A stretch of DNA of 22,932 bases from IMG/VR virus record IMGVR_UViG_2690316152_000015, positions 1 through 22,932 of that record, one strand, 5' to 3'. Under the pieces are notes generated by a model that saw only the letters and a list, made by a program, of their open reading frames with translations, did no database searches and was not told the origin of the DNA. Positions 1 through 22,932 of this stretch are shown one piece after another. Each line of letters begins with the position of its first letter. Positions within the stretch are counted from its first letter, which is position 1. The stretch is from a virus (lineage: Duplodnaviria; Heunggongvirae; Uroviricota; Caudoviricetes). The position numbers and the translations under genes are program-made.

Positions 1-8165: not shown

Positions 8166-8999
8166 TCAATACTCCCCGAAGTCGATCCGGTCAGTCTTAG
8201 CTACTGCGCCAATTTCGCTAGGTGTCGGTTTCTCATTAGTGGAATATACCTTGATCCATTCAGAGCGACCGTTTTCCTGAATATTTCGGACGCGTAAACG
8301 TGGTGCGCCAGAAGTATTACAGGTTAATTGCCATGCGCCATGCTCATTAGCTTGAAGGTGAATTAATGATGTGTCGGCTGAATATGGATTACCGCTAGCA
8401 GTTCCCTTGTAAGTTACGAAACGGTTTCCGGCTAAAGCATCACTATCAATCGGACCCGTGAATGGATTTACACCAGCACCCAAACCAAAATCACCCTGAC
8501 GTAAGATCCGGCCTTCGGTAGCAATACCCCTTGCCAGAATCCCGCCATCTGGTTCAAGTTTAAATTCCAGTGTTACAGCTTTGTTATCACTACCACGGGT
8601 TTTGTGTGATGTGACGTAAGCATCATAGATGACATAGTAACCAGTGTTAGCAGCACTATAGCCAGAGTTCACAACATAGAACATACGGAAGCGTAAAGGT
8701 GTTTTATCCTCTACCGCTTTCATCAACATTGCTTGATGTTCATCGTCAAGAACACGGTTTAACGTGAGTGTTGTCGGTTCCAGTCTACGATAACCAGCAA
8801 GTTTCCCCGTAGCGTCCTGATCGTACTCTTCCAGAGTTTCTATCTCTGTGGATTCGGTTAGCGTAGGGAATGCTGCGACGTTCTCAATAGAACTAAAACT
8901 AGGATCGAAAAAGTCCGGCTGGCTATCGACCATAGTAGAAACGGAGACTTCAACATGCGACCCCGTAAAAATATCTAAGTTATCATGCGTAATATTCAT
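8166..8999 (-). CDS. Tail-tube-like protein with about 120-aa C-terminal extension domain (second tube paralog)
   Basis: 277-aa ORF with AAGGGG Shine-Dalgarno; N-terminal 150 aa alignable to the 157-aa tube protein; C-terminus carries the EKPTPSEIGA motif also found twice in the fiber. Confidence 0.5.
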   Translation of the reverse strand: MNITHDNLDIFTGSHVEVSVSTMVDSQPDFFDPSFSSIENVAAFPTLTESTEIETLEEYDQDATGKLAGYRRLEPTTLTLNRVLDDEHQAMLMKAVEDKTPLRFRMFYVVNSGYSAANTGYYVIYDAYVTSHKTRGSDNKAVTLEFKLEPDGGILARGIATEGRILRQGDFGLGAGVNPFTGPIDSDALAGNRFVTYKGTASGNPYSADTSLIHLQANEHGAWQLTCNTSGAPRLRVRNIQENGRSEWIKVYSTNEKPTPSEIGAVAKTDRIDFGEY

Positions 9000-9008
9000 T
9001 ATTACCCC

Positions 9009-9410
9009 TTAAAAACGCGCTAGATAAGAAAATTTAAGGCTAAGTGTCCCAACGATACCCCCATCACTAGAATCATCGTCATAATCGGTATTAGAAGCTA
9101 CTGGAGTGATATCTGAAATAGAGAAGCCCAAATCTTTAAAACGTGGGTTATCCGGCTGAATCTGGATTATCTGGCAAATACCCTCATGAATTTTGGTTTC
9201 ATGAATCTGAGAATATAATTGCATTTCGATAACGCATTCAGCTTGCATTGCATTACCGCCACGAACACGCGTATAAGTTTCATTCATGCCAGTAATCCAA
9301 CAAACCACGTCATCACTAAAGCCTTGCTGAGTTTGTTCTACGTTTAAAGCCAGACCTAAATCTTGTTCGATAATATCTTGCAAGGCGCGTTTGATTTTCA
9401 GTCTCGGCAT
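9009..9410 (-). CDS. Head-tail connector or neck protein
   Basis: Track ORF 9009-9479; likely start is the ATG at 9410 (MPRLKIKRAL...), 4 nt after the upstream stop, avoiding a 65-nt out-of-frame overlap; call by position between capsid and tail genes. Confidence 0.45.
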   Translation of the reverse strand: MPRLKIKRALQDIIEQDLGLALNVEQTQQGFSDDVVCWITGMNETYTRVRGGNAMQAECVIEMQLYSQIHETKIHEGICQIIQIQPDNPRFKDLGFSISDITPVASNTDYDDDSSDGGIVGTLSLKFSYLARF

Positions 9411-9414
9411 ATTA

Positions 9415-9705
9415 TTAACGGTAGCGAGCATGTGTACCCCCTGCCAGAGTAATAAAGCAATCAGTGGTATTATCACCATTGCGCTTAATATATTGAACTT
9501 TGAAACGCTGGTTTTCTACTGTGACAATATCACCTTGCTTTAAGTCTCCCTCACGACAGAATAGAAATTCTGTTTCTGTCATTACCCCTTGTTCGTCGGT
9601 AGTAGTAATTTCATGATAAGCACGAATTGATTTACCACCTTCCACCGAAAATACAGGAGCACTCTTAAACATTCTTGATAATTGTGATTCTGATAATTTG
9701 AACAT
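9415..9705 (-). CDS. Head-tail adaptor or head completion protein
   Basis: 96-aa ORF with strong Shine-Dalgarno (AAAGGGGG), first gene after the capsid gene; call by synteny. Confidence 0.45.
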   Translation of the reverse strand: MFKLSESQLSRMFKSAPVFSVEGGKSIRAYHEITTTDEQGVMTETEFLFCREGDLKQGDIVTVENQRFKVQYIKRNGDNTTDCFITLAGGTHARYR

Positions 9706-9732
9706 AGTTACCCCCTTTATGGAGTATTTACA

Positions 9733-9763
9733 TACAAAAAAGCCCCACCGTTAGGCAGGGCTA
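9733..9763 (-). terminator. Intrinsic terminator after the capsid gene
   Basis: Minus-strand hairpin AGCCCUGCC-UAACG-GUGGGGCU followed by U6; near-identical to 3903-3933. Confidence 0.6.
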
Positions 9764-9767
9764 ATTA

Positions 9768-9896
9768 TTATTCTTTAGTTTTACGTTGTTTTTTAACTGT
9801 GGCTTTCGCCTTAACCGTCTGGGATTCTTCTTCCGGTTCAGGAATCAGATTTTCTTCCCCCAAATCGGGGGAAGGTTCAGATGGTTCTACAGGAGT
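9768..9896 (-). other. In-frame 42-codon extension ORF after the TGA stop of the capsid gene (candidate read-through extension)
   Basis: Frame open from TGA at 9897-9899 to TAA at 9768-9770; encodes TPVEPSEPSPDLGEENLIPEPEEESQTVKAKATVKKQRKTKE; contains an internal hairpin UUCCCCC-GAUUU-GGGGGAA; homologous to 3938-4063. Confidence 0.4.
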
Positions 9897-11909
9897 TCAT
9901 TCAGCGCCAATCTGGAGAACTTTCAGAGCTTCCGGCTGTGCTACAACGTAGTCCAAATCCAGCCATACACGAGGCACGATCGCGGACTGCGCACGGTAGG
10001 TTGAATCGTCCAGATCTAGCTCAAGACCTCCCCATTCCCCAACGATAATACCGGAGAAGTCACCCAGAACGATGTGACCAGCCGGGATAACGCCAGAAGT
10101 AACTACTTCATAACCAGCAATTTTGCCGTTTTCCATAATGAAGCCTTGAGCATCACCACGATCAGATTTCGGAGTAGATTCCAGTTCAGCAGCAGTTGCA
10201 CCACTCATAGCGAACTTGATAGCCTGAGCAGGAACGCCAGCGTCGGTCAATGCGGCAATCTCTTTCAGCAGGTCTTTATAGCTGAAAGCGGTTTTCTTAG
10301 TCACGCGACCACCGTCTACCAGTTGTTTAACCAGACCAGCCGGACCACGAGCATTTTCTTTATCAGACAGAATCAGTTGTTCCAGTTTGATGCGAACAGC
10401 TTTGTTAATGTGATCAGTGATCAGGGTAGCGATATTAGGAACAGTTTTCAGAGATTGACGGCTGATCGGGTTGCCACCAGCAAAAGTTTTCGGAGCCATT
10501 TTCACGTTTGCAAATTCAGCTTTGCTTTCCGGTGCAGCACCGTTTTCATCAACGAAGCCGAAAGCGTCAACGCTGGAAGCGGTCATTTTCGGAACAGCGA
10601 TCGGGCTATTCAGACCAGACAGAACGGTCACACCCAGACGACCCAGACACGAAGCAGGAAGCAGCATTTCGATGTAGGATTCAGTCAGCAGTTTTTCATC
10701 AGTAACAGCAGTCAGAGTAGCTTTGGTGTTACCTTCGGAAGCAGCACGCATAGCAGCAGCCGGAACGAATACAGAGCCACCACGAGCAGCACGACCACGC
10801 TGCATAGTTGCAGTAGCAGCCATTGCGGAATATTCAGCTTCATGAGCGCCCAGAGCAGCACCATCTACCAGAGAGCGAATTACGTTGTTCAGGTCAAAAG
10901 TTTTTTCCATGATGGATTCCTTATTAATTTGTTGTTCGTTATTACGTTGAGCATTGGTAATGTTATTTAGTGCCTTAGTGCGGAATGCTTCCGGCGTCAT
11001 GTCTTTAATTGCCAATGCGCGTTTTAATTCTTCGTCGTCAATATTTAGTTCGCGTGCAATTTCGCGAATTTCTAATTCGTCTTCTTCGGAACGTTCAGCC
11101 ACTTCCTCGGTTTTTTCTTCTTCAACCGGAGCAGCTTCACGTTCTTCTTTTATTTCTTCTTCCCGAACAGTTGAACTATCATCATCAACACTTTCAGGAT
11201 GTTTAGCGTCTTTTCCGTCTTCGAGATTTTCATCTTCTTTATTCTCTTCAACTTGGCGCTCTTGAGTTTCTTCAACTTCCGGTTCTTTAATTTCTTCTAC
11301 CGGAGTTTCTTCAACCGGAGCGGCTTCTTGTTCTTCTTTAATTTCTTCGATTTGTTCTTTAGTCATATCGCGTTTAGCCTCCAAATTAACTGTGATAGTA
11401 TTTAGAGAGCGATTCAGACCGACCGAATCATCAGCCGGGACCGTGACCCACGAAATTTCGTGTGGAATCCATTTAGAAACAATGAGTTGCGATTTGGCGT
11501 AGTCGATGTGATACTCTTTAATGTCATAGCCGACAGAAATTTTTTCCATCGTACCTTCAATGACTTTGTTACGAATATCATTAGCCATAGTCCCATGCTT
11601 GGAGAATTTAACCAGAGCACGACCTACGTTATCCGCATCGATTCGAGCGTTACAAACGACACCAATGTGATTATCGAAATTGTGATTGAACAGCAACGGA
11701 GCGTTATTATTCAGACGAGACAGATCAACCGCTTCCGGTGTATGTACCAGAATTTCATCTAATACCACCATTTCTTGATTTTGCTCATCCCAGAATTGGC
11801 GCTGATAAGGCTGTTCACTGGAGAAAGCAATTTCAAACTCGTATTGATCGTTATGCCCTTCGTTAATAACTCCACCGTAACCGTTAAGATCGCGGCGAAA
11901 TTTAAGCAT
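9897..11909 (-). CDS. Fused prohead protease, acidic scaffold-like linker and HK97-fold major capsid protein
   Basis: 670-aa ORF; N-terminal 180 aa resemble HK97-family prohead protease (HEISWVTVPADD); middle about 150 aa highly acidic with internal duplication (EEIKEEQEAAPVEE and EEIKEEREAAPVEEE); C-terminal 330 aa resemble HK97-family capsid; Shine-Dalgarno AAAGGTG. Confidence 0.8.
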   Translation of the reverse strand: MLKFRRDLNGYGGVINEGHNDQYEFEIAFSSEQPYQRQFWDEQNQEMVVLDEILVHTPEAVDLSRLNNNAPLLFNHNFDNHIGVVCNARIDADNVGRALVKFSKHGTMANDIRNKVIEGTMEKISVGYDIKEYHIDYAKSQLIVSKWIPHEISWVTVPADDSVGLNRSLNTITVNLEAKRDMTKEQIEEIKEEQEAAPVEETPVEEIKEPEVEETQERQVEENKEDENLEDGKDAKHPESVDDDSSTVREEEIKEEREAAPVEEEKTEEVAERSEEDELEIREIARELNIDDEELKRALAIKDMTPEAFRTKALNNITNAQRNNEQQINKESIMEKTFDLNNVIRSLVDGAALGAHEAEYSAMAATATMQRGRAARGGSVFVPAAAMRAASEGNTKATLTAVTDEKLLTESYIEMLLPASCLGRLGVTVLSGLNSPIAVPKMTASSVDAFGFVDENGAAPESKAEFANVKMAPKTFAGGNPISRQSLKTVPNIATLITDHINKAVRIKLEQLILSDKENARGPAGLVKQLVDGGRVTKKTAFSYKDLLKEIAALTDAGVPAQAIKFAMSGATAAELESTPKSDRGDAQGFIMENGKIAGYEVVTSGVIPAGHIVLGDFSGIIVGEWGGLELDLDDSTYRAQSAIVPRVWLDLDYVVAQPEALKVLQIGAE

Positions 11910-11954
11910 TTAATCACCTTTAATTAATTGGGGGCATTGCGCCCCCGTTGGTTA

Positions 11955-13466
11955 TTAGGGATCGGCTGGGGAATTTTTTTCTTCACCCTCGCCATTAACG
12001 ATAATATTTAGTGCGCTCTTTTCGGCTTGAATCTCTGAGAATACTTTTTCAGGATCATCACCACGTTCTAATATAACGGCAGTACGTGATTTAAGTCCTT
12101 TATCAATTAAAGCAATATCAGCGTTCACATCTTTAATAACATCGACGGACTCAAAACGCGGACGAATAATAGTAGTGTTCTCGATAATATGCGGGATTGC
12201 AGTAATACGAATCGGAACAATACCACGCGCGGAATAATGACGTAGATATGCTTCAAAAATTGGCAATACCACTGTTTCAATCAATTTGTTTTGTAGTGCT
12301 TTAACGCGGTTACGTTGAAGTAGTTCACCGAAACGTGCGGCTGAGTAGTTGATCTGTGAACAATCTCCTGTTAAGCCCTGTTTAAACACGCCAAGACCCA
12401 TCGAGACGCTACCCTGCATCGCATCGTTAAAGGATTTGAAATCATCGCCTGATTGAGTAGCTTGGATACTCTTGATCGTTGCCCCTTCCGGTAATTCCTG
12501 AATAGTACCAGGTGCAAAATCCTGTACTACTTCCGGCGCTTGATATTGGTCTTCATCTTCACCGGTATCAAAATCGTCACCAGAATCTTTCGGACGTTCG
12601 ATAAAGCCCATAGAGCTAGCTGCAATACGTTTCTGGACGATCGCGGTTTCGCGGAATGCGTCTTGATGTGCGATATCCTTAATCACTGGTAGGAAGTCGG
12701 TCACGCCGCGCAAACTCTCGGCACACAAGGGCTGATAGTAATGGCATACTTGCGAAGCCTCGACTCTATAATGATCACCAGTGTAGGTCTGAGTCAGTAG
12801 GTTGACTTTTCTAAACCAGTATGCTACAGGGCGCATTGTTTCTACGTCATACTCAATCCCCTGATAGATAGCACGTTCTTTGCTTACTTCACGGTTGAGC
12901 GACCAGTCGCACTTATCAGCAGACAGGATAGAAACATGTAACTCATTGTTTTCTTTGGTTAAAACGATGAAGCACTCACCACCCATAACGCGCTCACGTT
13001 CAGCCATTACCAGCAATTCACGGAAGTTAAAGCGACCGTTACGAGAGAAGCGTTTAGCATTCTGCGCCCACTTCCAGAAAGCATTCTCGATCTGCTTATT
13101 CAGTGCGCTATCAAGTTTGCCATTTGATTTAACGATTGACGGCTTCGGATCTAGGCCAGTACCTACCACCATATCGGTGATGTATTGCGTGTAGCGACTG
13201 CCTACGGAAGTGTTTAAGGCCAAAGTACGACCCTGATCATAAAGACGCATACCGTTTGATTTGAGAGCCTTATTGAAGGTTCCTGTGATAGTGTCTTGTT
13301 GAAGTGCACCATCAATGCGATCACCTACCAGTCCTAAACTACGAGTCGCCAGAGATTTCTGGAATTTTTCTACTTGCTTATCGATGAAAATTTTTGGTTG
13401 TTGCTGGCGGTGATTAGTTTTAACTGGAGTTTCTACCGCCTTATTGCGTCGAAAAAGATTAAACAT
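11955..13466 (-). CDS. Portal protein
   Basis: 503-aa ORF between terminase and capsid genes with AAGGGG Shine-Dalgarno; size and position as for lambda gpB-type portals. Confidence 0.8.
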   Translation of the reverse strand: MFNLFRRNKAVETPVKTNHRQQQPKIFIDKQVEKFQKSLATRSLGLVGDRIDGALQQDTITGTFNKALKSNGMRLYDQGRTLALNTSVGSRYTQYITDMVVGTGLDPKPSIVKSNGKLDSALNKQIENAFWKWAQNAKRFSRNGRFNFRELLVMAERERVMGGECFIVLTKENNELHVSILSADKCDWSLNREVSKERAIYQGIEYDVETMRPVAYWFRKVNLLTQTYTGDHYRVEASQVCHYYQPLCAESLRGVTDFLPVIKDIAHQDAFRETAIVQKRIAASSMGFIERPKDSGDDFDTGEDEDQYQAPEVVQDFAPGTIQELPEGATIKSIQATQSGDDFKSFNDAMQGSVSMGLGVFKQGLTGDCSQINYSAARFGELLQRNRVKALQNKLIETVVLPIFEAYLRHYSARGIVPIRITAIPHIIENTTIIRPRFESVDVIKDVNADIALIDKGLKSRTAVILERGDDPEKVFSEIQAEKSALNIIVNGEGEEKNSPADP

Positions 13467-13476
13467 GATTTACCCC

Positions 13477-13971
13477 TTATCGCGTAAGACGTAATTTGAT
13501 ATTTTTAATCGGGCTAATTCCCTGTTTACGTCGTTCGGCTTGAATTAATTTTGATAACTGACGTTCATAATCAGTCTTTAATTGCTGGAGAACAGCCAAT
13601 GACTCATAGGCGAAAGTATTCCCTTTCACTGTCATTTGAGATAATGCGGCTTCGTCCCCAGATAAACGGGCGAAAATAACTTGCTCGATGGTGGCGATAG
13701 TTTCCCGCAGATGGTCTTTTTTGCTTTGTTTGGCGAATACTGGTAAAACAGTTAATTCCTGCATTGATACCAGTTCTTCTTCCAAAGTTATTACGATGGT
13801 ATATTTACCCTCGGCAAAATCTAAGGTTTTAATCTCATGATTAGCCGGAGTATCATCAACCTGATAAATGATACCTTTACTATTTCCTACCTGAATTGTT
13901 ACACCCTCTTCATTCGCCAGCGTGATTTTTTCACCTTTACGAATTACTAAGGGAATTAGTTCTAAACTCAT
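13477..13971 (-). CDS. Hypothetical protein between large terminase and portal (possibly gpW-like head-tail joining at its C-terminus)
   Basis: 164-aa ORF with AAGGGG Shine-Dalgarno in the position lambda gpW occupies; C-terminal segment loosely follows the gpW pattern; weak. Confidence 0.35.
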   Translation of the reverse strand: MSLELIPLVIRKGEKITLANEEGVTIQVGNSKGIIYQVDDTPANHEIKTLDFAEGKYTIVITLEEELVSMQELTVLPVFAKQSKKDHLRETIATIEQVIFARLSGDEAALSQMTVKGNTFAYESLAVLQQLKTDYERQLSKLIQAERRKQGISPIKNIKLRLTR

Positions 13972-14019
13972 AATTACCCCTTATTTAATTGTTATTGGAT
14001 TAACAATATTTAGGAGTAA

Positions 14020-14037
14020 GCCGCCCCGAAGGACGGC
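14020..14037 (-). other. UUCG-tetraloop stem-loop between large terminase and the downstream gene
   Basis: Minus-strand RNA GCCGUCC-UUCG-GGGCGGC (7-bp stem with one G-U pair); no U-tract. Confidence 0.4.
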
Positions 14038-14043
14038 GAGTTA

Positions 14044-15948
14044 TTAGAACGATGTTACCCAGCTACGGCCTCTATTTGGACGTCTGGCGATGTTTTGACG
14101 TTGTGGTCGTGTGATTGGCTTACTTTCTTCTATTTGCTCGTCAGATTGCGTTTCAGGAGCTTTTACGGGTTCTTCTGGTTCGCGGTTCAAACTATCTTTG
14201 ATGGCTTCCAGTTTTTCCCATGACATTTTATTAAGCACATGACGATAACTAGCCACGGCATATGTAAGACAGTCCAATCCCTCGTTACGTTGCTGTCCAA
14301 CTTTTACCCAACGTGTCGTATTACCCTGCCGTTTCAACTGTTCAGATAACAATTGTTCGCAGTAGTCATCAGGAACGTCACCAATCTGGAAGACAGTATG
14401 CGGATCGCTGTCTCTCAAGTTCCGGTTAATCATTTCACGGATCATCGTCTTAAGATTGTTTACGCCCAGAATTTTAAGGGTAAAACCGCCCGTTCTTGTG
14501 TCCTTGACCGGAAGGATTGGAGCATCAACATTGCTTGCACCCTTAATGGCGCATAGGTTTTGCCACCTAGTGCAGAAGCGATAGATCACGTTTGTAGCTC
14601 GTCCGTTCGATGAGTCCACGAAAGCAGATAGCATCGGGATTCGTTGACCGGATCGGGTATAGAATTTAGCTTTCAGGAAGTTGTAAAGCTGGTCATATGC
14701 TGGTGATTCGTGGCGTTCGCAGTTCACATCATAGAATGATCGGTGATCAACTACGCATATCCCCTTACGAGAGATACCCAGCAAGGTAGATTCAAGACGG
14801 TCTTTTTGCTGGTCAACACCACTAACCAGAGCAAGTACATCATCAGGAATATTGTCTAGACTAATATCAGTTTTCAGCGTTTCCAGTTCGTCGGCTGTGC
14901 GGTCTTCGTTAAGATCATCGAAGGTTTCACCGAGGACTGTATTGTAGAACGTTGCCAGTGACATATTCGCGTAGCTATCAGCAAAGTCCACCACACACGC
15001 ACGGATAGAACTAAACGGAGACATAAGGCGGTTAGCATGAAAACCGATTACTTCCGCGTTTGGTTCGGTTGCTACCCATTCACCTTGAGCAACAGCACGT
15101 AGGCGAGCCCCTTCTGTCCAATCGGTTTCACATGACGGGCAACGGTAAACGGCTGTGTCAGGATTCGGCAGTGATTTACCATTGATTACATGCCAATCAA
15201 AGAAAACTCTACTCCATTCCATTACGTGTTTGTGTCCGCAATGCTGGCAAGGAACATAGTATTTCCTCTTATCCGAGAGTTCCCATTGTTGGTTTATCGC
15301 CCCATCACGAGCGGTTGGAGTGGAAGCAATTATGATCCTTGCGTCATCCCCGAAAGTGGTTGCGCGTTGTTCCGCTAGTTGGATCGGGTTCCCTTCGTCT
15401 GACTCATCAGCCGCATCAACTTCATCAAGAATAATCAAAGGGAGTGTTTTACCGCGAAGATGTGACGGACTATTCAACGACATGAAATACATGAATGATC
15501 CGTTACGAAGCTGAATAATCGATGAGTTGTTAACGGCATTGCGATCTGACTTGTCGGTGATCATCGCCTTTAATTCTGGGGTTGCCTCTAATACTGGCTT
15601 CACCTTACCCGCAATCCATGAGTTCAATTCTCGAACGTTTGCTTGCAAAACACCGATGTTAGTAGGGTTGCTGGCGATCCTGTGAAAGATAATACCGTTT
15701 AGCACAAGAGTTTTACCCAACTGCGCCGAGCACTTTAGAACAATTTTTCGCCTATCTTCGGTGATCGCGTCCATCATTCCACGTTGGAAGGGATGCAATT
15801 TAATTAGCGATCCGGCTTTAACACCATCGGTAGCAACTACATTAGCCTCTACCCATTCGCTAGGTTTCATGGCTTTAGGTGGGCGAATTGCCGCAGAGAT
15901 ATTTTTAAGAATCTTTTTTAATTTGGCCTTATTAGAAATCAGTTTCAT
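14044..15948 (-). CDS. terL: Terminase large subunit, GpA (lambda A)-like
   Basis: 634-aa ORF; deviant Walker A (CSAQLGKT), Walker B (LIILDEVD), zinc-finger-like CxxC pairs and C-terminal nuclease region as in lambda gpA; first gene of the minus-strand late operon. Confidence 0.9.
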   Translation of the reverse strand: MKLISNKAKLKKILKNISAAIRPPKAMKPSEWVEANVVATDGVKAGSLIKLHPFQRGMMDAITEDRRKIVLKCSAQLGKTLVLNGIIFHRIASNPTNIGVLQANVRELNSWIAGKVKPVLEATPELKAMITDKSDRNAVNNSSIIQLRNGSFMYFMSLNSPSHLRGKTLPLIILDEVDAADESDEGNPIQLAEQRATTFGDDARIIIASTPTARDGAINQQWELSDKRKYYVPCQHCGHKHVMEWSRVFFDWHVINGKSLPNPDTAVYRCPSCETDWTEGARLRAVAQGEWVATEPNAEVIGFHANRLMSPFSSIRACVVDFADSYANMSLATFYNTVLGETFDDLNEDRTADELETLKTDISLDNIPDDVLALVSGVDQQKDRLESTLLGISRKGICVVDHRSFYDVNCERHESPAYDQLYNFLKAKFYTRSGQRIPMLSAFVDSSNGRATNVIYRFCTRWQNLCAIKGASNVDAPILPVKDTRTGGFTLKILGVNNLKTMIREMINRNLRDSDPHTVFQIGDVPDDYCEQLLSEQLKRQGNTTRWVKVGQQRNEGLDCLTYAVASYRHVLNKMSWEKLEAIKDSLNREPEEPVKAPETQSDEQIEESKPITRPQRQNIARRPNRGRSWVTSF

Positions 15949-16035
15949 GTAATTACCCTCATTACGAAATATGAAGGTATTTATTAAGTTGTTGATTTTT
16001 TGATAAATACGGGTATTAAGATTTAAGGGGGTTGT

Positions 16036-16641
16036 ATGCTAATTAATCAGCAACAAAGAGATGAATTAGAATTAGCCTTTTCTTGTTGTACCGATCATGA
16101 ATATCGTTTACCAGTTAAACACAAGCATTTAAAAACAGATATAACCACTTCTGGCTTTAGTCGTGAGGACGCGAAAGAGATTTTAATAGAATTGTACCGC
16201 GATAATGGATATAGAGATCTTCACAACTTCTTTAGAAAGCATCGCACATCACATACAGAGTTTCAGAGAGTCCGAGAATGGTTTGATTTTGACATTAAAC
16301 GGTTCTATCGAGTAGATGGAGGCCAGATCTATAGATTGCAGTGGAAGCCGATCAGAGAAGTGTTGAAACAGACAAGGGATAATATGGCTATTACAATGCC
16401 ACGTAACATAGCTTTTAAGAAAGGATATGGTGATACAAGGGAACTATTCGTTGAACTCGCTAACGTGAAGTACAGCCACTATTACAACGATCCTAAATCC
16501 TTCTTTGAAGTGCTTCGCAAGGTTGATATAAGTCGGGGTACATATTATTCACGGTTGAAGAAGTACGGGATTAAGGTTGAGTTCTTTATGAGTATTGACG
16601 ATGGAGAACTTTTTCCTATAAAATCTAAGTCCTCTAAATAA
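16036..16641 (+). CDS. Hypothetical protein with C-terminal HTH-like segment; low GC, rare codons (moron-like)
   Basis: 201-aa ORF with Shine-Dalgarno AAGGGGG; rich in AGA, ATA, TTA codons unlike neighbours; C-terminal DISRGTYYSRLKKYGIKV resembles the HTH of the two small proteins at 16671-16904 and 20012-20191. Confidence 0.55.
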   Translation: MLINQQQRDELELAFSCCTDHEYRLPVKHKHLKTDITTSGFSREDAKEILIELYRDNGYRDLHNFFRKHRTSHTEFQRVREWFDFDIKRFYRVDGGQIYRLQWKPIREVLKQTRDNMAITMPRNIAFKKGYGDTRELFVELANVKYSHYYNDPKSFFEVLRKVDISRGTYYSRLKKYGIKVEFFMSIDDGELFPIKSKSSK

Positions 16642-16670
16642 AGGTGAACATTCACTTTAATTTGGAGAAA

Positions 16671-16904
16671 ATGACTATGACTACTAAAGCTACTCGCGGT
16701 CGCCCTGCCCGTTTTAACGCTGAACAGATGGCTGATATTGCCTACGCTTACTATACAGCGGATCGTGGTAAGGAAGCGAAAGAACAGATTCTTAGTGAAC
16801 ATGGGATCTCAATCGCCCAATTCTATAAGAATATGAAGAAGTTAGACATTAAATTCTATGTTCAGATCGGTGATGGTCAGATCGTAGAAGCAACAGGTTT
16901 TTGA
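16671..16904 (+). CDS. Small HTH DNA-binding protein (small-terminase or transposase-type HTH)
   Basis: Likely start is the ATG at 16671 (GGAG 5 nt upstream) rather than the track GTG at 16644; motif GRPARF...ILSEHGISIAQFYKNMKK follows the GRP..F...G.S..T.YRWL pattern of Sf6-type TerS and IS3 OrfA HTH domains. Confidence 0.55.
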   Translation: MTMTTKATRGRPARFNAEQMADIAYAYYTADRGKEAKEQILSEHGISIAQFYKNMKKLDIKFYVQIGDGQIVEATGF

Positions 16905-16912
16905 TTCTCTTT

Positions 16913-16938
16913 GCCACTCTTCGGAGTGGCTTTTTTAT
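16913..16938 (+). terminator. Intrinsic terminator for the plus-strand HTH genes
   Basis: GCCACUC-UUCG-GAGUGGC (7-bp stem, UUCG tetraloop) followed by U6. Confidence 0.75.
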
Positions 16939-16949
16939 ACCTACAGAAA

Positions 16950-16978
16950 ACAAAAAAGCCCCTGAAATTCAGGGGCAA
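16950..16978 (-). terminator. Intrinsic terminator for the Rha-family gene (convergent partner)
   Basis: Hairpin GCCCCUGAA/UUCAGGGGC preceded by A6 on the plus strand, giving a U-tract on the minus strand. Confidence 0.7.
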
Positions 16979-16984
16979 AAATTA

Positions 16985-17800
16985 TTACAGTCCAAAGACT
17001 TCCAGAGAGCCAGCATTCTGGCGGATACGTTCAGCAGCTTTATTTTGAATCAGAATAGTGTTGTTCGGTTTAGGCAGATTCAGAGTTGCTTTCTGTTCTT
17101 CTTCCAGAACACCCAATTCAACCAGCACCGGAAGCACATCAACAGTAAACTCAAGCTGGTAATGAGCATTCATGCGGCAGAAAGACAGAGAAGAATCATT
17201 AGCAACATACCCACACGGCTTGTTATTTTCATCATAGACGCGCTCAATATATCCAGCAGTACGCAAGGCCGTCAGTGCTTCTTTAACCTTCGTAGCGCCC
17301 TTTTTAGCGCCTAACAGACGCGTCATTGAATGGCTATCTACAGACTTACGAACATGAAGTTCAATCAGCTTTTTATTTTCGCGAGTTTTCTTTAACGCCA
17401 GTTCGATCCAGTCGGTTTCTTCAAAGTCTGCATACGGGTTAACGGCTAAACGTTCCTGACGCAGTTTTTCATTTTCTTCTTTCAGTCGTTTCCATTCCTG
17501 AATAACAACCAGACGACGATTAACATCGTAACCAGTGACAAGAGTCAGCGTCATTTCTTCGTCTAAGTGATATTCGGTTTGTTCACGTCCACACTGGTCA
17601 AGATAGGTGCGCTCAAAACTGAGCACATCTAATTCCAGAGCATCGAGCATGGATTTAATATCACGTTTAACGTTTTTGTGTTCTTTTCCGGTAAATTCAG
17701 CGATCTGACGGGAAGACATGGTCAGCGGTTTGGTGTTATCAACAACCAGAGACACGGAAGCAGTTTTAACAGCAGTATTCATAACAGTAACAGTATTCAT
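16985..17800 (-). CDS. Rha-family phage regulatory protein or antirepressor
   Basis: 271-aa ORF; N-terminal SSRQIAEFTGKEHKNVKRDI matches the Rha-domain signature as I remember it; C-terminal region resembles antirepressor C-terminal domains. Confidence 0.75.
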   Translation of the reverse strand: MNTVTVMNTAVKTASVSLVVDNTKPLTMSSRQIAEFTGKEHKNVKRDIKSMLDALELDVLSFERTYLDQCGREQTEYHLDEEMTLTLVTGYDVNRRLVVIQEWKRLKEENEKLRQERLAVNPYADFEETDWIELALKKTRENKKLIELHVRKSVDSHSMTRLLGAKKGATKVKEALTALRTAGYIERVYDENNKPCGYVANDSSLSFCRMNAHYQLEFTVDVLPVLVELGVLEEEQKATLNLPKPNNTILIQNKAAERIRQNAGSLEVFGL

Positions 17801-17886
17801 AGTATTAATTCCCCTTAAACGGTTTAGTGATTTGGTCCTCCTAGTTCCGGCATCTCAACCGGAACAATTTTATTTATAAGAAGTTT

Positions 17887-18039
17887 TTATCTCATCTTAG
17901 ATTCGGCAAGACAGCGATCAATTTCTTCTTGAATGAGGCGTTTGCGCTCGTGGAAATCAACCATTGAGAAATTCAGGTTAGGTGTCCACGGTTTGCGGTT
18001 CGGGTTTTTACGTCCATCAATTTTCTTGGTAGTGTTCAT
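17887..18039 (-). CDS. Small basic protein (50 aa), not in the supplied ORF track
   Basis: ATG at 18039 preceded by AAGAGGATG-type Shine-Dalgarno; MNTTKKIDGRKNPNRKPWTPNLNFSMVDFHERKRLIQEEIDRCLAESKMR; lies between the promoter at 18098-18126 and the Rha gene. Confidence 0.4.
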   Translation of the reverse strand: MNTTKKIDGRKNPNRKPWTPNLNFSMVDFHERKRLIQEEIDRCLAESKMR

Positions 18040-18097
18040 AATTAACATCCTCTTTACAAATCTAGGTCAAATCGGTTCAAAGTTGTCAAGTGCGACA

Positions 18098-18126
18098 ATC
18101 ATAAAAAAGCCAGAAAAATTTGTCAA
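18098..18126 (-). promoter_or_regulatory. Sigma70-type promoter directed toward the Rha gene, with overlapping palindromic operator
   Basis: On the minus strand TTGACA (18126-18121), 17-nt spacer, TATGAT (18103-18098); the -35 is one half of the inverted repeat TTGTCAA-N6-TTGACAA (18120-18139); further TTGACA-like hexamers at 18065-18157. Confidence 0.5.
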
Positions 18127-18161
18127 CACCCCTTGACAAGATGCCAAAGGGTTGACCTAAC

Positions 18162-18629
18162 TTACAGCATATCTAAGCCTTCATCATAGCCATAGAAGCC
18201 ATTCTGAGAAGAAAAAGCGATTGGTGCATAGTCATCGTCATCTTCGTCTTGTTCGTCTTCTTCTGGGGCTTCCTGAGCGTTTTCTTTACCGTAGTTAAAC
18301 ATTGCTTCGTCCAGTTCACGAAGAGTCAAGAAGCTACCCAGATCAATGTCACCGGAACGGACTTCAAACGGCAGATCATCACGAACAATAATTGCTGGTA
18401 GATTCTGGTACTTTAAGCGGTCTTCATCGGTGAAGCAGTTAACAACGATGGTCGGCTTCTTATTACGGAAAAACGCATACCATGCACTAGAGAAATGGGA
18501 TTCATCAGAGTTGAAAAGAATGTTGTAACGACGTTCAACAAAGATTTTCATTAACTTGTCATTGTGGAAGCTATCAGCATCAAAACCTAACAGGATGAAA
18601 GGAGTAGTGGTAGTCATTTTATGGTTCAT
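18162..18629 (-). CDS. Hypothetical acidic protein
   Basis: 155-aa ORF with AGAGGA Shine-Dalgarno; C-terminal third strongly acidic (EEDEQDEDDDDY); no recognisable catalytic motif. Confidence 0.55.
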   Translation of the reverse strand: MNHKMTTTTPFILLGFDADSFHNDKLMKIFVERRYNILFNSDESHFSSAWYAFFRNKKPTIVVNCFTDEDRLKYQNLPAIIVRDDLPFEVRSGDIDLGSFLTLRELDEAMFNYGKENAQEAPEEDEQDEDDDDYAPIAFSSQNGFYGYDEGLDML

Positions 18630-18835
18630 AGTGGAAATCCTCTAAAAGAAAGTGAATCAAGTAAGTACACTATTATTTATAACGAGAAAATTTTATCTCT
18701 TTTAGAAGGTGATTGTATTCAGTCGGGCTAAAGCCCTCCTTCATAGATTGTCTAAAAGTACATCAAACGTGGACCCTTCATTATGTAAATTATAGATCAT
18801 ACTCGTTTGAAGAAATAATAATCAGAAAGCAATAT

Positions 18836-18872
18836 AGCAACCGAAGGTTGCAATCCCGAAGGGATACCAATA
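18836..18872 (-). other. Two tandem UUCG-tetraloop hairpins in the minus-strand leader
   Basis: Minus-strand RNA UCCC-UUCG-GGGA and GCAACC-UUCG-GGUUGC, adjacent; upstream of the acidic-protein gene. Confidence 0.4.
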
Positions 18873-18889
18873 CCTTTCATGATCATTAA

Positions 18890-19135
18890 AGTGATCTAGA
18901 ATCATCTAGTAACCAGTTAACTACTATTATCTTCAAAGTGATTATTACTATCTTTCTAGAATCAGTTAGTAACTAGTATTAAATCCCTTTCGAGAAAATC
19001 CTTTCAGAAGTGATTCTCGATGCCACGCAGTGGCGTCGCAGACGTTTGAGAGTGAGCGAAGCGAGCAAGCAAACTAGTTAATTCCTTCTAAGACCATCTA
19101 GTATCATCTAGTTTAAATTAGTTGTTACTAGAAGC
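18890..19135. repeat. CTAG-rich direct and inverted repeats (candidate operator array)
   Basis: Nine CTAG tetramers in about 240 bp; repeated CTAGAATCA[TG][CT]TAGTAAC[CT]AGT at about 18896 and 18957, related CATCTAGT copies near 19096-19115; internal palindromes AGTTAACT and ACTAGT. Confidence 0.5.
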
Positions 19136-19261
19136 AATTGGTTGGCGCTTCGCGCAGTCGGGCTACGCCCTCCTAATATCTTTTTGGTTATTTGTTGTTT
19201 TTAGTTTTACACATGAGCGTAGCGAATGTGTTTATATAATATCTATGTACGCCGAATCCCC

Positions 19262-19447
19262 GCTTTTGCCCCTCACTAAGTTAATGTTTTATAAAGAGTT
19301 TTTCTCACCATTCCTTTTCGGGGGCAAATTTCAGGGGCAAAAATTAGATTTTCAGGGGCAATTATTGACATTTCAGGGGCAAAAATGGGATAGTGGAATC
19401 TTGGGGATTTTGTTCGGGGGCAAAAATTCAAAATTTCAGGGGCAATT
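19262..19447. repeat. Iteron-like array: six direct and one inverted copy of TTYCRGGGGCAA(A) with 21-bp periodicity
   Basis: GGGGCAA cores at 19321, 19334, 19355, 19376, 19417, 19439 (spacings 13, 21, 21, 41, 22) plus inverted copy at 19266-19272; followed by perfect palindrome CTATCAAA-TAT-TTTGATAG (19449-19467) and an AT-rich tract. Confidence 0.6.
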
Positions 19448-19641
19448 TCTATCAAATATTTTGATAGAAAATTCTTGTATATTATTTAACCAAAAAATCA
19501 CCAAAAATCGCTGCAACTTAATGATTTAAAAGAAATTTTCACTTACAAACGCAGTCATAATAGGTTATAAAGGTTGATAATCGTTATTCGCCATTTTCAA
19601 GCAAAATTTTTGATAGTCTTTTCTCGCTTAGATCAAGGGTA

Positions 19642-19670
19642 TTGACAACTGTCAAGAACTATTTTATACT
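19642..19670 (+). promoter_or_regulatory. Near-consensus sigma70 promoter with palindromic operator over the -35
   Basis: TTGACA (19642-19647), 17-nt spacer, TATACT (19665-19670); the -35 lies in the inverted repeat TTGACA-AC-TGTCAA. Confidence 0.65.
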
Positions 19671-19676
19671 TTTTCT

Positions 19677-19834
19677 CGTTGGTGGGGGTTGAAATTTTCT
19701 AAACAGTCCCCATATAGATGATAAGCAAGAATTTCCGCGTTATAAATACATGTGTGAAATGATTGTTCACTTCTGAAAATCCCCTGATTCACTGTTAATT
19801 CATACAGCACTGGTTAGATATACAGTGCTTTTTC
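19677..19834 (+). ncRNA. Candidate short transcript or attenuated leader from the promoter at 19642
   Basis: Predicted start about 19677; intrinsic terminator AGCACUG-10 nt loop-CAGUGCU followed by U5 at 19806-19834; duplicated GATATACAGTG and TTATAAATACA[AT]GTG motifs in the leader; the first downstream gene starts at 20012. Confidence 0.3.
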
Positions 19835-20011
19835 GGTTGAATAATGTACGAATTGATTAATTATTAATCTTCTCTTTAGCAATTCGTGCTCCCACTGATC
19901 GGATATACAGTGGTTTTACAGGGTTTTCTGAAAATCATTTTATAAATACAAGTGTTCAGAGCGAAAAGCTCTTTTTTAAGATTTTTTAAACCTAACAATA
20001 GGGGATTAAAA

Positions 20012-20191
20012 ATGGCTAAACCTGTACGATTCACACGAGAGGTATTGCTTCCGATTGCTAAACGTTATTTTGAAGCGATGCAGGGTGACAAGCTGGCGGT
20101 TTTGAAGGAAGAAGGAATTGATCCTTCTGATTTTAGAAAACTGCTAAAACGATATGACATTAAAGTGAAGATTGAAGCTACCGTTTGGTAA
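20012..20191 (+). CDS. Small HTH DNA-binding protein, paralog of 16671-16904
   Basis: Likely start ATG at 20012 (AGGGGA Shine-Dalgarno) rather than the track GTG at 19952; KPVRF...VLKEEGIDPSDFRKLLKRYDIKV aligns with the 16671-16904 product at about one third identity by eye. Confidence 0.55.
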   Translation: MAKPVRFTREVLLPIAKRYFEAMQGDKLAVLKEEGIDPSDFRKLLKRYDIKVKIEATVW

Positions 20192-20224
20192 TAACCTTTC
20201 ACTGAGAATTATATGATGGCTTTA

Positions 20225-20262
20225 AAAATAAAAAAGCCCCCTTGCGGCAACAAGGAGGCTTT
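20225..20262. terminator. Stem-loop flanked by A-run and T-run (possibly bidirectional terminator)
   Basis: AAAAAA-GCCCCCTTG-CGGCAA-CAAGGAGGC-TTT; 8 of 9 stem positions pair. Confidence 0.45.
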
Positions 20263-20305
20263 CAACATGACACATTAACTAACAAGAGTATTCAGGAGTA
20301 TTTAT

Positions 20306-21265
20306 ATGTTATTTTCCGCTAACTTTTTCACTAACGAAGTAACCAACGCTAAAGCAGTTATCAAATTTGGCACCGAAGCAAACAAGAAGATTCAGCCGAA
20401 AGTTGTTGCTCATGTTTCCTTTGCGCAGCAGAAATCCGCTTTCGCTGGCTTTAAAGCACATCGTGAAGCACTGATCGCGGCTGGCTTTGGTGTTGACGGT
20501 AAACTGCCTAACGGCGTTCGTAAAGCAATCGACCGCGTTAAACCTGCTAAAGACGTTGCAGTAGACCACATCGTTACTTTCACCGTTAAGAACTCTTCTG
20601 AACTGTTCCACCTGGTGATTGCTGGTGATACTGCTATCGTTTCCGCTCCTAACATGGATTTTCAGGATACCGCTGATTGTCAAATCACCTTCGGTCGTCG
20701 TAAAGAAGTTACTGGAAAAGCTAAACTGAACTTCACCAAATCCGGCAATACTTACTTTGCTGTATTCTTTAACAGCCATGCTACCGAGAAAGAAGTTGTA
20801 GAACTGGTTGCATATGAAGGTGAAGAAAAAGCACGTATTGAATCCTGCGACGCTTTCGTAGAACTGGAAGCACAAGTTAAGGCGGTTGCTCCTGTTGTTG
20901 AAGATCGTCTGGCTGCACTGGAAGCAGAGATTGCAGAACTGAAAGCTGCACTGAAAGAAAAAGACCAGATCATCGAAGCCCAGAAAGCTGAGATTGAAGA
21001 ACTGAAAGCTAAAGAAGTTGCTCCAGTGGCAGTTGAAGCCGAACAGGAAGTTGAATCTAAAGACTTCTTTACTCAAGCGGTTGAAGCTAAAGACAAACAA
21101 GCTCTTTGGATTCTGCTTAACGAAAAACGCTCTGTGACCGACGTTGCAGAGTGGAACAAATATCTGGTTAAGAAAAACGGTACTTCTGTTCAATTCATCG
21201 ATTTAATGACTGTTCAAGTTTTTGATGCGTTCGAAAATGTGTTCGACGTTCGCAAAGCAGCTTAA
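20306..21265 (+). CDS. Hypothetical protein with central coiled coil; codon usage of a highly expressed gene
   Basis: 319-aa ORF with CAGGAG Shine-Dalgarno; strong preference for CTG, CGT, GAA, AAA, GCT codons; heptad-like segment RLAALEAEIAELKAALKEKDQIIEAQKAEIEELKAKE; function not recognised. Confidence 0.6.
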   Translation: MLFSANFFTNEVTNAKAVIKFGTEANKKIQPKVVAHVSFAQQKSAFAGFKAHREALIAAGFGVDGKLPNGVRKAIDRVKPAKDVAVDHIVTFTVKNSSELFHLVIAGDTAIVSAPNMDFQDTADCQITFGRRKEVTGKAKLNFTKSGNTYFAVFFNSHATEKEVVELVAYEGEEKARIESCDAFVELEAQVKAVAPVVEDRLAALEAEIAELKAALKEKDQIIEAQKAEIEELKAKEVAPVAVEAEQEVESKDFFTQAVEAKDKQALWILLNEKRSVTDVAEWNKYLVKKNGTSVQFIDLMTVQVFDAFENVFDVRKAA

Positions 21266-21285
21266 TTTTAATTGGAGACCCTACT

Positions 21286-21657
21286 ATGGCAACTTTAAAC
21301 GAAAAAGCATTGTCACGTAAAACTCTGAAAGAGAAAAACATGATTCTTTCTGAAACGCTAAAACAGACTAATGCTGAGTGTGAGTTCTTGACCATTAAAC
21401 TTTCACTTAAAGAGAAAGAATGTAAGGAACTAATTGAAATGAATCGTTCTCTTTTGGAAAAGATGGAACGGATTGAATCCTTCTATGATAGTTACGTGAA
21501 ACTTAGTGAAGACTTTAAAGCCATGCAAGAAGACTACAAGAAATCGTTGAGGGAACAGATTAAACTGCATGAAGAATTGAAGGGCTATCGTGAAAAGGCT
21601 GTTAAAGAAAAGAAAGTACAGAAGATGAAAAACAAAGGATTGCGGCTTGTTGCATAA
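21286..21657 (+). CDS. Hypothetical coiled-coil protein
   Basis: 123-aa ORF with GGAG Shine-Dalgarno, 21 nt after the upstream stop; Lys/Glu-rich helical composition. Confidence 0.55.
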   Translation: MATLNEKALSRKTLKEKNMILSETLKQTNAECEFLTIKLSLKEKECKELIEMNRSLLEKMERIESFYDSYVKLSEDFKAMQEDYKKSLREQIKLHEELKGYREKAVKEKKVQKMKNKGLRLVA

Positions 21658-21664
21658 TAAAAAA

Positions 21665-21692
21665 GGGAGTCCCATTTAAGAGACTCCCTTGA
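21665..21692. terminator. Stem-loop terminator at the end of the plus-strand gene pair
   Basis: GGGAGUC-10 nt loop-GACUCCC; A-run upstream gives a U-tract on the minus strand. Confidence 0.5.
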
Positions 21693-21761
21693 CTTAGGTT
21701 AAGGTTAGGTTTGCACAACAAGATGAGGTTTATAATGAACATGATGCTACATTATCTAGTA

Positions 21762-21795
21762 AAGCCAGAAAAATAACCGCCTCTTTCGAGGCGGG
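21762..21795 (-). terminator. Intrinsic terminator for the small-peptide transcription unit
   Basis: Minus-strand hairpin CCGCCUC-GAAAGA-GGCGG followed by UUAUUUUUCUGGCUUU. Confidence 0.5.
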
Positions 21796-21953
21796 AGGAT
21801 TAATACTCAATCTATACTTGTTATGTTTTTATGATGTATAGATCACTGACTATGAAAACACTGTACTGGAGTGTGTTTTATGGCTTTTAATCGGGAACTC
21901 TCTTTCAAAAGCTCCCTGTTAATAACCATGTAGGAGAAAGGCAGATTACAATA

Positions 21954-22127
21954 TTATTTAGTGTCTGATTTACAGCAGCAAAAAAGAATAAACAAAAAGA
22001 AGCATACCCAGCCGTAAGGCGTACCGATTAGAAATTTGAAAAACACCACCAGCGATATAAAAATTAATTTAACACCAGCGACGATAGTCAAAAACAGCAG
22101 AGTAGCGAAATAGACAAAAAGATCCAT
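21954..22127 (-). CDS. Small hydrophobic membrane peptide (57 aa), not in the supplied track
   Basis: ATG at 22127 preceded by AAGAGGATTATCT; MDLFVYFATLLFLTIVAGVKLIFISLVVFFKFLIGTPYGWVCFFLFILFCCCKSDTK; two predicted hydrophobic helices. Confidence 0.45.
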   Translation of the reverse strand: MDLFVYFATLLFLTIVAGVKLIFISLVVFFKFLIGTPYGWVCFFLFILFCCCKSDTK

Positions 22128-22180
22128 AGATAATCCTCTTTGAAAACGACCATCATCTATAGTTCAATTCATCGATTTAA

Positions 22181-22282
22181 TTAATGATACTTGAAAGCGT
22201 TACACACAGCAGAAATGCCAATATGTGCAAGTGAATATACGATAGTTAATCCTACAGCCAGATAAATCAAAAATTCAACCAT
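22181..22282 (-). CDS. Small hydrophobic peptide (33 aa), not in the supplied track
   Basis: ATG at 22282 preceded by GAGGATTTACCT; MVEFLIYLAVGLTIVYSLAHIGISAVCNAFKYH; same Shine-Dalgarno style as the 57-aa ORF. Confidence 0.35.
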   Translation of the reverse strand: MVEFLIYLAVGLTIVYSLAHIGISAVCNAFKYH

Positions 22283-22299
22283 AGGTAAATCCTCAAATA

Positions 22300-22331
22300 A
22301 GAAAAAGGTTAGCGGGGGGTGATTCCCCCCG
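22300..22331 (-). terminator. Intrinsic terminator downstream of the Nu1-like gene
   Basis: CGGGGGG-UGAUU-CCCCCCG hairpin followed on the minus strand by UAACCUUUUUC. Confidence 0.55.
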
Positions 22332-22380
22332 TAGACGTTGACCAACTCAACATCTTTCATACATTTATTTATAACGCGTT

Positions 22381-22932
22381 TTAAGACACATCAAATTCAT
22401 CGTCTTCTTCTGGTTCTTGTTCCGGTTCATCCATTAATGGTAATTCTTCTTCCTCGTCTTCTCCTAAATCCGCATTTTCGAACAAGTCCCCTACTTCGTT
22501 TAAACGACGCTCGATGATCTCCCTTAGCTTATTCTTCAATGTTTTCTGATCGGTGGCAGATTCGAGAATTTCTAAAGCGTCGATTGTGGCGATCTGCAAA
22601 ATAGTCTGTTTCACCTTTCCGCAATATTCCGCTAGTTCCTGTTCTACATAACCGACCGGAATCAGGAGATTCATCGCTTCCTGGTTCTCTCGTTCGGCTG
22701 CATCCGCGAGTGCTCTTTCCCGGCGTAATTTCTCGACATCTATTTGTTCTTTGATAGAAGTTTCTTTGAGCGGATTAATGATGTTCTTCAAGACCCATTC
22801 TGTCCCCTCTTTGGCTGGCACGCGTCGTGTATTGGTATTAAATGGCATTCCTCGTTCTTGCCATTTCTTAGCGGCGTTAATTGTATAGCCGTATAAGCGG
22901 GAAATTTCTGTAAGGGTTAATTCTTCTTTCAT
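22381..22932 (-). CDS. Nu1-like terminase small subunit (winged-HTH DNA-binding N-terminus); start coincides with the window edge
   Basis: N-terminus LTLTEISRLYGYTINAAKKWQERGMPF parallels lambda Nu1 (LADIFGASIRTIQNWQEQGMPV, from memory); shared EKLRRE segment; acidic C-terminal tail; located about 6.4 kb from the large terminase gene. Confidence 0.55.
   Translation of the reverse strand: MKEELTLTEISRLYGYTINAAKKWQERGMPFNTNTRRVPAKEGTEWVLKNIINPLKETSIKEQIDVEKLRRERALADAAERENQEAMNLLIPVGYVEQELAEYCGKVKQTILQIATIDALEILESATDQKTLKNKLREIIERRLNEVGDLFENADLGEDEEEELPLMDEPEQEPEEDDEFDVS

Follow-up and report, generated by a model that had tools for sequence, protein, structure and literature searches.

Among bacterial viruses, Qβ is the textbook case of stop-codon read-through, and tailed phages extend their capsid and tail proteins by frameshifting. 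To our knowledge, bacteria and their DNA phages offer very few natural cases of stop-codon read-through maintained by selection. The coat gene of Qβ ends in a leaky UGA (UAC UGA ACU GCA, annotated as leaky-stop read-through in record NC_001890), and its product A1, a minor C-terminally extended isoform, is co-assembled in the capsid (PMC6971447). Qβ is an ssRNA levivirus, whose 196-aa extension is folded and essential for infection. In T7 (10A/10B), Lactobacillus phage A2 and Listeria phages A118, A500 and PSA, recoding at the gene end also produces a minor extended capsid protein, by -1 or +1 frameshifting at slippery or rare-codon sites; the Listeria phages extend the major tail protein as well, giving a paired head and tail arrangement (PMC5009743). 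SPP1 makes a normal and a C-terminally extended tube protein from one gene (gp17.1 and gp17.1*), both present in the tube at a ratio of about 3:1. There, the extension is an 87-aa folded FN3-like domain reached through a +1 frameshift at CCC UAA; it is non-essential and has been proposed to aid adhesion (PMC6316719). In λ, an Ig-like domain is fused to every gpV subunit. The theme common to the Ig-like decorations is that of a dispensable accessory appendage on head and tail proteins (PMC5009743).

Here we describe two gene ends of a temperate tailed dsDNA phage of Escherichia coli which, with a probability that we put at roughly 0.7, are programmed stop-codon read-through sites making minor tailed isoforms of the capsid and tail tube proteins, a reading drawn from sequence comparison. 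In our literature search, no tailed phage was described as extending its capsid or tube protein by read-through, and stop-codon read-through in this role appears to be undescribed for tailed DNA phages.

Two gene ends with a shared downstream module

The window, by which we mean the whole stretch of 22,932 nt that was analyzed (IMG/VR record IMGVR_UViG_2690316152_000015), carries both genes and all module features on its minus strand. The capsid gene (9897..11909, 670 aa) is a fusion of a prohead protease (Peptidase_S78, PF04586), an acidic scaffold-like linker and an HK97-type major capsid protein (PF05065; PDB match to major capsid protein 8gta, E=6e-25). Its 3' end reads GCT GAA TGA ACT CCT, with the TGA at 9899-9897, so that the proposed leaky stop UGA ACU spans 9894..9899. 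Behind it, frame 0 stays open for 42 codons (9771..9896), encoding TPVEPSEPSPDLGEENLIPEPEEESQTVKAKATVKKQRKTKE, up to a tandem TAA TAA (9765..9770). An intrinsic terminator with a 9-bp stem and a T-run (9735..9762, stem 9762-9741) begins 5 nt past the first TAA. This is the arrangement that an earlier note on this DNA had described; the stretch that it delimited, 9733-9899, takes in both extension and terminator. The encoded peptide has an acidic, Pro-rich spacer (net charge -9) followed by a basic tail (+6 over the last 14 aa).

The homologous in-frame module that had been reported behind the tail tube gene is equally real. This gene (4064..4537, 157 aa) encodes a λ gpV-like tube domain: it scores slightly under the cut-off for Pfam Phage_TTP_11/12, and its AlphaFold model matches the λ gpV tube structures 7t4f, 8k36 and 7t2e with a probability of 1.0. 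It ends in GCC GGA TGA ACT AAC (TGA at 4066-4064, proposed leaky stop 4061..4066), followed by 41 codons open in frame 0 (3941..4063), a TAA (3938..3940) and an intrinsic terminator with a 10-bp stem and a T-run (3903..3933, stem 3933-3909). The spacer is again acidic and Pro-rich (net -9) and the tail basic (+5). In both modules, the TAA falls 5-6 nt short of the terminator. The two copies had been thought to differ by one 6-nt indel; the alignment has instead several indels, with gaps of 9 and 12 nt and a net difference of 3 nt. Both modules sit at terminators within an operon, and the corresponding 125-nt stretches are left unannotated in every RefSeq record examined.

The likeness to Qβ is close at the stop codon: in both, a coliphage major capsid gene ends in the identical UGA ACU (NC_001890). 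It is mechanistic only, as there is no homology between the HK97-type capsid (PF05065) and the Qβ coat protein, nor between the extension, which has no domain hit, and A1. Qβ is an RNA phage with one large folded extension, whereas the extensions here measure 25-45 residues, are predicted to be disordered and occur on two structural proteins, of which the tube one is dispensable (see below). The frameshifting systems differ in another way, since the extension here continues frame 0 past a stop and calls for no shift site, and every variant has 1-7 stops in frames +1 and +2. As for a folded β-sandwich of the Ig-like or FN3 type, the extension has no Pfam domain, and in the tube model residues 159-198 have a pLDDT < 50 and no secondary structure. 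This short unstructured tail, its proposed production by read-through and an expected ratio that would be much lower set the phage apart from SPP1. The tube core does match that of λ, and the extension leaves the fold where the accessory domain of gpV begins. Read from the genes alone, the architecture fits minor C-terminally extended isoforms of both capsid and tail tube.

Within the window, the open frames are weak evidence, and it is the comparative data that make the case strong. Mononucleotide shuffles keep frame 0 open with P = 0.085 for the capsid extension and P = 0.134 for the tube extension, or about 1/90 jointly, which replaces the earlier estimate of 1 in several hundred. TAA ends 11 of the 15 genes of the window, and an ordinary gene (8166..8999) is among those closed by TGA. 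A third gene closing in TGA ACT (891..2642) was considered as a further module and rejected: its end adjoins an IS3-family element, and it is truncated relative to its homologues. The prophage in the window is IS-damaged.

Both extensions contain the core GGCGAAAGCCACAG, which encodes AKAT, at 9797..9810 (capsid) and 3967..3980 (tube, both on the minus strand); these are its only matches in the window, where 0.16 are expected. In viral contigs scanned for the core together with the terminator, no contig had more than two copies, and all of these lay behind the capsid and tube genes. A stable hairpin, UUCCCCC-GAUUU-GGGGGAA, lies within the capsid extension (9854..9874, minus strand; folding z = -3.9 over a 140-nt region) and is missing from the capsid variants of 25-28 codons and from the tube variants.

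Frame, stop and charge across homologous gene ends

We compared 63 distinct extension-bearing ends (38 capsid, 25 tube) from prophages of Escherichia, Salmonella and Providencia, which are mutually related, so that the counts below overstate the number of independent observations. The stop is TGA followed by A in 63/63, hence invariant among both the capsid and the tube ends. Homologous ends that lack the extension have TAA in 28/30 cases (22/22 in the tube subset). The codon before the TGA varies (GAA, GAG, GAC, GAT and GCG in capsid genes; GGA, GCT, TCT and GGT in tube genes), and third positions are variable in 50/50 of the last 50 capsid codons upstream of the stop and in 46/50 of the tube codons. 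Gut metagenomes gave TGA in 3/3 true modules. Candidate intact relatives are E. coli 266917_2 (NZ_CP026723, 243-260 kb), with the capsid module, and strains PI7 and 24AR0357, with both modules. No close relative was found in the INPHARED phage collection, and none by a scan of genome contigs with the peptide pattern; a junction-motif scan of the same kind of contigs returned 8 matches in unrelated taxa, which we judged to be chance matches. One 198-aa "fused" tube protein (P0047) looked like a sense-codon variant, but its DNA has TGA and the fusion is an artefact of code-4 gene calling.

As the earlier note had expected of homologues under read-through, frame 0 stays open in all 63 ends, across three genera and 12 lengths, with no frameshift, no internal stop and no replacement of the TGA by TAA or TAG. 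The lengths range from 25 to 45 codons (among them 25, 27, 28, 33, 36, 39 and 41-45; 25, 27, 28, 33, 42, 43, 44 and 45 for capsid homologues; 36, 39 and 41 for tube variants), none of them takes the basic tail out of frame 0, and all indels inside extensions are multiples of 3 nt. The adjoining untranslated spacer measures 61-65 and 69 nt, or 47-49 nt, with 1-2-nt indels and all three phases represented. All 39 distinct peptides combine an acidic head (-3 to -9, with 13-26% Pro) with basic last 14 residues (+4 to +6), even though the tail sequences themselves are swapped among variants (KKQRKTKE, KKERKTKAK, KKVGRPPKAK, KRGRKPKE, KRGRKAKD, KRRKSK). Only the ...KKVGRPPKAK variant resembles the AT-hook (PF02178), with E = 0.088 and 13.2 bits against a cut-off of 17.4 bits; the other variants, including both copies of the window, gave no match.

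The protein-coding constraint claimed in the earlier note is supported, with one qualification. Variable sites by codon position number 11/14/13 and 11/9/14, and since the third position is not enriched, there is no classic signature of purifying selection on residue identity. In the alignments, what is constrained is the reading frame, the charge polarity and the context of the stop, not the individual residues; for these three and for the identity of the stop, the comparison shows selection. The claim of minor extended isoforms made by UGA read-through gains support from the same comparison, with 63/63 open frames, TGA-A throughout and a UGA ACU identical to that of Qβ.

An RNA- or DNA-level element of the 3'-UTR, spread together with the terminator, could also explain a conserved module, the open frame being a by-product of purine-rich composition. 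Such an element might stabilise the mRNA by its structure, be processed or bound by a protein, or give rise to an sRNA from the 3'-UTR. In the core ACGGCGAAAGCCACAGC, synonymous sites too hardly vary, which could reflect a role at the RNA or DNA level or else gene conversion, and GGCGAAAGCCACAG could fold as a GGC-GAAA-GCC tetraloop hairpin. The strong hairpin of the capsid extension (z = -3.9), the absence of third-position bias and the 8-13% of shuffles that keep the frame open point in the same direction. However, phase is held over 12 lengths while the neighbouring spacer drifts in all phases, and the frame is intact where the core, elsewhere nearly invariant, is mutated, in L105 (which includes a 3-nt deletion) and in Providencia. 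Neither the tube variants nor those of 25-28 codons have the hairpin, the extension persists while terminators are swapped between genera, and no Rfam family matches. An element of this kind would also leave the invariant TGA-A, and the perfect link between TGA and extension, unexplained. We consider it unlikely.

The second stop lies 5-8 nt before the terminator hairpin in every case, including in Salmonella L123 and Providencia L122, whose terminators are unrelated to that of the window and which retain the extension. This geometry, together with the location of both modules at terminators inside an operon, raises the idea that translation itself matters and not the peptide: the occasional ribosome that reads through to near the hairpin would mask its 5' arm and so tune termination or mRNA decay past the two most highly expressed late genes. 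Yet the homologues without extension have an ordinary TAA equally close to the hairpin, so the geometry needs no extension, and a few percent of ribosomes could influence merely a few percent of transcripts. The acidic-then-basic design and the range of 25-45 codons would also go unexplained, and we regard this idea as very unlikely.

An independent small gene, sense or antisense, or decoding of the UGA by a special tRNA or as selenocysteine, seems to us extremely unlikely. Antisense frames are open in many variants, and the window has two such ORFs (9786..10004 and 3951..4223, plus strand), but across the variants antisense ORFs measure anything from 0 to 103 aa. On the coding strand, the earlier statement that the extension has no start codon of its own holds across the homologues: an in-frame ATG occurs in 0 of the 39 peptide variants, in-frame GTG and TTG codons lack a conserved position and are absent from two variants. 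Neither the window nor 17 related loci contain a tRNA with anticodon UCA. The search for a SECIS element gave no Rfam hit, and the sequence after the UGA differs among variants, with no common hairpin. Special decoding is further at odds with the standard code of the host E. coli and with the ordinary use of TGA as a stop in the gene at 8166..8999.

Relatives with fused or out-of-frame tails

Many tube lineages of the same prophage family lack the extension, which indicates that it is dispensable for tube assembly. In relatives that lack the extension, a short basic tail is fused to the protein itself (KVEASKAK, KKTAVKAK, AEAKSKD), and this suggests that a basic C-terminus is an ancestral feature of the protein, a point that we count in favor of read-through. 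Hafniaceae show a simple sense/stop polymorphism ahead of AKSKD. The arrangement differs in two more distant relatives. In Proteus L116, the E. coli-type terminator is retained, frame 0 has stops and the tail lies in the -1 frame relative to the capsid gene; Edwardsiella L112 has the same frame arrangement with a different terminator. The earlier note had held that a broken frame next to a retained terminator would speak against read-through. Such a case exists in Proteus, and the frame is broken in Edwardsiella too, but the stop context of both is TGA-T, and they thus have no bearing on the TGA-A lineages, where 0/63 ends are broken. These -1-frame tails may be the frameshift counterpart of the read-through module, going by their sequence arrangement. 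A canonical X XXY YYZ heptamer is absent from both relatives. In the search for further relatives of this type, the scan of viral contigs matched the Edwardsiella contig only and the homologous-protein search had no match.

These relatives also bear on the notion that the extension is a relic, that is, an ancestral C-terminal tail cut off by a nonsense mutation, of which the dead remainder has been kept by recent common descent and gene conversion between copies, with any read-through being incidental and without function. The fused basic C-termini and the Hafniaceae polymorphism are what such a history would leave behind; the tail is wholly absent from many tube lineages and out of frame in Proteus and Edwardsiella, and the prophage of the window is itself damaged by IS elements. 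Against this, the TGA is common to two genes, three genera and capsids that are merely 38% identical to one another (L106), which implies that it is old. Over that time, all 63 sequences have kept an uninterrupted frame and their TGA, though flanking synonymous sites are saturated and the spacer has 1-2-nt indels. Tail segments have moreover been replaced by other sequences that are basic again. We find the relic scenario quite unlikely.

Proposed decoding and role of the tails

The reading that we favor, programmed UGA read-through, would work as follows. UGA ACU, at the end of both the capsid and the tube mRNA, is a weak termination context in E. coli. The majority of ribosomes would terminate via RF2 and release the normal protein, and a minority would accept the near-cognate Trp-tRNA(Trp) at the UGA, in the competition with RF2 that has been described for UGA read-through in E. 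coli (PMC10570021). If the site behaves like the identical one of Qβ, read-through would reach a few percent. These ribosomes would translate 41-42 further codons and stop at the UAA shortly before the terminator hairpin. With Trp at the UGA, the predicted junctions are ...IGAE-W-TPVEPSEPSPDLGEENLIPEPEEESQTVK in the capsid and ...FTAG-W-TNEELPLPEPEPQPEHEAVVIPEVEEVTAK in the tube. The use of UGA by the two most abundant proteins also counts for read-through, in contrast with SPP1, whose high-copy structural genes all use UAA and whose authors discuss the leakiness of UGA in B. subtilis (PMC6316719).

The appendage would consist of an acidic Pro-rich spacer of ~25 residues and a polycationic tail of ~14 residues (...TAKATAKK/R-x-R-K-x-K), probably disordered, and particles would be built from tailed and normal subunits together. 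This flexible charged tail would probably be present on a few percent of subunits; for each virion, this might mean some ten to twenty tailed capsid subunits and about ten tailed tube subunits. Read-through, its level, incorporation into virions and function are all features that we infer. Our leading guess is that the tail is displayed on the surface for weak electrostatic adhesion to polyanions such as LPS, capsule, mucus or DNA, because the tube tail exits the fold at the point from which the accessory Ig-like domain extends in λ gpV.

A broader view, which we put forward tentatively and with more doubt than confidence, is that this lineage of Enterobacterales phages shows a polycationic tail on head and tube, with a copy number set by the decoding route. 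Direct fusion would put it on every subunit in Salmonella and Hafniaceae, Escherichia, Salmonella and Providencia would have it behind a leaky UGA of the Qβ type, and Proteus and Edwardsiella might reach it by a -1 frameshift. Temperature and cAMP alter the level of UGA read-through in E. coli (PMC10570021). Hence, if this view is true, the number of tails per virion in the read-through lineages would track host physiology, giving heterogeneous virions with tunable stickiness.

The module exposes a blind spot of annotation, as the 125-nt stretches carry no feature in the RefSeq records examined. If confirmed, the finding would supply a small natural cassette, made up of leaky stop, spacer, tail and terminator, with which to achieve low-valency display on both head and tail. 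It would also place a conserved read-through site in dsDNA prophages of E. coli that shares the UGA ACU signal of Qβ, and it would mean that a short disordered charged tail, and not just a folded Ig-like domain, can be selected as a low-copy decoration of the virion.

The two gene ends and their stop codons

All relevant genes of the window lie on the minus strand. The product of the capsid gene (9897..11909, -) is 670 aa long and joins a prohead protease (PF04586) through an acidic linker to an HK97-type major capsid protein (PF05065); the gene ends in GCT GAA TGA ACT CCT. It is followed by an extension of 42 open frame-0 codons (TPVEPSEPSPDLGEENLIPEPEEESQTVKAKATVKKQRKTKE) closed by TAA TAA, the stem of an intrinsic terminator starting 5 nt past the first TAA. 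The tail tube gene (4064..4537, -; 157 aa) matches lambda-like TTP families in Pfam slightly under the cut-off, and its AlphaFold core (pLDDT 82-91) matched λ gpV tube structures with probability 1.0. It ends in GCC GGA TGA ACT AAC; 41 open codons (TNEELPLPEPEPQPEHEAVVIPEVEEVTAKATAKRGRKAKD) then lead to a TAA and a second terminator. Common to both modules are the junction ATGAACT, a terminator and the 14-nt core GGCGAAAGCCACAG, which has 2 matches in the window against 0.16 expected. The earlier note described the modules correctly overall, except that the copies differ by several indels and not by one. Its estimate that such open frames arise by chance once in several hundred was too strong: frame 0 is open in 8.5% (capsid) and 13.4% (tube) of shuffles, so that, judged from the window alone, such frames are only slightly improbable.

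We collected all distinct gene ends from capsid and tube orthologues and compared their stop codons. Those with an extension have TGA-A without exception (38 of 38 distinct capsid and 25 of 25 distinct tube sequences). Those lacking it have TAA in 22 of 22 tube sequences and in 6 of 8 capsid sequences, with TGA-T in the other two (Proteus and Edwardsiella). Three further true modules found in gut metagenomes also have TGA. No extension-bearing end shows the G-to-A change from TGA to TAA, despite variable flanking codons: the codon preceding the stop may be GAA, GAG, GAC, GAT or GCG in capsid genes and GGA, GCT, TCT or GGT in tube genes, and 50/50 (capsid) and 46/50 (tube) third positions vary among the last 50 codons. 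TAA is also the preferred stop of this phage (11 of the window's 15 genes). In SPP1, UAA terminates all high-copy structural genes, a usage that its authors discuss with regard to the leakiness of UGA in B. subtilis (PMC6316719). Here we find the opposite, and specifically in the two virion proteins of highest abundance.

Frame and composition of the extensions

Extension length varies between lineages (25, 27, 28, 33, 42, 43, 44 or 45 codons after the capsid gene; 36, 39 or 41 after the tube gene), and at every length frame 0 includes the homologous basic tail together with the stop that closes it. Indels within the extension are always multiples of three. Just past the second stop, the terminator loop, the T-run and the adjoining untranslated spacer often differ by indels of 1-2 nt, and the spacer lengths of 61, 62, 63, 64, 65 and 69 nt represent the three phases equally. 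In all variants, forward frames +1 and +2 are interrupted by 1-7 stops. In one E. coli prophage (L105) the core is mutated and 3 nt are lost (TEKSTKK instead of TAKATAKK), with frame 0 intact. The comparison with homologous phages proposed in the earlier note thus finds the extension open in frame 0 in all TGA-A lineages compared, and supports UGA read-through as the source of putative minor extended isoforms of both capsid and tube proteins.

The amino-acid-level substitution pattern, also proposed as a check, gave a mixed answer. Third positions hold no excess of the variable sites (11/14/13 and 11/9/14 by codon position), so residue identity is weakly constrained, but the overall charge design is fixed. 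In each of the 39 distinct peptides the head is acidic (net -3 to -9, 13-26% Pro) and the last 14 residues are basic (+4 to +6), this basic end having been swapped several times for other basic sequences (KKQRKTKE, KKERKTKAK, KKVGRPPKAK, KRGRKPKE, KRGRKAKD/N, KRSRKAKD, KRRKSK). In the AlphaFold model of the tube read-through product, the extension has pLDDT < 50 and no secondary structure. A disordered tail under selection would be expected to behave in this way. Resemblance to AT-hooks is sub-threshold (E = 0.088) and restricted to one variant class. A public gene call from an ENA metagenome contig (protein P0047, L111:41-637) gives the tube fused to the extension, with Trp at the stop; the DNA has TGA and the gene caller used a TGA=Trp code, so that the predicted read-through product is by accident already in a database.

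The extension could have been the passenger of a single terminator cassette. Two E. coli capsids (L106/L107) are only 38% identical to that of the window across the C-terminal 330 residues, and end in TGA ACT CCT with an extension of the same kind. In-frame extensions with unrelated terminators behind them occur in Salmonella serovar Berkeley (TGA AAT AAC..., NNEELPEEIPVATAKATKRGRKPKA) and in Providencia sp. JUb39 (TGA ACT AAC..., TNEELPEEEPLPVATEKSTKRRKSK). Moreover, the 28-codon capsid variant starts with NNEELP, much like the TNEELP of the tube extension, a likeness indicating that the two positions have exchanged sequence. Given these divergent capsids, unrelated terminators and exchange, the extension is not a cassette passenger. 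Long unrelated ORFs in marine or environmental metagenome contigs (L141, L143, L155, L159; NNEELPEDVSKYLQYKKETGRG...) contain the DNA motif for N/T-N-E-E-L-P-E-D/E as well, which we took as coincidence with the search pattern.

Proposed decoding of the UGA codon

In E. coli, UGA read-through results from competition between RF2 and Trp-tRNA(Trp), at a level that varies with temperature and cAMP (PMC10570021). Both junctions in the window read UGA ACU, the alternative in other variants being UGA AAU. Context effects at UGA codons were reportedly treated by Engelberg-Kulka in 1981. The Qβ coat gene ends in UAC UGA ACU GCA, and A1 is annotated as read-through of this leaky stop (NC_001890); the signal is the same as here, while the proteins are unrelated.

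Other routes to the extension were checked and rejected. A suppressor would be a tRNA with anticodon UCA, and neither the window nor any of 17 related loci contains one. Selenocysteine decoding is disfavoured by the lack of Rfam matches, SECIS included, and of conserved structure 3' of the UGA across variants. Independent initiation is likewise rejected, as no in-frame start codon is conserved, in line with the earlier note. An antisense gene would have to accommodate ORF lengths scattered from 0 to 103 aa. The 91-nt 'tRNA-Gln' called by ARAGORN at 9154-9244 (+), antisense within the coding gene 9009..9479 (-), is almost certainly spurious, since the call changes to Glu or Lys at the corresponding position of other loci.

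Some nucleic-acid features lie inside the extensions. The capsid extension contains a strong 8-bp hairpin (UUCCCCC-GAUUU-GGGGGAA, 9854-9874, -; regional folding z = -3.9) in codons for PSPDLGEE. The stem does not differ among the variants with this segment (33 and 42-45 codons) and is missing in the short and tube variants; starting ~26 nt past the UGA, the hairpin is probably too distant to act at the ribosome entrance. The core (9797-9810 and 3967-3980, -) is conserved at synonymous positions in both modules and in Salmonella, and could form a GGC-GAAA-GCC tetraloop hairpin. This conservation may reflect gene conversion or an added role at the nucleic-acid level.

In Proteus (L116:5450-5700) and Edwardsiella (L112:3670-3930) the capsid stop is TGA TAT or TGA TAC and frame 0 closes after 9-10 codons. 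The Proteus locus retains the terminator of the E. coli L106 type. Stops in the extension with the terminator kept were named in the earlier note as evidence against read-through, and these lineages formally match that description, but their stop context differs (TGA-T). The homologous basic tail is encoded in the -1 frame (VKKAKKAKAE*, VKSGRKPKTDN*), the sole frame open from ~10 codons before the TGA to the stop preceding the terminator. The sequence 'A AAG' precedes the TGA by 3-4 codons, and there is no canonical slippery heptamer. The arrangement may represent decay or a counterpart of the tail accessed by -1 frameshifting, obtained in two lineages.

Occurrence, origin and possible role of the tails

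The window is a prophage of E. coli. Among 5,426 complete genomes of this species, ~55 have homologous capsid and tube regions, invariably on the chromosome; ~30 IMG/VR contigs of roughly 35 kb have them too. Syntenic prophages are found in Salmonella, Providencia, Proteus, Edwardsiella and Hafniaceae, and the INPHARED set has no close cultured relative. In every record examined, RefSeq leaves the stretch from the capsid or tube gene to the next gene unannotated. The capsid-to-tube region is highly mosaic among E. coli prophages, with different fibre genes and with a GIY-YIG nuclease gene (L105:11030-12274), three IS903B copies (L003:5477-13771) or an IS3 element (L002:13094-14241). An IS3-family element also occupies the left end of the window (1-890, +; ORF 1..888, ALIL frameshift pseudoknot RF01497 at 1-72). 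It abuts a tape-measure-like gene (891..2642, -) that looks truncated, at 583 aa against 744-845 aa in related prophages, so this copy is probably defective; the 'TGA ACT' stop of this gene is a product of the IS insertion. A 277-aa protein without Pfam match, encoded between the fibre gene and the head-completion genes (8166-8999, -), is weakly paralogous to the tail tube protein (identity of 26-31% by tblastn in related loci).

Among known systems, the nearest are Qβ A1 and the frameshift-derived capsid or tail extensions of T7, SPP1, A2 and Listeria phages (PMC5009743, PMC6316719). Our literature searches gave no description of tailed-phage capsid or tube proteins extended by read-through. 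The open frames at both gene ends are confirmed, and sequence comparison supports UGA read-through as their reading. Capsids without extension end in short fused basic tails (...KVEASKAK, ...KKTAVKAK, ...AEARSK, ...ETRVKK, ...AGAEAKSKD), and the corresponding tube proteins in ...SARK, ...GSRK or ...VIPEAVAAKEK, so a basic C-terminus is an old feature of both subunits in this prophage family. Two Hafniaceae metagenome contigs show a sense/stop polymorphism, GAA or TAA, before AKSKD (L119:5290-5320, ...GGT GCC GAA GCT AAA TCT AAA GAT TAA; L118:5650-5700, ...GGT GTA TAA GCT AAA TCT AAA GAT TAA). The read-through lineages have gained an acidic spacer, by which the tail would have become sub-stoichiometric only through the leaky stop. 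The tube extension leaves the fold where λ gpV runs on into its accessory Ig-like domain, a decoration on the outside of the λ tube. If the isoforms exist, a tentative role, which we favour loosely, is that a few flexible cationic tails per virion provide weak surface adhesion to polyanions.

Follow-up and report, generated by a model that had tools for sequence, protein, structure and literature searches.

A gene that joins a prohead protease, an acidic linker and a major capsid protein in one reading frame raises the question of how such a chain is turned into a phage head, and whether a short duplication in its linker is part of that process. We examined a gene of this kind in the window, by which we mean the whole 22,932-nucleotide stretch of DNA analysed here, together with its relatives. 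The source of the gene is a siphovirus-type prophage of E. coli. We consider it highly probable that the gene belongs, as an ordinary member, to a widespread tailed-phage family of protease-scaffold-capsid fusions, processed as proposed below and carrying a neutral repeat.

Gene structure and genomic surroundings

The gene occupies positions 9897..11909 on the minus strand, where all features described below also lie, and the open reading frame listing gives it as a single frame of 670 amino acids with an ATG start, exactly as an earlier note on this DNA had reported. Its product has a mass of 73.7 kDa and a pI of 4.7. Direct reading of the sequence reveals a Shine-Dalgarno-like AAGGTGA (11914..11920) 4 nt 5' of the ATG at 11909. 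The portal gene, whose product is the expected assembly partner, is located directly upstream (11955..13466; phrog_21 portal protein, E 4.9e-65). The reading frames 3' of the fused gene correspond to small connector-sized proteins and tail genes, and in the interval from the portal to the tail genes neither the open reading frame listing nor the profile matches revealed a further gene for a protease or a scaffold. About 135 nt 3' of the stop codon a consensus scan found a terminator-like hairpin followed by a T-run (9741..9762; 9-bp stem with 6 GC pairs, TTTTTG tail), which is a pattern match only; in HK97 a putative terminator is annotated after gp5. An IS3-family element truncates the tape-measure gene of this prophage copy, and the fused gene may therefore no longer serve virion production in this prophage.

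Protease and capsid domains in one chain

The open reading frame listing, Pfam and PHROG agree on the order protease, linker and capsid domain within one uninterrupted frame, and PHROG 617 spans aa 21-665 at profile positions 24-621 of 626 (E 1e-89). The earlier note had proposed that protease, linker and HK97-fold capsid share one polypeptide, and the Pfam domains, the catalytic histidine and serine and the capsid fold match all bear this out. A prohead serine protease domain of the S78 / assemblin-like fold is assigned to aa 23-167 (11409..11843). The predicted protease fold in the N-terminal 180 aa is recovered by a profile search, in which Pfam Peptidase_S78 (PF04586) matches aa 40-162 with E 1.1e-9 and 39.1 bits (gathering cut-off 21). 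The probable catalytic residues are His76 (codon 11682..11684) and Ser125 (codon 11535..11537), which align in invariant columns with His65 and Ser114 of HK97 gp4; work by Duda, Oh and Hendrix in 2013 reportedly identified His65 of gp4 as catalytic. In the family alignment all 157 fused relatives have His and Ser at these two positions. Since a fold search with the full-length model returned capsid matches only, a separate model of the N-terminal part was needed, and with this model the assemblin / prohead-protease fold was recovered. Judged by its sequence, the fused chain contains an S78 protease with intact catalytic histidine and serine.

The C-terminal part is a capsid domain of the HK97 fold. 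Pfam Phage_capsid (PF05065) matches aa 413-666 (E 8.5e-24, 84.9 bits, cut-off 24.2), and phmmer aligns aa 410-663 with the capsid chain of phage R4C (PDB 8gta_A, E 1.8e-24). Foldseek likewise retrieves 8gta_A (E 2.3e-17) and the HK97 structures 1ohg/2ft1 (about 1e-10), and capsids of GTA and D3 were also matched. The AF2 model of aa 410-670 has a pLDDT mostly of 77-94, with 70-76 in three 10-residue blocks. The solved chain 8gta_A consists of exactly residues 362-629 of the 629-aa R4C gp6, and its first residue aligns with residue 399 of the window protein, which places the mature N-terminus near residue 399, although the 8GTA chain may start at the first residue that is ordered and not at the actual N-terminus of the mature protein. 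The mature capsid protein would then comprise aa 399-670 (9900..10715; 28.7 kDa), with the exact cleavage site approximate. The earlier note had also proposed that the single precursor processes itself, and this is a reasonable inference, because residues 1-361 of the fused protein are missing from the solved capsid of the homologous R4C, in which only residues 362-629 are present. The R4C capsid has an asymmetric unit of one hexon and one penton subunit, i.e. T=7, and the paper describing it is silent on a protease, on processing and on the removed 361-residue protease-scaffold part (PMC10276861). By homology to the R4C major capsid protein, the capsid domain of the window protein probably forms an icosahedral shell.

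Distribution and earlier descriptions of the fusion

A protein identical to the window protein is already present in NCBI (P0001) with both domains recognised, and a further matching family, phrog_4523, bears the name 'major head and protease protein'. Among 5426 complete E. coli genomes, 49 carry the gene. A profile built from an alignment of seven phages returned almost only this E. coli clade, and a profile excluding the clade was needed to reach the diversity of the family. At 50% identity, 443 clusters score E<=1e-30, and the fusion is shared by 157 of 158 diverse relatives. Both Pfam domains occur in the homologues among the matches listed, except for P0372 and P0401 (2 of 120 in one set), which have PF05065 alone. 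Fusions of protease, scaffold and capsid have been published (PMC7302621, PMC8601537, PMC9671004): 'protease-scaffold-capsid fusion' genes were described explicitly by Jacobs-Sera et al. 2020, and the term 'Fused major capsid and protease' appears in PMC8601537. The fusion architecture is ancestral and selected, and it is common, already known and annotated in databases. Our literature search found no experimental study of how fusions deal with a protease on every capsid subunit and nothing on VP882 capsid processing, and works on XM1, D3, CBASS and Phage_Finder contained no treatment of protease-capsid fusions.

The published fusions of small-genome actinobacteriophages resemble the window gene in encoding a protease, a scaffold-like middle and an HK97-like capsid in the same order in one gene (PMC7302621, PMC9671004). 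They differ in having Actinobacteria as hosts and genomes of 17 kb, whereas the window element is a larger enterobacterial prophage, and the two are likened by architecture. Closer counterparts come from cultured proteobacterial phages, whose fused major head proteins belong to PHROG 617 / 4523, namely R4C gp6, RcCronus gp7 (Cronusvirus), VP882 gp07 and those of phiHAP-1 (Hapunavirus), ep3 / ECO1230-10 / Arya / HeidiAbel_Bas97, Mano and E. coli phage DCP80. These are full-length homologues with 24-45% identity to the window protein (41-45% for DCP80, depending on method), the same domain order and, as in the window protein, conserved catalytic histidine and serine. In DCP80, R4C and VP882 the fused gene comes after terminase, a small gene that is called head-tail joining where it has an annotation, and the portal; in the other cultured phages examined the fused gene directly follows the portal gene, as in the window. 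Like that of DCP80, the spacer of the window protein exceeds those of the other five phages by about 10-55 aa (169 versus 116-159 aa), and the window spacer is also much more acidic (34% D+E versus 13-21% in the other five).

In HK97 the protease belongs to the same S78 family (with His65/Ser114 as equivalents) and the capsid has the same fold, but the protease gp4 is a separate 225-aa protein and the capsid protein gp5 carries a delta domain. The scaffold function of HK97 resides on the N-terminus of the capsid protein and is removed by the protease (see also PMC10275583), an arrangement that the window protein would share. HK97 gp4 is present in fewer copies and its C-terminal part targets it to the shell interior, whereas in the window protein a covalent link takes the place of that part. 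Such a link fixes protease and capsid at a 1:1 stoichiometry, unless an internal start exists. In herpesvirus UL26/UL26.5 and lambda C/Nu3 the protease is joined to the scaffold while the capsid gene is separate, and an internal start yields an excess of protease-free scaffold. No conserved nested start of the kind used in those two systems was found in the window family, and lambda C is an S49-type protease while that of the window is S78.

A variable acidic spacer and a conserved segment before the capsid domain

The whole region between the two domains comprises about 230 aa (168-398). The earlier note had described an acidic linker of about 150 aa; a strongly acidic stretch is indeed present, but it covers only about 95 aa (181-275; 11085..11369), with 43% D+E and a net charge of about -29. 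The AF2 model has a pLDDT below 30 at aa 196-271, where the chain is predicted to be disordered. Nowhere in the family alignment is conservation lower, or are gaps more frequent, than in this acidic stretch with its repeat: from residue ~181 on, the alignment retains 0.2-0.7 bits per column with 41-89% gaps (158 relatives). Among the 157 fused relatives the linker ranges from 74 to 203 aa, in contrast to the protease and capsid domains, which are near-constant in length (SD ~5 aa). Pfam matches to DUF2316 and FumaraseC_C in the linker were rejected as noise (E 0.09-0.9, far under the cut-offs).

The remainder of the interdomain region has a different character, since residues 271-398 are conserved across the family and largely helical according to the alignment and the AF2 model. 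Within it, aa 275-330 (10920..11087) form a conserved three-helix module, a candidate scaffold or capsid-interior-binding element, with predicted helices at 275-287, 292-300 and 306-330. The pLDDT of this module is mostly 72-82, dropping after residue ~310 and lying below 50 from 321. The module is conserved with few gaps among the 158 relatives, and I281 and F309 are invariant in the seven-phage alignment. It is followed by a conserved pre-capsid segment, aa 337-398 (10716..10901), ahead of the probable maturation site, in which G378, P383 and R388 are each kept in 143-144 of 158 relatives; the equivalent residues of R4C are missing from PDB chain 8gta_A. Helices are also predicted at 340-371 (pLDDT about 40-65), and model confidence is moderate to low across aa 337-409. 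Conservation, predicted disorder and length variability make it more likely that the acidic spacer (aa ~181-275) is a variable flexible tether. Because the spacer is unconserved and predicted to be disordered whereas residues 271-398 are conserved and largely helical, a scaffold or delta-domain role is more likely to sit in residues 271-398 than in the acidic spacer.

A 14-residue motif occurs twice in the spacer

A DNA repeat search located copy 1 of a motif at aa 188-201 (EEIKEEQEAAPVEE; 11307..11348) and copy 2 at aa 251-264 (EEIKEEREAAPVEE; 11118..11159), within the DNA repeats that the earlier note had placed at about 11280-11350 and 11100-11170. The repeat is 42 nt long with 38 of 42 positions identical, and its start-to-start spacing of 189 nt keeps the copies in frame. 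At the protein level the copies match at 13 of 14 residues, while the best of 1000 composition-preserving shuffles, applied to the whole linker and, separately, to the acidic 95-aa part, reached 9/14. The 14-aa repeat therefore exceeds chance. What the earlier note had called a duplicated unit is, however, limited to these 14 aa, outside of which nothing similar was found. Aligned locally, the remainders of the two 63-aa intervals score 35, where shuffles average 33 +/- 5.7 and 175 of 500 of them score as high; a remnant of a duplicated 63-aa unit is thus ruled out, the remaining 49 aa per interval being no more alike than shuffled sequence. Tandem Repeats Finder detected only weak 15- and 24-nt arrays near the motif, so that we describe the repeat as two copies of a single 14-aa motif 63 aa apart and not as a repeat array.

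Proposed assembly and maturation

We propose that translation from the ATG at 11909, for which the reading frame and ribosome-binding site are evident, yields a single 73.7-kDa chain, whose C-terminal HK97-fold domain would form a procapsid by polymerising around the portal. Such polymerisation would leave the N-terminal ~398 residues inside the shell, an expectation drawn from the delta domain of HK97. There the helical part at ~271-398 would act as a scaffold or delta domain, and the acidic tether at ~181-275 would give the protease reach. The S78 protease (His76/Ser125), concentrated within the shell, would then cut the chain near 398/399, with additional cuts probable elsewhere. The resulting fragments would exit and a mature capsid protein of ~29 kDa would stay, as the R4C structure suggests. 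If the shell contains ~415 subunits (T=7, as in R4C), their 45-kDa N-terminal parts amount to ~18.7 MDa or ~23,000 nm3 of protein, which would fill 40-70% of the procapsid cavity at an assumed radius of 20-24 nm. This tight fit of 415 full-length chains leaves room for the idea of a second, shorter product. Throughout this scheme the cleavage, the precise point at which it falls and the assignment of scaffolding to residues 271-398 are to be read as predictions for the window protein.

Alternative explanations

The earlier note held that the length of the scaffold can change as repeats are gained or lost. Taken further, the repeat would be a functional module of variable copy number that tunes the length of the scaffold, and perhaps the size of the head, or else a repeated cleavage or docking site. 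That the repeat is statistically real, that close relatives hold both copies at fixed positions and that linkers vary so widely in length across the wider family would fit this idea, as would the internal repeats present in 8 of 158 linkers, among them a perfect 14/14 repeat in P0176, the relative with the longest linker. The cleavage motif of T4 gp21 is (L/I)-x-E, and the I-K-E within the motif resembles it, a weak likeness in a sequence so rich in E. No change of copy number was seen, however: neither a third copy nor loss of the 63-aa (189-nt) interval was found in 164 distinct close relatives of 655-673 aa or in the 49 E. coli genomes carrying the gene, so the proposal that scaffold length changes by repeat gain or loss is not supported at this level. 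The length changes seen among those relatives are slippage-type indels of 1-14 aa, one of which removes most of copy 2 (P0122) and another half of copy 1 (P0081), and in most relatives the copies have drifted apart from each other (e.g. EEIKEEQESAQVEE versus EEVKEEREAAPVEE). Only the E. coli prophage clade has the motif, which is missing from DCP80 and all more distant relatives, the internal repeats of the other linkers are unrelated to it, and the likeness ends at 14 aa in a region that is almost unconserved. A functional repeat is accordingly very unlikely. Most likely the repeat arose by slippage or recombination in GAA-rich DNA and is neutral, a short in-frame duplication that constitutes no functional module, while the linker span of 74-203 aa together with the occasional internal repeats makes it fair to say that, in the long term, linker length evolves partly via short duplications.

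A different possibility concerns stoichiometry. The full-length chain could be accompanied by a product initiated at Met334 (ATG at 10910-10908; codon 10908..10910), a capsid precursor of 337 aa and 35 kDa whose delta-like N-terminus spans 65 aa, so that most shell subunits would be protease-free and a minority full length, as in lambda C/Nu3 or herpesvirus UL26/UL26.5. Both in the window and in copy L001, which is 95% identical, an AAGGA precedes this candidate start by 7 nt, all of 120 close relatives have Met334, DCP80 has an ATG at the nearby residue 321 with AAGGA 10 nt upstream, and the packing estimate given above points the same way. On the other hand, DCP80, R4C, VP882 and RcCronus have no Met at the position equivalent to 334, a Met within a few residues occurs in only ~30% of the 158 diverse relatives, and in R4C, VP882, RcCronus, ep3 and Mano no in-frame start in this region is preceded by a recognisable Shine-Dalgarno sequence. 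AAGGA is frequent by chance in A/G-rich coding DNA, and the codons upstream of Met334 are not fixed, since most close relatives have KDSK instead of KESI before it. Internal initiation as a family-wide feature is therefore rejected, as conservation of Met334 and of the Shine-Dalgarno-like sequence before it ends with the E. coli clade, and we think it improbable that within this clade they mark a genuine start, with a minority of full-length chains and a majority of 35-kDa precursors of the delta-domain type. It could also be supposed that a sequencing or assembly frameshift joined two genes, or that the protease half is dead, and this prophage copy does appear defective in its tail module. 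The same uninterrupted fusion, identical or 88-96% identical, is nevertheless found in dozens of independent genomes, and fusions occur in the cultured, viable phages R4C, VP882, ep3, Mano and RcCronus. These independent copies and the universally retained catalytic residues effectively refute an artefact or a decayed gene, to which we assign almost no probability.

Implications

As an ordinary member of a known family, the fused gene carries little weight as a discovery. Its modest value is that it points to a gap in what is known of how fusions manage one protease per capsid subunit, and culturable E. coli phages with the gene (DCP80, ep3, HeidiAbel_Bas97) would ease the study of this question. 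The analysis also provides a usable domain map, with fixed protease and capsid domains, a variable spacer and a conserved segment of ~130 aa before the mature capsid domain. Should the Met334 start prove true, it would be a nested-gene answer to both the 1:1 stoichiometry and the crowding, undescribed for protease-capsid fusions. If instead all ~415 subunits carry a tethered protease, the acidic disordered spacer might keep ~19 MDa of protein soluble and mutually repelling until cleavage.

Protease and capsid domains in a single reading frame

The fused gene is an uninterrupted ORF on the minus strand (9897-11909) that encodes 670 aa from an ATG start, with a Shine-Dalgarno sequence (AAGGTGA, same strand) 4 nt upstream. 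Pfam searches placed a Peptidase_S78 domain, the caudovirus prohead serine protease, at residues 40-162 (E 1.1e-9; 39.1 bits against a curated cut-off of 21 bits) and a Phage_capsid domain of the HK97 family at residues 413-666 (E 8.5e-24), which bears out the earlier note's claim that protease, linker and capsid share one ORF. In the alignment, His76 and Ser125 occupy invariant columns together with His65 and Ser114 of HK97 gp4, and their equivalents are conserved in 157/157 fused relatives. The proposed protease fold within the N-terminal 180 residues is thus supported by both the profile match and the alignment of catalytic residues. The C-terminal domain matched 8gta_A, the capsid chain of the roseophage R4C structure, in a phmmer search (E 1.8e-24), and a Foldseek search with the full-length AF2 model recovered the capsids of 8GTA, phiXacJX1, RcGTA, SaPI1, D3 and HK97 (E 2e-17 to 1e-10). 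By both searches, this domain is an HK97-fold capsid protein.

NCBI and UniRef already list an identical protein (P0001) under the name 'phage major capsid protein', and its entry records both Pfam domains. PHROG 617 ('major head protein') covers residues 21-665 (profile positions 24-621 of 626, E 1e-89), and phrog_4523 is named 'major head and protease protein'. Using tblastn, we found the fused gene in 83 phage records, including Hapunavirus (VP882, phiHAP-1), Cronusvirus (R4C, RcCronus), Mano, DCP80 and the ep3/ECO1230-10/Arya/HeidiAbel_Bas97 group. HMMER, run exhaustively against 1.84 billion cluster representatives, returned 6464 matches at E<=1e-3, of which 443 reached E<=1e-30; all but one of the 150 best matches are fused proteins of 565-893 aa. 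Given these database annotations and the work of Jacobs-Sera et al., who describe 'protease-scaffold-capsid fusion' genes, the fusion is a correct rediscovery of an arrangement that is already known and annotated.

The closest homolog from a cultured phage is that of DCP80 (PQ671644.1, 3932-5932; 41% identity in the full-length alignment, 45% by tblastn). This 141-kb record is classified within Straboviridae/Tevenvirinae. The head module, mostly annotated as 'hypothetical protein', comprises a lambda-type terminase, a small gene, the portal and the fused capsid; it resembles a siphovirus or prophage module more than a T4-type head, and the record may be chimeric or contain a co-assembled prophage.

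Genomic neighborhood of the fused gene

The sequence in the window is that of an E. coli prophage, and the fused gene is found in 49 of the 5426 complete E. coli genomes, always in the chromosome and at 88-95% nucleotide identity. The genes are ordered as large terminase (14044-15948), head-tail joining protein (13477-13971), portal (11955-13466), the fused gene, two small ORFs and tail genes. DCP80, R4C and VP882 share this order of head genes, and the head module of the window contains no other protease- or scaffold-like gene.

Two hairpins border the fused gene. A GC-rich hairpin at 11929-11947 (coding strand GGGGGCG-CAAT-GCCCCC) lies between the portal stop (11955) and the fused-gene start (11909), shortly before the ribosome-binding site. 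At the corresponding portal/protease junction, HK97 carries a putative terminator in its annotation, and the hairpin may set the ratio of portal to capsid expression. A strong terminator-like hairpin with a T-run (9741-9762, minus strand; 9-bp stem with 6 GC pairs) is located some 135 nt past the capsid stop codon, within the 190-nt gap before the next ORF, the same relative position as the putative terminator that follows gp5 in HK97.

An IS3-family transposase (rve, HTH_21; 1-888, plus strand) adjoins the tape-measure gene (891-2642, minus strand) at its 3' end. Similarity between the 583-aa tape-measure ORF and the 779-aa protein of L001, a related prophage with a 95%-identical fused gene, is confined to residues 1-541 of the latter, after which the ORF continues in unrelated sequence, so this prophage copy is probably defective in its tail. 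Distal tail genes present in L001 are absent from the window. A T-even-type distal long tail fibre (phrog_1699; 75-79% nucleotide identity to gp37 of RB49-like phages) and a gp38-like adhesin (phrog_1121) are flanked by two ORFs that both match the major-tail-protein family phrog_158; the four genes occupy 4595-8089, 3383-3889, 8166-8999 and 4064-4537, all on the minus strand. L001 carries a different fibre, a 'pyocin knob domain' protein, in the same slot. This suggests that the receptor-binding module was swapped, having been acquired from a virulent myovirus lineage. IS elements also interrupt the fused capsid gene in two E. coli genomes, NZ_OW848980.1 (IS903B) and NZ_CP195866.1 (IS1A), the latter annotating the halves as 'HK97 family phage prohead protease' and 'phage major capsid protein'; these interrupted genes illustrate the decay of the prophage family in E. 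coli.

An acidic spacer and a conserved pre-capsid segment

The two globular domains are separated by about 230 aa. The earlier note described an acidic linker of about 150 aa; the linker exists, but its strongly acidic part spans only about 95 aa (residues 181-275, 43% D+E, net charge about -29). In the AF2 model, residues 196-271 are predicted to be disordered (pLDDT below 30), residues 275-330 form a three-helix module (pLDDT 72-82 over most of its length), and residues 337-398 are partly helical at lower confidence. The alignment of 158 family sequences divides the region in the same way: residues ~171-270 carry 0.2-0.7 bits per column, with 41-89% gaps from residue ~181 onward, while residues 271-400 reach 1.1-1.9 bits, have far fewer gaps (at most 30%) and include near-invariant positions such as G378, P383 and R388. 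Judging from predicted disorder and conservation, the acidic, repeat-bearing part behaves as a free-running spacer and the pre-capsid segment as a conserved functional element, which makes the latter the better candidate for a scaffold or delta-domain role.

A putative maturation pathway

R4C gp6 (629 aa; R4C record, 2962-4851) is a full-length homolog of the window protein, and its N-terminal third is an S78 protease. The R4C major capsid protein is deposited in 8GTA as 268 aa numbered from 1, and these are exactly residues 362-629 of gp6; thus residues 1-361, comprising protease, linker and pre-capsid segment, are absent from the deposited mature-virion chain. In the alignment, residue 362 of R4C gp6 falls opposite residue 399 of the window protein (…NTKAT|LTAVTDEKLL…), and by analogy we predict cleavage near 398/399, yielding a mature capsid protein of 272 aa (28.7 kDa). 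The start of 8gta_A could instead mark the first ordered residue; the words 'protease' and 'cleav' do not occur in the structure paper, which leaves processing unmentioned (PMC10276861).

We consider it likely that the fused gene yields a single polypeptide whose HK97-fold domain assembles on the portal so that the N-terminal ~398 residues lie within the shell. Residues ~271-398 would act as a fused scaffold, like the delta domain of HK97, and the disordered acidic spacer would tether the protease. After assembly, the protease would cut near 398/399, and probably elsewhere too, and the fragments would exit before DNA packaging. Of this scheme, the analyses above establish the domain composition, catalytic residues, fold, pattern of conservation and absence of alternative genes; the topology of assembly, the role as scaffold, the position of the cut and what becomes of the fragments are inferred. 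The earlier interpretation, self-processing of one precursor with a scaffold of changeable length, is partly supported.

A nested gene, read from an additional internal start at Met334 (ATG 10910-10908), would be an alternative to full-length chains alone. Met334 is invariant in the close clade, and AAGGA lies 7 nt upstream of its codon. Crowding also keeps this alternative alive: if T=7 is assumed because the R4C asymmetric unit comprises one hexon and one penton subunit (PMC10276861), 415 full-length chains would put an estimated 18.7 MDa into the procapsid interior. The corresponding protein volume, roughly 23,000 nm3, would be a tight fill of 40-70% of the cavity at an assumed radius of 20-24 nm. 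However, conservation of Met334 does not extend to R4C, VP882, RcCronus or DCP80, and a Met near this position occurs in only about 30% of diverse relatives; we regard the internal start as improbable and favor the single full-length chain.

The repeat and the evolution of spacer length

The acidic spacer contains a 14-aa motif in two copies on the minus strand: copy 1 at 11307-11348 (residues 188-201, EEIKEEQEAAPVEE) and copy 2 at 11118-11159 (residues 251-264, EEIKEEREAAPVEE), the latter within the disordered stretch. The DNA copies are 42 nt long, 38/42 identical and 189 nt apart, and therefore in frame. Their products agree at 13/14 residues, far beyond chance, as the best 14-mer match was 9/14 in 1000 composition-preserving shuffles, both when the whole linker was shuffled and when only its acidic 95-aa part was. 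The duplicated unit that the earlier note had placed at about 11100-11170 and 11280-11350 is thereby confirmed, but the internal duplication ends at 14 aa: the remaining 49 residues of each 63-aa interval score 35 versus 33 +/- 5.7 for shuffled sequence.

Among 164 distinct close homologs (655 to 673 aa), both copies hold fixed alignment positions, and in most relatives they are less alike than in the window (e.g., EEIKEEQESAQVEE vs EEVKEEREAAPVEE). None of the 164 has a third copy or has lost the 63-aa interval. Their indels are small (1-14 aa) and nearly all within the linker: P0122 is missing most of copy 2, P0081 the first half of copy 1, and P0095 eight residues between the copies. These data speak against a scaffold whose length changes by repeat gain or loss; the locus is not a copy-number-variable repeat array, and there is no sign that the repeat is functionally required.

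On the scale of the family, the linker is the sole part that varies in length (74 to 203 aa, median 119, SD 23; the protease and capsid domains have SDs of 4.5 and 5.4 aa, respectively), and that of the window (169 aa, 34% D+E) lies towards the upper end in both length and acidity. Eight of the 158 linkers have a 14-mer repeat of their own that beats all shuffles, including a perfect 14/14 repeat in the longest (P0176), and the motifs are mutually unrelated. Thus, short duplications seem to be one recurrent route of spacer growth over evolutionary time.

Follow-up and report, generated by a model that had tools for sequence, protein, structure and literature searches.

The split terminase described here, in which a Nu1-type small subunit gene (terS) and a GpA-type large subunit gene (terL) lie 6.4 kb apart on the minus strand, is likely the native, conserved plan of an uncharacterised ~35-kb Enterobacterales prophage lineage and not the result of an insertion into a lambda-type Nu1-A operon. 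The lineage is previously undescribed. Both genes stand in the window (the whole 22,932-nucleotide stretch analysed) where the first-pass annotation had placed them, and every element that it had listed between them, from two peptide ORFs to iterons, CTAG repeats, operator-bearing promoters, a Rha gene and three HTH paralogs, was found at or close to its given position (Table 1). Four short gene units in alternating orientation make up the interval, together with a non-coding hub of 1.3 kb. With convergent and divergent units in between, terS and terL cannot share a transcript.

Table 1. Features of the terS-terL interval and its flanking genes (window coordinates)
Feature	Position	Strand	Description
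terL	14044-15948	-	Pfam GpA_ATPase 2.9e-61, GpA_nuclease 1.8e-45
Divergent control region	15949-16035		87 bp between terL and g201; back-to-back boxes
Box TAATAAATAC	15977-15986	-	38 nt ahead of terL ATG
Box TGATAAATAC	16001-16010	+	35 nt ahead of g201 ATG
g201	16036-16641	+	two tandem copies of paralog domain; unit divergent from terL
hth86	16671-16904	+	second gene of g201 unit
Bidirectional terminator hairpins	16913-16976		between hth86 and rha; include the seventh GGGGCAA copy (16968), not type-specific
rha	16985-17800	-	Rha-family regulator; PF09669 1.7e-13; phrog_63 anti-repressor 8.9e-19
g53	17887-18048	-	g155-g53-rha unit
Second sigma70-like promoter	18126-18098		inside g155-g53-rha unit; beside TTGTCAA-N6-TTGACAA
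g155	18162-18629	-	g155-g53-rha unit; acidic C-terminal tail
Left hub part	18630-19316		CTAG repeats, GC-rich mini-hairpins, GAGCGAAGCG
CTAG repeats	18895-19113		left part of hub
GC-rich mini-hairpins	left part of hub		GCCAC-gca-GTGGC, GGCGC-ttc-GCGC, GGGC-tac-GCCC
Motif GAGCGAAGCG	19054-19063		lineage-wide hub motif
Iteron array TTCRGGGGCAA	19317-19445		6 copies, single orientation (plus strand)
AT-rich stretch	within 19317-19641		~190 bp, after iteron array; holds palindrome CTATCAAATATTTTGATAG
sigma70-type promoter	19642-19670	+	TTGACA-17-TATACT; -35 within palindrome TTGACAnnTGTCAA / TTGACAACTGTCAA
Leader	after promoter, to 20011	+	340 nt; terminator-like hairpins, two TTATAAATAC boxes
hth79	20012-20191	+	ORF; hth79-g319-g123 operon; start most likely ATG 20012, not 19952
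g319	20306-21265	+	N-terminal ORFan domain, coiled coil, C-terminal domain
g123	21286-21657	+	coiled coil; last of hth79-g319-g123
Terminator-like hairpins	21663-21690, 21777-21794		between terS unit and convergent g123
p57	21954-22127	-	ORF; small hydrophobic peptide, same orientation as terS
p59	22181-22360	-	ORF; small hydrophobic peptide, same orientation as terS
terS	22381-22932	-	phrog_57 'terminase small subunit' 3.3e-15, full length

Layout in relatives and composition of the block

The synteny comparison suggested by the first-pass annotation covered ~25 distinct IMG/VR proviruses (mapped by tblastn), E. coli genomes, a further enterobacterial assembly (L041) and loci from Proteus, Edwardsiella and Atlantibacter. 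The terS-block-terL layout was present in every relative examined, with a block of 4.7-7.4 kb, and in none were terS and terL adjacent. The two genes are separated by 6.1-7.6 kb in the ~25 proviruses, which share one gene order and have mosaic alleles, and the block is carried by 64 of 5426 complete E. coli genomes. L041 (terS 59% identical), Proteus and Edwardsiella have the same layout, and it is retained down to 37% terS and 50% TerL identity in Atlantibacter, whose 4.7-kb block represents a reduced core. The earlier reading had envisaged relatives that uniformly share this arrangement and have a different small terminase next to terL; the uniformity was found, while an alternative terS adjoining terL was seen in no relative examined. 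Where 34 of 49 distant GpA-type terL genes are abutted by a co-directional ORF (128-221 aa), terL of the present lineage has a divergent gene.

Among deposited phage sequences the nearest is the first 30.7 kb of DCP80 (PQ671644.1; TerL 44%, terS 33% identical), which probably has the same layout in its first contig: terL starts and the terS homolog ends the late cluster, ~6.2 kb apart on a circular map. It also shares the W-portal-capsid order and sense-oriented TATAAATA boxes, and upstream of the terL operon it has a 1.3-kb hub devoid of genes in which GAGCGAAGCG and CTAG-type repeats occur. Unlike in the prophages, no integrase is annotated. The record, a scaffold with gaps, includes duplications and T4-like genes (motA, rIIA, ndd, a gp55-like sigma factor) as well, which makes its genome structure uncertain.

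A complete prophage of the lineage, 35.3 kb with a serine integrase, is inserted in ycdX of GN4741. Outside the block it has only the genes for a large serine recombinase, for lysis and for structural proteins, an endonuclease-like gene and small ORFans; terL opens a ~20-kb late operon, in which it is followed by the W-like, portal, protease-capsid fusion and tail genes. Long tail fibre genes of T-even type and gp38-like adhesin genes are also carried by the prophage. An IS element in the tape-measure gene makes the window copy defective.

As regulatory or replication genes are not recognisable elsewhere in the prophage, the interval is most likely the phage's own early/control region, and probably its replication region as well. 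Within the 35-kb prophage, candidate regulators, a good sigma70 promoter and an iteron/AT-rich region were found in the block alone. Its GC content of 0.32-0.45, previously called atypical, is better read as AT-rich regulatory DNA than as foreign DNA, the whole prophage having ~42% GC. The block proteins are lineage-restricted ORFans in which we detected no homology to a repressor, replication initiator, helicase loader or sigma factor, so that functional labels on the block derive solely from context. Paralogy of the three proposed HTH proteins was supported by BLAST clustering of hth86 with hth79 and by alignment of both with the two internal copies in g201 (four domain copies altogether); the HTH fold itself yielded only sub-threshold Pfam HTH matches. 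This family is confined to the present lineage and has no Pfam domain.

The hub, its iterons and g319

TTCRGGGGCAA occurs seven times, against 0.01 matches expected. GGGGCAA arrays accompany g319 in 12/12 loci, and TGTAGG arrays accompany an unrelated 333-aa protein, encoded in the place of g319, in 10/10 loci; hth79 allele c, encoded between the iterons and the large coiled-coil gene, accompanies both iteron types. Because array type and large coiled-coil protein are always exchanged together, this pattern marks the iterons and g319 as a putative cognate protein-DNA pair. Together with the AT-rich DNA they would form a protein-DNA machine, most likely a putative origin with its initiator. The sigma70-type promoter is kept in both leader types, the leader folds with z = -3.84, and this single operator-bearing promoter would drive the hth79-g319 operon as an early operon.

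Like the iteron origins of lambda (ori/O), P1 (oriR/RepA) and P4 (ori-crr/alpha), the predicted origin has 6-9 direct repeats in one orientation beside AT-rich DNA and beside the promoter of an operon encoding a protein that co-varies with them. Unlike known initiators, g319 has a long coiled coil and no detectable initiator similarity, and the iterons lie ~900 bp from it with another gene intervening. No fold match for g319 was found, only ~4 real relatives of its N-terminal domain were present among 1.84 billion representatives, and visual inspection of the hub revealed no clear DnaA boxes.

We also considered that the hub, flanked as it is by terS and terL, is or contains cos, its iterons and hairpins then being terminase or accessory sites and not an origin. 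All lineage members checked have GAGCGAAGCG in the hub, and the long gene-free hub with this motif and GC mini-hairpins is the sole non-coding feature common to all members, Atlantibacter and DCP80 included. The DCP80 record begins exactly at the hub, although this start may be arbitrary, and conservation of the 225-bp GC-rich leader upstream of terS is limited to the E. coli/Salmonella group, without extending to Atlantibacter or DCP80. However, each type has its own iterons and hairpins, whose variation follows that of g319 or the 333-aa protein and not that of the nearly invariant terS or the two TerL alleles. We regard a cos function of the hub as rather unlikely.

Identity of the small terminase

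In the terS product, a winged HTH at the N-terminus is followed by long helices and an acidic tail that is disordered. Judged from its sequence, the protein resembles Nu1 only remotely: the Pfam Phage_Nu1 score of 15.3 bits is below the cutoff of 30, and the BLASTP alignment with lambda Nu1 is confined to the N-terminal 27 aa. In Foldseek searches with the AF2 model (pLDDT 71), the best PDB match was the gpNu1 DNA-binding domain (1J9I; probability 0.96, E 0.41), and precomputed Pfam hints for the Edwardsiella homolog include DUF1441 and Phage_Nu1. Compared with lambda (cos, Nu1, A, W, B), the lineage shares a GpA-type TerL with both Pfam domains, the downstream order of a W-like head-tail joining gene and a lambda-B-type portal, and a TerS whose DNA-binding domain is followed by helical and acidic C-terminal parts; in lambda, however, Nu1 and A overlap and are co-transcribed.

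The Nu1-like protein could instead be an excisionase, recombination directionality factor or MerR-type regulator acting by attP, the true terS having escaped recognition. Its gene neighbours attP at the end of the prophage, with 355 bp separating it from the ycdX junction in GN4741, and diverges from the operon of the serine integrase; the winged HTH of the protein matches Xis, RdfS, BldC and MerR structures with similarly weak scores; and the DCP80 homolog has a secondary match to phrog_66, an excisionase family. We consider this improbable, given that both proteins match the terS family phrog_57 over their full length (9.4e-20 for DCP80), with a phrog_141 terS match in addition, that gpNu1 ranks first among structures, and that the homolog is retained at the late-cluster end of the DCP80 contig, where no integrase is annotated. 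With no other terS-like ORF upstream of terL in any relative, the Nu1-like gene is the sole terS candidate remaining. It heads its own short unit, terS-p59-p57; the terminator reported directly after terS is absent, the hairpins following the whole unit.

Promoter-like boxes, variable genes and terminase control

A 10-nt box, T[T/G/A]ATAAATA[A/C], stands 14-79 nt ahead of the first gene of nearly every unit, terL included, and also ahead of terS in relatives with sequence beyond the window end. The window contains 7 boxes against 0.88 expected, all sense-oriented and all in intergenic DNA of the block, and their positions are conserved in 13 loci, L041 and Proteus among them. The copies have no -35 element in common and fit sigma70 poorly; we propose them as candidate promoters of one class. 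Their core is identical to that of T4 late promoters (gp55/gp33/gp45), for which TATAAATA is the consensus and which likewise lie without a -35 a few tens of bases before gene starts. Unlike in T4, the boxes occur in a temperate siphovirus-like prophage in which no gp55 homolog was found, and the gp33 family (PF16805) gave only sub-threshold matches, in 5 of 37 hth79-family members.

It is very doubtful that gp55 of a superinfecting T-even phage reads the boxes as genuine T4-type late promoters, the prophage being largely silent until such an infection turns on its packaging and other units. The identical core, the poor sigma70 fit, a missing gp55 gene (PHROG and Pfam scans included), the T-even-type fibre and gp38-like adhesin genes and the scaffolding of a relative with T4-like contigs in DCP80 are consistent with it, but these points are purely circumstantial. 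DCP80 may be a mixed or mis-scaffolded assembly, an element-encoded factor such as a paralogous HTH protein could read the boxes, and a T-even infection brings degradation of host DNA or a block on the transcription of unmodified DNA.

The block had been viewed as an insertion or accessory hotspot, likely to house defence or anti-defence genes. The same block and gene order in all relatives, across several genera and with the exception of the reduced core in Atlantibacter, argue against this view; PADLOC returned no match for any block protein, and the clear strain-variable cargo, such as an RT-TIR gene and a gene for a secreted 264-aa protein, sits beyond terS, beside att. A few small slots vary between relatives (p57/p59 or a 94-aa membrane protein, g53 or a 110-aa protein, an extra Rha-like gene, g123), so the block may contain a minor accessory component. 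That a mobile or hypervariable island split an ancestral adjacent Nu1-A pair is highly unlikely and appears largely refuted by synteny: the ORFan proteins, mosaic alleles (43-99% identity), slots gained or lost and the strongly acidic tail of g155, which could be a DNA mimic, would fit an island, but no relative has an adjacent pair, the core order is conserved and the prophage has no other regulatory module.

P2/186-type phages have their terS (gene M) and terL (gene P) in divergent operons. These cos phages also have non-adjacent terminase genes with separate but coordinate transcription from late promoters of one class; their terminases, however, belong to other families, and the P2 genes are parted by scaffold and capsid genes and not by an early/regulatory region. 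New in the present analysis are the promoter-like boxes, the co-variation of iterons and g319, and the placement of variable cargo beyond terS on the att side. If the TATAAATA boxes are taken as promoters of one class, the two terminase genes would be activated jointly in trans and not by co-transcription. The terS product would still work with TerL as the packaging recognition subunit.

Separation of the terminase genes in a prophage lineage

The first-pass annotation had drawn up an inventory of the block between a Nu1-like small terminase gene, terS, and the gene of the large terminase, terL, and we found this inventory to be essentially correct. The separation itself was confirmed, with 6.4 kb and four transcription units lying between the two genes, and likewise in all relatives. 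A canonical lambda-type terS, directly upstream of terL and co-transcribed with it, is absent from the window and from all relatives. Mapping the block proteins by tblastn in about 25 distinct proviruses placed terS and terL always 6.1-7.6 kb apart, with the following order from terS: small membrane peptide(s), a large protein and the HTH gene hth79 (leftward), a non-coding hub of 1.2-1.4 kb, g155, which may be accompanied by g53 or a 110-aa protein, and rha (both rightward), then hth86 and g201 (leftward) and finally terL. The block alleles are mosaic (43-99% identity). The layout is kept in an enterobacterial relative with 59% terS identity (L041) and also in Proteus and Edwardsiella; in Atlantibacter (terS 37%, TerL 50%), the 4.7-kb block still has a leftward operon, then a hub of 1.6 kb and a gene in rightward direction. 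Among complete E. coli genomes, the block is carried by 64 of 5426 (~1%).

A scan with a TerL profile returned one more lineage member, that of Atlantibacter, and distant GpA genes, which served as a baseline set. In 34 of 49 distant GpA-type loci of other bacteria, a co-directional ORF of 128-221 aa abuts terL, which is the canonical arrangement. Because the layout persists in all relatives while these 34 distant loci are canonical, the comparison implies that the split is unusual for GpA systems yet ancestral and fixed in this lineage, and not an insertion. The proposal that the block is an insertion or hotspot of accessory cargo was not supported: among syntenic relatives, terS and terL are never adjacent, the order is the same throughout, the core block shows no presence/absence polymorphism and only small slots vary. 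Non-adjacent terminase genes are known elsewhere, for example M and P of phage P2, so the split has a precedent and is not novel in kind. We conclude that genomes of an as yet undescribed prophage lineage are consistently laid out in this way, with a probable control region between the two terminase genes. Against deposited phages, megablast of the region gave no match, and tblastn of terS gave none at E 1e-5 and only DCP80 at relaxed E values; literature searches on ycdX prophages, DCP80 and non-adjacent terminase genes turned up nothing on this lineage.

The window covers the greater part of a prophage. In relatives from IMG/VR and from E. coli genomes, the prophage (~35.3 kb) is inserted in ycdX, and terS lies 355 bp from one junction. 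Other members are inserted in a hicB-like gene or near ydiL-region genes, and terS is at the prophage end there, too. In ycdX lysogens such as GN4741, the ycdX 5' fragment and the upstream ghrA are directed into terS, and host read-through into terS is conceivable. At the junction, the last residues of both interrupted host genes, the hicB-like one and ycdX, read ...VNP(K/Q), which suggests a short shared att core that is read in frame. Variable, strain-specific cargo was found on the att side of terS; it comprises a reverse transcriptase-TIR protein in Edwardsiella (RVT_1 3e-19, TIR_2 3e-17) and a secreted protein of 264 aa in one E. coli member. For the block proteins, the suggested defence or anti-defence functions found no support, as PADLOC returned coiled-coil noise only (E of at least 6e-4) and NCBIfam nothing.

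DCP80 (PQ671644.1), the sole deposited phage with similarity, is filed as a T4-like Gaprivervirus; terL opens its late cluster and the terS homolog closes it. The record contains N-gaps at 30711, 40994, 131336, 134646 and 137895, and ndd and rIIA are duplicated. The 30.7 kb that precede the first N-gap encode a GpA terminase, head proteins of lambda-like type and non-T4 ORFans, and they resemble a genome of this lineage in its own right; on a circular map of it, ~6.2 kb would separate terS from terL. Probably, a T4-like phage and a lineage member were mixed or mis-scaffolded in the assembly of this record.

Coordinates of features in the window and, where named, in relatives
Feature	Position	Strand	Remarks
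IS3-family transposase orfB	1-888	+	GC 55%; rve and HTH_21 domains; abuts tape-measure gene
Late operon	15948 down to 891	-	terL, W-like, portal, protease-capsid fusion, tail genes, tape-measure
Tape-measure gene	891-2642	-	truncated
T-even-type fibre and adhesin genes	3383-3889 and 4595-8089
tRNA-Gln(ttg)	9154-9244	+	91 nt; possibly spurious
terL	14044-15948	-	GpA_ATPase PF05876 2.9e-61; GpA_nuclease PF20454 1.8e-45 (Pfam)
terL, other allele	L017 6970-8877
g155	18162-18629	-
GAGCGAAGCG	19054-19063; DCP80 (L001) 729-738, 878-887; Atlantibacter (L045) 8389-8398, 8593-8602; Edwardsiella (L044) 8225-8234
Strong sigma70 promoter	19642-19670	+	TTGACA-17-TATACT; -35 within palindrome TTGACAnnTGTCAA
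hth79-g319 leader	19671-20011
ATATAAATAC box	20298-20307	-	at g319 start
terS	22381-22932	-	183 aa; window ends exactly at the terS ATG
Prophage in ycdX	GN4741 (NZ_CM177112.1) 2799508-2834835
ycdX 5' fragment and ghrA	GN4741 (L037) 26225-27535
Interrupted hicB-like gene	L002 1-351
Interrupted ycdX	L021 7874-8299
Reverse transcriptase-TIR gene	Edwardsiella (L044) 13413-15044
Gene of secreted 264-aa protein	E. coli member (L002) 523-1317

Terminase subunits, late operon and candidate cos positions

The terS product matches PHROG 57 ('terminase small subunit') over its full length (3.3e-15, residues 1-168). At the sequence level its likeness to lambda Nu1 is remote; the match to Pfam Phage_Nu1 (PF07471; 15.3 bits, E 0.016) is below the gathering cutoff of 30, and BLASTP aligned residues 4-30 only, i.e. 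27 N-terminal residues. An AlphaFold (AF2) model built on 17 homologs (pLDDT 71 overall, 81-88 in the N-terminal part) has an N-terminal winged HTH, followed by long helices and a disordered acidic tail. Its best Foldseek match in the PDB was the gpNu1 DNA-binding domain (1J9I; probability 0.96, rmsd 2.3 A over 52 residues), but with an E value of 0.41, and excisionase (Xis) and MerR-like folds came next with similar scores. The DCP80 homolog matches PHROG 57 (9.4e-20) and PHROG 141, also terS (1e-7), and that of Edwardsiella has weak precomputed matches to DUF1441 and Phage_Nu1. No other terS-like ORF was found upstream of terL in any relative. We accept the Nu1-like gene as terS with high confidence; because it adjoins attP, the main rival is that it encodes an excisionase or a regulator instead. 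A terS-profile scan of one genome per species gave no match, and RefSeq labels the GN4741 gene product 'hypothetical protein'.

TerL carries both the GpA ATPase and the GpA endonuclease domain, as expected of the large subunit of a lambda-type terminase. Its gene is followed by a W-like head-tail joining gene, a lambda-B-type portal, a protease-capsid fusion and then tail and tape-measure genes. Two TerL alleles were found (~58% identical overall, ~55% in the body), of which only the extreme termini are conserved, with the first 14 residues exactly alike and 36 of the last 40 shared. The conserved ends are compatible with retained contacts to terS and portal, or merely with recombination boundaries. 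We checked for co-variation of terS variants with the two TerL alleles and found none; either allele combines without restriction with any terS variant and with either iteron type. The tape-measure gene is cut at about residue 571 of 809 (the 809-aa version is that of GN4741) by the IS3-family transposase gene, and owing to this truncation the prophage copy in the window is probably tail-defective. Two genes of the otherwise siphovirus-like tail module point to exchange of genes with T-even phages: one for the distal subunit of a T-even-type long tail fibre (1164 aa; phrog_1699, 4e-138), the other for a gp38-like adhesin (phrog_1121, 4.6e-35). ARAGORN also called a tRNA gene on the strand opposite to a 156-aa ORF of the late operon.

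Two positions were considered for cos. The first is the hub, between terS and terL, which contains GC mini-hairpins and the motif GAGCGAAGCG; all lineage members checked, DCP80 included, have one or two copies of the motif in the hub, and the DCP80 record begins at the hub. GAGCGAAGCG contains GCGAAGC, a very stable DNA mini-hairpin, and could represent a cos or a priming signal. Most hub elements, however, co-vary with g319 and not with the nearly invariant terS or the two TerL alleles. Alternatively, cos could lie directly upstream of terS, in the lambda-like order, where a GC-rich leader of 225 bp with a symmetric GTCGC-TAC-GCGAC is conserved in the E. coli/Salmonella group but not in Atlantibacter or DCP80.

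Regulatory elements and iterons of the block

Beyond the block, the coding content of the prophage comprises just a large serine recombinase, four adjoining small ORFans, an endonuclease-like protein, an M15 endolysin and structural proteins, with no recognisable repressor, antirepressor, replication or antitermination gene. Since its only candidate regulators lie within the block, we read the block as the early/control region of the prophage. Rha matches Phage_pRha (PF09669) with 51.4 bits, above the gathering cutoff of 29.9. A paralogous HTH-like domain is present in four copies across three proteins; it lacks a Pfam domain, assorted HTH families matched below threshold only, and its profile revealed no relationship to PDB sequences or to the terS profile. 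This family is limited to the prophage lineage (62 clusters, from E. coli, Shigella, Salmonella, Providencia, Proteus and Edwardsiella). The g155 product, for which no homology was found, has a strongly acidic stretch near its end, then ...GFYGYDEGLDML, and this tail is reminiscent of DNA-mimic or clamp/SSB-tail-like peptides. Rfam gave chance-level matches only on the block.

The palindrome TTGACAnnTGTCAA at the strong sigma70 promoter occurs once per locus in 21 loci, and we read this promoter as driving hth79-g319-g123 via a 340-nt leader. The leader is unusually structured (MFE -83.7 kcal/mol, z = -3.84) and contains two or three terminator-like hairpins (CACTGG...CAGTG with a T-run twice, and AGAGCgaaaaGCTCT with a T-run) along with a pair of TATAAATA boxes, and resembles a switch that works by attenuation or antitermination. 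A second promoter, located between g155 and g53, is flanked by the same half-sites.

Just upstream of the sigma70 promoter lies an array of GGGGCAA-type repeats, 6-9 copies in a single orientation, in 12 of 12 loci with g319 (type A), while a TGTAGG-type array is present in all ten loci where an unrelated 333-aa protein replaces g319 (type B). The 333-aa protein has the architecture of the g319 product, with an N-domain, a coiled coil, an acidic linker and a C-domain. Since hth79, which is situated between array and protein, has the same allele in both groups, recombination between array and protein left their pairing intact. Such co-exchange is the signature expected of a cognate DNA-binding pair. 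As in iteron replicons, a direct-repeat array is found beside AT-rich DNA and is swapped together with a specific protein. The array, the adjacent 190 bp of AT-rich DNA and g319 resemble an iteron origin with its initiator, but since g319 is an ORFan, the origin is a putative one. The g319 product had no matches in Pfam, PHROG or NCBIfam, no homology to a known initiator family and ~4 real relatives among 1.84 billion representatives; matches of its N-domain to large repeat proteins in that search were rejected as HRM/BACON repeat noise. Its AF2 model was poor (pLDDT 61) and Foldseek against the PDB gave only alignments with rmsd >10 A, from which no fold was assigned. GGGGCAA copy 7 (16968) was rejected as a second binding site, since loci of type A and type B alike have it within a terminator hairpin.

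A shared box and its candidate factors

The box T[T/G/A]ATAAATA[A/C] occurs seven times in the window, compared to 0.88 expected, and all copies are sense-oriented in intergenic DNA of the block, 14-79 nt upstream of terL, g201, rha, g155, hth79 (twice) and the peptide gene p59. In relatives, a box is located 40 nt upstream of terS and another faces the integrase side; Atlantibacter has TATAAATAA upstream of terS. The positions are kept in Proteus and in 13 loci, one of them the distant L041. The copies share no common -35, and their core is the T4 late-promoter octamer TATAAATA; located at -10 and upstream of genes, they have the sequence features of T4-type late promoters. Judged from the -10 consensus, the box would fit sigma70 poorly. 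A further conserved box, ATATAAATAC, points antisense through hth79 toward the hub; its position does not differ between relatives of types A and B, and it could signal a promoter for an antisense RNA or a counter-transcript.

Read most economically, the boxes would form a single promoter class for terS, terL and the small units. This class would turn on all of them together in trans, and such control would stand in for lambda-type co-transcription. No gp55 homolog was found in the element, either by tblastn with the gp55-like protein of DCP80 or by PHROG and Pfam matches. If an element-encoded factor reads the boxes, the lineage-specific paralogous HTH-like proteins are candidates. Alternatively, the boxes could be wired for switch-on by the late sigma factor that a superinfecting T-even phage supplies, which would be in line with an element that encodes no gp55, with the tail-fibre and adhesin genes common to the element and T-even phages, and with the co-assembly of a relative with T4-like contigs in the DCP80 record. 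We consider it improbable that the full combination holds, in which T4-late-type promoters head nearly every unit and are served by the element's own unrecognised factor or a T-even late sigma, together with an ORFan coiled-coil replicator that binds the iterons.

Our results correct a tempting misreading, in that the DNA separating terS from terL need not be a cargo hotspot; the slot that truly takes variable cargo, for example an RT-TIR gene, is placed between terS and the attachment site. Pipelines that look for terS beside terL will miss terS in this lineage. The prophage family delineated here is unstudied; it occurs in ~1% of complete E. coli genomes as well as in Salmonella, Shigella, Proteus, Edwardsiella and Atlantibacter, and its whole control region is made up of ORFans restricted to the lineage. 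Two pairs lend themselves to direct testing, one formed by g319 and its iterons, the other by the TATAAATA boxes and the factor that recognises them, whichever it is. The boxes, the ORFan iteron pair and the possible T-even link are the parts that could be new; if true, T4-late-type boxes together with an ORFan replicator would represent a new regulatory logic for a temperate phage.

Follow-up and report, generated by a model that had tools for sequence, protein, structure and literature searches.

Several described systems come close to the genes analysed here. The C-terminal DNA-binding domain of Hin, Gin, Tn3 and gamma-delta resolvase (Pfam HTH_7) has a GRP-type arm followed by a three-helix helix-turn-helix (HTH). 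Bipartite HTH regions are found in the paired domain, in Tc3 and at the N-terminus of CENP-B. Phage Mu encodes Mor and C, which are paralogous small HTH activators of the -35-poor middle and late promoters. Lambda Cro and CII are a further point of comparison. In plasmid copy control, the layout of a cop gene, an antisense RNA and a rep gene is documented for R1 (copB-copA-repA) and for pMV158 (copG-RNAII-repB) (PMC5717011, PMC4485353).

Here we set these systems against three small genes, P1, P2 and P3, in a stretch of viral DNA of 22,932 nt (the window), which makes up most of one prophage of the E. coli type. All three ORFs are present. The analysis shows that the genes are paralogous, conserved, syntenic and independent of the iterons, and it predicts a fold for their products. 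The most likely reading, to which we give an even chance, is that P1, P2 and P3 regulate transcription in the early and replication region of this temperate prophage, which is about 35 kb long and has a plasmid-like replicon. The roles proposed below for the individual proteins are each more tentative than this general reading.

The prophage and its lineage

An IS transposase gene (1–888) adjoins a truncated tape-measure gene (891–2642). Because the IS lies in the tape measure, the prophage in the window is defective and expression here is uncertain. The tape measure is followed by the tail, fibre, capsid-protease and portal genes, and then by a gpA-type large terminase gene, TerL (14044–15948, minus strand). 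A Nu1-like small terminase of 183 residues, TerS, is encoded at 22381–22932 on the minus strand and matches phrog_57 with an E value of 3.3e-15 and Pfam Phage_Nu1 with an E value of 0.016. Between TerL and TerS lies an AT-rich block of 6.4 kb with a GC content of 0.385.

Relatives at 85–90% DNA identity were found in 58 of 5426 complete E. coli genomes (about 1%). Intact relatives are found, for example, in E. coli GN4741 and DEC5A. In strain GN4741 (NZ_CM177112.1, 2799509–2834835) the element is about 35 kb long and is inserted in ycdX; nothing relevant was found in the literature on a prophage integrated in this gene. A serine recombinase of 559 residues (Resolvase, Recombinase and Zn_ribbon_recom domains) is encoded at the prophage end opposite P1–P3, directly flanked by four small unannotated genes. 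Nowhere in the element could a protein of the CI, Cro or Xis type be recognised. The closest terminase of a deposited phage is only 44% identical, and the AT-rich block has no match among deposited phages. P1 and P2 have neither DNA nor protein relatives in the phage database, and genome contigs scanned with the P1 profile gave no match.

The gene order runs from TerL (minus strand) through P1 and P2 (plus strand), variable leftward genes, p155 (minus strand), a non-coding region of about 1.4 kb, and P3 and p319 (plus strand), to TerS (minus strand) farther on. Proteus columbae and divergent relatives in E. coli share this order, and 33 prophage contigs of IMG/VR keep its core, from P1-P2 to P3, over the length that each contig covers. 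The lineage is mosaic, with the alleles of P1, P2, P3, TerL, TerS, p155 and Rha assorting independently. One locus, L040, has a different order, in which the non-coding region is followed by P1 (split), P2, P3 and Rep, all on one strand. This series ties P1, P2 and P3 to the replication operon.

The modules and their predicted fold

P1 (16036..16641, plus strand) encodes a protein of 201 residues and pI 9.4, with a predicted N-terminal helix and two tandem HTH modules. Module A, residues 41–100 (16156..16335, plus strand), has predicted helices at residues 43–57, 62–68 and 73–83 and strands at 87–93 and 98–100. Module B, residues 133–194 (16432..16617, plus strand), has predicted helices at 135–148, 153–162 and 167–176 and a strand at 181–187. 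It holds DISRGTYYSRLKKYGI, the classic pattern of an HTH turn and recognition helix. P2 (16677..16904, plus strand) encodes 75 residues with a basic N-terminal arm, RGRPxRF, three helices and a beta-hairpin. An alternative start lies at 16671, but the P2 homologs, 19 clusters in all, are each called at 74–75 residues or shorter, and the database calls of 74–75 residues favour the start at 16677. P3 (20012..20191, plus strand) encodes 59 residues and is the shortest module; judged by its sequence, it would comprise a basic arm, A[KR]PV[RK]F, and three helices, with the hairpin deleted.

Homologs of P1 form 39 clusters at 49–98% identity from E. coli, Salmonella and Proteus, and none carries a Pfam domain. 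Those of P3 form 6 clusters, and the family is found in Providencia and Salmonella. All homologs of the three proteins, from E. coli/Shigella, Salmonella, Proteus and Providencia, are annotated as hypothetical.

P2 and P3 share 36% identity over 56 residues, end to end (BLASTP E 3e-10), as the sequence-only reading had noted when it aligned the two products along their length. The HTH-like segment that it saw at the end of P1 was also recovered, with residues 134–182 matching P3 (BLASTP E 0.003). Residues 41–98 of P1 match P2 (BLASTP E 0.025). With family alignments, all six module pairs were significant in hhalign (E 5e-4 to 3.7e-11): module A gave 2.5e-6 with module B, 3.3e-7 with P2 and 8.5e-5 with P3; module B gave 4.1e-6 with P2 and 5e-4 with P3; and P2 gave 3.7e-11 with P3. 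The four types form one alignment block. Therefore, the three proteins contain four homologous modules, and P1 is a tandem duplication. The earlier claim of three paralogous HTH modules was right about the paralogy and wrong about the number, since it missed the second copy in P1.

AF2 modelling with the family alignment gave P2 a pLDDT of 80, with helices at residues 15–27, 32–41 and 46–53, strands at 60–64 and 68–72, and a disordered basic N-terminus. P1 was modelled at a pLDDT of 71 and a pTM of 0.65, with two units (residues 43–100 and 135–193) after an N-terminal helix and a disordered linker; the block pLDDT was 82–91 in module A and 76–91 in module B. The three helices plus hairpin of P2 and the two such units of P1 agree with the HTH assignment made before any structure prediction. 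Pro10 and Arg12 are invariant across the alignment of P2 and P3. The arm reads RGRPxRF in P2 and A[KR]P in P3, and the P1 modules have no arm. All modules share a basic character (pI 9.0–9.6). Each module thus comprises about 55–60 residues, with a basic N-terminal arm (P2 and P3) and a three-helix resolvase/Hin-like HTH, plus a beta-hairpin in modules A and B of P1 and in P2. We consider it probable that the modules are DNA-binding HTH domains.

Searches of Pfam, PHROGs and NCBIfam with the full proteins and all 36 module sequences returned nothing at threshold. The best E value to Pfam HTH_7 was 0.059, with 2 of the 36 module sequences matching below the gathering score and no match for the full proteins. 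HTH_Tnp_1 (E 0.099) and HTH_28 (E 0.12) were hit by single members only, again below the gathering score. P1–P3 matched neither the HTH_3/XRE profile nor HTH_17 of the excisionase/MerR-like winged helix, and the Mor-family HMM did not pick them up. Among solved structures no sequence relative of the modules was found, and a Foldseek comparison with viral models yielded nothing below an E value of 0.3. Marginal matches to two solved structures, the SigI6 C-domain (E 0.028) and peptidase M23 (E 0.044), were rejected as noise. A Pfam match of P3 to T4 gp33 'Trans_coact' (E 0.029) had no backing from any PDB or profile search and was also rejected.

A profile of the four types was run in an exhaustive HMM search against 1.84 billion representatives, and only 27 proteins matched at E <= 1e-3. 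Besides the three families, this set comprises the divergent P1 protein P0070, a few P3-like proteins of 56–60 residues, and multi-repeat proteins. Of the ten longer matches that were scanned with Pfam, nine have strong assignments to HTH_7, HTH_23, HTH_28 or HTH_Tnp_1; P0070 has none. The arm and helices of P2 align with an HTH_7 repeat unit (RGRPARF...GISIAQFYK with GRPSVIT...NISRSTLYR, hhalign 7e-5). The most divergent P2, that of locus L040, reads KKRGRKP...GVSTATLYRW. GISIAQFYK is identical in three of the five P2 allele classes, Proteus included. The recognition-helix segments are conserved within each family although the alleles assort freely, so any DNA target should be a conserved sequence.

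The family is new, narrow and lineage-specific, and lies inside the resolvase/Hin/IS-transposase branch of HTH domains. Its marks are the beta-hairpin, which is deleted in P3, and the stand-alone and tandem architectures. The sequence-only reading had likened the HTH type to those of small terminases and IS3 OrfA, and the resolvase and IS-transposase kind is borne out by the HTH_7, HTH_23, HTH_28 and HTH_Tnp_1 domains of the matched multi-repeat proteins. With the small serine recombinases, the modules share the three-helix HTH and, in P2, the preceding GRP-type arm; unlike them, P1–P3 stand alone (201, 75 and 59 residues) and have no catalytic domain. They differ from HTH_7 and from HTH_23, HTH_28 and HTH_Tnp_1 of IS3/IS630 in the hairpin of three of the four modules, the tandem arrangement in P1 and the sub-gathering Pfam scores. 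In contrast to IS3 OrfA, no transposase is adjacent to P1–P3, and the IS at 1–888 is unrelated. The P1 modules also differ from the paired domain, Tc3 and CENP-B in that they are mutual paralogs, each ending in a beta-hairpin, with no transposase attached.

Iterons, promoter elements and the P3-p319 spacer

Six iterons, TTTCAGGGGCAAA, form an origin-like array at 19316..19446, within the non-coding region. Relatives have arrays of TAGTGTAGGTT instead, and Proteus has CTAGGGATG with an 11-bp period. The gene p319 (20306..21265, plus strand) encodes a putative iteron-binding replication initiator. The allele of its N-domain co-varies perfectly with the iteron type in 34 loci (17/17, 13/13 and three unique pairs), and the alleles of P1, P2 and P3 do not match the iteron type. 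Since the iteron type tracks p319, p319 is the probable initiator that binds the iterons. The iterons do not serve the HTH modules as specificity partners, contrary to the suggestion of the sequence-only reading that they could be HTH targets. A seventh 'iteron' at 16967 was discarded; it is the terminator hairpin of the Rha-type gene and is present in loci with other iteron types.

All 34 P3-bearing loci have an ORF of at least 150 residues, the p319 counterpart, directly after P3. The more distant P3-like proteins P0079, P0080 and P0085 (E 2e-4 to 7e-4) likewise have larger ORFs (at least 170–295 residues) behind them; no iterons were seen upstream of P0079 and P0080, the two of these three loci that were examined.

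A near-consensus sigma-70 promoter, TTGACA-17-TATACT (19642..19670, plus strand), faces P3 and has the palindrome TTGACAACTGTCAA over its -35. A second near-consensus sigma-70 promoter, at 18126–18098 on the minus strand, also has a palindrome over the -35. In relatives the arms of TTGACAACTGTCAA at the P3 promoter are kept and the centre varies. Palindromic operators had likewise been proposed as HTH targets. The palindrome at the P3 promoter does not track the P3 alleles. A k-mer association scan with the P2 and P3 alleles gave only k-mers inside or abutting the genes, and no remote DNA segment. From these two results, no operator can be assigned.

The 9-mer TTATAAATA is present in 5 exact copies versus 0.36 expected, and none of 100 shuffles reached 5. 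The copies are all intergenic, within the AT-rich block and co-oriented with the next gene, and none has a -35. The element is kept in Proteus and in L040 while its flanks change. Two exact copies lie in the P3 leader on the plus strand (19740–19748 and 19940–19948), and the second is followed by a hairpin (19958–19972) and a T-run. This layout of TTATAAATA plus hairpin is conserved in Proteus (locus L003) and in E. coli relatives, and L040 keeps two TTATAAATA. In the divergent intergenic region between TerL and P1 (15949..16035), TAATAAATA (15978–15986, minus strand) and TGATAAATA (16001–16009, plus strand) stand back-to-back. Both are one-mismatch copies of TTATAAATA; in a Proteus relative, the corresponding site before P1 holds TTATAAATA without a mismatch. 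At the other end of the P1-P2 unit, the terminator scan found a closing intrinsic terminator (16913..16930, plus strand), whose hairpin is kept with a compensatory variant in a second P2 allele class. TTATAAATA contains TATAAATA, which is the T4 late-promoter consensus (PMC1524935). No relative of gp55 or gp33 was found.

P3 and p319 are on the same strand with a spacer of 114 nt. No plus-strand terminator was found in this spacer; its sole hairpin has a T-run on the minus strand alone. A -10 of the TATAAATA type, ATATAAATA (20299–20307), is a one-mismatch copy of TTATAAATA and lies over the SD-ATG spacer of p319. On the minus strand it is followed by the hairpin, which the terminator scan placed at 20263–20232, and the T-run. 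The hairpin is kept in 26 distinct relatives, with compensatory double changes in 6 of its 13 pairs. The minus-strand element followed by the conserved hairpin and T-run predicts a countertranscript of about 70 nt (20222..20307, minus strand). Rfam ctRNA_pGA1 scored 23 bits, below its gathering score of 45.

Possible functions of P1, P2 and P3

The position of P3 ahead of p319, the predicted cotranscription and the antisense element in the spacer make P3 most likely Cop/Cro-like. By analogy with R1 CopB, pMV158 CopG or lambda Cro, it would be a small repressor that sets the expression of the initiator p319. As in the copy control of R1 and pMV158, P3 is small, basic and directly before the initiator, with iterons nearby. 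In the P3-p319 spacer, a promoter-like element in antisense direction is predicted, along with a minus-strand terminator that is conserved. Since CopG has a ribbon-helix-helix fold, the likeness to Cop is one of position and not of homology. P3 has no sequence or fold relation to CopB or CopG and no Pfam or NCBIfam match, and its closest modelled paralog, P2, is a three-helix HTH. The element also differs from R1 and pMV158 in being a prophage and not a plasmid, and repression and the antisense RNA are putative here.

P3 resembles lambda Cro/CII in that it comes first behind a strong promoter, whose -35 is covered by a palindrome, and precedes the initiator. Among the three genes, only P3 heads an early operon with replication genes, as a Cro/CI-type gene would. 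Unlike lambda Cro and CI, it has no HTH_3 signature, and no divergent CI-like repressor was found; p155, the gene opposite P3, encodes an acidic protein. A structured leader of about 340 nt between the promoter and P3 is another difference from lambda. The sequence-only reading had offered the proteins as the missing repressor or as Cro-like or excisionase-like regulators. It was correct that the element has no recognisable CI, Cro or Xis, and the position of P3 favours a Cop/Cro-like role. An excisionase role fits poorly with the map, in which the serine recombinase is encoded at the opposite end of the prophage.

P1 may act as a built-in pseudo-dimer of its two modules. With a promoter and a terminator of their own, P1 and P2 would make up a self-contained unit that stands back-to-back with the late operon of TerL. 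Their most likely targets are the conserved -35-less TTATAAATA promoters, which would be activator-dependent, the divergent TerL/P1 pair included. For all three proteins we infer DNA binding, its targets and the sign of regulation. A stronger form would make P1–P3 dedicated promoter-specificity factors, with the P1-P2, TerL, Rha, p155, P3-Rep, antisense RNA and post-TerS units all starting at -35-less TTATAAATA, and P1 serving as a sigma-like or appropriator-type adaptor. We give this form a small chance. If true, a prophage of lambda size would use an unrelated HTH family to serve a promoter class in the style of T4 late promoters.

The adjacency of P1-P2 to a gpA-type TerL, and the unusual separation of 6.4 kb between TerS and TerL, could mean that P1 and P2 recognise cos or aid terminase assembly, in the manner of a split or auxiliary small terminase. 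This type of HTH occurs in the N-domains of small terminases too, and one remote relative has a weak Sf6_terminase match. However, a complete Nu1-like TerS is encoded separately at 22381–22932, and the modules are dissimilar to it (hhalign E 0.54), with no TerS-family match for P1–P3 in Pfam or PHROGs. The remark of the sequence-only reading that the proteins are not canonical small terminases is thus upheld. P1-P2 are moreover divergent from TerL and not upstream of it on the TerL strand, no oligomerisation domain is present (P2 and P3 end right after the module), and in L040 P1-P2 are not adjacent to TerL. The separate TerS, the dissimilarity to it, the divergence from TerL and the L040 arrangement make a packaging role very unlikely. 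The same reading called P1 moron-like, and its remark that the gene is AT-rich with rare AGA and ATA codons is accurate: the GC content is 0.373 versus 0.433 in the structural genes, 6 AGA and 2 AGG codons are among 19 for Arg, and 5 of 13 Ile codons are ATA, the top proportions among the window genes. With no known function, P1 might then be a recently acquired low-GC accessory gene directed at the host or other phages. Yet its GC3 of 0.366 is like that of neighbouring genes, it is paralogous to two core genes, and relatives in E. coli and Proteus keep it at an unchanged position with 49–98% identity; Salmonella has homologs too. The kept position marks P1 as core and not as a moron; the cargo reading has hardly any chance and is rejected.

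One or more of the small HTH proteins could also be recombination directionality factors (RDFs) that steer the large serine recombinase to excision, a task that small phage proteins perform for other serine integrases. The prophage does use the 559-residue recombinase with no recognisable RDF, and in their HTH_7-like arm and three helices the modules are similar to the DNA-binding domain of small serine recombinases. Known RDFs of large serine integrases, though, mostly work by protein contact and not through an HTH. P1–P3 are about 25 kb from the recombinase in the prophage map, and several kb across attP in the circular form, whereas the four small unannotated genes beside the recombinase are better positional candidates; P3 stays together with the initiator gene in all relatives. 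Given the position and the better-placed genes, an RDF role is unlikely. A role as replication accessories, in which the proteins would bind the origin DNA, bend it or bring in host factors together with p319 and not regulate transcription, has a small chance. P3 is, from the layout, always cotranscribed with the iteron-linked initiator, L040 has all three genes in series with the initiator beside a repeat-bearing non-coding region, and the RGRP of the P2 arm is AT-hook-like where the origin region is AT-rich (GC 0.32). But the P1–P3 alleles assort independently of the iteron and Rep type, and in the window P1-P2 are separated from the iterons by 2.4 kb and by a terminator of their own.

For protein classification, the gain is a family of small, stand-alone HTH proteins of the Hin-like type, extended by a beta-hairpin, which current libraries miss. 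Small HTH regulators of phages are a familiar kind, and the interest here lies mainly in an uncharacterised phage lineage and its regulatory anatomy. The lineage is present in about 1% of complete E. coli genomes, with related proteins or loci in Salmonella, Proteus and Providencia; it has no known cultured relative and no recognisable repressor, Cro, excisionase or replication protein. As putative regulators of the early and replication region, the members of the four-module family are concrete candidates for the regulatory switch of this lineage. Combined with the initiator that is linked to the iterons, the putative antisense RNA and the promoters of the TTATAAATA class, they make up a testable wiring diagram.

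Architecture of the prophage and relatives of the module

The entire element is about 35 kb and its recombinase is a large serine recombinase. No cultured relative of the element was found, the best TerL match being 44%, to phage DCP80. TerL (nt 14044–15948) and TerS (nt 22381–22932) lie apart, with a 6.4-kb regulatory and replication block between them, and TerS is the final gene ahead of attR in the E. coli gene ycdX (loci L001 and L002). An IS transposase gene (nt 1–888, GC 0.54) abuts the tape-measure gene (nt 891–2642), which is far shorter than its counterparts in the relatives. The prophage copy in the window is probably defective.

The profile of the HTH module of the small proteins P1 to P3 also matches proteins of 320–980 residues composed of 4–8 tandem HTH_7/HTH_23-type units (P0067–P0075, P0078 and P0081; for example, P0075 and P0073). 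In the divergent relative L040, a gene encoding a 543-residue reverse transcriptase and TIR protein (RVT_1, TIR; nt 12543–14174) is located immediately beyond the TerS end of the prophage; it probably represents a defence gene bordering the prophage.

Predicted transcription signals of the block

The element TTATAAATA, without a -35 hexamer, precedes nearly all transcription units of the block. Five exact copies were observed against 0.36 expected, at nt 17871–17879, 18674–18682 and 22366–22374 on the minus strand and at nt 19740–19748 and 19940–19948 on the plus strand; near-matches are at nt 15978(-), 16001(+) and 20299(-). The T4 late-promoter consensus is contained within TTATAAATA. The Proteus and L040 relatives keep the element, while its flanks differ.

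Two near-consensus sigma-70 promoters point outward, at nt 18126–18098 (minus strand) and nt 19642–19670 (plus strand). At or near their -35 hexamers lie the palindromes TTGTCAAGTGCGACAA, TTGTCAACACCCCTTGACAA and TTGACAACTGTCAA (nt 18083–18139 and 19642–19655), whose arms are kept in the relatives with a variable centre; they look like candidate operators. A pair of 25-nt direct repeats (nt 19808–19832 and 19893–19917) lies in the P3 leader, each repeat enclosing a CACTG-N10-CAGTG palindrome, and upstream of these, four TCTAGAATCATCTAGTA repeats surround a GC-rich hairpin region (nt 18895–19113).

Iterons, the putative initiator and p155

The 1.4-kb non-coding region carries an iteron array (nt 19316–19446). 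Across L001–L040, the iteron types include TTTCAGGGGCAAA, TAGTGTAGGTT and CTAGGGATG (11-bp period), among others, and the N-terminal 170 or so residues encoded by the gene after P3 co-vary perfectly with the type (17/17, 13/13 and three unique pairs). Because of this co-variation, the unannotated product, p319 (nt 20306–21265), which has a coiled coil in its central part, is likely an iteron-binding replication initiator. The bidirectional terminator hairpin GCCCCTGAAATTCAGGGGC (nt 16958–16976) consists of an inverted pair of iteron cores; the likeness appears coincidental, since the hairpin accompanies the Rha-type gene and is present in some loci whose iterons are of other types.

Between P3 and the initiator gene, an antisense RNA of about 70 nt is predicted on the minus strand (nt 20222–20307). 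Its terminator hairpin (nt 20263–20232) is conserved and covarying, and an TATAAATA-type element (ATATAAATA) there overlies the SD-ATG spacer of p319. The layout is similar to that of plasmid ctRNA, and the match to Rfam ctRNA_pGA1 is sub-threshold.

The strongly acidic p155 (pI 4.3; nt 18162–18629, minus strand) adjoins the origin region in all relatives and is conserved there. Close to its C-terminus is DEDDDDYAPIAF, a motif similar to the SSB C-terminal tail, followed by a tail of about 20 residues. Its position and this motif suggest that p155 may be a recruiter or a mimic of the host replisome.

Follow-up and report, generated by a model that had tools for sequence, protein, structure and literature searches.

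Two strong sigma-70 promoters of an uncharacterised E. coli prophage family, P- and P+, carry TTGAC-type boxes arranged in 29-bp units, which overlap or flank the core promoter or the start site at both. Comparison of relatives supports the view that these elements are constrained much more than their surroundings, in E. coli and across to Salmonella. We assign a probability of about 45% to the reading that the boxes are operators for one DNA-binding protein, which would silence both early units.

Prophage family and early module

The window, that is, the whole stretch of 22,932 nt that was analysed, is part of an E. coli prophage of approximately 34 kb. Contigs with an identical 155-aa protein are E. 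coli chromosomal, beside prpCDE and a truncated codB. A relative with around 90% identity, the PEC41 prophage, is inserted in ycdX and has a length of about 36 kb, two insertion sequences included. Its far end encodes a large serine recombinase; the prophage also carries genes for lysis and tail proteins, a portal gene, a GpA-type large terminase and a gene in which protease and capsid are fused. Of 5426 complete E. coli genomes, 54 (ca. 1%) harbour the family, which also occurs in some strains of Salmonella and Proteus. Megablast detected nothing matching the region among 50,697 phage records, and tblastn of the 155-aa protein against phages was equally negative. A large terminase that is clearly related (44% identity) was seen in a single phage record, that of Escherichia phage DCP80 (PQ671644.1, 141 kb), which has the same order of terminase, 160-aa gene, portal and capsid; its filing under Straboviridae looks at odds with a GpA-type terminase. 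An IS3-family transposase orfB at the left edge of the window (positions 1-888; rve E = 1e-25, HTH_21) is part of an insertion sequence located in the tail region of the prophage or next to it.

The small and large terminase genes are not adjacent, being separated by a 6.4-kb early/regulatory, non-structural module (Table 1) that also includes 319-aa and 123-aa plus-strand genes and 1.38 kb of repeat-rich non-coding DNA. The Rha-family gene additionally matches PHROG 63 'anti-repressor Ant' (E = 8.9e-19). Other than Rha and the terminases, no module protein had a credible match in Pfam, PHROGs or NCBIfam; an Rfam scan of 15900-22932 yielded sub-threshold noise only, and literature searches with protein accessions and motif strings found nothing relevant. 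As anticipated by the original prediction, which saw no obvious CI-like repressor gene, Pfam searches recognised no CI- or Cro-like repressor across the whole PEC41 prophage.

The 155-aa protein has a highly acidic C-terminal tail and is the product of the most variable gene in the module (36-93% identity), with homologues at 43% identity or more in E. coli/Shigella only; such variability would be typical of an arms-race gene, for example one for anti-defence. In the non-coding DNA, the repeat TTTCAGGGGCAA(A/T) occurs in at least six copies at 19320-19450, about 21 or 42 bp apart, with one at 16958-16984 and more copies in some relatives. This iteron-like array might serve as an origin of replication or as a site for terminase binding (cos/pac). 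A second repeat family, at 18895-19119, comprises four TCTAG(A/T)ATCATCTAGTA-type repeats together with GC-rich short palindromes (e.g. GCCACGCAGTGGCGTCGC).

Table 1. Coordinates, in the window, of the genes, promoter elements, box units and other features discussed in the text
Feature	Position	Strand	Remarks
Large terminase gene	14044-15948	minus	Left border of the module
201-aa gene (p201)	16036-16641	plus	
75-aa gene (p75)	16677-16904	plus	
Rha-family, Ant-like gene	16985-17800	minus	PF09669, E = 1.7e-13
50-aa ORF	17887-18039	minus	First gene after P-; called on identical contigs and, by PGAP, in relatives
Downstream unit, CTTGACAACTTTGAACCGATTTGACCTAG	18090 to 18062	minus	About +2 to +30 of P-
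P- -10, TATGAT	18103 to 18098	minus	17-nt spacer; invariant in 21 E. coli
P- -35, TTGACA	18126 to 18121	minus	Invariant in 21 E. coli and 3 Salmonella
Predicted RNA hairpin, GUCAACCCUUUGGCA-UCU-UGUCAAGGGGU(GU)UGAC, then AAAUUUUUCUGGCUUUUUU	18121-18157	minus	Overlaps the P- -35
Upstream unit, CTTGACAAGATGCCAAAGGGTTGACCTAA	18132-18160	plus	About -41 to -69 of P-; inverted relative to transcription
155-aa gene	18162-18629	minus	Stop codon at 18162-18164
Third unit, CTTGACAGTTGTCAATACCCTTGATCTAA	19656 to 19628	minus	About -49 to -21 of P+
P+, TTGACA-17-TATACT	19642-19670	plus	Kept as a unit even in different flanks (Salmonella relative L037)
LexA-like box	19790-19809		18.5 bits
LexA-like box	19808-19827		20.3 bits; 2-nt overlap with the preceding box
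LexA-like box	19893-19912		14.6 bits
59-aa gene (p59)	20012-20191	plus	
Nu1-like small terminase gene	22381-22932	minus	Right border of the module
TTATAAATA copies	17871-17879, 18674-18682, 22366-22374	minus	
TTATAAATA copies	19740-19748, 19940-19948	plus	

Promoters and TTGAC boxes

We scored the 7-kb early module (15900-22932) against the sigma-70 consensus, and P- and P+ were its two best matches, each agreeing at 11 of 12 consensus positions. Both had been foreseen, P+ as a strong plus-strand promoter at 19642 and P- as a minus-strand TTGACA/TATGAT promoter for the Rha gene, and both stand as predicted, conserved sigma-70 promoters. The transcription start of P- would lie at about 18091, from the spacing to the -10. 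P- sits in a 113-bp gap between the 155-aa gene and the 50-aa ORF, and its assignment to Rha holds in part: a strong, conserved sigma-70 promoter does lead to Rha, but the gene that P- immediately precedes is the 50-aa ORF, which has a Shine-Dalgarno sequence (GAGGA, 18048-18052) 8 nt before its ATG (18039). Rha lies 86 nt beyond this ORF, with its own TTATAAATA motif upstream. Over approximately 16 nt, which run from upstream of the -35 through it, P- and P+ are homologous (TCAAGGGGTGTTGACAA versus TCAAGGGTATTGACAA).

The motif TTATAAATA was found five times in the window, against 0.36 expected. Each of the copies lies between genes and is oriented towards the gene that follows it (Rha, the 155-aa gene, the 59-aa gene or a 59-aa ORF), with common flanks (cgTTATAAATAnanGTGT) and without a -35; the Proteus and PEC41 relatives contain the motif too. 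Similar to the T4 late-promoter motif TATAAATA, it may mark a second promoter class.

Five TTGAC(A/C) hexamers surround P-, one of them the -35 and the other four forming two inverted 29-bp units. CTTGACA occurs only three times in the 22.9-kb window, always in the P- and P+ regions, likewise TTGAYCTAR, and the two lie 13 nt apart each time, producing three copies of a 29-bp unit, CTTGACA-N13-TTGAYCTAR. None of 500 first-order Markov sequences contained this composite pattern, which was defined post hoc from the data. TTGACA is not enriched window-wide (12 versus 15.1 expected); three or more copies within 60 bp arose in 3 of the 500 simulations, and five or more TTGAC[AC] within 100 bp in none. 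We rejected additional promoters, on either strand, that would use the extra TTGACA boxes as their -35, since the hexamers 16-18 nt downstream (CCTAAC, TCTAAG and CCTAGA) lack the key A2 and T6.

The elements had originally been described as palindromes built on a half-site common to both promoters. TTGTCAA-N6-TTGACAA lies exactly at 18120-18139, where the first box of the upstream unit meets the -35, and TTGACA-AC-TGTCAA is present at 19642-19655, where the TGTCAAG box of the third unit (19650-19656), in the P+ spacer, pairs with the -35; the further hexamers GGTCAA (18065-18070) and TTGACC (18152-18157) were also found. TTGTC-N6-GACAA exists as well, but at 18083-18098, one base to the left of its reported place, and it is not conserved; patterns of the type TTGTC-N4-10-GACAA numbered 2 versus 0.22 expected, a count reached in 2 of 100 shuffles. 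As for the shared half-site, a TTGAC-type element does recur at P+, but with different orientation and gap: half-sites point outward across 6 or 7 nt at P- and inward across 2 nt at P+, so that one symmetric dimer could not read both sites alike. Because TTGNCAA is its own reverse complement bar the centre base, any two copies resemble a palindrome, and the reported ones exist because an extra TTGAC box adjoins the TTGACA -35, with CTTGACA located 6 nt upstream of the -35 at P- and 2 nt downstream of it at P+. The arrangement thus lacks the fixed inverted geometry at each promoter of lambda/434-type palindromic operators; likewise, no adjacent, co-inherited CI/Cro-type gene was detected, with no family match in the prophage.

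Conservation of the boxes and alternative explanations

We compared 21 distinct E. coli versions of the P- intergenic region, taken as 126 bp. Its identity was never below 88% in the 54 of 5426 genomes, and was about 95% among the 21 versions; the adjoining 155-aa protein goes down to 53% identity, the first ORF after P- is one of three unrelated genes (ORFs of 50, 110 or 59 aa), and the Rha N-terminal domain shows 34-90% identity. Within the gap, none of the 24 positions in the four non-promoter TTGAC(A/C) hexamers was variable, as compared with 36 of 71 positions elsewhere when the -35, -10 and ribosome-binding site are left out (Fisher p = 1e-6, an optimistic value that overstates the case, because the sequences are related and non-independent). 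The hexamers spared from variation are exactly those named in advance. Both boxes of the upstream and of the downstream unit are invariant in E. coli, with variation in the spacer of the upstream unit; the spacer of TTGTCAA-N6-TTGACAA also varies in sequence, and is 7 nt long in two relatives. At P+, 12 E. coli and 3 Salmonella sequences all share both the TGTCAAG in the spacer and the pattern TTGAC-N2/3-TGTCAAGAAC, the intervening 2-3 nt being variable. Conversely, of the 20 other distinct E. coli versions, 19 have T in place of C18096 (giving GATAA) and L038 alone has C, and we judge the right arm of TTGTC-N6-GACAA to be a nearly strain-specific, chance feature.

Salmonella and Proteus prophages were reached through homologues of the 201-aa protein. 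All three Salmonella relatives contain TGTCAAG upstream of the P- -35, TTGACAA at +2 and TGTCAAG in the P+ spacer. One of them (L035) keeps both P- units, with diverged spacers, and is the only one to retain the TTGACCT boxes; in the other two (L036 and L037), TTGACAA persists at +2 and TGTCAAGGGG precedes the -35. At the position of the P- -10, the Salmonella sequences have TGnTAGCAT or TGnTAACAT, which are functional equivalents, and in L037 the P+ module is set in completely different flanks. The Proteus relative (L034) is devoid of Rha, the small ORF and P-, and AGCAAG replaces TGTCAAG at its P+.

Other E. coli relatives contain an alternative P+ module, with tandem consensus promoters amid three GTGTAGG repeats. 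In L016 (3150-3280) and L038 (upstream of a 60-aa gene) the promoters are TTGACA-17-TATACT and TTGACA-17-TATAAT, and the three repeats surround the first -35. These repeats may constitute a different operator specificity; exchangeable sets of operators would be expected to give an alternative P+ with a different triple repeat, as observed with GTGTAGG.

A heptamer in a promoter spacer or over a start site occupies a classical repressor position, and the conserved heptamers in the P+ spacer and at the P- start hence favour the operator reading. A single sequence-specific protein, of host origin or conserved in the phage, would bind the TTGAC boxes at P- and P+, blocking the P- start site and the P+ -35/spacer, and both early transcription units would be kept silent in the lysogen. 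What the sequences show directly is the sites, how they cluster, how well they are conserved and where they lie at the promoters; protein binding, repression and the binder are inferred from these. The observations that count against the operator model include the box spacing of 19 bp, which is a non-integral number of helical turns, and the absence of TTGACCT from two of the three Salmonella relatives.

It is also possible, although we find it doubtful, that the inverted repeat at 18120-18160 is an intrinsic terminator of the 155-aa gene, with the -35 falling in the descending stem, and that TGTCAAG and GGTCAAC are conserved for pairing with GTTGACA and not for repressor binding. Starting 5 nt past the 155-aa stop codon, the 15-bp hairpin leads into a U-rich tract (AAAUUUUUC after the long stem, AUUUUUC after the short stem), and none of 200 shuffles was as stable as the 66-nt fold (-22 kcal/mol, z = -4.2). 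The same hairpin is found in L035, L036 has a different GC-rich hairpin (CCCCCUGUCAAGGGGG) in the same place, and in the shorter stem the spacer behaves as a loop might, differing between relatives in sequence and in length (6 or 7 nt). However, hairpin pairs showed 0 of 13 compensatory changes and several uncompensated breaks in the GGGG arm, within a highly conserved sequence; the U run is set off from the stem by three A residues, and our terminator scan did not flag the site. Pairing also fails to account for the invariant boxes at +2 and +21 of P-, or for the TGTCAAG of the P+ spacer, where the loop would be only 2 nt. A terminator is compatible with the operator model and does not exclude it, and the hairpin of the upstream unit may have a second role in ending transcription of the upstream gene. 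Pairing between the two 29-bp arms in read-through RNA was discarded, as the minimum free energy fold contained the local hairpin only.

We consider it rather unlikely that host LexA is the main early-region switch and that the TTGAC boxes are promoter-strength or architectural elements, or relics of promoter duplication. Using a LexA weight matrix built from an informal set of E. coli sites, which scored at least 12.4 bits (median 19.3), the top three hits of the window all lie in the 335-nt leader from P+ to the 59-aa gene; with CTGT-N8-ACAG cores, they score within the range of these sites, the 95th percentile of shuffle maxima being 16.0 bits. The boxes are conserved and stronger in the Salmonella relatives, one being near-perfect (TACTGTATGAATATACAGTA, 25.4 bits), and palindrome-type P+ modules are always accompanied by them; additionally, Pfam found no CI-like gene in the prophage, and the homology between P- and P+ suggests duplication. 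Nevertheless, the inferred P+ start (near 19677) is 113-235 nt upstream of the boxes, which lie on neither consensus promoter, none is near P-, and relatives with the alternative P+ have no LexA boxes and yet keep the boxes of P-. Duplication, for its part, fails to explain zero variation in the boxes beside flanking positions that are about 50% variable, and the matrix itself rests on that informal set of sites. No convincing promoter overlapping the LexA-like boxes was found in the window; in L037, a LexA-like box lies between TTGGCG and TATATT. Given that the top hits fall in the P+ leader and travel with the palindrome-type P+, host LexA is a serious candidate regulator of the rightward operon, where it would act independently of the TTGAC boxes.

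Finally, it is very unlikely that the region is just a conserved boundary for module recombination with extra TTGAC hexamers as hitch-hiking chance features: homology in many relatives does begin or end only a few bases from where the 50-aa ORF starts (18035-18045), the flanking genes are mosaic on both sides and TTGACA lacks window-wide enrichment, but variation is strongly non-uniform and avoids exactly the pre-named hexamers, the boxes persist in Salmonella despite largely rewritten flanks, and TTGAC clustering exceeds chance.

Candidate binders and comparable systems

The original prediction proposed one of the small helix-turn-helix (HTH) proteins as the repressor, which the comparison does not support: p59, p75 and p201 have been exchanged or have diverged with no relation to the invariant sites, and none is singled out. 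p59 and p75 are paralogues (E = 3e-10), and p201 consists of two copies of the same domain. This domain, of about 55 aa (RPxRF...GIxxSxFxKxxKKYxIK), thus occurs four times, twice in p201 and once each in p75 and p59; a model of it suggests a three-helix HTH plus a beta hairpin, and a sequence search of the PDB with a p201 profile returned nothing credible.

We rejected p59 as reader of the sites, since the same allele occurs with both types of P+, and p75, which is absent from L035 although that relative has the sites. Likewise, unrelated ORFs take the place of the 50-aa ORF with no change in the sites, the Rha N-terminal domain varies without co-variation with the sites, and p201 is represented in L038 by a 50%-identical allele with identical boxes. 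In Proteus, p201, p75 and p59 are kept without the boxes. Because no protein tracks the sites, a host factor or a conserved core protein is as likely a binder as the small HTH proteins, among which p201, with its tandem HTH, would be the best phage candidate, if a weak one. A T4 gp33-like coactivator role for p59, an idea prompted by the TATAAATA motifs, was dismissed, as the match to PF16805 (E = 0.029) is far below threshold and was treated as chance. Comparison by eye with the sites of IHF, Fur, DnaA, CusR and RutR and with MerR-type spacer dyads gave no fit; the TTGAC-N4-GTCAA of P+ has, by eye, an FNR-like geometry, a candidate lead.

The organisation around P- recalls the immI region of phage P22, in which Pant precedes arc and ant under the control of Arc and Mnt operators. 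In both, a strong sigma-70 promoter is followed by an ORF of about 50 aa and then by an Ant/Rha-type antirepressor-like gene, with operator-like repeats over the start site and beside the -35. Unlike in P22, the 50-aa ORF has no detectable ribbon-helix-helix signature or family match and is exchanged while the sites are constant; besides, the prophage has no divergent mnt-like gene, and its sites are unrelated to the Arc and Mnt operators.

Operators of the P2 C repressor are direct repeats about two helical turns apart that flank an early promoter. Each unit of the prophage similarly has two direct-repeat boxes about 19 bp apart at an early promoter, but the box sequences are unrelated, the units also form an inverted pair, no C-like protein was detected, and the second box is gone in some Salmonella relatives. 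LexA controls prophage modules in Bacillus phage GIL01, coliphage 186 (tum) and the Gifsy phages (antirepressors). As in these, SOS boxes would lie upstream of an early/antirepressor operon, in a prophage lacking an evident cleavable CI-type repressor; in contrast, the putative boxes are in the long P+ leader, off the consensus promoter, and concern P+ instead of P-.

The sites of the L5 gp71 repressor, known as stoperators, have the sequence 5'-GGTGGMTGTCAAG (PMC3029335). Like these, the boxes are asymmetric, contain the complement of a -35 (TGTCAAG), and occur in fixed orientation at an early promoter and within the transcribed region. They differ in host and phage lineage, in that no gp71-like repressor was found in the prophage, and in number, with three units as compared with 24-34 sites genome-wide in L5 and Bxb1. 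The TGTCAAG in common with L5 is probably just the complement of the -35.

Taking the candidates together, a family without a repressor of its own is conceivable, in which a host or core-phage factor would read the 29-bp TTGAC units and host LexA would gate the rightward operon, although we deem this improbable. If true, immunity would be largely outsourced to the host, which would explain why the operator region is invariant and the neighbouring regulatory genes are freely exchanged. The element is of an ordinary kind: a phage promoter for early genes whose boxes are probably operators, within a prophage family that is uncharacterised. Almost none of the early genes of this family belongs to a curated family, and two early promoters, conserved boxes and LexA-like boxes together supply a concrete map of its lysis-lysogeny switch; the boxes, if they are operators, would be a handle for finding the missing repressor.

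Follow-up and report, generated by a model that had tools for sequence, protein, structure and literature searches.

Within the window analysed here, a stretch of 22,932 nucleotides that is part of a prophage of about 35 kb, some 240 bp hold a dense cluster of CTAG tetranucleotides, and our tentative reading, to which we give a probability of about 0.4, is that this cluster is a phased array of short double-stranded DNA sites for a cooperative, sequence-specific protein. That a protein binds the array, which protein this would be and what its binding would do are points that we infer. The units recur once per helical turn in direct and inverted orientation, which would place all of the sites on the same side of the helix, and a phage protein conserved in the family or a host nucleoid protein may coat the arrays and bend them. 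Coating of this kind would set the expression of the adjoining leftward operon, shape the DNA beside a neighbouring set of iterons, or do both. The TCTAGWAWCA array lies in the early control region, which is probably also the origin region, of a temperate phage; the array itself is an element of a familiar type, seen in a new variant, in a prophage family that is unexplored.

Density and phasing of the CTAG cluster

Eight CTAGs lie within positions 18896-19131 (at 18896, 18906, 18956, 18973, 19074, 19098, 19108 and 19128), with consecutive copies spaced 10, 50, 17, 101, 24, 10 and 20 bp apart. The rest of the window holds 29 copies in 22.7 kb, which is 0.34 of what base composition predicts, and each of 100 dinucleotide-preserving shuffles contained at least as many CTAGs as the whole window does; the background is therefore depleted of CTAG, as a preliminary description of this DNA had assumed. 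The cluster is about 25 times as dense in CTAG as the remaining window, and at the background rate a region of 246 bp would be expected to hold 0.31 copies (Poisson P = 1.8e-9, or about 2e-9). The expectation from local base composition is 0.82 copies, and the maximum reached in 20,000 shuffles of the region was 6. The densest 246-bp stretch anywhere in the window is this one. The preliminary description had counted nine copies in about 240 bp, and thus had the density right and the count one too high. The palindromes it named are present, AGTTAACT once (18915) and ACTAGT twice (18972 and 19073), and the repeated units it described are real: there is a direct-repeat family of four copies, with spacings of 60, 132 and 10 bp, and an 18-nt inverted repeat that makes up 19097-19132.

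The CTAGs sit in decamers with the consensus TCTAGWAWCA and the core TCTAGAA (T(T)CTAGAA as the conserved core), in which T-A is nearly invariant at unit positions 3-4. Matches to the decamer with at most one mismatch number seven in the approximately 240 bp from 18895 to 19132, as against seven in the other 22.7 kb. The units, found in both direct and inverted orientation, are strictly spaced: of the nine gaps that separate one TAG from the next, five measure exactly 10 bp, an outcome reached in a fraction of 2e-6 of one million random placements, and the TAGs in phase form the groups 18897/18907, 18957/18967 and 19099/19109/19119/19129. There are thus at least three short repeats at a period of about 10-11 bp, as is expected of a phased protein-binding array, and the density, the exact period, the near-invariant T-A and the concentration of decamer matches all argue for that reading. 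The anatomy of the three clusters, A, B and C, is given in Table 1 together with the surrounding features. Interleaved with the decamers are other short motifs, namely AAAGTGAT, GAAGTGAT and AAATCC(C)TTTC.

Table 1. Features in and around the control region, with positions in the window
Feature	Position	Strand	Contents
Leftward operon	16985-18629	-	p155 (18162-18629), p53 (17887-18048), Rha/Ant-family regulator (16985-17800)
Hairpin H1	18720-18739	.	CAGTCG-GGC-TAAA-GCC-CTCC; direct repeat of H1'
Twin hairpins, G-N-A triloops	18839-18867	+	GCAACC-GAA-GGTTGC, ATCCC-GAA-GGGAT
Cluster A	18886-18925	.	2 CTAGs and the AGTTAACT palindrome; AAAGTGAT (18888-18895), then 10-bp units TCTAGAATCA, TCTAGTAACC, AGTTAACTAC (18895-18924)
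Cluster B and conserved core	18933-19021	.	AAAGTGAT (18935); palindrome TTCTAGAA (18954-18961); decamers TCTAGAATCA, GTTAGTAACT (18955-18974), then ACTAGT (18972); AAATCC(C)TTTC at 18981 and 18995; GAAGTGAT at 19007; inverted decamer TGATTCTCGA at 19011-19020
GC-rich hairpin(s)	19015-19044	+	GCCAC-GCA-GTGGC, CGTC-GCA-GACG; alternatively one longer hairpin from 19015
Cluster C and imperfect palindrome of ~100 bp	19054-19155	.	4 CTAGs; outer arms GAGCGAAGCG (19054-19063), CGCTTCGCGC (19146-19155); inner arms CCTTCTAAGA (19084-19093), CTAGAAG (19128-19134); centre TTTAAA (19112-19117); decamers TCTAGTATCA, TCTAGTTTAA, ATTAGTTGTT, ACTAGAAGCA (19097-19136)
Hairpin H1'	19155-19173	.	CAGTCG-GGC-TAC-GCC-CTCC; right-hand end of the CTAG/hairpin block
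Iteron array	19258-19445	+	TTTCAGGGGCAAAA, 6 direct copies and 1 inverted copy (19264-19273); direct copies GGGGCAA at 19321, 19334, 19355, 19376, 19417, 19439
AT-rich stretch	19446-19670	+	24-32% GC; inverted repeat TCTATCAAA-TAT-TTTGATAGA (19449-19469)
Best sigma-70-like promoter of the region	19642-19670	+	TTGACA-17-TATACT; -35 within palindrome TTGACAACTGTCAA
p59	20012-20191	+	59 aa, in every class; predicted three-helix bundle, model pLDDT 80
p319	20306-21265	+	Class-specific N-terminal domain (~1-155), long coiled coil (~161-237), swappable C-terminal part

The prophage and its early control region

In the closest complete genome the prophage is inserted in ycdX, and its recombinase is a large serine recombinase of 559 aa. 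Megablast and blastn searches with the region found no match in phage and plasmid collections, the prophage family was not found in a collection of one genome per species, and the gpA-type large terminase is at most 44% identical to any phage protein; the family is uncharacterised and unlike any characterised or deposited phage. Literature searches on ycdX prophages and on TTCTAGAA operators returned nothing relevant.

The control region is a non-coding stretch of 1.4 kb (18630-20011) between divergent early operons, a location that suits an array of regulator sites. The leftward operon begins at its edge, and the rightward genes p59, p319 and p123 follow the strong sigma-70-like promoter listed in Table 1, which is retained, together with a TTGAC-N4-GTCAA palindrome, in the related loci L029, L030 and L061-L063. 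In the three PGAP-annotated genomes that were inspected, the control region either lacks genes or has a single, probably spurious, short ORF that overlies the iterons, and in none of 57 complete E. coli genomes does an annotated gene lie under the match to the region, as would be expected if the array consists of binding sites. When all early and class-specific proteins were scanned against Pfam, PHROG and NCBIfam, the only families matched were Rha/Ant and the small terminase.

Conservation of the arrays among relatives

Related loci were drawn from IMG/VR (26 loci), with more found through homologues of p319 and p59, and include three from Salmonella and one from Providencia; for comparison across genera, nine divergent control regions from E. 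coli, Salmonella and Providencia were used. TCTAGAA is found in all nine of these, in 13 copies and at 53 times the background, and TTCTAGAA in seven. Cross-genus conservation peaks at 18930-19010, that is, at cluster B and its flanks, where identity in 20-bp bins is 60-80% for Salmonella and Providencia. Of the control region, this segment alone (query 74-134) is common to nearly all of the 57 complete E. coli genomes with the element, and CTAGAATCAGTT is invariant across 13 aligned loci. Among relatives of the class with GGGGCAA iterons, 18839-19440 hardly varies, even in loci whose adjacent p155 is only 62% identical. The recurrence of TCTAGAA and TTCTAGAA and the peak at cluster B both speak for the phased array.

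The copy number of the array varies by whole units across relatives, which again fits a set of discrete sites. L013 and L016 each lack one decamer of cluster C through an indel of exactly 10 bp, and cluster A is present in only a subset of relatives, with the alignments of L006, L009 and L003 lacking about 37-53 bp there. The palindrome at cluster C is kept in every class, with an interior that varies: in the GTGTAGG class it is the CTAG-free CCTG-CTTG-CAGG, and in Salmonella L062 and in L030 it is inverted relative to the window. The array of L030 and L062 reads TCTAGTATCA, TCTAGTATCA, AAGTAGTTAA, such that the phasing is kept though the unit sequences differ. Inversion of cluster C between E. 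coli and Salmonella fits a site that works in either orientation better than it fits a promoter or a strand-specific RNA. Against the phased-array reading stands the reduction of the arrays in some relatives, with a single CTAG unit in L004 and L008 and degraded decamers in L029; because only such remnants are kept in these three, the full array is not essential to the prophage family.

The neighbouring iterons and p319

Next to the CTAG clusters lies an array of iterons of the GGGGCAA type, in whose place other relatives have different repeats (GTGTAGG, GTACATCC, CGGGGA, GGAATCTAGGGGA or TTAGTGCAGG). The iteron type and the N-terminal domain of the downstream protein, of 305-371 aa, change together in 10 of 10 variants from three genera, and the protein at the Providencia GTGTAGG locus is 60% identical to that of the GTGTAGG class in E. 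coli; the C-terminal part is exchanged independently. Multiple direct repeats that co-vary with an adjacent protein are what an iteron origin would be expected to show. The pattern is one that an initiator shows with its iterons, lambda O and ori being an example, or a repressor with its operators, and the iteron array and the protein of about 320 aa together are probably an origin/initiator or an immunity module, in which p319 is the probable iteron-binding protein. This co-variation also favours the phased array.

The p319 family is small, with 11 clusters among 1.8 billion representatives. No convincing fold neighbour emerged for the p319 model (N-terminal domain at a pLDDT of about 80-90, followed by the long coiled coil), and no similarity of p319 to any initiator was detected. 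Beside the iterons, at 19430-19580, the DNA is AT-rich, at 24-28% GC. A scan of the control region found no DnaA boxes, just two matches with one mismatch, and no full IHF consensus.

Hairpins kept by compensatory changes

The same 340 bp that hold the array contain at least four hairpins kept by compensatory substitutions, and this counts against an array of protein sites as the whole explanation. At the position of the twin hairpins, Salmonella and L030 have different stems (GGACAC-GTA-GTGTCC and CCAC-GAA-GTGG), and three pairs are altered on both sides with the pairing intact. The hairpin at 19015-19044 has compensatory changes in three pairs (AU to GC, CG to UA and AU to CG), as well as an invariant U.G pair on the + strand that is an A.C mismatch on the - strand. 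The stem of H1 varies with its pairing kept (GGGC/GCCC, GGC/GCC and, in L030, GTGC/GCAC) between flanks, TTCAGTCG and CTCCTTCA, that are conserved in eight of nine divergent relatives, and H1' in L029 is GGCC-TAC-GGCC, a further compensatory change. In the consensus fold, changes on both sides affect 10 of the 52 + strand pairs and 12 of the 67 - strand pairs; clusters A and B are unpaired in this fold, and cluster C forms the stem of a long hairpin.

Because stems differ between relatives and yet still pair, something selects for the formation of hairpins, whether in RNA or in unwound DNA. It follows from the compensated hairpins and the stem at cluster C that part of the symmetry of the region could serve a single-stranded form. 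The folding energy of the E. coli consensus is -48.7 kcal/mol for the + strand as against -41.6 kcal/mol for the - strand. An assignment of the strand by G.U asymmetry and folding energies was tried and rejected, as it is inconsistent across relatives: the E. coli classes favour the + strand, L029 favours the - strand, and in L030 the two tie. Searches of Rfam gave no match at gathering or permissive thresholds, the best sub-threshold score in the region being 21 bits against a cut-off of 55.

Candidate binding proteins

Only p59 and the Rha-family protein are candidates for the binder that are present in every relative, Providencia included, where p155 and p201 are replaced. Foldseek comparisons of the p59 model gave only non-significant matches (E above 1), to the DNA-binding domains of Fis, NtrC and homeodomain proteins; p59, which looks like a helix-turn-helix protein, is a candidate for binding DNA. 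Two observations weigh against the phased array here. Among p155, p53, Rha, p59 and p86 there are no protein variants that track the type of array, and the early proteins scanned contain no recognisable DNA-binding family, the helix-turn-helix reading of p59 itself coming from those non-significant fold matches. The array may be bound by a phage protein conserved in the family, by a nucleoid protein of the host, or by nothing at all.

Resemblances, judged by eye, to the sites of Tus (Ter), Fis, Lrp, ArcA and OmpR were weak or unconserved and were set aside; for instance, GTTGTTACTA was likened to Ter, GTTGTAACTA, and is lost in L020.

Alternative explanations

The compensated hairpins raise the possibility, which we consider less likely than the phased array yet a serious rival to it, that the block from about 18839 to 19175 works in single-stranded form, either as a non-coding RNA or leader of about 340 nt or as hairpins extruded from unwound DNA. 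The RNA might act in the manner of the RNAs that control anti-repressor operons in P1, P4 and N15, the extruded hairpins might act as priming signals of an origin, and CTAG, or UAG, would then be stem sequence in cluster C and a single-stranded linker motif in clusters A and B for an RNA-binding protein or an antisense partner. Beyond the pairs that have changed on both sides and the wholly different stems at the same positions in Salmonella, this explanation draws on the G-N-A loops (GAA, GCA and GTA), found on the + strand for the left half of the block and, in its right half, on the - strand for two hairpins (19147-19157 and 19160-19170); on a segment that folds better than its shuffles (z = -3.5 for the + strand and -2.8 for the - strand); on the invariant U.G pair and the lower consensus energy, which slightly favour the + strand; and on a position directly upstream of the operon with the Rha/Ant-family protein. 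The block matches no Rfam family, however, no convincing promoter or canonical terminator bounds it, and both the change of favoured strand from relative to relative and the inverted interior of cluster C in Salmonella count against it. An exact 10-bp period is expected of double-stranded DNA, and the known RNA-binding rings that read UAG, TRAP and HutP, use periods of 5-7 nt. Clusters A and B, moreover, are unpaired in the consensus fold, and their conservation is thus not explained by structure. Less probable still, in our judgement, is that the AT-rich decamers are an unwinding or bendable element of an origin, with phased T-A steps, that acts together with the iterons and a p319-type initiator in the way that the 13-mers of oriC, which contain GATC, and the GATC repeats in P1 oriR do. 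Clusters A and B have a GC content of 26-28%, they consist of short direct repeats around a 4-bp palindrome with a central T-A step, the iterons that co-vary with the N-terminal domain of the adjacent protein, much as lambda ori does with the O protein, are only 120-180 bp away, and no other replication gene was recognised in the prophage annotation or among the early proteins scanned. Yet GC-rich hairpins lie between the decamers and the iterons, the more AT-rich stretch on the other side of the iterons (down to 24% GC at 19430-19580) would be a more natural unwinding element, DnaA boxes and a full IHF consensus are missing from the control region, p319 has no detectable similarity to an initiator, and the iterons may instead be a set of operators.

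Recent local duplication and palindrome formation could have produced most of the CTAGs with no function of their own, an explanation that we hold to be quite unlikely. Cluster A has the look of a partly duplicated cluster B (the copies lie 60 bp apart and are 87% identical) and is absent in many relatives, the decamer of cluster C that is missing in L013 and L016 is a 10-bp duplication, and palindromic arms double any motif that they contain; what counts against it is the presence of TCTAGAA in all nine divergent relatives, including those of other genera whose flanks are at 42-63% identity, the peak of conservation at cluster B, and the phasing that L030 and L062 keep in units of differing sequence. 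Two further explanations seem to us highly improbable. The preliminary description had likened the palindromes to TrpR-type operators and proposed binding sites for a phage regulator or a co-opted host repressor; regulator sites are still the best explanation, albeit unproven, and TrpR as the regulator is not supported. It is true that ACTAGT, AGTTAACT and AACTAGTTAA are all similar to pieces of the trp operator, GTACTAGTTAACTAGTAC, to which the host TrpR or a TrpR-like phage protein might bind, but the likeness fails in every feature that could be checked, from spacing and half-site to conservation and the nature of the nearby proteins. The window contains no pair of CTAGs at the 8-bp spacing of the trp operator (palindrome GNACTAGTTAACTAGTNC), the period here being 10 bp, and nowhere a GTACTAG or CTAGTAC half-site. 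The AGTTAACT at 18915 is flanked by CC..AC rather than CT..AG, with the CTAG cores on both sides mutated, and in relatives survives only as the CTAG-free GTAGTTAACTAC; the AACTAGTTAA at 19072 has no partner half-site and is replaced in L029, L030 and L062 by AACCTACCAA or AACCTACTAA. What relatives conserve is TCTAGAA and the decamer, not the pieces that resemble the trp operator, and Pfam and NCBIfam scans found no Trp-repressor domain in the early-region proteins; the resemblance is superficial. As for a role in packaging, in which the array would be the equivalent of lambda cosB and bound by a Nu1-like small terminase, the prophage does have such a small terminase (PHROG 57, E = 3e-15) and a gpA-type large terminase, and the CCTTTC-type motifs are loosely like the lambda R sites. 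A cos-like sequence, GATCGAGGCGGGGAAAGGG, is nevertheless found immediately upstream of the small-terminase gene, some 3.9 kb away and past the right end of the window by a short distance; it matches the P2 cohesive end over 14 identical nt, and relatives from both E. coli and Salmonella conserve it. Because a P2-like cohesive end thus adjoins the small-terminase gene, the CTAG region, which has neither that neighbour nor a cohesive-end sequence, is unlikely to be cos. Binding of the small terminase to the CCTTTC-type motifs was considered because AATCCCTTTC, the one 10-mer that the cos-like site and the control region share, has no other occurrence, and was rejected because other relatives do not conserve the copy near cos. 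TrpR, packaging and neutral duplication are all, in sum, unlikely explanations.

Relation to known systems

The phased array that we favour can be compared with several known systems. The Cox boxes of P2, the Apl sites of 186 and the X1-X1.5-X2 sites of lambda Xis are phased direct repeats for small phage switch or architectural proteins, and the array shares with them short direct repeats about one helical turn apart, a place in the switch region of a temperate phage and, as would be expected here, a cooperative, one-sided and DNA-bending mode of binding. It differs in that the sequences are unrelated, that no winged-helix protein of the Cox/Apl/Xis type was recognised, that the recombinase is a large serine recombinase, and that its units are also inverted and lie within a long palindrome. 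The plasmid centromeres of R1 (parC, bound by ParR) and of pSK41 (ParR) consist of iterons of 10-11 bp read by ribbon-helix-helix proteins, and resemble the array in their clusters of tandem repeats of about 10 bp that flank a central region; unlike these systems, the element is an integrated prophage in which no partition ATPase or ribbon-helix-helix protein was found and in which p59 is predicted to be all-helical.

The GATC repeats of oriC and P1 oriR offer a likeness of another kind, in that a 4-bp palindrome is strongly over-represented in AT-rich short direct repeats near the iterons of an initiator, but here GC-rich hairpins separate the repeats from the iterons and the role as an origin is putative; moreover, CTAG is not known to be methylated in E. 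coli or to be a target of SeqA. The neighbouring iteron module can be compared with lambda ori and O, where repeats likewise co-vary with the N-terminal part of the protein and the C-terminal part is swapped independently. In the prophage, by contrast, the repeats are upstream of the gene, not inside it, and the protein has no similarity in sequence or fold to O or to any Rep protein. Finally, the trp operator of E. coli, the site of TrpR, is also a palindromic site that contains CTAG, and ACTAGT, AGTTAACT and AACTAGTTAA recall it, whereas the array has a period of 10 rather than 8 bp, no complete operator and three clusters spread over 240 bp.

Significance for the prophage family

The family occupies about 1% of complete E. 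coli genomes and is found in Salmonella and Providencia as well, and, as far as the scanned proteins and the annotation go, neither a repressor nor a Cro-type protein nor a replication protein can be recognised in it. Its early region is wholly uncharacterised, and the control region of 1.4 kb must hold the logic of both lysogeny and replication. The CTAG array, the compensated hairpins and the swappable iteron/protein modules are concrete cis-elements on which experiments can be done. Should the array prove to have no specific binder, it would be an ordinary though clean case of phased operator-like repeats; if a specific binder exists, it would bring a new specificity of DNA recognition, in which a tetranucleotide that enterobacteria avoid is read once per helical turn.

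Possible Control Sites around the CTAG/Hairpin Block

The non-coding block of phased CTAG decamers and hairpins is bracketed in its entirety by two copies of a direct repeat, CAGTCG-hairpin-CTCC, that lie 435 bp apart. Since both copies in the related locus L006 carry the loop variant AAA, their sequences suggest that the two evolve together. On the minus strand the motif reads hairpin-CGACTG, which bears a resemblance to a hairpin with CTG, the trinucleotide at which primase starts, behind it. Within the block, the inner part of the palindrome at cluster C lies in one orientation in the E. coli window (19084-19136) and in the opposite orientation in the Salmonella-type relatives (L062 3830-3880 and L030 4800-4850), as though recombination between the two arms had turned it round.

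Positions of the additional features (window coordinates unless a locus is named)
Feature	Position	Remarks
IS3-family transposase ORF	1-888	cut by window edge; adjoins prophage tail genes
tRNA-Gln call (ARAGORN)	9154-9244	91 nt, + strand
Direct repeat CAGTCG-hairpin-CTCC	18720-18739 and 19155-19173	19-20 nt
Strongest promoter-like site of the region	19642-19670	TTGACA-17-TATACT; -35 inside palindrome TTGACAACTGTCAA
Two abutting LexA-box-form palindromes	19790-19827	leader upstream of p59
Cos-like site	L001 25042-25090	just outside the window on its right; upstream of window gene 22381-22932

The palindrome that contains the -35 element of the promoter-like site is likely to be an operator separate from the CTAG sites; relatives retain TTGAC-N4-GTCAA and differ in the central bases. 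Farther downstream, the leader of the early protein p59 contains CACTGTTAATTCATACAGCA, of the form CTGT-N8-ACAG, followed by CACTGGTTAGATATACAGTG, of the form CTGG-N8-ACAG. These palindromes of LexA-box form are kept in roughly half the related loci, spanning several iteron classes. The second one has TTTTT after it and can be read equally well as an intrinsic terminator.

The Cos-Like Site and Other Features

The cos-like site is probably a cos site. GATCGAGGCGGGGAAAGGG is identical to the P2 left cohesive end at 14 of 14 nt, and after it comes a hairpin, GTCGC-GTA-GCGAC, that does not vary. E. coli and Salmonella relatives keep both elements, although the terminase is of the lambda type (Nu1-like and gpA-like).

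At the other end of the window, the transposase ORF has at 1-72 a frameshift pseudoknot of the ALIL family (RF01497, 60 bits), and the corresponding region of the closest E. coli relative holds IS5 rather than an IS3-family element. The length of the tRNA-Gln call and its position within a minus-strand ORF of the structural gene block (9009-9479) suggest a false positive. A second, much weaker CTAG group (four in 124 bp, 6148-6271) lies inside the 1164-aa tail-fibre ORF, with no underlying DNA repeats.

Iteron Types and the Downstream Protein

The iteron array that adjoins the CTAG block (19258-19445) occurs in at least six sequence types among related loci, and each type is accompanied by a different N-terminal domain in the protein encoded downstream (305-371 aa; p319 in the window, 20306-21265). 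This held for all ten variants compared, which come from E. coli, Salmonella and Providencia (the window and loci L003, L004, L008, L029, L030 and L060-L063); the protein family is without a known domain or fold. The gene is followed by a variable slot, where the Providencia relative L060 has an AbiTii-domain gene of the abortive-infection type (7141-8043). This slot may be a holder of defence cargo.

Follow-up and report, generated by a model that had tools for sequence, protein, structure and literature searches.

A direct-repeat array matched to the N-terminal domain of an early protein in a family of enterobacterial prophages: a candidate replication origin

The repeats in the early region of this E. 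coli prophage form a genuine, conserved and protein-specific array. Because its sequence changes in step with the N-terminal domain of a 319-aa coiled-coil protein, the array is best understood as the docking site of that protein, and we infer from the covariation that the repeats are the cognate binding sites of the N-terminal domain. Together with the adjacent AT-rich stretch and a hairpin-rich segment to its left, the array may constitute the vegetative replication origin of the phage with the 319-aa protein as its initiator, the reading that we favor, at roughly even odds. Here, "the window" denotes the whole stretch of DNA that was analyzed (22,932 nucleotides), and relatives at equivalent loci are referred to by L numbers.

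RESULTS

The window belongs to a prophage of about 35 kb that encodes a large serine integrase and a lambda-type (gpA/Nu1) terminase and that interrupts codB, hicB or ycdX. Its early region is unusually placed between the small (Nu1-like) terminase gene (22381-22932, about 3 kb to the right of the array) and the large terminase gene (14044-15948); E. coli, Salmonella and Proteus all retain this arrangement. Immediately upstream of the small terminase (TerS) there is a candidate cos region, rich in GC and partly symmetric; the contig ends were uninformative on cos. The family is present in about 1% of complete E. coli genomes (58/5426), and all 63 occurrences in these genomes are chromosomal, with none on a plasmid. 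No homologue was found in the plasmid collection and no close relative among 50,697 deposited phage genomes, while a DNA search of the non-coding region against deposited phages returned no match and a literature search on the repeat motif returned irrelevant matches only. The prophages form a previously uncharacterized family of temperate siphophages of Enterobacterales, about 35 kb in size. The complete 35-kb prophage contains no replication gene of any known family, no identified repressor and no gene for a partition NTPase, and none of the early proteins has an AAA+ domain. The double lysogen BS74R-D carries two prophages of the family. Both have nine copies of GGGGCAA in the array and encode the same 313-aa protein; the strain is uninformative on immunity because its two early regions are about 94% identical throughout.

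The array (19316-19448, plus strand) lies in a 1.38-kb non-coding gap and comprises six direct repeats, at 19316-19330, 19329-19343, 19350-19364, 19371-19385, 19412-19426 and 19434-19448. A pattern search for TTYCRGGGGCAA with at most one mismatch gave 7 matches in the whole window, compared with 0.28 expected, a number reached by 0/100 shuffled windows. Six of these matches are direct copies (starts at 19316, 19329, 19350, 19371, 19412 and 19434), as the initial annotation had proposed. Their start-to-start spacings (13, 21, 21, 41 and 22 bp) bear out the suggested interval of about two helical turns in four of the five cases and depart from it in one, and TRF detected a 21-bp period over 19328-19386. 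Two other copies had been reported. The inverted copy TTTTGCCCCT (19262-19273, minus strand, core TTGCCCC at 19266-19272) is indeed present but degenerate, and it is mutated or absent in five relatives (L001, L005, L010, L011 and L013), suggesting that it is probably non-essential and outside the system. The seventh match (16967-16978) was correctly described as forming the Rha terminator, being one arm of a hairpin (16958-16976, minus strand) that is followed by a minus-strand T-run. It does not behave as a member of the array, as it still reads GGGGCAA in L160, whose array and protein are of the GTGTAGG type; in L095 the terminator hairpin has been swapped for an unrelated one. We therefore judge the terminator copy not to be part of the array system.

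In relatives, 6-9 repeat copies (7-16 in a further comparison, at spacings from 11 to 23 bp) occupy the same position in the same orientation. The family-wide core, AGGGGCAAAAAT, is identical in L038 despite only 46% identity of its 319-aa homologue. The units are short (11-13 bp), in places tandem at 11 or 13 bp, asymmetric and, except in L057, all in the same orientation, and their cores are G-rich on the plus strand in 5/5 motif classes. The array in the window is short by 65 bp (3 copies) relative to 9-copy relatives, comparison with which indicates loss through repeat recombination. Its end is at least 190 bp from the nearest promoter-like site, and it lies 690 bp from the leftward gene. 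Open reading frames that run over the array (19122-19529, plus strand, and 19276-19455, minus strand) are not credible genes, because near-identical relatives differ there by indels of 13, 22, 30 and 65 bp and because PGAP annotates nothing there in 57/58 genomes sampled. A promoter-like TTGACA...GATAGT within the array (19365-19394) was also rejected, the -35 element of the relatives being TTGGCA. A genome-wide scan for paired GGGGCAA returned unrelated 11- or 21-bp tandem repeats from many phyla (L014 and L017-L030), with 2-5 copies each and none with the multi-copy array of this family.

Five repeat motifs (GGGGCAA, CGGACAA, CTAGGGAT, GTGTAGG and TATAGGAC) were found at the same place in relatives, and each pairs with its own N-terminal domain of ~180 residues in the protein at the 319-aa position. 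At GGGGCAA loci this N-domain is 52-100% identical to that of the window, and in the CGGACAA class, the motif of which is related, it is 37% identical. The N-domains of the CTAGGGAT, GTGTAGG and TATAGGAC classes have no detectable relation to that of the window; they are distant relatives of each other, and TAGG recurs in all three motifs. In a prospective test, loci were picked by GTGTAGG repeats from the DNA pattern alone and the type of N-domain was then checked. The scan yielded 11 E. coli loci of this phage family and, as predicted, 11/11 encode an L058-type N-domain (77-80% identity); compared with the window, the same loci are 93-98% identical in TerS, up to 99.5% in the large terminase (TerL) and 85-92% in the 201-aa protein p201.

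The other early and packaging proteins do not follow the repeats. TerS is 75-78% identical in two loci with different motifs (Salmonella, CGGACAA or GTGTAGG), compared with 72-75% in same-motif loci; p201 is more alike where the motifs differ than where they agree; neither p155 nor p59 follows the motif; and identity of the large terminase ranges from 54 to 99% irrespective of the array. Of the binding partners put forward at the outset, the 319-aa protein is thus strongly supported by covariation across five specificity classes, and the 155-aa and small HTH proteins, which do not covary with the repeats, are not supported. Between L038 and L059 the hairpin segment is 73% identical, while the arrays differ and the N-domains are only 29% identical, so that the protein tracks the array rather than the hairpins. 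In L053 and L057 the 11-bp direct repeats form blocks with spacers between them, and in L053 (Proteus) these blocks flank two 46-bp AT-rich spacers bearing AAAATCAT repeats.

The gene for the 319-aa protein (20306-21265, plus strand) lies 0.9 kb downstream of the array and is second in its operon, behind a strong promoter and a terminator-rich leader. In the protein, the N-domain (aa 1-180, nt 20306-20845) is basic (pI 9.1) and is followed by a coiled coil (aa 182-236) and by a C-terminal part that is acidic (pI 4.6) and modular. The N-domain has a pI of about 9-9.8 in 9/10 family members and the remainder is acidic (pI 4.1-4.6), an architecture that fits a DNA binder. The protein belongs to no known family and has no NTPase motif, no recognizable initiator, helicase or primase domain and no sequence or fold homology to the Rep_3/RepA, lambda O, DnaA-like or primase-helicase families. 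The earlier statement that no recognizable initiator gene lies next to the array also stands, as no protein-family match for any neighbor marks an initiator. Protein searches with the 319-, 338- and 350-aa proteins against deposited phages and plasmids returned nothing, as did a homologue search with the Proteus-type N-domain. An exhaustive HMMER search with the N-domain matched only 11 proteins; three large matches were low-complexity artifacts with HRM or BACON repeats.

To the left of the array, a hairpin-rich segment (19014-19315, plus strand) contains GNA-triloop hairpins (19019-19037, 19145-19155, 19160-19170 and 19208-19230) and a long inverted repeat (19050-19160). Judging by the swap boundary, E. 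coli phages of the GTGTAGG type have exchanged this segment along with the array. Stems to the left of the array are preserved by compensatory changes (three pairs in one hairpin, one in another), and an invariant U.G pair in these hairpins works on the plus strand only. The left part of the gap (18630-19013, plus strand) is conserved and carries two CCGAAGG mini-hairpins (18837-18851 and 18853-18865) together with 23-nt repeats rich in CTAG; nowhere in the window is the duplex less stable than at 18885-18985, within this part. CCGAAGG/GCGNAGC mini-hairpin motifs occur on both strands within a few hundred base pairs of the array and are enriched there, with 6 of the 20 in the window falling within 3% of its length (P about 2e-5). 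Motifs of this kind have been reported at the priming sites of G4/St-1 and at RSF1010 ssiA, and GNA-triloop mini-hairpins are a hallmark of single-stranded DNA rather than of RNA (PMC13037366). Rfam gave no match in the non-coding gap at either gathering or permissive thresholds. No DnaA box (TTATCCACA, at most one mismatch) was found in 18630-20011; perfect boxes (n = 3) occur only in L038, between the small HTH gene and the 305-aa gene and away from the array.

To the right, the perfect palindrome noted initially, CTATCAAA-TAT-TTTGATAG, was confirmed at 19449-19467, where it abuts the last repeat, and a related half-palindrome lies at 19598-19616. The palindrome is confined to loci with one type of right flank (variant A). 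Since this flank is common to GGGGCAA-type and GTGTAGG-type arrays, the palindrome is not specific to the array binder. A role as operator of the 59-aa protein was also considered and lacks clean support, given that L054 has an 86% identical 59-aa protein and only a degenerate palindrome. The AT-rich stretch said to follow the repeats is likewise real in the window: a low-stability spacer (19468-19640, GC 0.32-0.34), a candidate unwinding element, fills the interval from the array to the rightward promoter, and among all 100-bp duplex windows of the 22.9 kb, 19445-19545 ranks second lowest in stability (-111 kcal/mol, compared with a mean of -133 and a standard deviation of 7). The spacer is common to some relatives and missing from others (variant B), in which strong promoters directly follow the array.

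The rightward promoter is sigma-70-like (TTGACA-17-TATACT, 19642-19670, plus strand, 11/12 matches), with its -35 element inside the palindrome TTGACAACTGTCAA, and its equivalent is kept in L038, L057, L059 and L095. It precedes a leader of about 335 nt (19677-20011, plus strand) with three terminator-like hairpins (19806-19833, 19892-19917 and 19958-19978) and repeated boxes of the form TTATAAATA-N3-GTGT (19740 and 19940). The 59-aa protein (20012-20191, plus strand) has a resolvase-type HTH-like C terminus; cross-hits mark it as paralogous to the 86-aa protein and to each half of the 201-aa protein, and its L057 counterpart gave a weak HTH_7 match. Downstream of the 319-aa gene lies that of a 123-aa coiled-coil protein (21286-21657, plus strand), which, speculatively, may be a partner of the 319-aa protein. 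Relatives whose 319-aa protein has the "WNKY..." type of C terminus usually encode a small protein downstream; elsewhere in the family this place is taken by a different gene or is empty. In variant B relatives and L038, sigma-70 consensus promoters lie ~45 bp downstream of the array end, and in L053, L054, L056 and L059 sigma-54-type promoters (AAGTTGGCACG-N4-TTGC(A/T)) lie 120-175 bp downstream of the array. A sigma-54 promoter of the form TGGCAC-N5-TTGC was found neither in the window nor in any E. coli locus examined, and no convincing plus-strand promoter was found to the left of the hairpins.

DISCUSSION

Since no replication gene of a known family occurs in the 35-kb prophage, the origin and its initiator must lie among these uncharacterized elements. 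Physical binding, DNA opening, host recruitment and origin activity are the steps that we infer, in a scheme that parallels that of lambda O, in which an iteron-specific N terminus is combined with a partner-specific C terminus. After induction, the promoter at 19642 would drive expression of the 59-, 319- and 123-aa proteins. The 319-aa protein, as a coiled-coil oligomer, would coat the direct repeats, mostly along a single helical face (11-, 13- or 21- to 23-bp spacing), and the coated repeats would stress the adjacent AT-rich DNA, leading to its opening. Host replication proteins would then be recruited by the C-terminal module, which is acidic and interchangeable, acting by itself or with the small downstream protein, and the GCGNAGC/CCGAAGG mini-hairpins might serve as priming or strand-initiation signals.

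Several lines of evidence point to an origin: (i) the second least stable duplex window adjoins the array; (ii) the repeats are direct and helically phased; (iii) the repeat blocks of L053, flanking two AT-rich AAAATCAT spacers, are suggestive of the same function; (iv) the distance of the array from the promoter-like site and from the leftward gene would be consistent with it; and (v) the mini-hairpin enrichment, by analogy with G4/St-1 and RSF1010 ssiA, would fit priming. On the other hand, no DnaA box was found in the gap and those of L038 lie away from the array, which may argue against an origin. DnaA boxes are not required for lambda-type origins. The variant B relatives, with strong promoters in place of the AT-rich spacer, the enhancer-like distance of the sigma-54-type promoter in four relatives, and the fast swapping of specificity between near-identical phages, which is also seen in immunity systems, would likewise speak against it.

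In the strongest rival, a possible though doubtful one, the array is a regulatory operator or enhancer and the 319-aa protein a transcription factor that, polymerizing along the repeats, controls the divergent early promoters. Its role might be that of an autoregulator, of a repressor for lysogeny or immunity, or of an activator working from upstream, and the Mu c repressor on O1-O3 offers the closest precedent. The covariation bears on specific binding only and not on its effect, DNA-binding domains combined with coiled coils are common among regulators, and near-identical phages exchange specificity cassettes in the manner of heteroimmune families. The phage repressor, too, is absent from the list of recognized genes, and the 319-aa protein could therefore be that repressor. 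The array also ends close upstream of consensus sigma-70 promoters in the variant B relatives and L038, and the sigma-54-type promoters of L053, L054, L056 and L059 lie downstream of it. However, activation of sigma-54 requires an AAA+ domain, which the 319-aa protein lacks, and promoters of this type are missing from the window and from the E. coli loci examined. Asymmetric repeats in the same orientation, as found everywhere except in L057, are typical of iterons and unusual for operators, no repeat in the window overlaps a promoter-like site (the nearest -35 element is 190 bp off), and the 319-aa gene is the second of an operon behind a terminator-rich leader instead of part of a divergent maintenance unit.

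Improbable, in our view, is a structured plus-strand RNA, in which the array and hairpins would act as a primer or R-loop origin transcript or as an antitermination or immunity RNA, the G-rich repeats functioning at the RNA or R-loop level and the 319-aa protein being a modulator. The compensatory changes in the stems, the plus-strand U.G pair, the G-rich cores of all five classes and the downstream leader with its three terminator-like hairpins and internal repeats would be expected of such an RNA. Nevertheless, no Rfam family matched, no convincing plus-strand promoter precedes the hairpins, the number and spacing of the repeats vary freely, as fits protein sites better than a folded RNA, and GNA-triloop mini-hairpins are characteristic of single-stranded DNA (PMC13037366).

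Two further readings were already disfavored. It is very improbable that the array is a centromere-like partition or anchoring site (parC/ParR or tubC/TubR) with the 319-aa protein as an adaptor: the spaced 11-bp repeat blocks of L053 and L057 do resemble the established layout of R1 parC, but the prophage encodes no partition NTPase, has a large serine integrase, interrupts chromosomal genes (codB, hicB or ycdX), is chromosomal in 63/63 occurrences in complete E. coli genomes and has no homologue in the plasmid collection. Least probable of all is a cosB- or pac-like packaging site, since, although the array lies between the two terminase genes and Nu1-type proteins bind repeated R sites, a TerS-binding array was rejected on covariation (identity of TerS stays at 93-98% in the GTGTAGG-type phages of E. 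coli and at 75-78% in the Salmonella CGGACAA/GTGTAGG phages), the candidate cos lies directly upstream of TerS, as in lambda, and the identity of the large terminase is independent of the array.

The locus shows resemblances to several known systems, with differences from each. The lambda origin likewise has several phased repeats beside an AT-rich region, no DnaA boxes and a strong rightward promoter nearby, and lambda O combines repeat-matched N-terminal specificity with a separate C-terminal partner module, its specificity types being exchanged among related phages. In contrast, the lambda iterons are inverted-repeat units inside the O gene, whereas here asymmetric direct units lie 0.9 kb upstream of the gene, with a promoter, leader and small HTH gene in between; neither sequence nor fold comparison linked the 319-aa protein to O, and there is no recognizable P-like loader. 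Iteron plasmids (P1 oriR/RepA, F ori2/RepE, pSC101, R6K and RK2) share direct repeats ~21-22 bp apart in variable copy number and an adjacently encoded cognate protein that may also autoregulate; the present system differs in having no DnaA boxes, a binder that is not of the Rep_3/winged-helix type, and a short 11- to 13-bp unit that is sometimes tandem at 11 or 13 bp, and in existing as an integrated phage but never as a plasmid. RSF1010 oriV (iterons, AT-rich region, ssiA/ssiB) also combines an iteron block with stable CCGAAGG/GCGNAGC hairpins (PMC13037366), but neither a RepB'-type primase nor a RepA helicase is encoded here, and the role of the hairpins here is putative. In SaPI/PICI origins, short iteron blocks flank AT-rich DNA, a likeness clearest in L053 and L057, and an iteron-matched protein specificity determinant is swapped between relatives; SaPI Rep, however, is a helicase, while the 319-aa protein has no NTPase motif and belongs to a complete phage, not a satellite. 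Mu c and O1-O3 are similar in their many short sites over about 200 bp between divergent early units and in a protein with an N-terminal DNA-binding domain, a coiled-coil (leucine-zipper) oligomerization region and a regulatory C-terminal tail. In Mu, however, these sites overlap early promoters and the phage transposes; the sites in the window overlap no promoter, and no homology was found.

If the origin reading is right, then, more tentatively, the 319-aa protein may represent a new class of phage initiator, in which two unrelated and interchangeable beta-rich DNA-binding superfamilies are joined by a common coiled coil to alternative short C-terminal recruitment modules. Such an initiator would act on a DnaA-box-free origin with 11-13 bp iterons and mini-hairpin priming signals, in a phage without a helicase, primase or loader of known type and with its early region between the terminase genes.

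To conclude, no early protein of this prophage family has a recognized replication or repressor function, and the five pairs of motif and N-domain provide a ready set of matched and mismatched combinations for specificity swaps. Such swaps would delimit a new DNA-binding domain and the code by which it recognizes its sites, and would show whether a phage can initiate replication or keep lysogeny with a protein unlike known initiators or repressors. In practical terms, the module could give orthogonal origin/initiator or operator/regulator pairs for enterobacteria.

Results

With up to one mismatch allowed, TTYCRGGGGCAA has seven matches in the window, where 0.28 would be expected, and no shuffled sequence has as many. 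Six of these matches are direct repeats (starts at 19316, 19329, 19350, 19371, 19412 and 19434; spacing of 13, 21, 21, 41 and 22 bp), for which TRF reports a 21-bp period. They are accompanied by a single inverted core at 19266-19272, mutated in several relatives, and by the palindrome CTATCAAA-TAT-TTTGATAG at 19449-19467; over the 100 bp beyond it, duplex stability is the second lowest in the entire 22.9 kb. Direct reading of 19262-19620 recovered every element that the initial annotation had described there, and the further motif copy that it had assigned to the Rha terminator is indeed one arm of the terminator hairpin of that gene (16958-16976, minus strand). Since this seventh copy does not change with the array type across phages, it is not part of the array/protein system. 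In close relatives the direct GGGGCAA copies number as many as nine, three of which (65 bp) are missing from the window, and the array of L034 is shorter, though this locus is otherwise ~99-100% identical across the surrounding gap, so that copy number evidently shifts through repeat recombination. ORFs overlapping the array were rejected as genes because the indels of relatives are not multiples of three.

The same position is occupied by five different repeat motifs among relatives: (i) AGGGGCAAAAAT in the window, L038, L054-L056 and L060 (6-9 direct copies); (ii) TTTCACGGACAAAAA in L059 (7 exact-core copies plus degenerate ones); (iii) GCTAGGGATG in L053 (13 exact and 3 degenerate copies, largely at 11-bp spacing); (iv) TAGTGTAGGT in L058 (8 copies); and (v) GTTATAGGACA in L057 (8 direct and 5 inverted copies). 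As a measure of covariation, the first 185 residues of whichever protein occupies the 319-aa position were compared with those of the window protein, and identity was 52-97% in GGGGCAA loci, 37% with the related CGGACAA motif and undetectable in the three remaining motif classes. The N-domains of these three classes are distantly interrelated (26-29%, E 1e-5 to 1e-6), and TAGG is common to their motifs; the Proteus (L053) protein resembles that of the window only in the coiled coil and C-terminal part (26% over residues 182-290). Judged by their identities, other proteins of the region do not track the repeat motif: identity of TerS, the small terminase, is 75-78% in L059 and L058 versus 72-75% in comparably divergent GGGGCAA loci, the 201-aa protein is 57-71% identical in different-motif loci versus 47-54% in same-motif loci, and the values for the 155-aa (31-40%) and 59-aa (52-61%) proteins are flat across classes.

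As a prospective test, IMG/VR was scanned with GTGTAGG repeats alone, which retrieved 11 E. coli loci of the prophage family with high identity to the window (TerS, 93-98%; the large terminase TerL, up to 99.5%; 201-aa protein, 85-92%; 155-aa protein, up to 92%); all 11 encode an L058-type N-domain (77-80% identity). The DNA exchanged between array types extends from ~19014 to the last repeat, while the right-hand palindrome and AT-rich flank are common to both. L038 and L059 share a hairpin segment (73% identical) but differ in the array and in the N-domain (29% identical), showing that the protein tracks the repeats, not the hairpins. The 319-aa protein has a basic N-domain, a coiled coil at residues 182-236 and an acidic remainder. 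We infer that its N-domain is the sequence-specific binder of the array; the covariation, with the 11 prospective loci, supports the earlier proposal of the 319-aa coiled-coil protein as a candidate binding partner. In L038 (9107-9123) and in relatives with promoters directly after the array (variant B; L001-L004, L006, L007 and others), two or three GTGTAGG units directly follow the GGGGCAA array, a consensus promoter having one of them in its spacer; these units of another specificity class were probably left behind by recombination between phages with unlike arrays.

The window is a piece of an E. coli prophage. A gpA-type large terminase gene (14044-15948, minus strand) is followed on that strand by W-like, portal, protease-capsid fusion and tail genes, and a Nu1-like small terminase gene lies at 22381-22932; a candidate cos, GC-rich and partly symmetric, was seen upstream of the latter gene in L031 (12628-12860). 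All candidate early genes lie within the 6.4 kb separating the two terminase genes, with those for the 155-aa and 53-aa proteins and Rha on the minus strand and those for the 201-, 86-, 59-, 319- and 123-aa proteins on the plus strand. The array sits in a 1.38-kb non-coding gap between the 155-aa and 59-aa genes (18630-20011), which has no PGAP annotation and gave no match in an Rfam search. The 201-aa (as two tandem copies), 86-aa and 59-aa proteins (16036-16904, 20012-20191) are paralogous by tblastn cross-hits and share a C-terminal module resembling a helix-turn-helix of the resolvase type with a beta-hairpin after it (G-I-S/D...F/Y-Y/R-K...K-K-x-D/G-I-K). In one complete genome, the element spans ~35 kb between two hicB halves, its last genes being those for lysis and for a 559-aa serine recombinase; a codB fragment (134 aa) adjoins the prophage end in the window's own strain, and ycdX is interrupted in another. 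Directly next to a 583-aa tape-measure-like gene (891-2642) lies an IS3-family transposase ORF (1-888) with an ALIL frameshift signal (pseudoknot at 1-72), so this strain may have a truncated or disrupted prophage. A tRNA-Gln called by ARAGORN (9154-9244, plus strand) inside a minus-strand ORF (9009-9479) is probably a false positive.

The terminase-split order (14044-22932) is repeated in L031, L035, L038 and L053-L060 and is shared by relatives from E. coli, Salmonella and Proteus; the genes recur in the order TerL, 201 aa, 86 aa, (Rha), 53 aa, 155 aa, a gap of 1.2-1.7 kb, 59 aa, a protein of ~320 aa and TerS. The family was found in E. coli (IMG/VR loci L001-L016 and L055; 58 of 5426 complete genomes), Salmonella (L054, L056-L060), Proteus columbae (L053) and an assembly of unassigned host (L038), and no close relative was present among 50,697 deposited phage records or 72,556 plasmid records. 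Strain BS74R-D (NZ_CP063332.1) carries two family prophages (10.4-44 kb and 415.7-452 kb; L192, L193), 93-98% identical, one in ycdX and the other in hicB, each with a 9-copy GGGGCAA array and with identical 313-aa and 60-aa proteins. GGGGCAA pairs or runs at 11- or 21-bp spacing also occur in contigs of many phyla (L014, a perfect 21-bp tandem repeat, and L017-L030); with 2-5 copies each, these do not contain the multi-copy array of the prophage family. L038 has three perfect DnaA boxes (TTATCCACA; 9692, 9712, 9851), with inverted repeats and AAAATCA repeats, within a ~210-bp insertion between its 60-aa and 305-aa genes that occurs in no other relative.

To the right of the array, 19642-20011 contains a strong sigma-70-like promoter, its -35 element inside the palindrome TTGACAACTGTCAA. 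The 335-nt leader that follows has repeated TTATAAATA-N3-GTGT boxes and three terminator-like hairpins, of which two are near-duplicates; control by attenuation, antitermination or a small RNA could operate here. A third such box, at 18667-18692, faces the 155-aa gene. Just upstream of the 319-aa gene, a strong ribosome-binding site and a mini-ORF of three codons (ATG ACA CAT TAA) overlap a conserved GC-rich hairpin (20232-20278) that resembles a terminator on the minus strand, an arrangement also present in L038. To the left, CTAG, a rare tetranucleotide in E. coli, is strikingly frequent at 18895-19132 within 23-nt repeats (TCTAGAATCATCTAGTAACCAGT), a stretch in which duplex stability is the lowest of the window. 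Stable motifs of the GNA-triloop and mini-hairpin kinds are clustered at 18837-19230 (GCAACC-GAA-GGTTGC, ATCCC-GAA-GGGAT, GCCAC-GCA-GTGGC, GCGAAGC and GCGTAGC; on the minus strand, GCGC-GAA-GCGC and GGGC-GTA-GCCC), where ~3% of the window holds 6 of 15 hairpins and 6 of 20 S-CGNAG-S' motifs (P about 2e-5). Among relatives, stem changes in this cluster are compensatory and a U.G pair is invariant, and an 11-nt element, GAGCG-N-AGCGA, occurs 2-3 times per locus. Mini-hairpin motifs of such kind have been described at the priming sites of G4 and St-1 and at RSF1010 ssiA (PMC13037366).

Discussion

The reading that we favor, with roughly even confidence, is that the array and the 319-aa protein constitute an origin with its initiator. 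Several lines of reasoning point this way: (i) the repeat units are one-directional and helically phased, and their copy number is plastic; (ii) an exceptionally unstable stretch lies beside the array in the window, and repeat blocks in L053 flank AT-rich spacers with AAAATCAT repeats; (iii) the window array is far from all promoter-like sites, and the stable mini-hairpins cluster nearby; (iv) the phage must hold an origin and initiator somewhere among its uncharacterized elements; and (v) the protein couples a specificity domain to interchangeable C-terminal modules, either a "WNKY..." type, downstream of which there is usually a small gene, or an acidic "MLHDEMYGT" type. On the other hand, the gap has no DnaA boxes, the protein is unlike any known initiator, failing all membership tests for the known families, and variant B relatives have consensus promoters after the array instead of an AT-rich spacer. 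The initial annotation had noted no recognizable initiator gene beside the array, and neither a replication nor a repressor family is recognizable anywhere in the prophage.

The lack of a recognizable repressor elsewhere is also consistent with a regulatory or immunity array, a possible but less probable explanation, for which the variant B promoters directly after the array argue as well, and cassette swapping is typical of immunity systems too. Moreover, four relatives have near-consensus sigma-54 promoters (AAGTTGGCACG-N4-TTGC[A/T]; L053 12314, L054 12686, L056 13198 and L059 12779) at an enhancer-like distance, lying 120-175 bp beyond the array, shortly before the sigma-70 promoter. The scan, with the prpB promoter in L031 as positive control, found none in the window or any E. 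coli locus examined, and no AAA+ activator is encoded near those of the relatives. A transcribed RNA or R-loop element is improbable, a partition site very unlikely and a terminase recognition site the least likely of all.

Read as an origin with its initiator, the pair has parallels in known systems. Lambda O likewise combines a specificity domain with a separate C-terminal module, and phased direct repeats with a matched neighboring protein are shared with iteron arrays, while the DnaA boxes of iteron origins are absent from the array region. The array is best filed as a variation on the theme of iterons and their cognate binder, with a new protein family in an unusual genomic setting, the early region lying between the two terminase genes. 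Although not new in kind, the array/protein pair provides a clean, tractable experimental handle on the early functions of this prophage family, which is fairly common among enterobacteria.

Follow-up and report, generated by a model that had tools for sequence, protein, structure and literature searches.

The window, the whole 22,932-nucleotide stretch of DNA that was analysed, comes from an uncharacterised E. coli prophage of about 36 kb with its insertion site at ycdX. It carries what appears to be the promoter and 335-nt leader of a small early-type operon of a temperate prophage, which encodes proteins of 59, 319 and 123 aa in that order (Table 1). The structural (late) genes lie on the strand opposite to the leader and its downstream genes, and a 1.4-kb non-coding region with 6–10 iterons at 21–22-bp spacing (iteron array 19316–19448) is found just upstream of the leader. 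Almost all early genes of the prophage family resist annotation. The family also occurs in Shigella, Salmonella and Providencia, and one member carries an mcr-1 insertion. No close DNA relatives were found among cultured phages and plasmids, no DNA relative was found in the GTDB collection with one genome per species, and a literature search on the ycdX-inserted prophage returned nothing relevant. The leader region is a recombination hot spot occupied by several unrelated leader alleles (types A, B, C and D); the type A allele described here was present in 36 of 5,426 complete E. coli genomes (~1%).

None of the three downstream proteins gave a significant match in Pfam, PHROGs, NCBIfam or PADLOC. 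The 59-aa protein was modelled as a 3-helix bundle (pLDDT 80) whose best PDB match (E 2.2) is not significant; its weak fold matches include homeodomain and Fis-type HTH folds, and an "HTH" label is plausible on this model. The 319-aa protein had 11 relatives in an exhaustive HMMER search of 1.84 billion representatives, and its AF2 model was unusable (pLDDT 39.6). Neither it nor the 123-aa protein has known relatives outside the phage group. In addition, Pfam, PHROGs and NCBIfam identified no replication protein and no Q-, N- or other antiterminator-like protein in the window, and a Pfam search of the far prophage end gave no matches. As the strong hairpin between the 59-aa and 319-aa genes has its U run on the − strand only, it would be a weak stop at most on the + strand.

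Table 1. Coordinates of the features of the leader region, as positions in the window.
Feature	Position	Strand	Remarks
Sigma-70-type promoter	19642..19670	+	TTGACA (19642-19647), 17-nt spacer, TATACT (19665-19670); 11/12 matches
Palindrome TTGACA-NN-TGTCAA	19642..19655	.	Over the -35 hexamer, read from sequence; candidate operator
Hairpin E1	19682..19713	+	GGGGGUUG ... CAGUCCCC then AUAUAGAUGAUA; -11.3 kcal/mol
Distal hairpin	19731..19760	+	From folding; 10-pair stem, 9-nt loop UAUAAAUAC, first copy of the TTATAAATACA motif
Long-range helix, 5' arm	19775..19794	+	GAAAAUCCCCUGAUUCACUG; consensus folding
Hairpin 1	19806..19833	+	7 bp, 10-nt loop, U5; AGCACUG (19806-19812) with CAGUGCU (19823-19829); T run 19829-19833
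Hairpin of 10+4 bp	19846..19889	+	Around palindromic centre GATTAATTATTAATC (19855-19869); -12.5 kcal/mol
Hairpin 2	19892..19913	+	Duplicate of hairpin 1; CCACUG-N10-CAGUGG then UUUUAC; -8.6 kcal/mol, z = -1.05
Long-range helix, 3' arm	19908..19928	+	CAGUGGUUUUACAGGGUUUUC; covariation with 5' arm
Proximal hairpin	19936..19954	+	Same UAUAAAUAC loop, second motif copy; directly upstream of the last terminator-like hairpin
Hairpin E5	19958..19977	+	AGAGC-GAAAA-GCUCU then U6; stem-loop 19958-19972; listed by terminator scan
Ribosome-binding region	19992..20014	+	Small CCUA/UAGG hairpin over Shine-Dalgarno AGGGGA (20000-20005); ATG 20012
59-aa gene	20012..20191	+	Small three-helix protein (predicted); two paralogues in the same prophage
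Strong intergenic hairpin	20232..20263	-	Between the 59-aa and 319-aa genes

The earlier note had placed a near-consensus promoter at the head of this region, and this was confirmed. The −35 element is invariant among 19 distinct relatives, the −10 element reads TATACT or TATGCT, and chance does not explain the match, since the window contains two sites with at least 11/12 matches on both strands vs. 0.65 ± 0.83 in 100 dinucleotide shuffles. Transcription would start near 19677. Both arms of the palindrome over the −35 hexamer are kept in 18 of the 19 relatives, with a variable central dinucleotide (AC, TG, AG, TT or TC); therefore, the promoter looks repressible rather than constitutive. Type B leaders have two tandem promoters, each with 12/12 matches, and the Salmonella and Providencia relatives have sigma-54-type promoters (TGGCAC-N5-TTGCA). 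Allelic leaders are likewise served by very strong or dedicated promoters, indicating that transcription into the leader is a constant feature.

A terminated leader of about 160 nt had been described earlier. A hairpin and U run do lie ~157 nt from the putative start, but the untranslated leader continues for its full length to ATG 20012 and contains two more hairpin-plus-U-run elements, at 19892–19913 (UUUU) and 19958–19972 (U6), the terminator scan having picked out the second but not the first. Among the relatives, the leader shows indels of 1 and 2 nt, which would shift any reading frame, and neither an ORF nor a ribosome-binding site is retained in it; a leader peptide from ATG 19718 was rejected, as no Shine-Dalgarno sequence precedes this ATG and indels in relatives disrupt the reading frame. 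The leader folds with a minimum free energy (MFE) well below that of shuffles (z = −3.5), the + strand being 13 kcal/mol more stable than the − strand and both strands folding better than shuffles. Taken by themselves, the first 164 nt show no folding advantage over shuffles (z = −0.85). Moreover, a duplex between the 5′ and 3′ halves reaches −68.6 kcal/mol vs. −48.2 ± 5.3 kcal/mol in shuffles, and the leader forms a large imperfect inverted repeat with its centre at the palindrome GATTAATTATTAATC. All U runs lie 3′ of their hairpins on the + strand only.

Two duplicated motifs had also been pointed out, and both pairs are where they were said to be. The copies of GATATACAGTG (19817–19827 and 19902–19912) and of TTATAAATACAWGTG (19740–19754 and 19940–19954) are exact and occur nowhere else in the window, and neither repeat pattern was matched in shuffles. 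The repeats are in fact larger: hairpin 1 is duplicated as a whole over 25 nt at 84% identity (19808–19832 and 19893–19917), and TTCTGAAAATC is likewise present twice. However, the motifs are not repeats in their own right but arms and loops of paired elements.

Several of these elements recur across alleles. Helix 1 of E1 is 100% paired among the relatives, including a U-G to U-A change, and the E1 motif is common to the non-homologous type B and type C leaders (k-mers GGGGTTGAAA and TCCCCATATA). Alleles that differ in the stem sequence of the distal hairpin still keep a stem around the UAUAAAUAC loop. The proximal hairpin recurs some 71 nt upstream of the ATG, both in type A leaders and in the relatives from Salmonella and Providencia, on differing stems (CAUUU/AAGUG, ACUUU/GAAGU and AAUUU/GAUAUU). 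The 19846–19889 hairpin (z = −5.4, with 0 of 200 shuffles as good) shows the lowest diversity in the leader (π 0.028), and its 3′ arm CUUUAGCAAUUCGUGCU is common to type B leaders as a 17-mer, with a weak partial CM match there.

Hairpin 1 is the element that the earlier note took for a terminator. The hairpin and its U5 are real features of the sequence: four of the seven pairs are G-C, the local MFE is −10.5 kcal/mol (z = −2.8), and one in 200 shuffles folds as well. Among relatives, the stem is kept while 6 of 10 loop positions vary, and the basal pair 19806:19829 changes from A-U to G-C; free loop variation around a conserved stem is the pattern that would be expected of a terminator hairpin. 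The tail reads UUAUU in one relative and CUUUU in another. The terminator scan did not list hairpin 1 because its loop exceeds the 8-nt limit of the scan. Its role as a terminator is less certain than its presence: the unidirectional hairpin and U run favour it, but a standard terminator discriminant d (threshold 0) is about −11 to −18, which rates it as weak. Hairpin 2 was rejected as a second terminator, as it lacks covariation, its pair with 19912 is broken in three variants, 500 of 500 shuffles equal it and d is −31. For E5, d ranges from −2 to −5 in this allele, and other alleles score +6 to +10. None of the three leader hairpins is predicted to be a strong terminator, and a 10-nt loop would be atypical for one.

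E5 is the only terminator-like element common to all leader alleles, lying 30–40 nt before the start codon (~35 nt here). The pattern GAGC(G)..(C)GCUC followed by U5–8 was found in types A, B, C and D and in Providencia, and the recombination boundary that separates the leader and small-gene modules falls at E5. Its stem has 5 bp and a stability of about −6 kcal/mol. Downstream of it, at the position of the ribosome-binding-site (RBS) hairpin, AAUCC...GGAUU may form in other alleles.

The long-range helix spans the putative terminator hairpin 1 and closes a domain of ~155 nt. Within this helix, 97.8% of cells were paired, and the observed values were reached in 1 to 4 of 500 shuffles (4/500 for the covariation score). 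The pair 19790:19912 takes three Watson-Crick states, C-G in 17 sequences, A-U in one and U-A in one. The second copy of GATATACAGTG does not behave as part of a local hairpin: covariation ties its 3′ arm to CACUG 19790–19794, upstream of hairpin 1. As this covariation joins a position upstream of hairpin 1 to one 80 nt downstream, selection would act on the read-through RNA, or on a short RNA that pairs in trans with a long RNA; pairing in cis would account for it equally well. The three CACUG and two CAGUG segments allow alternative pairings, local hairpin 2 vs. the long-range helix, and no structure competing specifically with hairpin 1 or E5 was found. Two other pairings were not retained. 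The helix 19832–19839 with 19896–19903 in the consensus fold is G-U-rich and lost in a Salmonella relative. Anti-Shine-Dalgarno pairing of 19778–19785 with the RBS reaches −13.6 kcal/mol in the window, but it was rejected as a general feature, since 12 of 20 alleles do no better than shuffles.

The consensus structure model of the leader, which was derived from the same alignment as the covariation, has 99.2% of cells paired and compensatory changes at two pairs. In whole-model controls, 10–13 of 500 shuffles reached the observed values, a result that lies within what related sequences may give without structure. The covariation events are few, namely two independent double changes at a single pair plus the change at one basal pair, and the structure contains many G-U pairs, which are mismatches at the DNA level. 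Pair-disrupting variants were singletons in 9 of 9 cases, and 8 of 16 pair-preserving variants were shared (Fisher p = 0.012). An argument for function from conservation fails, as diversity in the leader exceeds that of the adjoining sequence (π 0.09 vs. ≤0.01 in the adjacent gene start).

Comparison of the alleles showed that relatives swap the leader cassette independently of the flanking protein genes, which fits a self-contained cis-acting element, and no protein gene in 15900–19400 was found to co-vary with leader type as a cognate repressor might. Short hairpin motifs are modular and common to otherwise non-homologous alleles, including those of Salmonella and Providencia. One Salmonella locus (L043) has an inverted pair of iteron-like TAGTGTAGG around the TATAAATA motif. 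Types B, C and D have no equivalent early terminator. Structural homology between types A and B was rejected, because a covariance model of the type A domain recovered type A only, apart from a weak partial match of 57 nt in type B (E = 0.05–0.8); the type B sequences resemble one another too closely to be analysed for covariation. Since type B leaders do without the type A domain, its specific fold is not essential to the locus.

Searches against known RNA elements gave no counterpart in the leader. At the gathering threshold, Rfam matched only ALIL in the window and nothing in the leader; a cmscan of 19100–20400 with permissive filters gave no C4 match at E ≤ 10, leader matches being chance snoRNA only, and no cis-regulatory family of Rfam matched the leader. 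A ToxIN-like type III toxin-antitoxin system also found no support, since such systems carry tandem ~36-nt RNA repeats, a terminator and then a ToxN-type endoribonuclease gene, whereas the leader has no tandem array, its repeats are dispersed and mirror-image, and the 59-aa downstream protein has no PADLOC match. Furthermore, the analysis identified neither a sensor nor a leader peptide, and neither a structure nor a protein for antitermination; that control would be conditional, as the earlier note proposed, is therefore purely something we infer.

The broader proposal of a regulatory RNA or attenuator agrees with the strong conserved promoter, the long non-coding structured leader and the hairpin and U run on one strand, and prophage systems that operate in this manner are documented (PMC4825925, PMC8201110, PMC7547250); it fits less well with the weakness of hairpin 1, and the element conserved in all alleles is the one at 19958–19977. 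With a probability of roughly 45%, and hence tentatively, we favour a cis-acting structured attenuation leader that would work like Gifsy-1 isrK-orf45-anrP or P1 c4-icd-ant while standing outside their RNA family. RNA polymerase would start from a strong promoter that is probably gated by a repressor at the −35 palindrome. The nascent RNA would fold into local hairpins (E1, the two with UAUAAAUAC loops, hairpin 1 and the 19846–19889 hairpin), and the helix 19775–19794 with 19908–19928 would close the domain around local hairpins. The polymerase would meet leaky terminator-like signals, hairpin 1 with U5 (19806–19833) and then E5 with U6; only a fraction of transcripts would therefore reach the RBS, which may itself be held in a small hairpin. 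The leader would act as an attenuation/translation checkpoint that sets, and possibly conditionally changes, downstream expression, and the prematurely ended RNAs of ~157 nt and ~300 nt would be by-products. The shorter of them could also act in trans on the long RNA, since it would contain the 5′ arm of the long-range helix, whose 3′ arm is present solely in read-through RNA. Termination efficiencies, any regulation and any trans action of the leader RNA are predictions from the sequence.

In Gifsy-1, the 77-nt isrK RNA ends at a terminator that is read through in part, into orf45-anrP (PMC4825925). The arrangement proposed here is similar in its promoter and in a short RNA up to a Rho-independent terminator that is partly read through, with read-through into a tiny ORF, of 45 aa in Gifsy-1 and 59 aa in this prophage, and then a larger gene, which in Gifsy-1 is a phage regulatory gene. 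In both, a 5′ RNA segment is complementary to the downstream leader. In Gifsy-1, translation depends on which fold forms and the short RNA is also able to work in trans, and the same is predicted here. The two differ in that there is no sequence or structure homology and no Rfam match here, the leader is four times longer with up to three terminator-like hairpins, and the 319-aa protein has no detectable antirepressor similarity. In addition, 115 nt and a hairpin separate the small ORF from the next gene here, which makes translational coupling unlikely.

P1/P7 immI (c4-icd-ant) and P4 CI, outlined for P1 in PMC8201110 and for P4 in PMC4825925, likewise have a regulatory RNA inside the untranslated leader of the controlled operon, putatively the case here, and repeated, complementary blocks within one leader. 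As in the Rfam C4 antisense RNA family (P1/P7 c4, P4 CI/SeqA and IsrK), the element is placed in the leader, upstream of the first ORF, and can pair with other parts of its own transcript. In contrast to these systems, no match to the Rfam C4 model was obtained, no RNase P-type processing signal was recognised and complementarity to the RBS is not conserved. Like the leader cassette here, the immunity module of P1/P7 and P4 is self-contained and can differ among related phages without changes in protein genes. The lambdoid PR′ region (6S RNA, and StxS in Stx phages; PMC7547250) resembles the leader in its strong promoter with intrinsic terminator(s) within a few hundred nt, which yields a short non-coding RNA unless termination is overcome, whereas here the window showed no Q-like antiterminator, neither lysis nor structural genes follow the leader, and the palindrome over the −35 hexamer makes the promoter look repressible. 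P22 immI (Pant-arc-ant with sar antisense RNA) shares a very strong promoter, a small (53–59 aa) DNA-binding-type protein followed by a protein of ~300 aa, and an opposite-strand element between the two genes, here a − strand terminator at 20232–20263. However, a long structured leader is missing from P22, no similarity between the proteins was detected, and the fold predicted for the small protein here is helical and not ribbon-helix-helix; a − strand promoter close to the gene start was not found either.

We consider it unlikely that the leader is a new, self-contained cassette for RNA-based control or immunity, in which the ~157-nt RNA from hairpin 1 pairs in trans through 19775–19794 with nascent 19908–19928 and so decides E5 termination or 59-aa translation. 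The leader alleles (types A, B, C and D) would then be specificity variants, swapped among prophages of E. coli, Salmonella and Providencia without regard to any protein gene, and the logic would resemble that of P1 c4 and P4 CI, though in an RNA family unrelated to theirs and in an uncharacterised phage group. It is also doubtful that, in line with the sRNA option of the earlier note, a stand-alone trans-acting sRNA of ~157 nt (19677–19833), ended at hairpin 1, is the main product, targeting host or phage mRNAs or the read-through leader in the manner of IsrK, c4 and StxS. Such an sRNA would fit the strong promoter followed by a conserved hairpin and U5, the stem kept while the loop varies, and a partner of 19790 beyond the terminator, as pairing in trans between short and long RNA would also give, and it has precedents in IsrK (PMC4825925) and StxS (PMC7547250). 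Nevertheless, hairpin 1 is weak, with a 10-nt loop, five U only and altered tails in two relatives; no Rfam family matches; the first 164 nt show no excess folding; an equivalent early terminator is missing from types B, C and D; and cis pairing explains the covariation just as well. If instead the promoter were constant, as at lambda PR′, nearly all transcripts would end at E5 as a ~300-nt RNA and a phage antiterminator would be required for read-through on induction. The universally conserved E5 and U6 just before the gene and the extremely strong promoters in relatives agree with this, as does the Stx-phage PR′/StxS precedent (PMC7547250), but we find it improbable given the 5-bp stem of E5, the lack of an antiterminator-like protein in the window, downstream genes that are not late genes, a promoter only ~50 nt upstream of E5 in the Salmonella relatives, and a −35 palindrome that suggests a repressible promoter.

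Part of the evidence could also be read at the level of DNA, the repeats being bound by DNA-binding proteins of the phage (Rha or the three small paralogues) or forming part of a replication origin by the iterons, with incidental RNA folds. The iteron-bearing non-coding region just upstream, the imperfect inverted repeat and the folding of both strands point in this direction, as do the motifs TTATAAATACA and CTTTAGCAATTCGTGCT, which are conserved as sequence across alleles, and the inverted iteron-like pair in Salmonella. This reading has little probability in our view, since many pairs are G-U, the + strand is the more stable, U runs follow the hairpins on one strand only, and stems vary around constant loops, the reverse of a dimeric DNA operator; moreover, leader alleles do not co-vary with neighbouring protein genes and no replication protein was identified. 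We think it very unlikely that the region is a long 5′ UTR of the usual kind that arose through mosaic recombination, its hairpins and repeats being duplication remnants with a role at most in mRNA stability. A recombination hot spot with several unrelated alleles, high diversity, individually weak hairpins and few covariation events would be in keeping with it, whereas the pair-disrupting variants are all singletons, two independent compensatory changes fall on one base pair, and the same modular hairpins recur in non-homologous alleles, Salmonella and Providencia with a universal E5 arrangement.

The leader lies at the centre of what must be the decision and replication region of the phage, and it is the one part of that region whose anatomy is readable. 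If it is merely a leaky attenuator, it would be an ordinary feature of phage early operons. If the RNA checkpoint proposed above is true, the leader would provide an experimental handle on induction control in this prophage family and would add a new RNA family to the few leader-encoded phage regulators (c4, CI, IsrK and StxS).

The promoter that the earlier note had placed at the head of this region was confirmed as a near-consensus site (TTGACA-17-TATACT, 11 of 12 consensus positions), one of two such matches on both strands of the 22.9 kb, against 0.65 expected. Its -35 hexamer forms the left arm of a palindrome, TTGACA-NN-TGTCAA; 18 of 19 relatives retain both of its arms, with free variation at the two central positions. 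This pattern suggests an operator, and the promoter is therefore probably repressible. The other 11/12 match (TTGACA-17-TATGAT) lies 5' of a 53-aa gene and the Rha gene and is flanked by TTGTCAA/TTGACAA inverted repeats; given their resemblance to the palindrome, the two promoters may share one operator. Motif counts on their own were not significant.

The leader of about 160 nt described earlier spans only the stretch between the inferred start and the first U run (~157 nt); the full untranslated leader extends 335 nt to the start codon at 20012. The hairpin followed by U5 (hairpin 1; stem AGCACUG/CAGUGCU) is present, and only 1 of 200 shuffles folds as well; the consensus terminator scan did not list it solely because its loop is 10 nt. 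The duplicated motifs are likewise exact and unique within the window, with zero shuffles matching either pattern. Moreover, the duplication is wider than first noted: the whole of hairpin 1 is copied at 84% identity, TTCTGAAAATC occurs twice, and the motif order is mirrored (TTATAAATACA, TTCTGAAAATC, GATATACAGTG, then GATATACAGTG, TTCTGAAAATC, TTATAAATACA). The last hairpin, E5 (AGAGC-GAAAA-GCUCU plus U6), lies 35 nt 5' of the start codon and is the sole leader element that the scan listed as terminator-like. A terminator discriminant, reportedly that of d'Aubenton-Carafa and colleagues from 1990 (threshold 0), gave -11 to -18 for hairpin 1, -31 for the duplicate hairpin, and -2 to -5 for E5 in the window allele, with +6 to +10 for E5 in other alleles. 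None of the three is a strong terminator, and partial termination is therefore expected. No leader peptide was found in the leader, because indels break the frames among relatives, and neither a match to an Rfam cis-regulatory family nor a structure specifically competing with hairpin 1 or E5 was found there. Over 8 bp, AAUCCCCU (19778-19785) can pair with AGGGGAUU (20000-20007) in the Shine-Dalgarno region; attractive as it is, this match is not conserved across alleles and was rejected as a general feature.

Positions of the features discussed in the text
Feature	Position	Strand
IS3-family transposase	1-888	
tRNA-Gln call	9154-9244	+
gpA-type large terminase gene	14044-15948	-
Paralogous small proteins	16036-16641, 16644-16904, 20012-20191	
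Second 11/12 promoter	18126 (region 18080-18140)	-
Conserved non-coding DNA	18630-19310	
Repeated element in non-coding DNA	18721, 19157	
C-GAA-G mini-hairpins	18841-18855, 18857-18869, 19057-19063	
Iterons	19316-19448; also 19259-19273 on the other strand	
Leader promoter	19642-19670	
E1 hairpin	19682-19713	
Long-range helix	19775-19794 with 19908-19928	
Hairpin 1 with U5	19806-19834 (hairpin 19806-19829, T run 19829-19833)	
Two copies of the hairpin 1 sequence	19808-19832, 19893-19917	
Very stable hairpin	19846-19889	
Duplicate hairpin	19892-19913	
E5 with U6	19958-19977 (hairpin 19958-19972)	
Intergenic 14-bp hairpin	20232-20263	
Near-invariant island	20300-20560	
Promoter-like site	21265-21292	-
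Terminase small subunit family protein	22381-22932	-

The structure of the leader was assessed using an alignment of 19 distinct leaders of type A, the allele carried by the window, and one diverged Salmonella leader (L043). The consensus fold comprises E1, two hairpins with UAUAAAUAC as loop, hairpin 1, a very stable hairpin (z = -5.4), E5, and a long-range helix that encloses hairpin 1. Standard pairs occupied 99.2% of the sequence-by-pair cells, and two pairs were changed on both sides. All nine pair-disrupting variants were singletons, whereas 8 of 16 pair-preserving variants occurred in several sequences (Fisher one-sided p = 0.012). The most informative site was 19912, inside the second GATATACAGTG copy: its long-range pair with 19790 is C-G in 17 sequences, A-U in L034/L037 and U-A in L043, whereas these variants give mismatches against 19893, the local partner within the duplicate hairpin. 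The observed covariation score was reached by 4 of 500 shuffles for the long-range helix vs. 477 of 500 reaching or exceeding it for the local duplicate hairpin, with few independent compensatory events and a consensus structure derived from the same alignment; for the whole model the 10-13 of 500 shuffles are within reach of related sequences without structure. In hairpin 1 the stem is kept while 6 of 10 loop positions vary, and the basal A-U is G-U in one relative and G-C in another. In addition, folding of the + strand is more favourable than that of the - strand by 13 kcal/mol, and the two halves of the leader, 5' and 3', are complementary to each other (-68.6 kcal/mol vs. -48.2 ± 5.3 for shuffles). 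A selected helix spanning hairpin 1 implies either common read-through past this hairpin or pairing of a short RNA in trans with a longer one; in either case, the 157-nt species is not the whole story.

Related loci came from IMG/VR, metagenomes and complete E. coli genomes; the 59-aa protein led to those in Salmonella and Providencia. All E. coli relatives have common flanks at ~83-93% identity, namely 18620-19387, which runs into the iteron array, and the beginning of the 319-aa gene; the ~530 nt from the iterons to the ribosome-binding site take unrelated forms. Type A was found in 36 of 5,426 complete E. coli genomes. Type B, in most IMG/VR relatives, has two tandem perfect 12/12 promoters and a different leader of ~410 nt; in locus L001 (4225-4281) these sigma-70 promoters directly abut, each with a TG extension. 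Type C (locus L032) has its first 165 nt in common with type A and diverges thereafter, and type D and the Providencia forms, seen in Salmonella and Providencia, carry a TGGCAC-N5-TTGCA sigma-54-type promoter 5' of a B-like or other leader. This near-consensus promoter replaces the E. coli sigma-70 promoters in loci L041-L044, ~400-500 nt 5' of the small gene, and is preceded by inverted repeats (TTTCACCAC...GTGGTGAAA); in the Salmonella loci L042 and L044, only ~50 nt separate the palindromic TTGACAACTGTCAA promoter from the last hairpin. The common plan of all forms is one or more strong or dedicated promoters, an untranslated leader of 85-430 nt, a hairpin GAGC(G)-loop-(C)GCUC, U5-8, ~30 nt and the start codon. 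Short modules are also common to the alleles in differing order and copy number: GGGGUUGAAA-N12-UCCCCAUAUA, the UAUAAAUAC-loop hairpin, the 17-mer CUUUAGCAAUUCGUGCU, and a GA(A)UAUAC-loop hairpin with stem CACUG/CAGUG in types A and D and UUGAU/AUCAA in type B. A constant loop on differing stems is the pattern of an RNA hairpin, unlike a dimeric DNA operator. Small-gene alleles (proteins 50-67% identical) recombine independently of leader alleles, with the breakpoint at the U run of the last hairpin, and no protein gene in 15900-19400 co-varies with leader type.

We favour, with a probability of roughly 45%, a cis-acting structured leader whose leaky terminators, chiefly the conserved E5, would attenuate transcription and which would probably also restrain translation initiation of the 59-aa gene; short RNAs released by termination would be by-products, perhaps acting in trans. 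The earlier note had proposed a terminated sRNA or a conditional attenuator, an interpretation that is supported in part. The promoter, hairpin 1 and the repeats are real, but hairpin 1 scores as a weak terminator and the long-range helix extends past it. A stand-alone 157-nt sRNA is unlikely. In Stx phages, the PR' promoter is constitutive and its early-terminated transcript is the sRNA StxS (PMC7547250); a PR'-like unit requiring an antiterminator appears doubtful here, and protein-family searches of the window ORFs found no antiterminator protein.

DNA-level binding sites, or an origin-associated inverted repeat beside the iterons, are similarly improbable: the G-U-rich pairing, the strand asymmetry of folding, the U runs on one strand and the constant loop with variable stem all speak against a role purely at the DNA level. 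Least probable of these explanations is a mosaic 5' UTR without function. Conservation of the leader does not exceed that of its neighbours (pi 0.09 vs. ≤0.01 at the start of the next gene); against such a UTR stand the disruptive variants, all singletons, and the compensation repeated at one pair.

Just 5' of the promoter region lie six iterons (TTTCRGGGGCAAA, 21-22-bp spacing), which are candidates for either an operator array or the iterons of an origin. The copy number is 8-10 in E. coli relatives; in Providencia and Salmonella relatives, arrays of different repeats (TAGTGTAGG, TAGTGCAGG) occupy this position. In type B leaders, two or three TGTAGG copies lie beside or within the promoter. 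The preceding 680 nt of non-coding DNA, conserved among relatives, holds three CTAG-rich 19-mers (TCTAGAATCATCTAGTAAC-like), a repeated CAGTCGGGCTA..GCCCTCC element and three C-GAA-G mini-hairpins, and may contain another RNA, or a packaging or replication site.

The 59-aa protein, a predicted three-helix bundle (pLDDT 80), has two paralogues in the prophage and no significant match in profile or fold searches. The three small proteins have a common C-terminal motif (...GI..S.FYK.LKKY.IKV...) and no Pfam, PHROGs or NCBIfam family match. The 319-aa family has 11 detectable members only among 1.84 billion representative proteins. For the downstream genes, some homologues carry the RefSeq label 'coiled-coil domain-containing'. 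Over its first ~250 nt, the 319-aa gene is near-invariant DNA in 17 relatives (pi ≤0.01, 4-fold sites included), with pi of 0.1-0.2 on both flanks; the conservation of this island within a mosaic region points to either a recombination anchor or an overlapping nucleic-acid element. The 59-aa and 319-aa genes are separated by a strong 14-bp hairpin with a U run on the - strand only, and a promoter-like site (TTGCCA-16-TAAAAT, 10/12) lies at the 3' end of the 319-aa gene; together, the two could give rise to a long antisense transcript of this gene.

Exact protein look-ups placed the genes in E. coli, Shigella and Salmonella. The window belongs to an E. coli prophage, ~36 kb in complete genomes, inserted in ycdX with a large serine recombinase at one end. 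The structural block on the - strand comprises the large terminase gene, followed by the portal, capsid and tail genes. A ~7-kb block of small genes, for the most part unannotatable, separates the terminase gene from the attachment end; within it, the promoter and leader lie in the right-hand third of a 1.4-kb non-coding stretch (18630-20011). No DNA-level similarity to the window was found in cultured phages or plasmids, and the best match of the large terminase among deposited phages was 44% identical. A match to the terminase small subunit family (PHROG 57, E = 3e-15) is encoded 6.4 kb away from the large terminase gene, with the whole early-type block and the leader in between. At its tail end the prophage adjoins the IS3-family transposase, which carries an ALIL frameshift pseudoknot (Rfam RF01497, 60 bits). 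The ARAGORN tRNA-Gln call (anticodon UUG) inside - strand structural-gene ORFs may be either an embedded tRNA or spurious. In one relative (L020, E. coli PE15, NZ_CP041628.1), an ISApl1-mcr-1-pap2-ISApl1 composite transposon occupies 10202-14855, just 3' of the 319-aa gene homologue; the prophage family is therefore able to carry colistin resistance.

The closest documented analogue in logic is Gifsy-1 isrK-orf45-anrP. There, the 77-nt isrK RNA ends at a Rho-independent terminator, and partial read-through extends the transcript over a 45-aa ORF and an antirepressor-like gene. This long RNA folds inactive and is activated in trans by the short RNA; IsrK is also linked to the P4 CI/SeqA RNAs (PMC4825925). 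In P1 immI, the c4 antisense RNA, Icd and Ant are encoded in one operon (PMC8201110). The leader does not belong to the Rfam C4 family (c4, P4 CI, IsrK), and its locus is neither a Q/PR' unit nor a type III toxin-antitoxin system as these are defined; it would therefore work like the isrK, c4 and PR' systems as a member of no described family. The description that fits the leader best is a leader-RNA checkpoint in a prophage regulatory operon, whose mechanism we infer and whose function is most likely conventional. Its anatomy is unusually rich, being mosaic and modular with a covarying long-range helix across a terminator, and it belongs to a widespread but unstudied prophage family.

Follow-up and report, generated by a model that had tools for sequence, protein, structure and literature searches.

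Two small genes for predicted membrane peptides in an exchangeable slot behind the terS-like gene of an Escherichia coli prophage

T4 Imm and HK97 gp15 are phage inner-membrane proteins of less than 100 amino acids that consist almost wholly of transmembrane (TM) helices, lack an extended charged tail and differ strongly from one related phage to the next. Hydrophobic products of small size are also found among the Hok/Gef, Ldr, TisB and GhoT toxins, which have 30-60 aa and either one TM helix or two (GhoT: 57 aa, two TMs), and among the holins, represented by lambda S105 and P2 Y in class I and by S21 in class II. Lambdoid morons, which are built as promoter, gene and terminator, bring variable cargo between conserved flanks close to the prophage end.

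The locus described here is part of a prophage sequence of 22,932 nt (IMG/VR record IMGVR_UViG_2690316152_000015, called the window in the following), in which two short open reading frames of 33 and 57 codons, ORF33 and ORF57, follow a terS-like gene. The pair is of a well-known kind, that of small hydrophobic accessory proteins of phages, and its unusual features are limited to the exchange between one-chain and two-chain cassettes and to the structured flanks. With T4 Imm and HK97 gp15 it shares the small size, the near all-TM-helix make-up, the lack of a long charged tail and the variability, whereas sequence or profile similarity is absent and the module here consists of two peptides. The likeness to holins comprises helix number and size, with three predicted helices in a single-chain allele of the same slot and a predicted two-helix hairpin in ORF57, as well as sequence diversity and a probable late transcript; the charged C-terminal domain, dual start, endolysin adjacency and family match of holins are all missing. 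Like lambdoid morons the locus combines variable cargo with conserved flanks and a terminator near the prophage end, but the interval from terS to ORF33 yielded no promoter, and each of the 37 slots read was occupied.

Two small genes under purifying selection

An earlier note on this DNA had pointed out a 33-aa and a 57-aa ORF, each preceded by a GAGGAT-type Shine-Dalgarno site, and both ORFs as well as both sites were found on the minus strand with the positions and spacers given in Table 1. The two ORFs are separated by 53 nt, which include the AGAGGAT of ORF57. ORF33 translates to MVEFLIYLAVGLTIVYSLAHIGISAVCNAFKYH, a peptide with one hydrophobic stretch, an acidic N-terminus and K/H residues at the C-terminus. 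ORF57 (MDLFVYF...CCCKSDTK) is predicted by AlphaFold2 to form a helical hairpin of residues 2-35 and 37-55 with a turn at GTPYG (mean pLDDT 81), in agreement with the two hydrophobic helices that had been proposed for it, and ends in a short, basic tail. The CCC of the proposed CCC-K tail is peculiar to the window, as SCC or, in one case, SCY stands in its place in 24/24 relatives. All C-terminal tails are 4-6 residues long (NAFKYH, KSDTK/KKDTK, and KQTK in the single-chain allele). Hydropathy and predicted helices give both peptides a membrane character, and from their charge distribution the positive-inside rule would place ORF33 as a single span with N-out/C-in topology and ORF57 as a helical hairpin with N-in/C-in topology. 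Together, the two peptides would contribute three inner-membrane helices and may form a complex.

Table 1. Features of the ORF33/ORF57 locus and of its prophage; positions refer to the window unless a related locus (L019) is named.
Feature	Position	Strand	Remarks
terS-like gene, 183 aa	22932..22381	-	full-length match to PHROG 57 (terminase small subunit), E=3.3e-15
Two tandem hairpins, terS stop to ORF33	22355..22333 and 22331..22313	-	conserved, one compensatory pair each
Shine-Dalgarno of ORF33, GAGGAT	22294..22289	-	GAGGA-to-ATG spacer 7 nt
ORF33 (33 codons)	22282..22181, stop included	-	predicted single-span hydrophobic peptide
Shine-Dalgarno of ORF57, AGAGGAT	22139..22133	-	GAGGA-to-ATG spacer 6 nt
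ORF57 (57 codons)	22127..21954, stop included	-	predicted two-helix hydrophobic peptide
Structured 3'UTR	21953..21795	-	common to all slot alleles, conserved; folding z = -5.96 vs shuffles
3'UTR hairpin	21880-21929, core 21893-21916	-	two covarying pairs in core
Invariant UUAAUCCUCCCG	21806..21795	-	just 5' of terminator; in 41/41 loci holding the region
Intrinsic terminator	21794..21767, stem 21794..21777 + U-run	-	7-bp stem, 6 GC pairs
Tape-measure-like gene	891-2642	-	abutted by transposase
Transposase ORF	1-888	+	GC 52% vs ~42% for prophage
M15-peptidase endolysin	L019:10658-11011		complete relative, opposite end of element from slot
92-aa TM/coiled-coil protein	L019:12282-12560		with the 56-aa protein, 1.1-1.3 kb upstream of endolysin
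56-aa TM protein	L019:12092-12262

For a comparative analysis, 41 related loci were gathered from RefSeq E. coli genomes and IMG/VR contigs, and 25 of them, counting the window, show the two-ORF layout. ORF57 is intact in all 25 and ORF33 in 24; the sole broken copy of either ORF is the ORF33 of locus L010 (E. coli EC42405), where a 1-nt deletion causes a frameshift after codon 17. Polymorphism in ORF33 amounts to 9 synonymous and 3 non-synonymous changes (pN/pS ~0.10, binomial P=2.4e-4), and in ORF57 to 15 synonymous and 13 non-synonymous changes (pN/pS ~0.25, binomial P=3.6e-4). When all six frames were compared, the proposed frame had the top synonymous fraction for each ORF, and changes show a third-position bias in exactly the frames of ORF33 and ORF57. 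The Shine-Dalgarno sites of both ORFs are invariant across the aligned two-ORF loci (group-1), and the GAGGAT of ORF33 is kept in every slot allele. Because both ORFs are intact in 24-25 of 25 loci and their polymorphism is mostly synonymous, we regard them as real coding genes, and judged by their patterns of substitution they are very probably translated and under purifying selection. The general reading of the earlier note, small membrane-peptide genes of a prophage, gains support from this conservation and selection as well as from the ribosome-binding sites and the predicted helices. That ORF33 and ORF57 should be product-less chance ORFs of an AT-rich spacer is exceedingly improbable, as they are indeed short and AT-rich and were left unannotated by the NCBI pipeline (PGAP) in the relatives examined, but have kept their reading frames over ~10% nucleotide divergence, show a synonymous excess confined to these frames, carry strong and conserved Shine-Dalgarno sites and vary less than the adjoining spacer.

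The ORF-finder listing contains a 59-aa reading of ORF33 (22360..22181). Relatives do not share its N-terminal extension, since 8 loci have the 33-aa start alone while the remaining loci carry differing extensions, and this lack of conservation identifies the 33-aa start as the true start of ORF33.

The description of both ORFs as unannotated applies to the RefSeq/PGAP records of relatives, whereas other sources call both hypothetical proteins. Annotation pipelines routinely miss small membrane proteins, and that of NCBI skipped both genes in every relative checked, despite the selection acting on them.

Neither ORF33 nor ORF57 matched any entry in Pfam, PHROGs, NCBIfam or PADLOC. In particular, none of the toxin families Hok/Gef, Ldr, TisB, Ibs, ShoB and GhoT/OrtT was matched in Pfam or NCBIfam even at E<=1, no holin family profile was matched in PHROG, Pfam or NCBIfam, and no superinfection exclusion or immunity protein (Imm, Sp, SieA, gp15) was matched in PHROG or PADLOC. 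Neither tblastn with the peptides against 50,697 phage records nor Foldseek against BFVD gave a match, and Rfam returned sub-threshold miRNA noise only. A word-indexed search of 5.8 billion proteins retrieved near-identical proteins only, of which all source-named ones are from E. coli, and on independent contigs the gene is always preceded by the same terS gene. When 1.84 billion cluster representatives were searched exhaustively with an HMMER profile, the peptides' own cluster was the only one returned. With terS as the query, a scan of GTDB genomes revealed no relatives in other species, and a search of IMG/VR found near-identical prophage contigs only. Literature searches on ycdX prophages, on terS-linked small membrane or exclusion proteins and on the peptide sequences yielded nothing relevant. 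As far as these collections reach, ORF33 and ORF57 are orphans restricted to this prophage lineage. The gene call is thus well supported by the coding evidence given above, and since no homolog of known function was found at any sensitivity used, we infer the function from context alone.

Structured flanks around an exchangeable slot

The stop codon of terS and the start of ORF33 are separated by 98 nt that consist largely of hairpins. A promoter scan called no sigma-70-like site in this interval (22283-22380), and promoter-like sites are no commoner across the region than in shuffled sequences. By eye, one weak TTGATG-15-TATAAA overlapping the terS stop can be recognized, which is not conserved in relatives. 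On the plus strand, no terminator was found in 21795-22330, and one weak promoter-like site lies within the ORFs (22036-22064, 9/12). As no promoter of their own was found for ORF33 and ORF57 and the gap is short and mostly occupied by hairpins, co-transcription with terS is likely, and terS, ORF33 and ORF57 probably form one transcript with the terS-like gene first. Transcription coming from terS would read through the leaky hairpin pair and stop at the downstream terminator, while each peptide would be translated from its own strong Shine-Dalgarno site.

The earlier note had described the two ORFs as bracketed by terminators. On the downstream side this description stands, as a stem with a U-run begins 160 nt past the ORF57 stop, following the conserved structured 3'UTR, and shows a compensatory change from C-G to U-A in relatives; in this respect the locus also resembles a moron. 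On the upstream side, by contrast, there is the tandem hairpin pair, for which the scan called no terminator. Its U-rich tract begins 6-7 nt past the second stem, and with this offset the pair is not a canonical terminator; it probably acts as a leaky terminator or as a stabiliser.

The 3'UTR contains an invariant anti-Shine-Dalgarno-like motif, UUAAUCCUC, which, like the UUAAUCCUCCCG next to the terminator, is complementary to the Shine-Dalgarno region of ORF57, GAGGAUUA. The duplex of this type with the ORF57 site is better than 96% of shuffles (P=0.04), compared with P=0.45 for the ORF33 site. In the full-length fold, pairing between Shine-Dalgarno and anti-Shine-Dalgarno sequences reaches an ensemble probability of ~0.23 at the ORF33 site and nothing at the ORF57 site. 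The 3'UTR could be the source of a 3'UTR-derived sRNA or exert translational control by folding back.

Between these flanks the content of the slot changes. The slot was read in 37 loci, of which 25 (including the window) carry the ORF33/ORF57 pair and 12 a single hydrophobic ORF of 92-94 aa. This single ORF replaces the stretch from the hairpins to the 3'UTR in about half of the related prophages. The single-chain protein (e.g. WP_000190126.1) is annotated by PGAP, almost wholly hydrophobic and present in at least three alleles whose mutual identity goes down to 40%. Structure prediction gives it three helices comprising residues 2-21, 26-64 and 66-92 (pLDDT 65). Both forms are bounded by the same hairpins and ribosome-binding region and by the same 3'UTR. 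The single-chain protein and the pair are alike in slot, strand, flanks, type of ribosome-binding site and three-helix layout, but differ in that one polypeptide takes the place of two and in that only the single chain is annotated by PGAP. The two forms are similar in architecture and not detectably homologous in sequence. As pair and single-chain form nevertheless share flanks and layout, we interpret the slot as a cassette site in which small inner-membrane modules can be exchanged. The locus also provides a clean natural case of non-homologous one-chain and two-chain membrane modules swapped between fixed, RNA-structured flanks.

Candidate functions and origin of the pair

Overall, the explanation that we tentatively favour is that of two real prophage genes that are co-transcribed with terS and encode an exchangeable inner-membrane module with a leaning towards exclusion. 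As to the function itself, an exclusion or immunity-type inner-membrane factor is our leading guess, a weak lean that the genomic context makes possible rather than probable. Like T4 Imm or HK97 gp15, such a module would act at the inner membrane, where its target would be phage DNA entering the cell or some other process of the envelope. This reading fits tiny all-helix proteins without charged domains as well as the swapping of non-homologous alleles near the prophage end. In addition, the cassette is intact in IS-disrupted or deleted elements, for example the window and the loci L001/L018, L002, L010 and L017, and has been retained in L001/L018 despite the loss of distal tail and lysis genes. 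It is this survival that makes us lean to a role in the lysogen, although it may be uninformative if the IS disruption is too recent. That no own promoter was found speaks against exclusion and against classical moron-type expression in the lysogen, and a lysis-related role would fit better if the terS promoter is a late one.

The holin-like function that the earlier note had listed was not confirmed and appears unlikely. According to this reading, the slot encodes a holin or a holin/antiholin pair that would build up in the inner membrane at a late stage of infection and trigger or time hole formation for a cytoplasmic endolysin, and ORF33, which provides TM1 alone, could regulate the two-helix hole former in trans. 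Both peptides are small proteins with at least one predicted TM helix, and terS, with which they are probably co-transcribed, is a late gene. In complete relatives (L019:10294-12560), the M15 endolysin lacks both a signal and a SAR sequence and none of its direct neighbours contains a TM segment, the slot is filled by non-homologous hydrophobic proteins in every locus read, a pattern that is also typical of holins, and the 94-aa allele matches class I holins in size and in number of helices. Against these points, the C-terminal tail is only 5-6 residues long (KSDTK / KQTK) and lacks a long charged domain, there is no dual-start motif, and no lysis family was matched in PHROG or Pfam. More than 20 kb separate the slot from the endolysin, which in complete relatives occupies the opposite end of the element, and the window contains no endolysin at all. 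A likelier-looking candidate is found nearer the endolysin, where a 92-aa protein with an N-terminal TM segment and a charged coiled coil is followed by a 56-aa TM protein. Finally, the cassette is kept in elements whose lysis module is gone.

Concerning the origin of the pair, it would be conceivable that the single-chain gene was split in the loop after helix 1 and acquired a new stop, spacer and ribosome-binding site. Slot, flanks and the final codons (..TK*) are common to both forms, the helix layout agrees (1+2 against 3, the middle helix being long in either form), and the N-termini look similar by eye (M..FL.YL.V). Fission is nevertheless improbable, since no test exceeded chance: BLASTP of the pair against the single-chain protein gave no match, and with an HMM of three divergent single-chain alleles composition-matched shuffles scored equally well or better in 2273/5000 cases for ORF33 and in 1464/5000 for ORF57. 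Codon-shuffle DNA alignment tests resulted in P values of ~0.5-1.0 (P>=0.48), while the positive control, L006 against L003, gave P=0. As for the TK* common to both forms, it falls within the conserved 3' flank and so marks a recombination boundary.

The pair might also be a natural two-chain form of a three-helix phage membrane effector, in which ORF33 would regulate ORF57 as pore or hairpin former in trans and the anti-Shine-Dalgarno motif of the 3'UTR would gate the ribosome-binding site of ORF57. This combination, which would amount to a split peptide pair of holin/antiholin or toxin/anti-toxin type, we consider distinctly improbable.

Of the functions named in the earlier note, a type I toxin is the least supported and very unlikely. 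Here, one or both peptides would be membrane-depolarising toxins of type I or GhoT-like kind, silenced by an antisense RNA or by fold-back of the mRNA. Their size and hydrophobicity would be suitable, with 33 aa and one predicted helix for ORF33 and 57 aa and two predicted helices for ORF57, the 3'UTR is long, conserved and strongly structured, and its invariant anti-Shine-Dalgarno-like motif is complementary to the ORF57 site with a duplex exceeding most shuffles. However, no known toxin family was matched even at the most permissive threshold, and the antitoxin RNA or GhoS-like partner of such systems is not evident. On the plus strand, no pair of antisense promoter and terminator was found: no terminator was detected in or beside the ORFs, the lone promoter-like site is weak, and such sites do not exceed shuffles in the region. 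Pairing of the Shine-Dalgarno and anti-Shine-Dalgarno sequences stays at or below the ensemble probability reported above for ORF33, whose duplex is at shuffle level. The genes are moreover arranged in tandem behind terS in an operon-like setting, not as an autonomous locus, and each genome has one copy of the element, whereas type I loci are often present in several. The probability remaining after the exclusion, lysis and type I readings falls to some other membrane role.

Should the exclusion-leaning reading or the lysis-related one apply, so that the cassette excludes phages or times lysis, the pair would represent a new orphan family in that class and a convenient system for a three-helix membrane unit made from one or two polypeptides.

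The prophage and its relatives

The region is contained in 64/5426 complete E. coli genomes (~1%) at 80-96% identity, in a single copy per genome. In annotated relatives it belongs to an element of ~37 kb with a large serine recombinase, which is inserted at ycdX in most genomes and at codB in strain 06-00048. Nucleotide searches of phages (50,697 records) and plasmids gave no match to the region, and the best phage match of the capsid is Escherichia phage DCP80 with 45% aa identity.

In the window, the minus strand carries genes for a lambda-gpA-type large terminase, a portal, a fused protease/major-capsid protein, a tail tube, a T4-like distal tail fibre with adhesin and a tape-measure protein. 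The terS-like gene has an additional weak match to Nu1 and is named 'terminase small subunit' by PGAP in some relatives. At the far end of the window, the transposase ORF differs from the prophage in GC content and abuts the tape-measure-like gene, and the prophage is probably IS-disrupted; several relatives likewise carry internal IS elements or deletions.

The terS-like gene (22381-22932, minus strand) and the gpA-type large terminase gene (14044-15948, minus strand) are 6.4 kb apart. Between them lie genes in mixed orientations, among them several orphans and a Rha/anti-repressor homolog (16985-17800), and none in this interval of the window could be recognised as a gene for a repressor or for replication. 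The slot lies ~1 kb from the prophage end in relatives, and a convergent plus-strand unit stops at 21657 with a terminator of its own at 21663-21690.

Upstream of terS and outside the window, 300 nt separate terS from a divergent 101-aa orphan ORF in one relative (L001:9284-9583). This stretch contains a GC-rich block within otherwise AT-rich DNA as well as a perfect TTGACA with a poor -10, and it may hold a cos site and the terS promoter.
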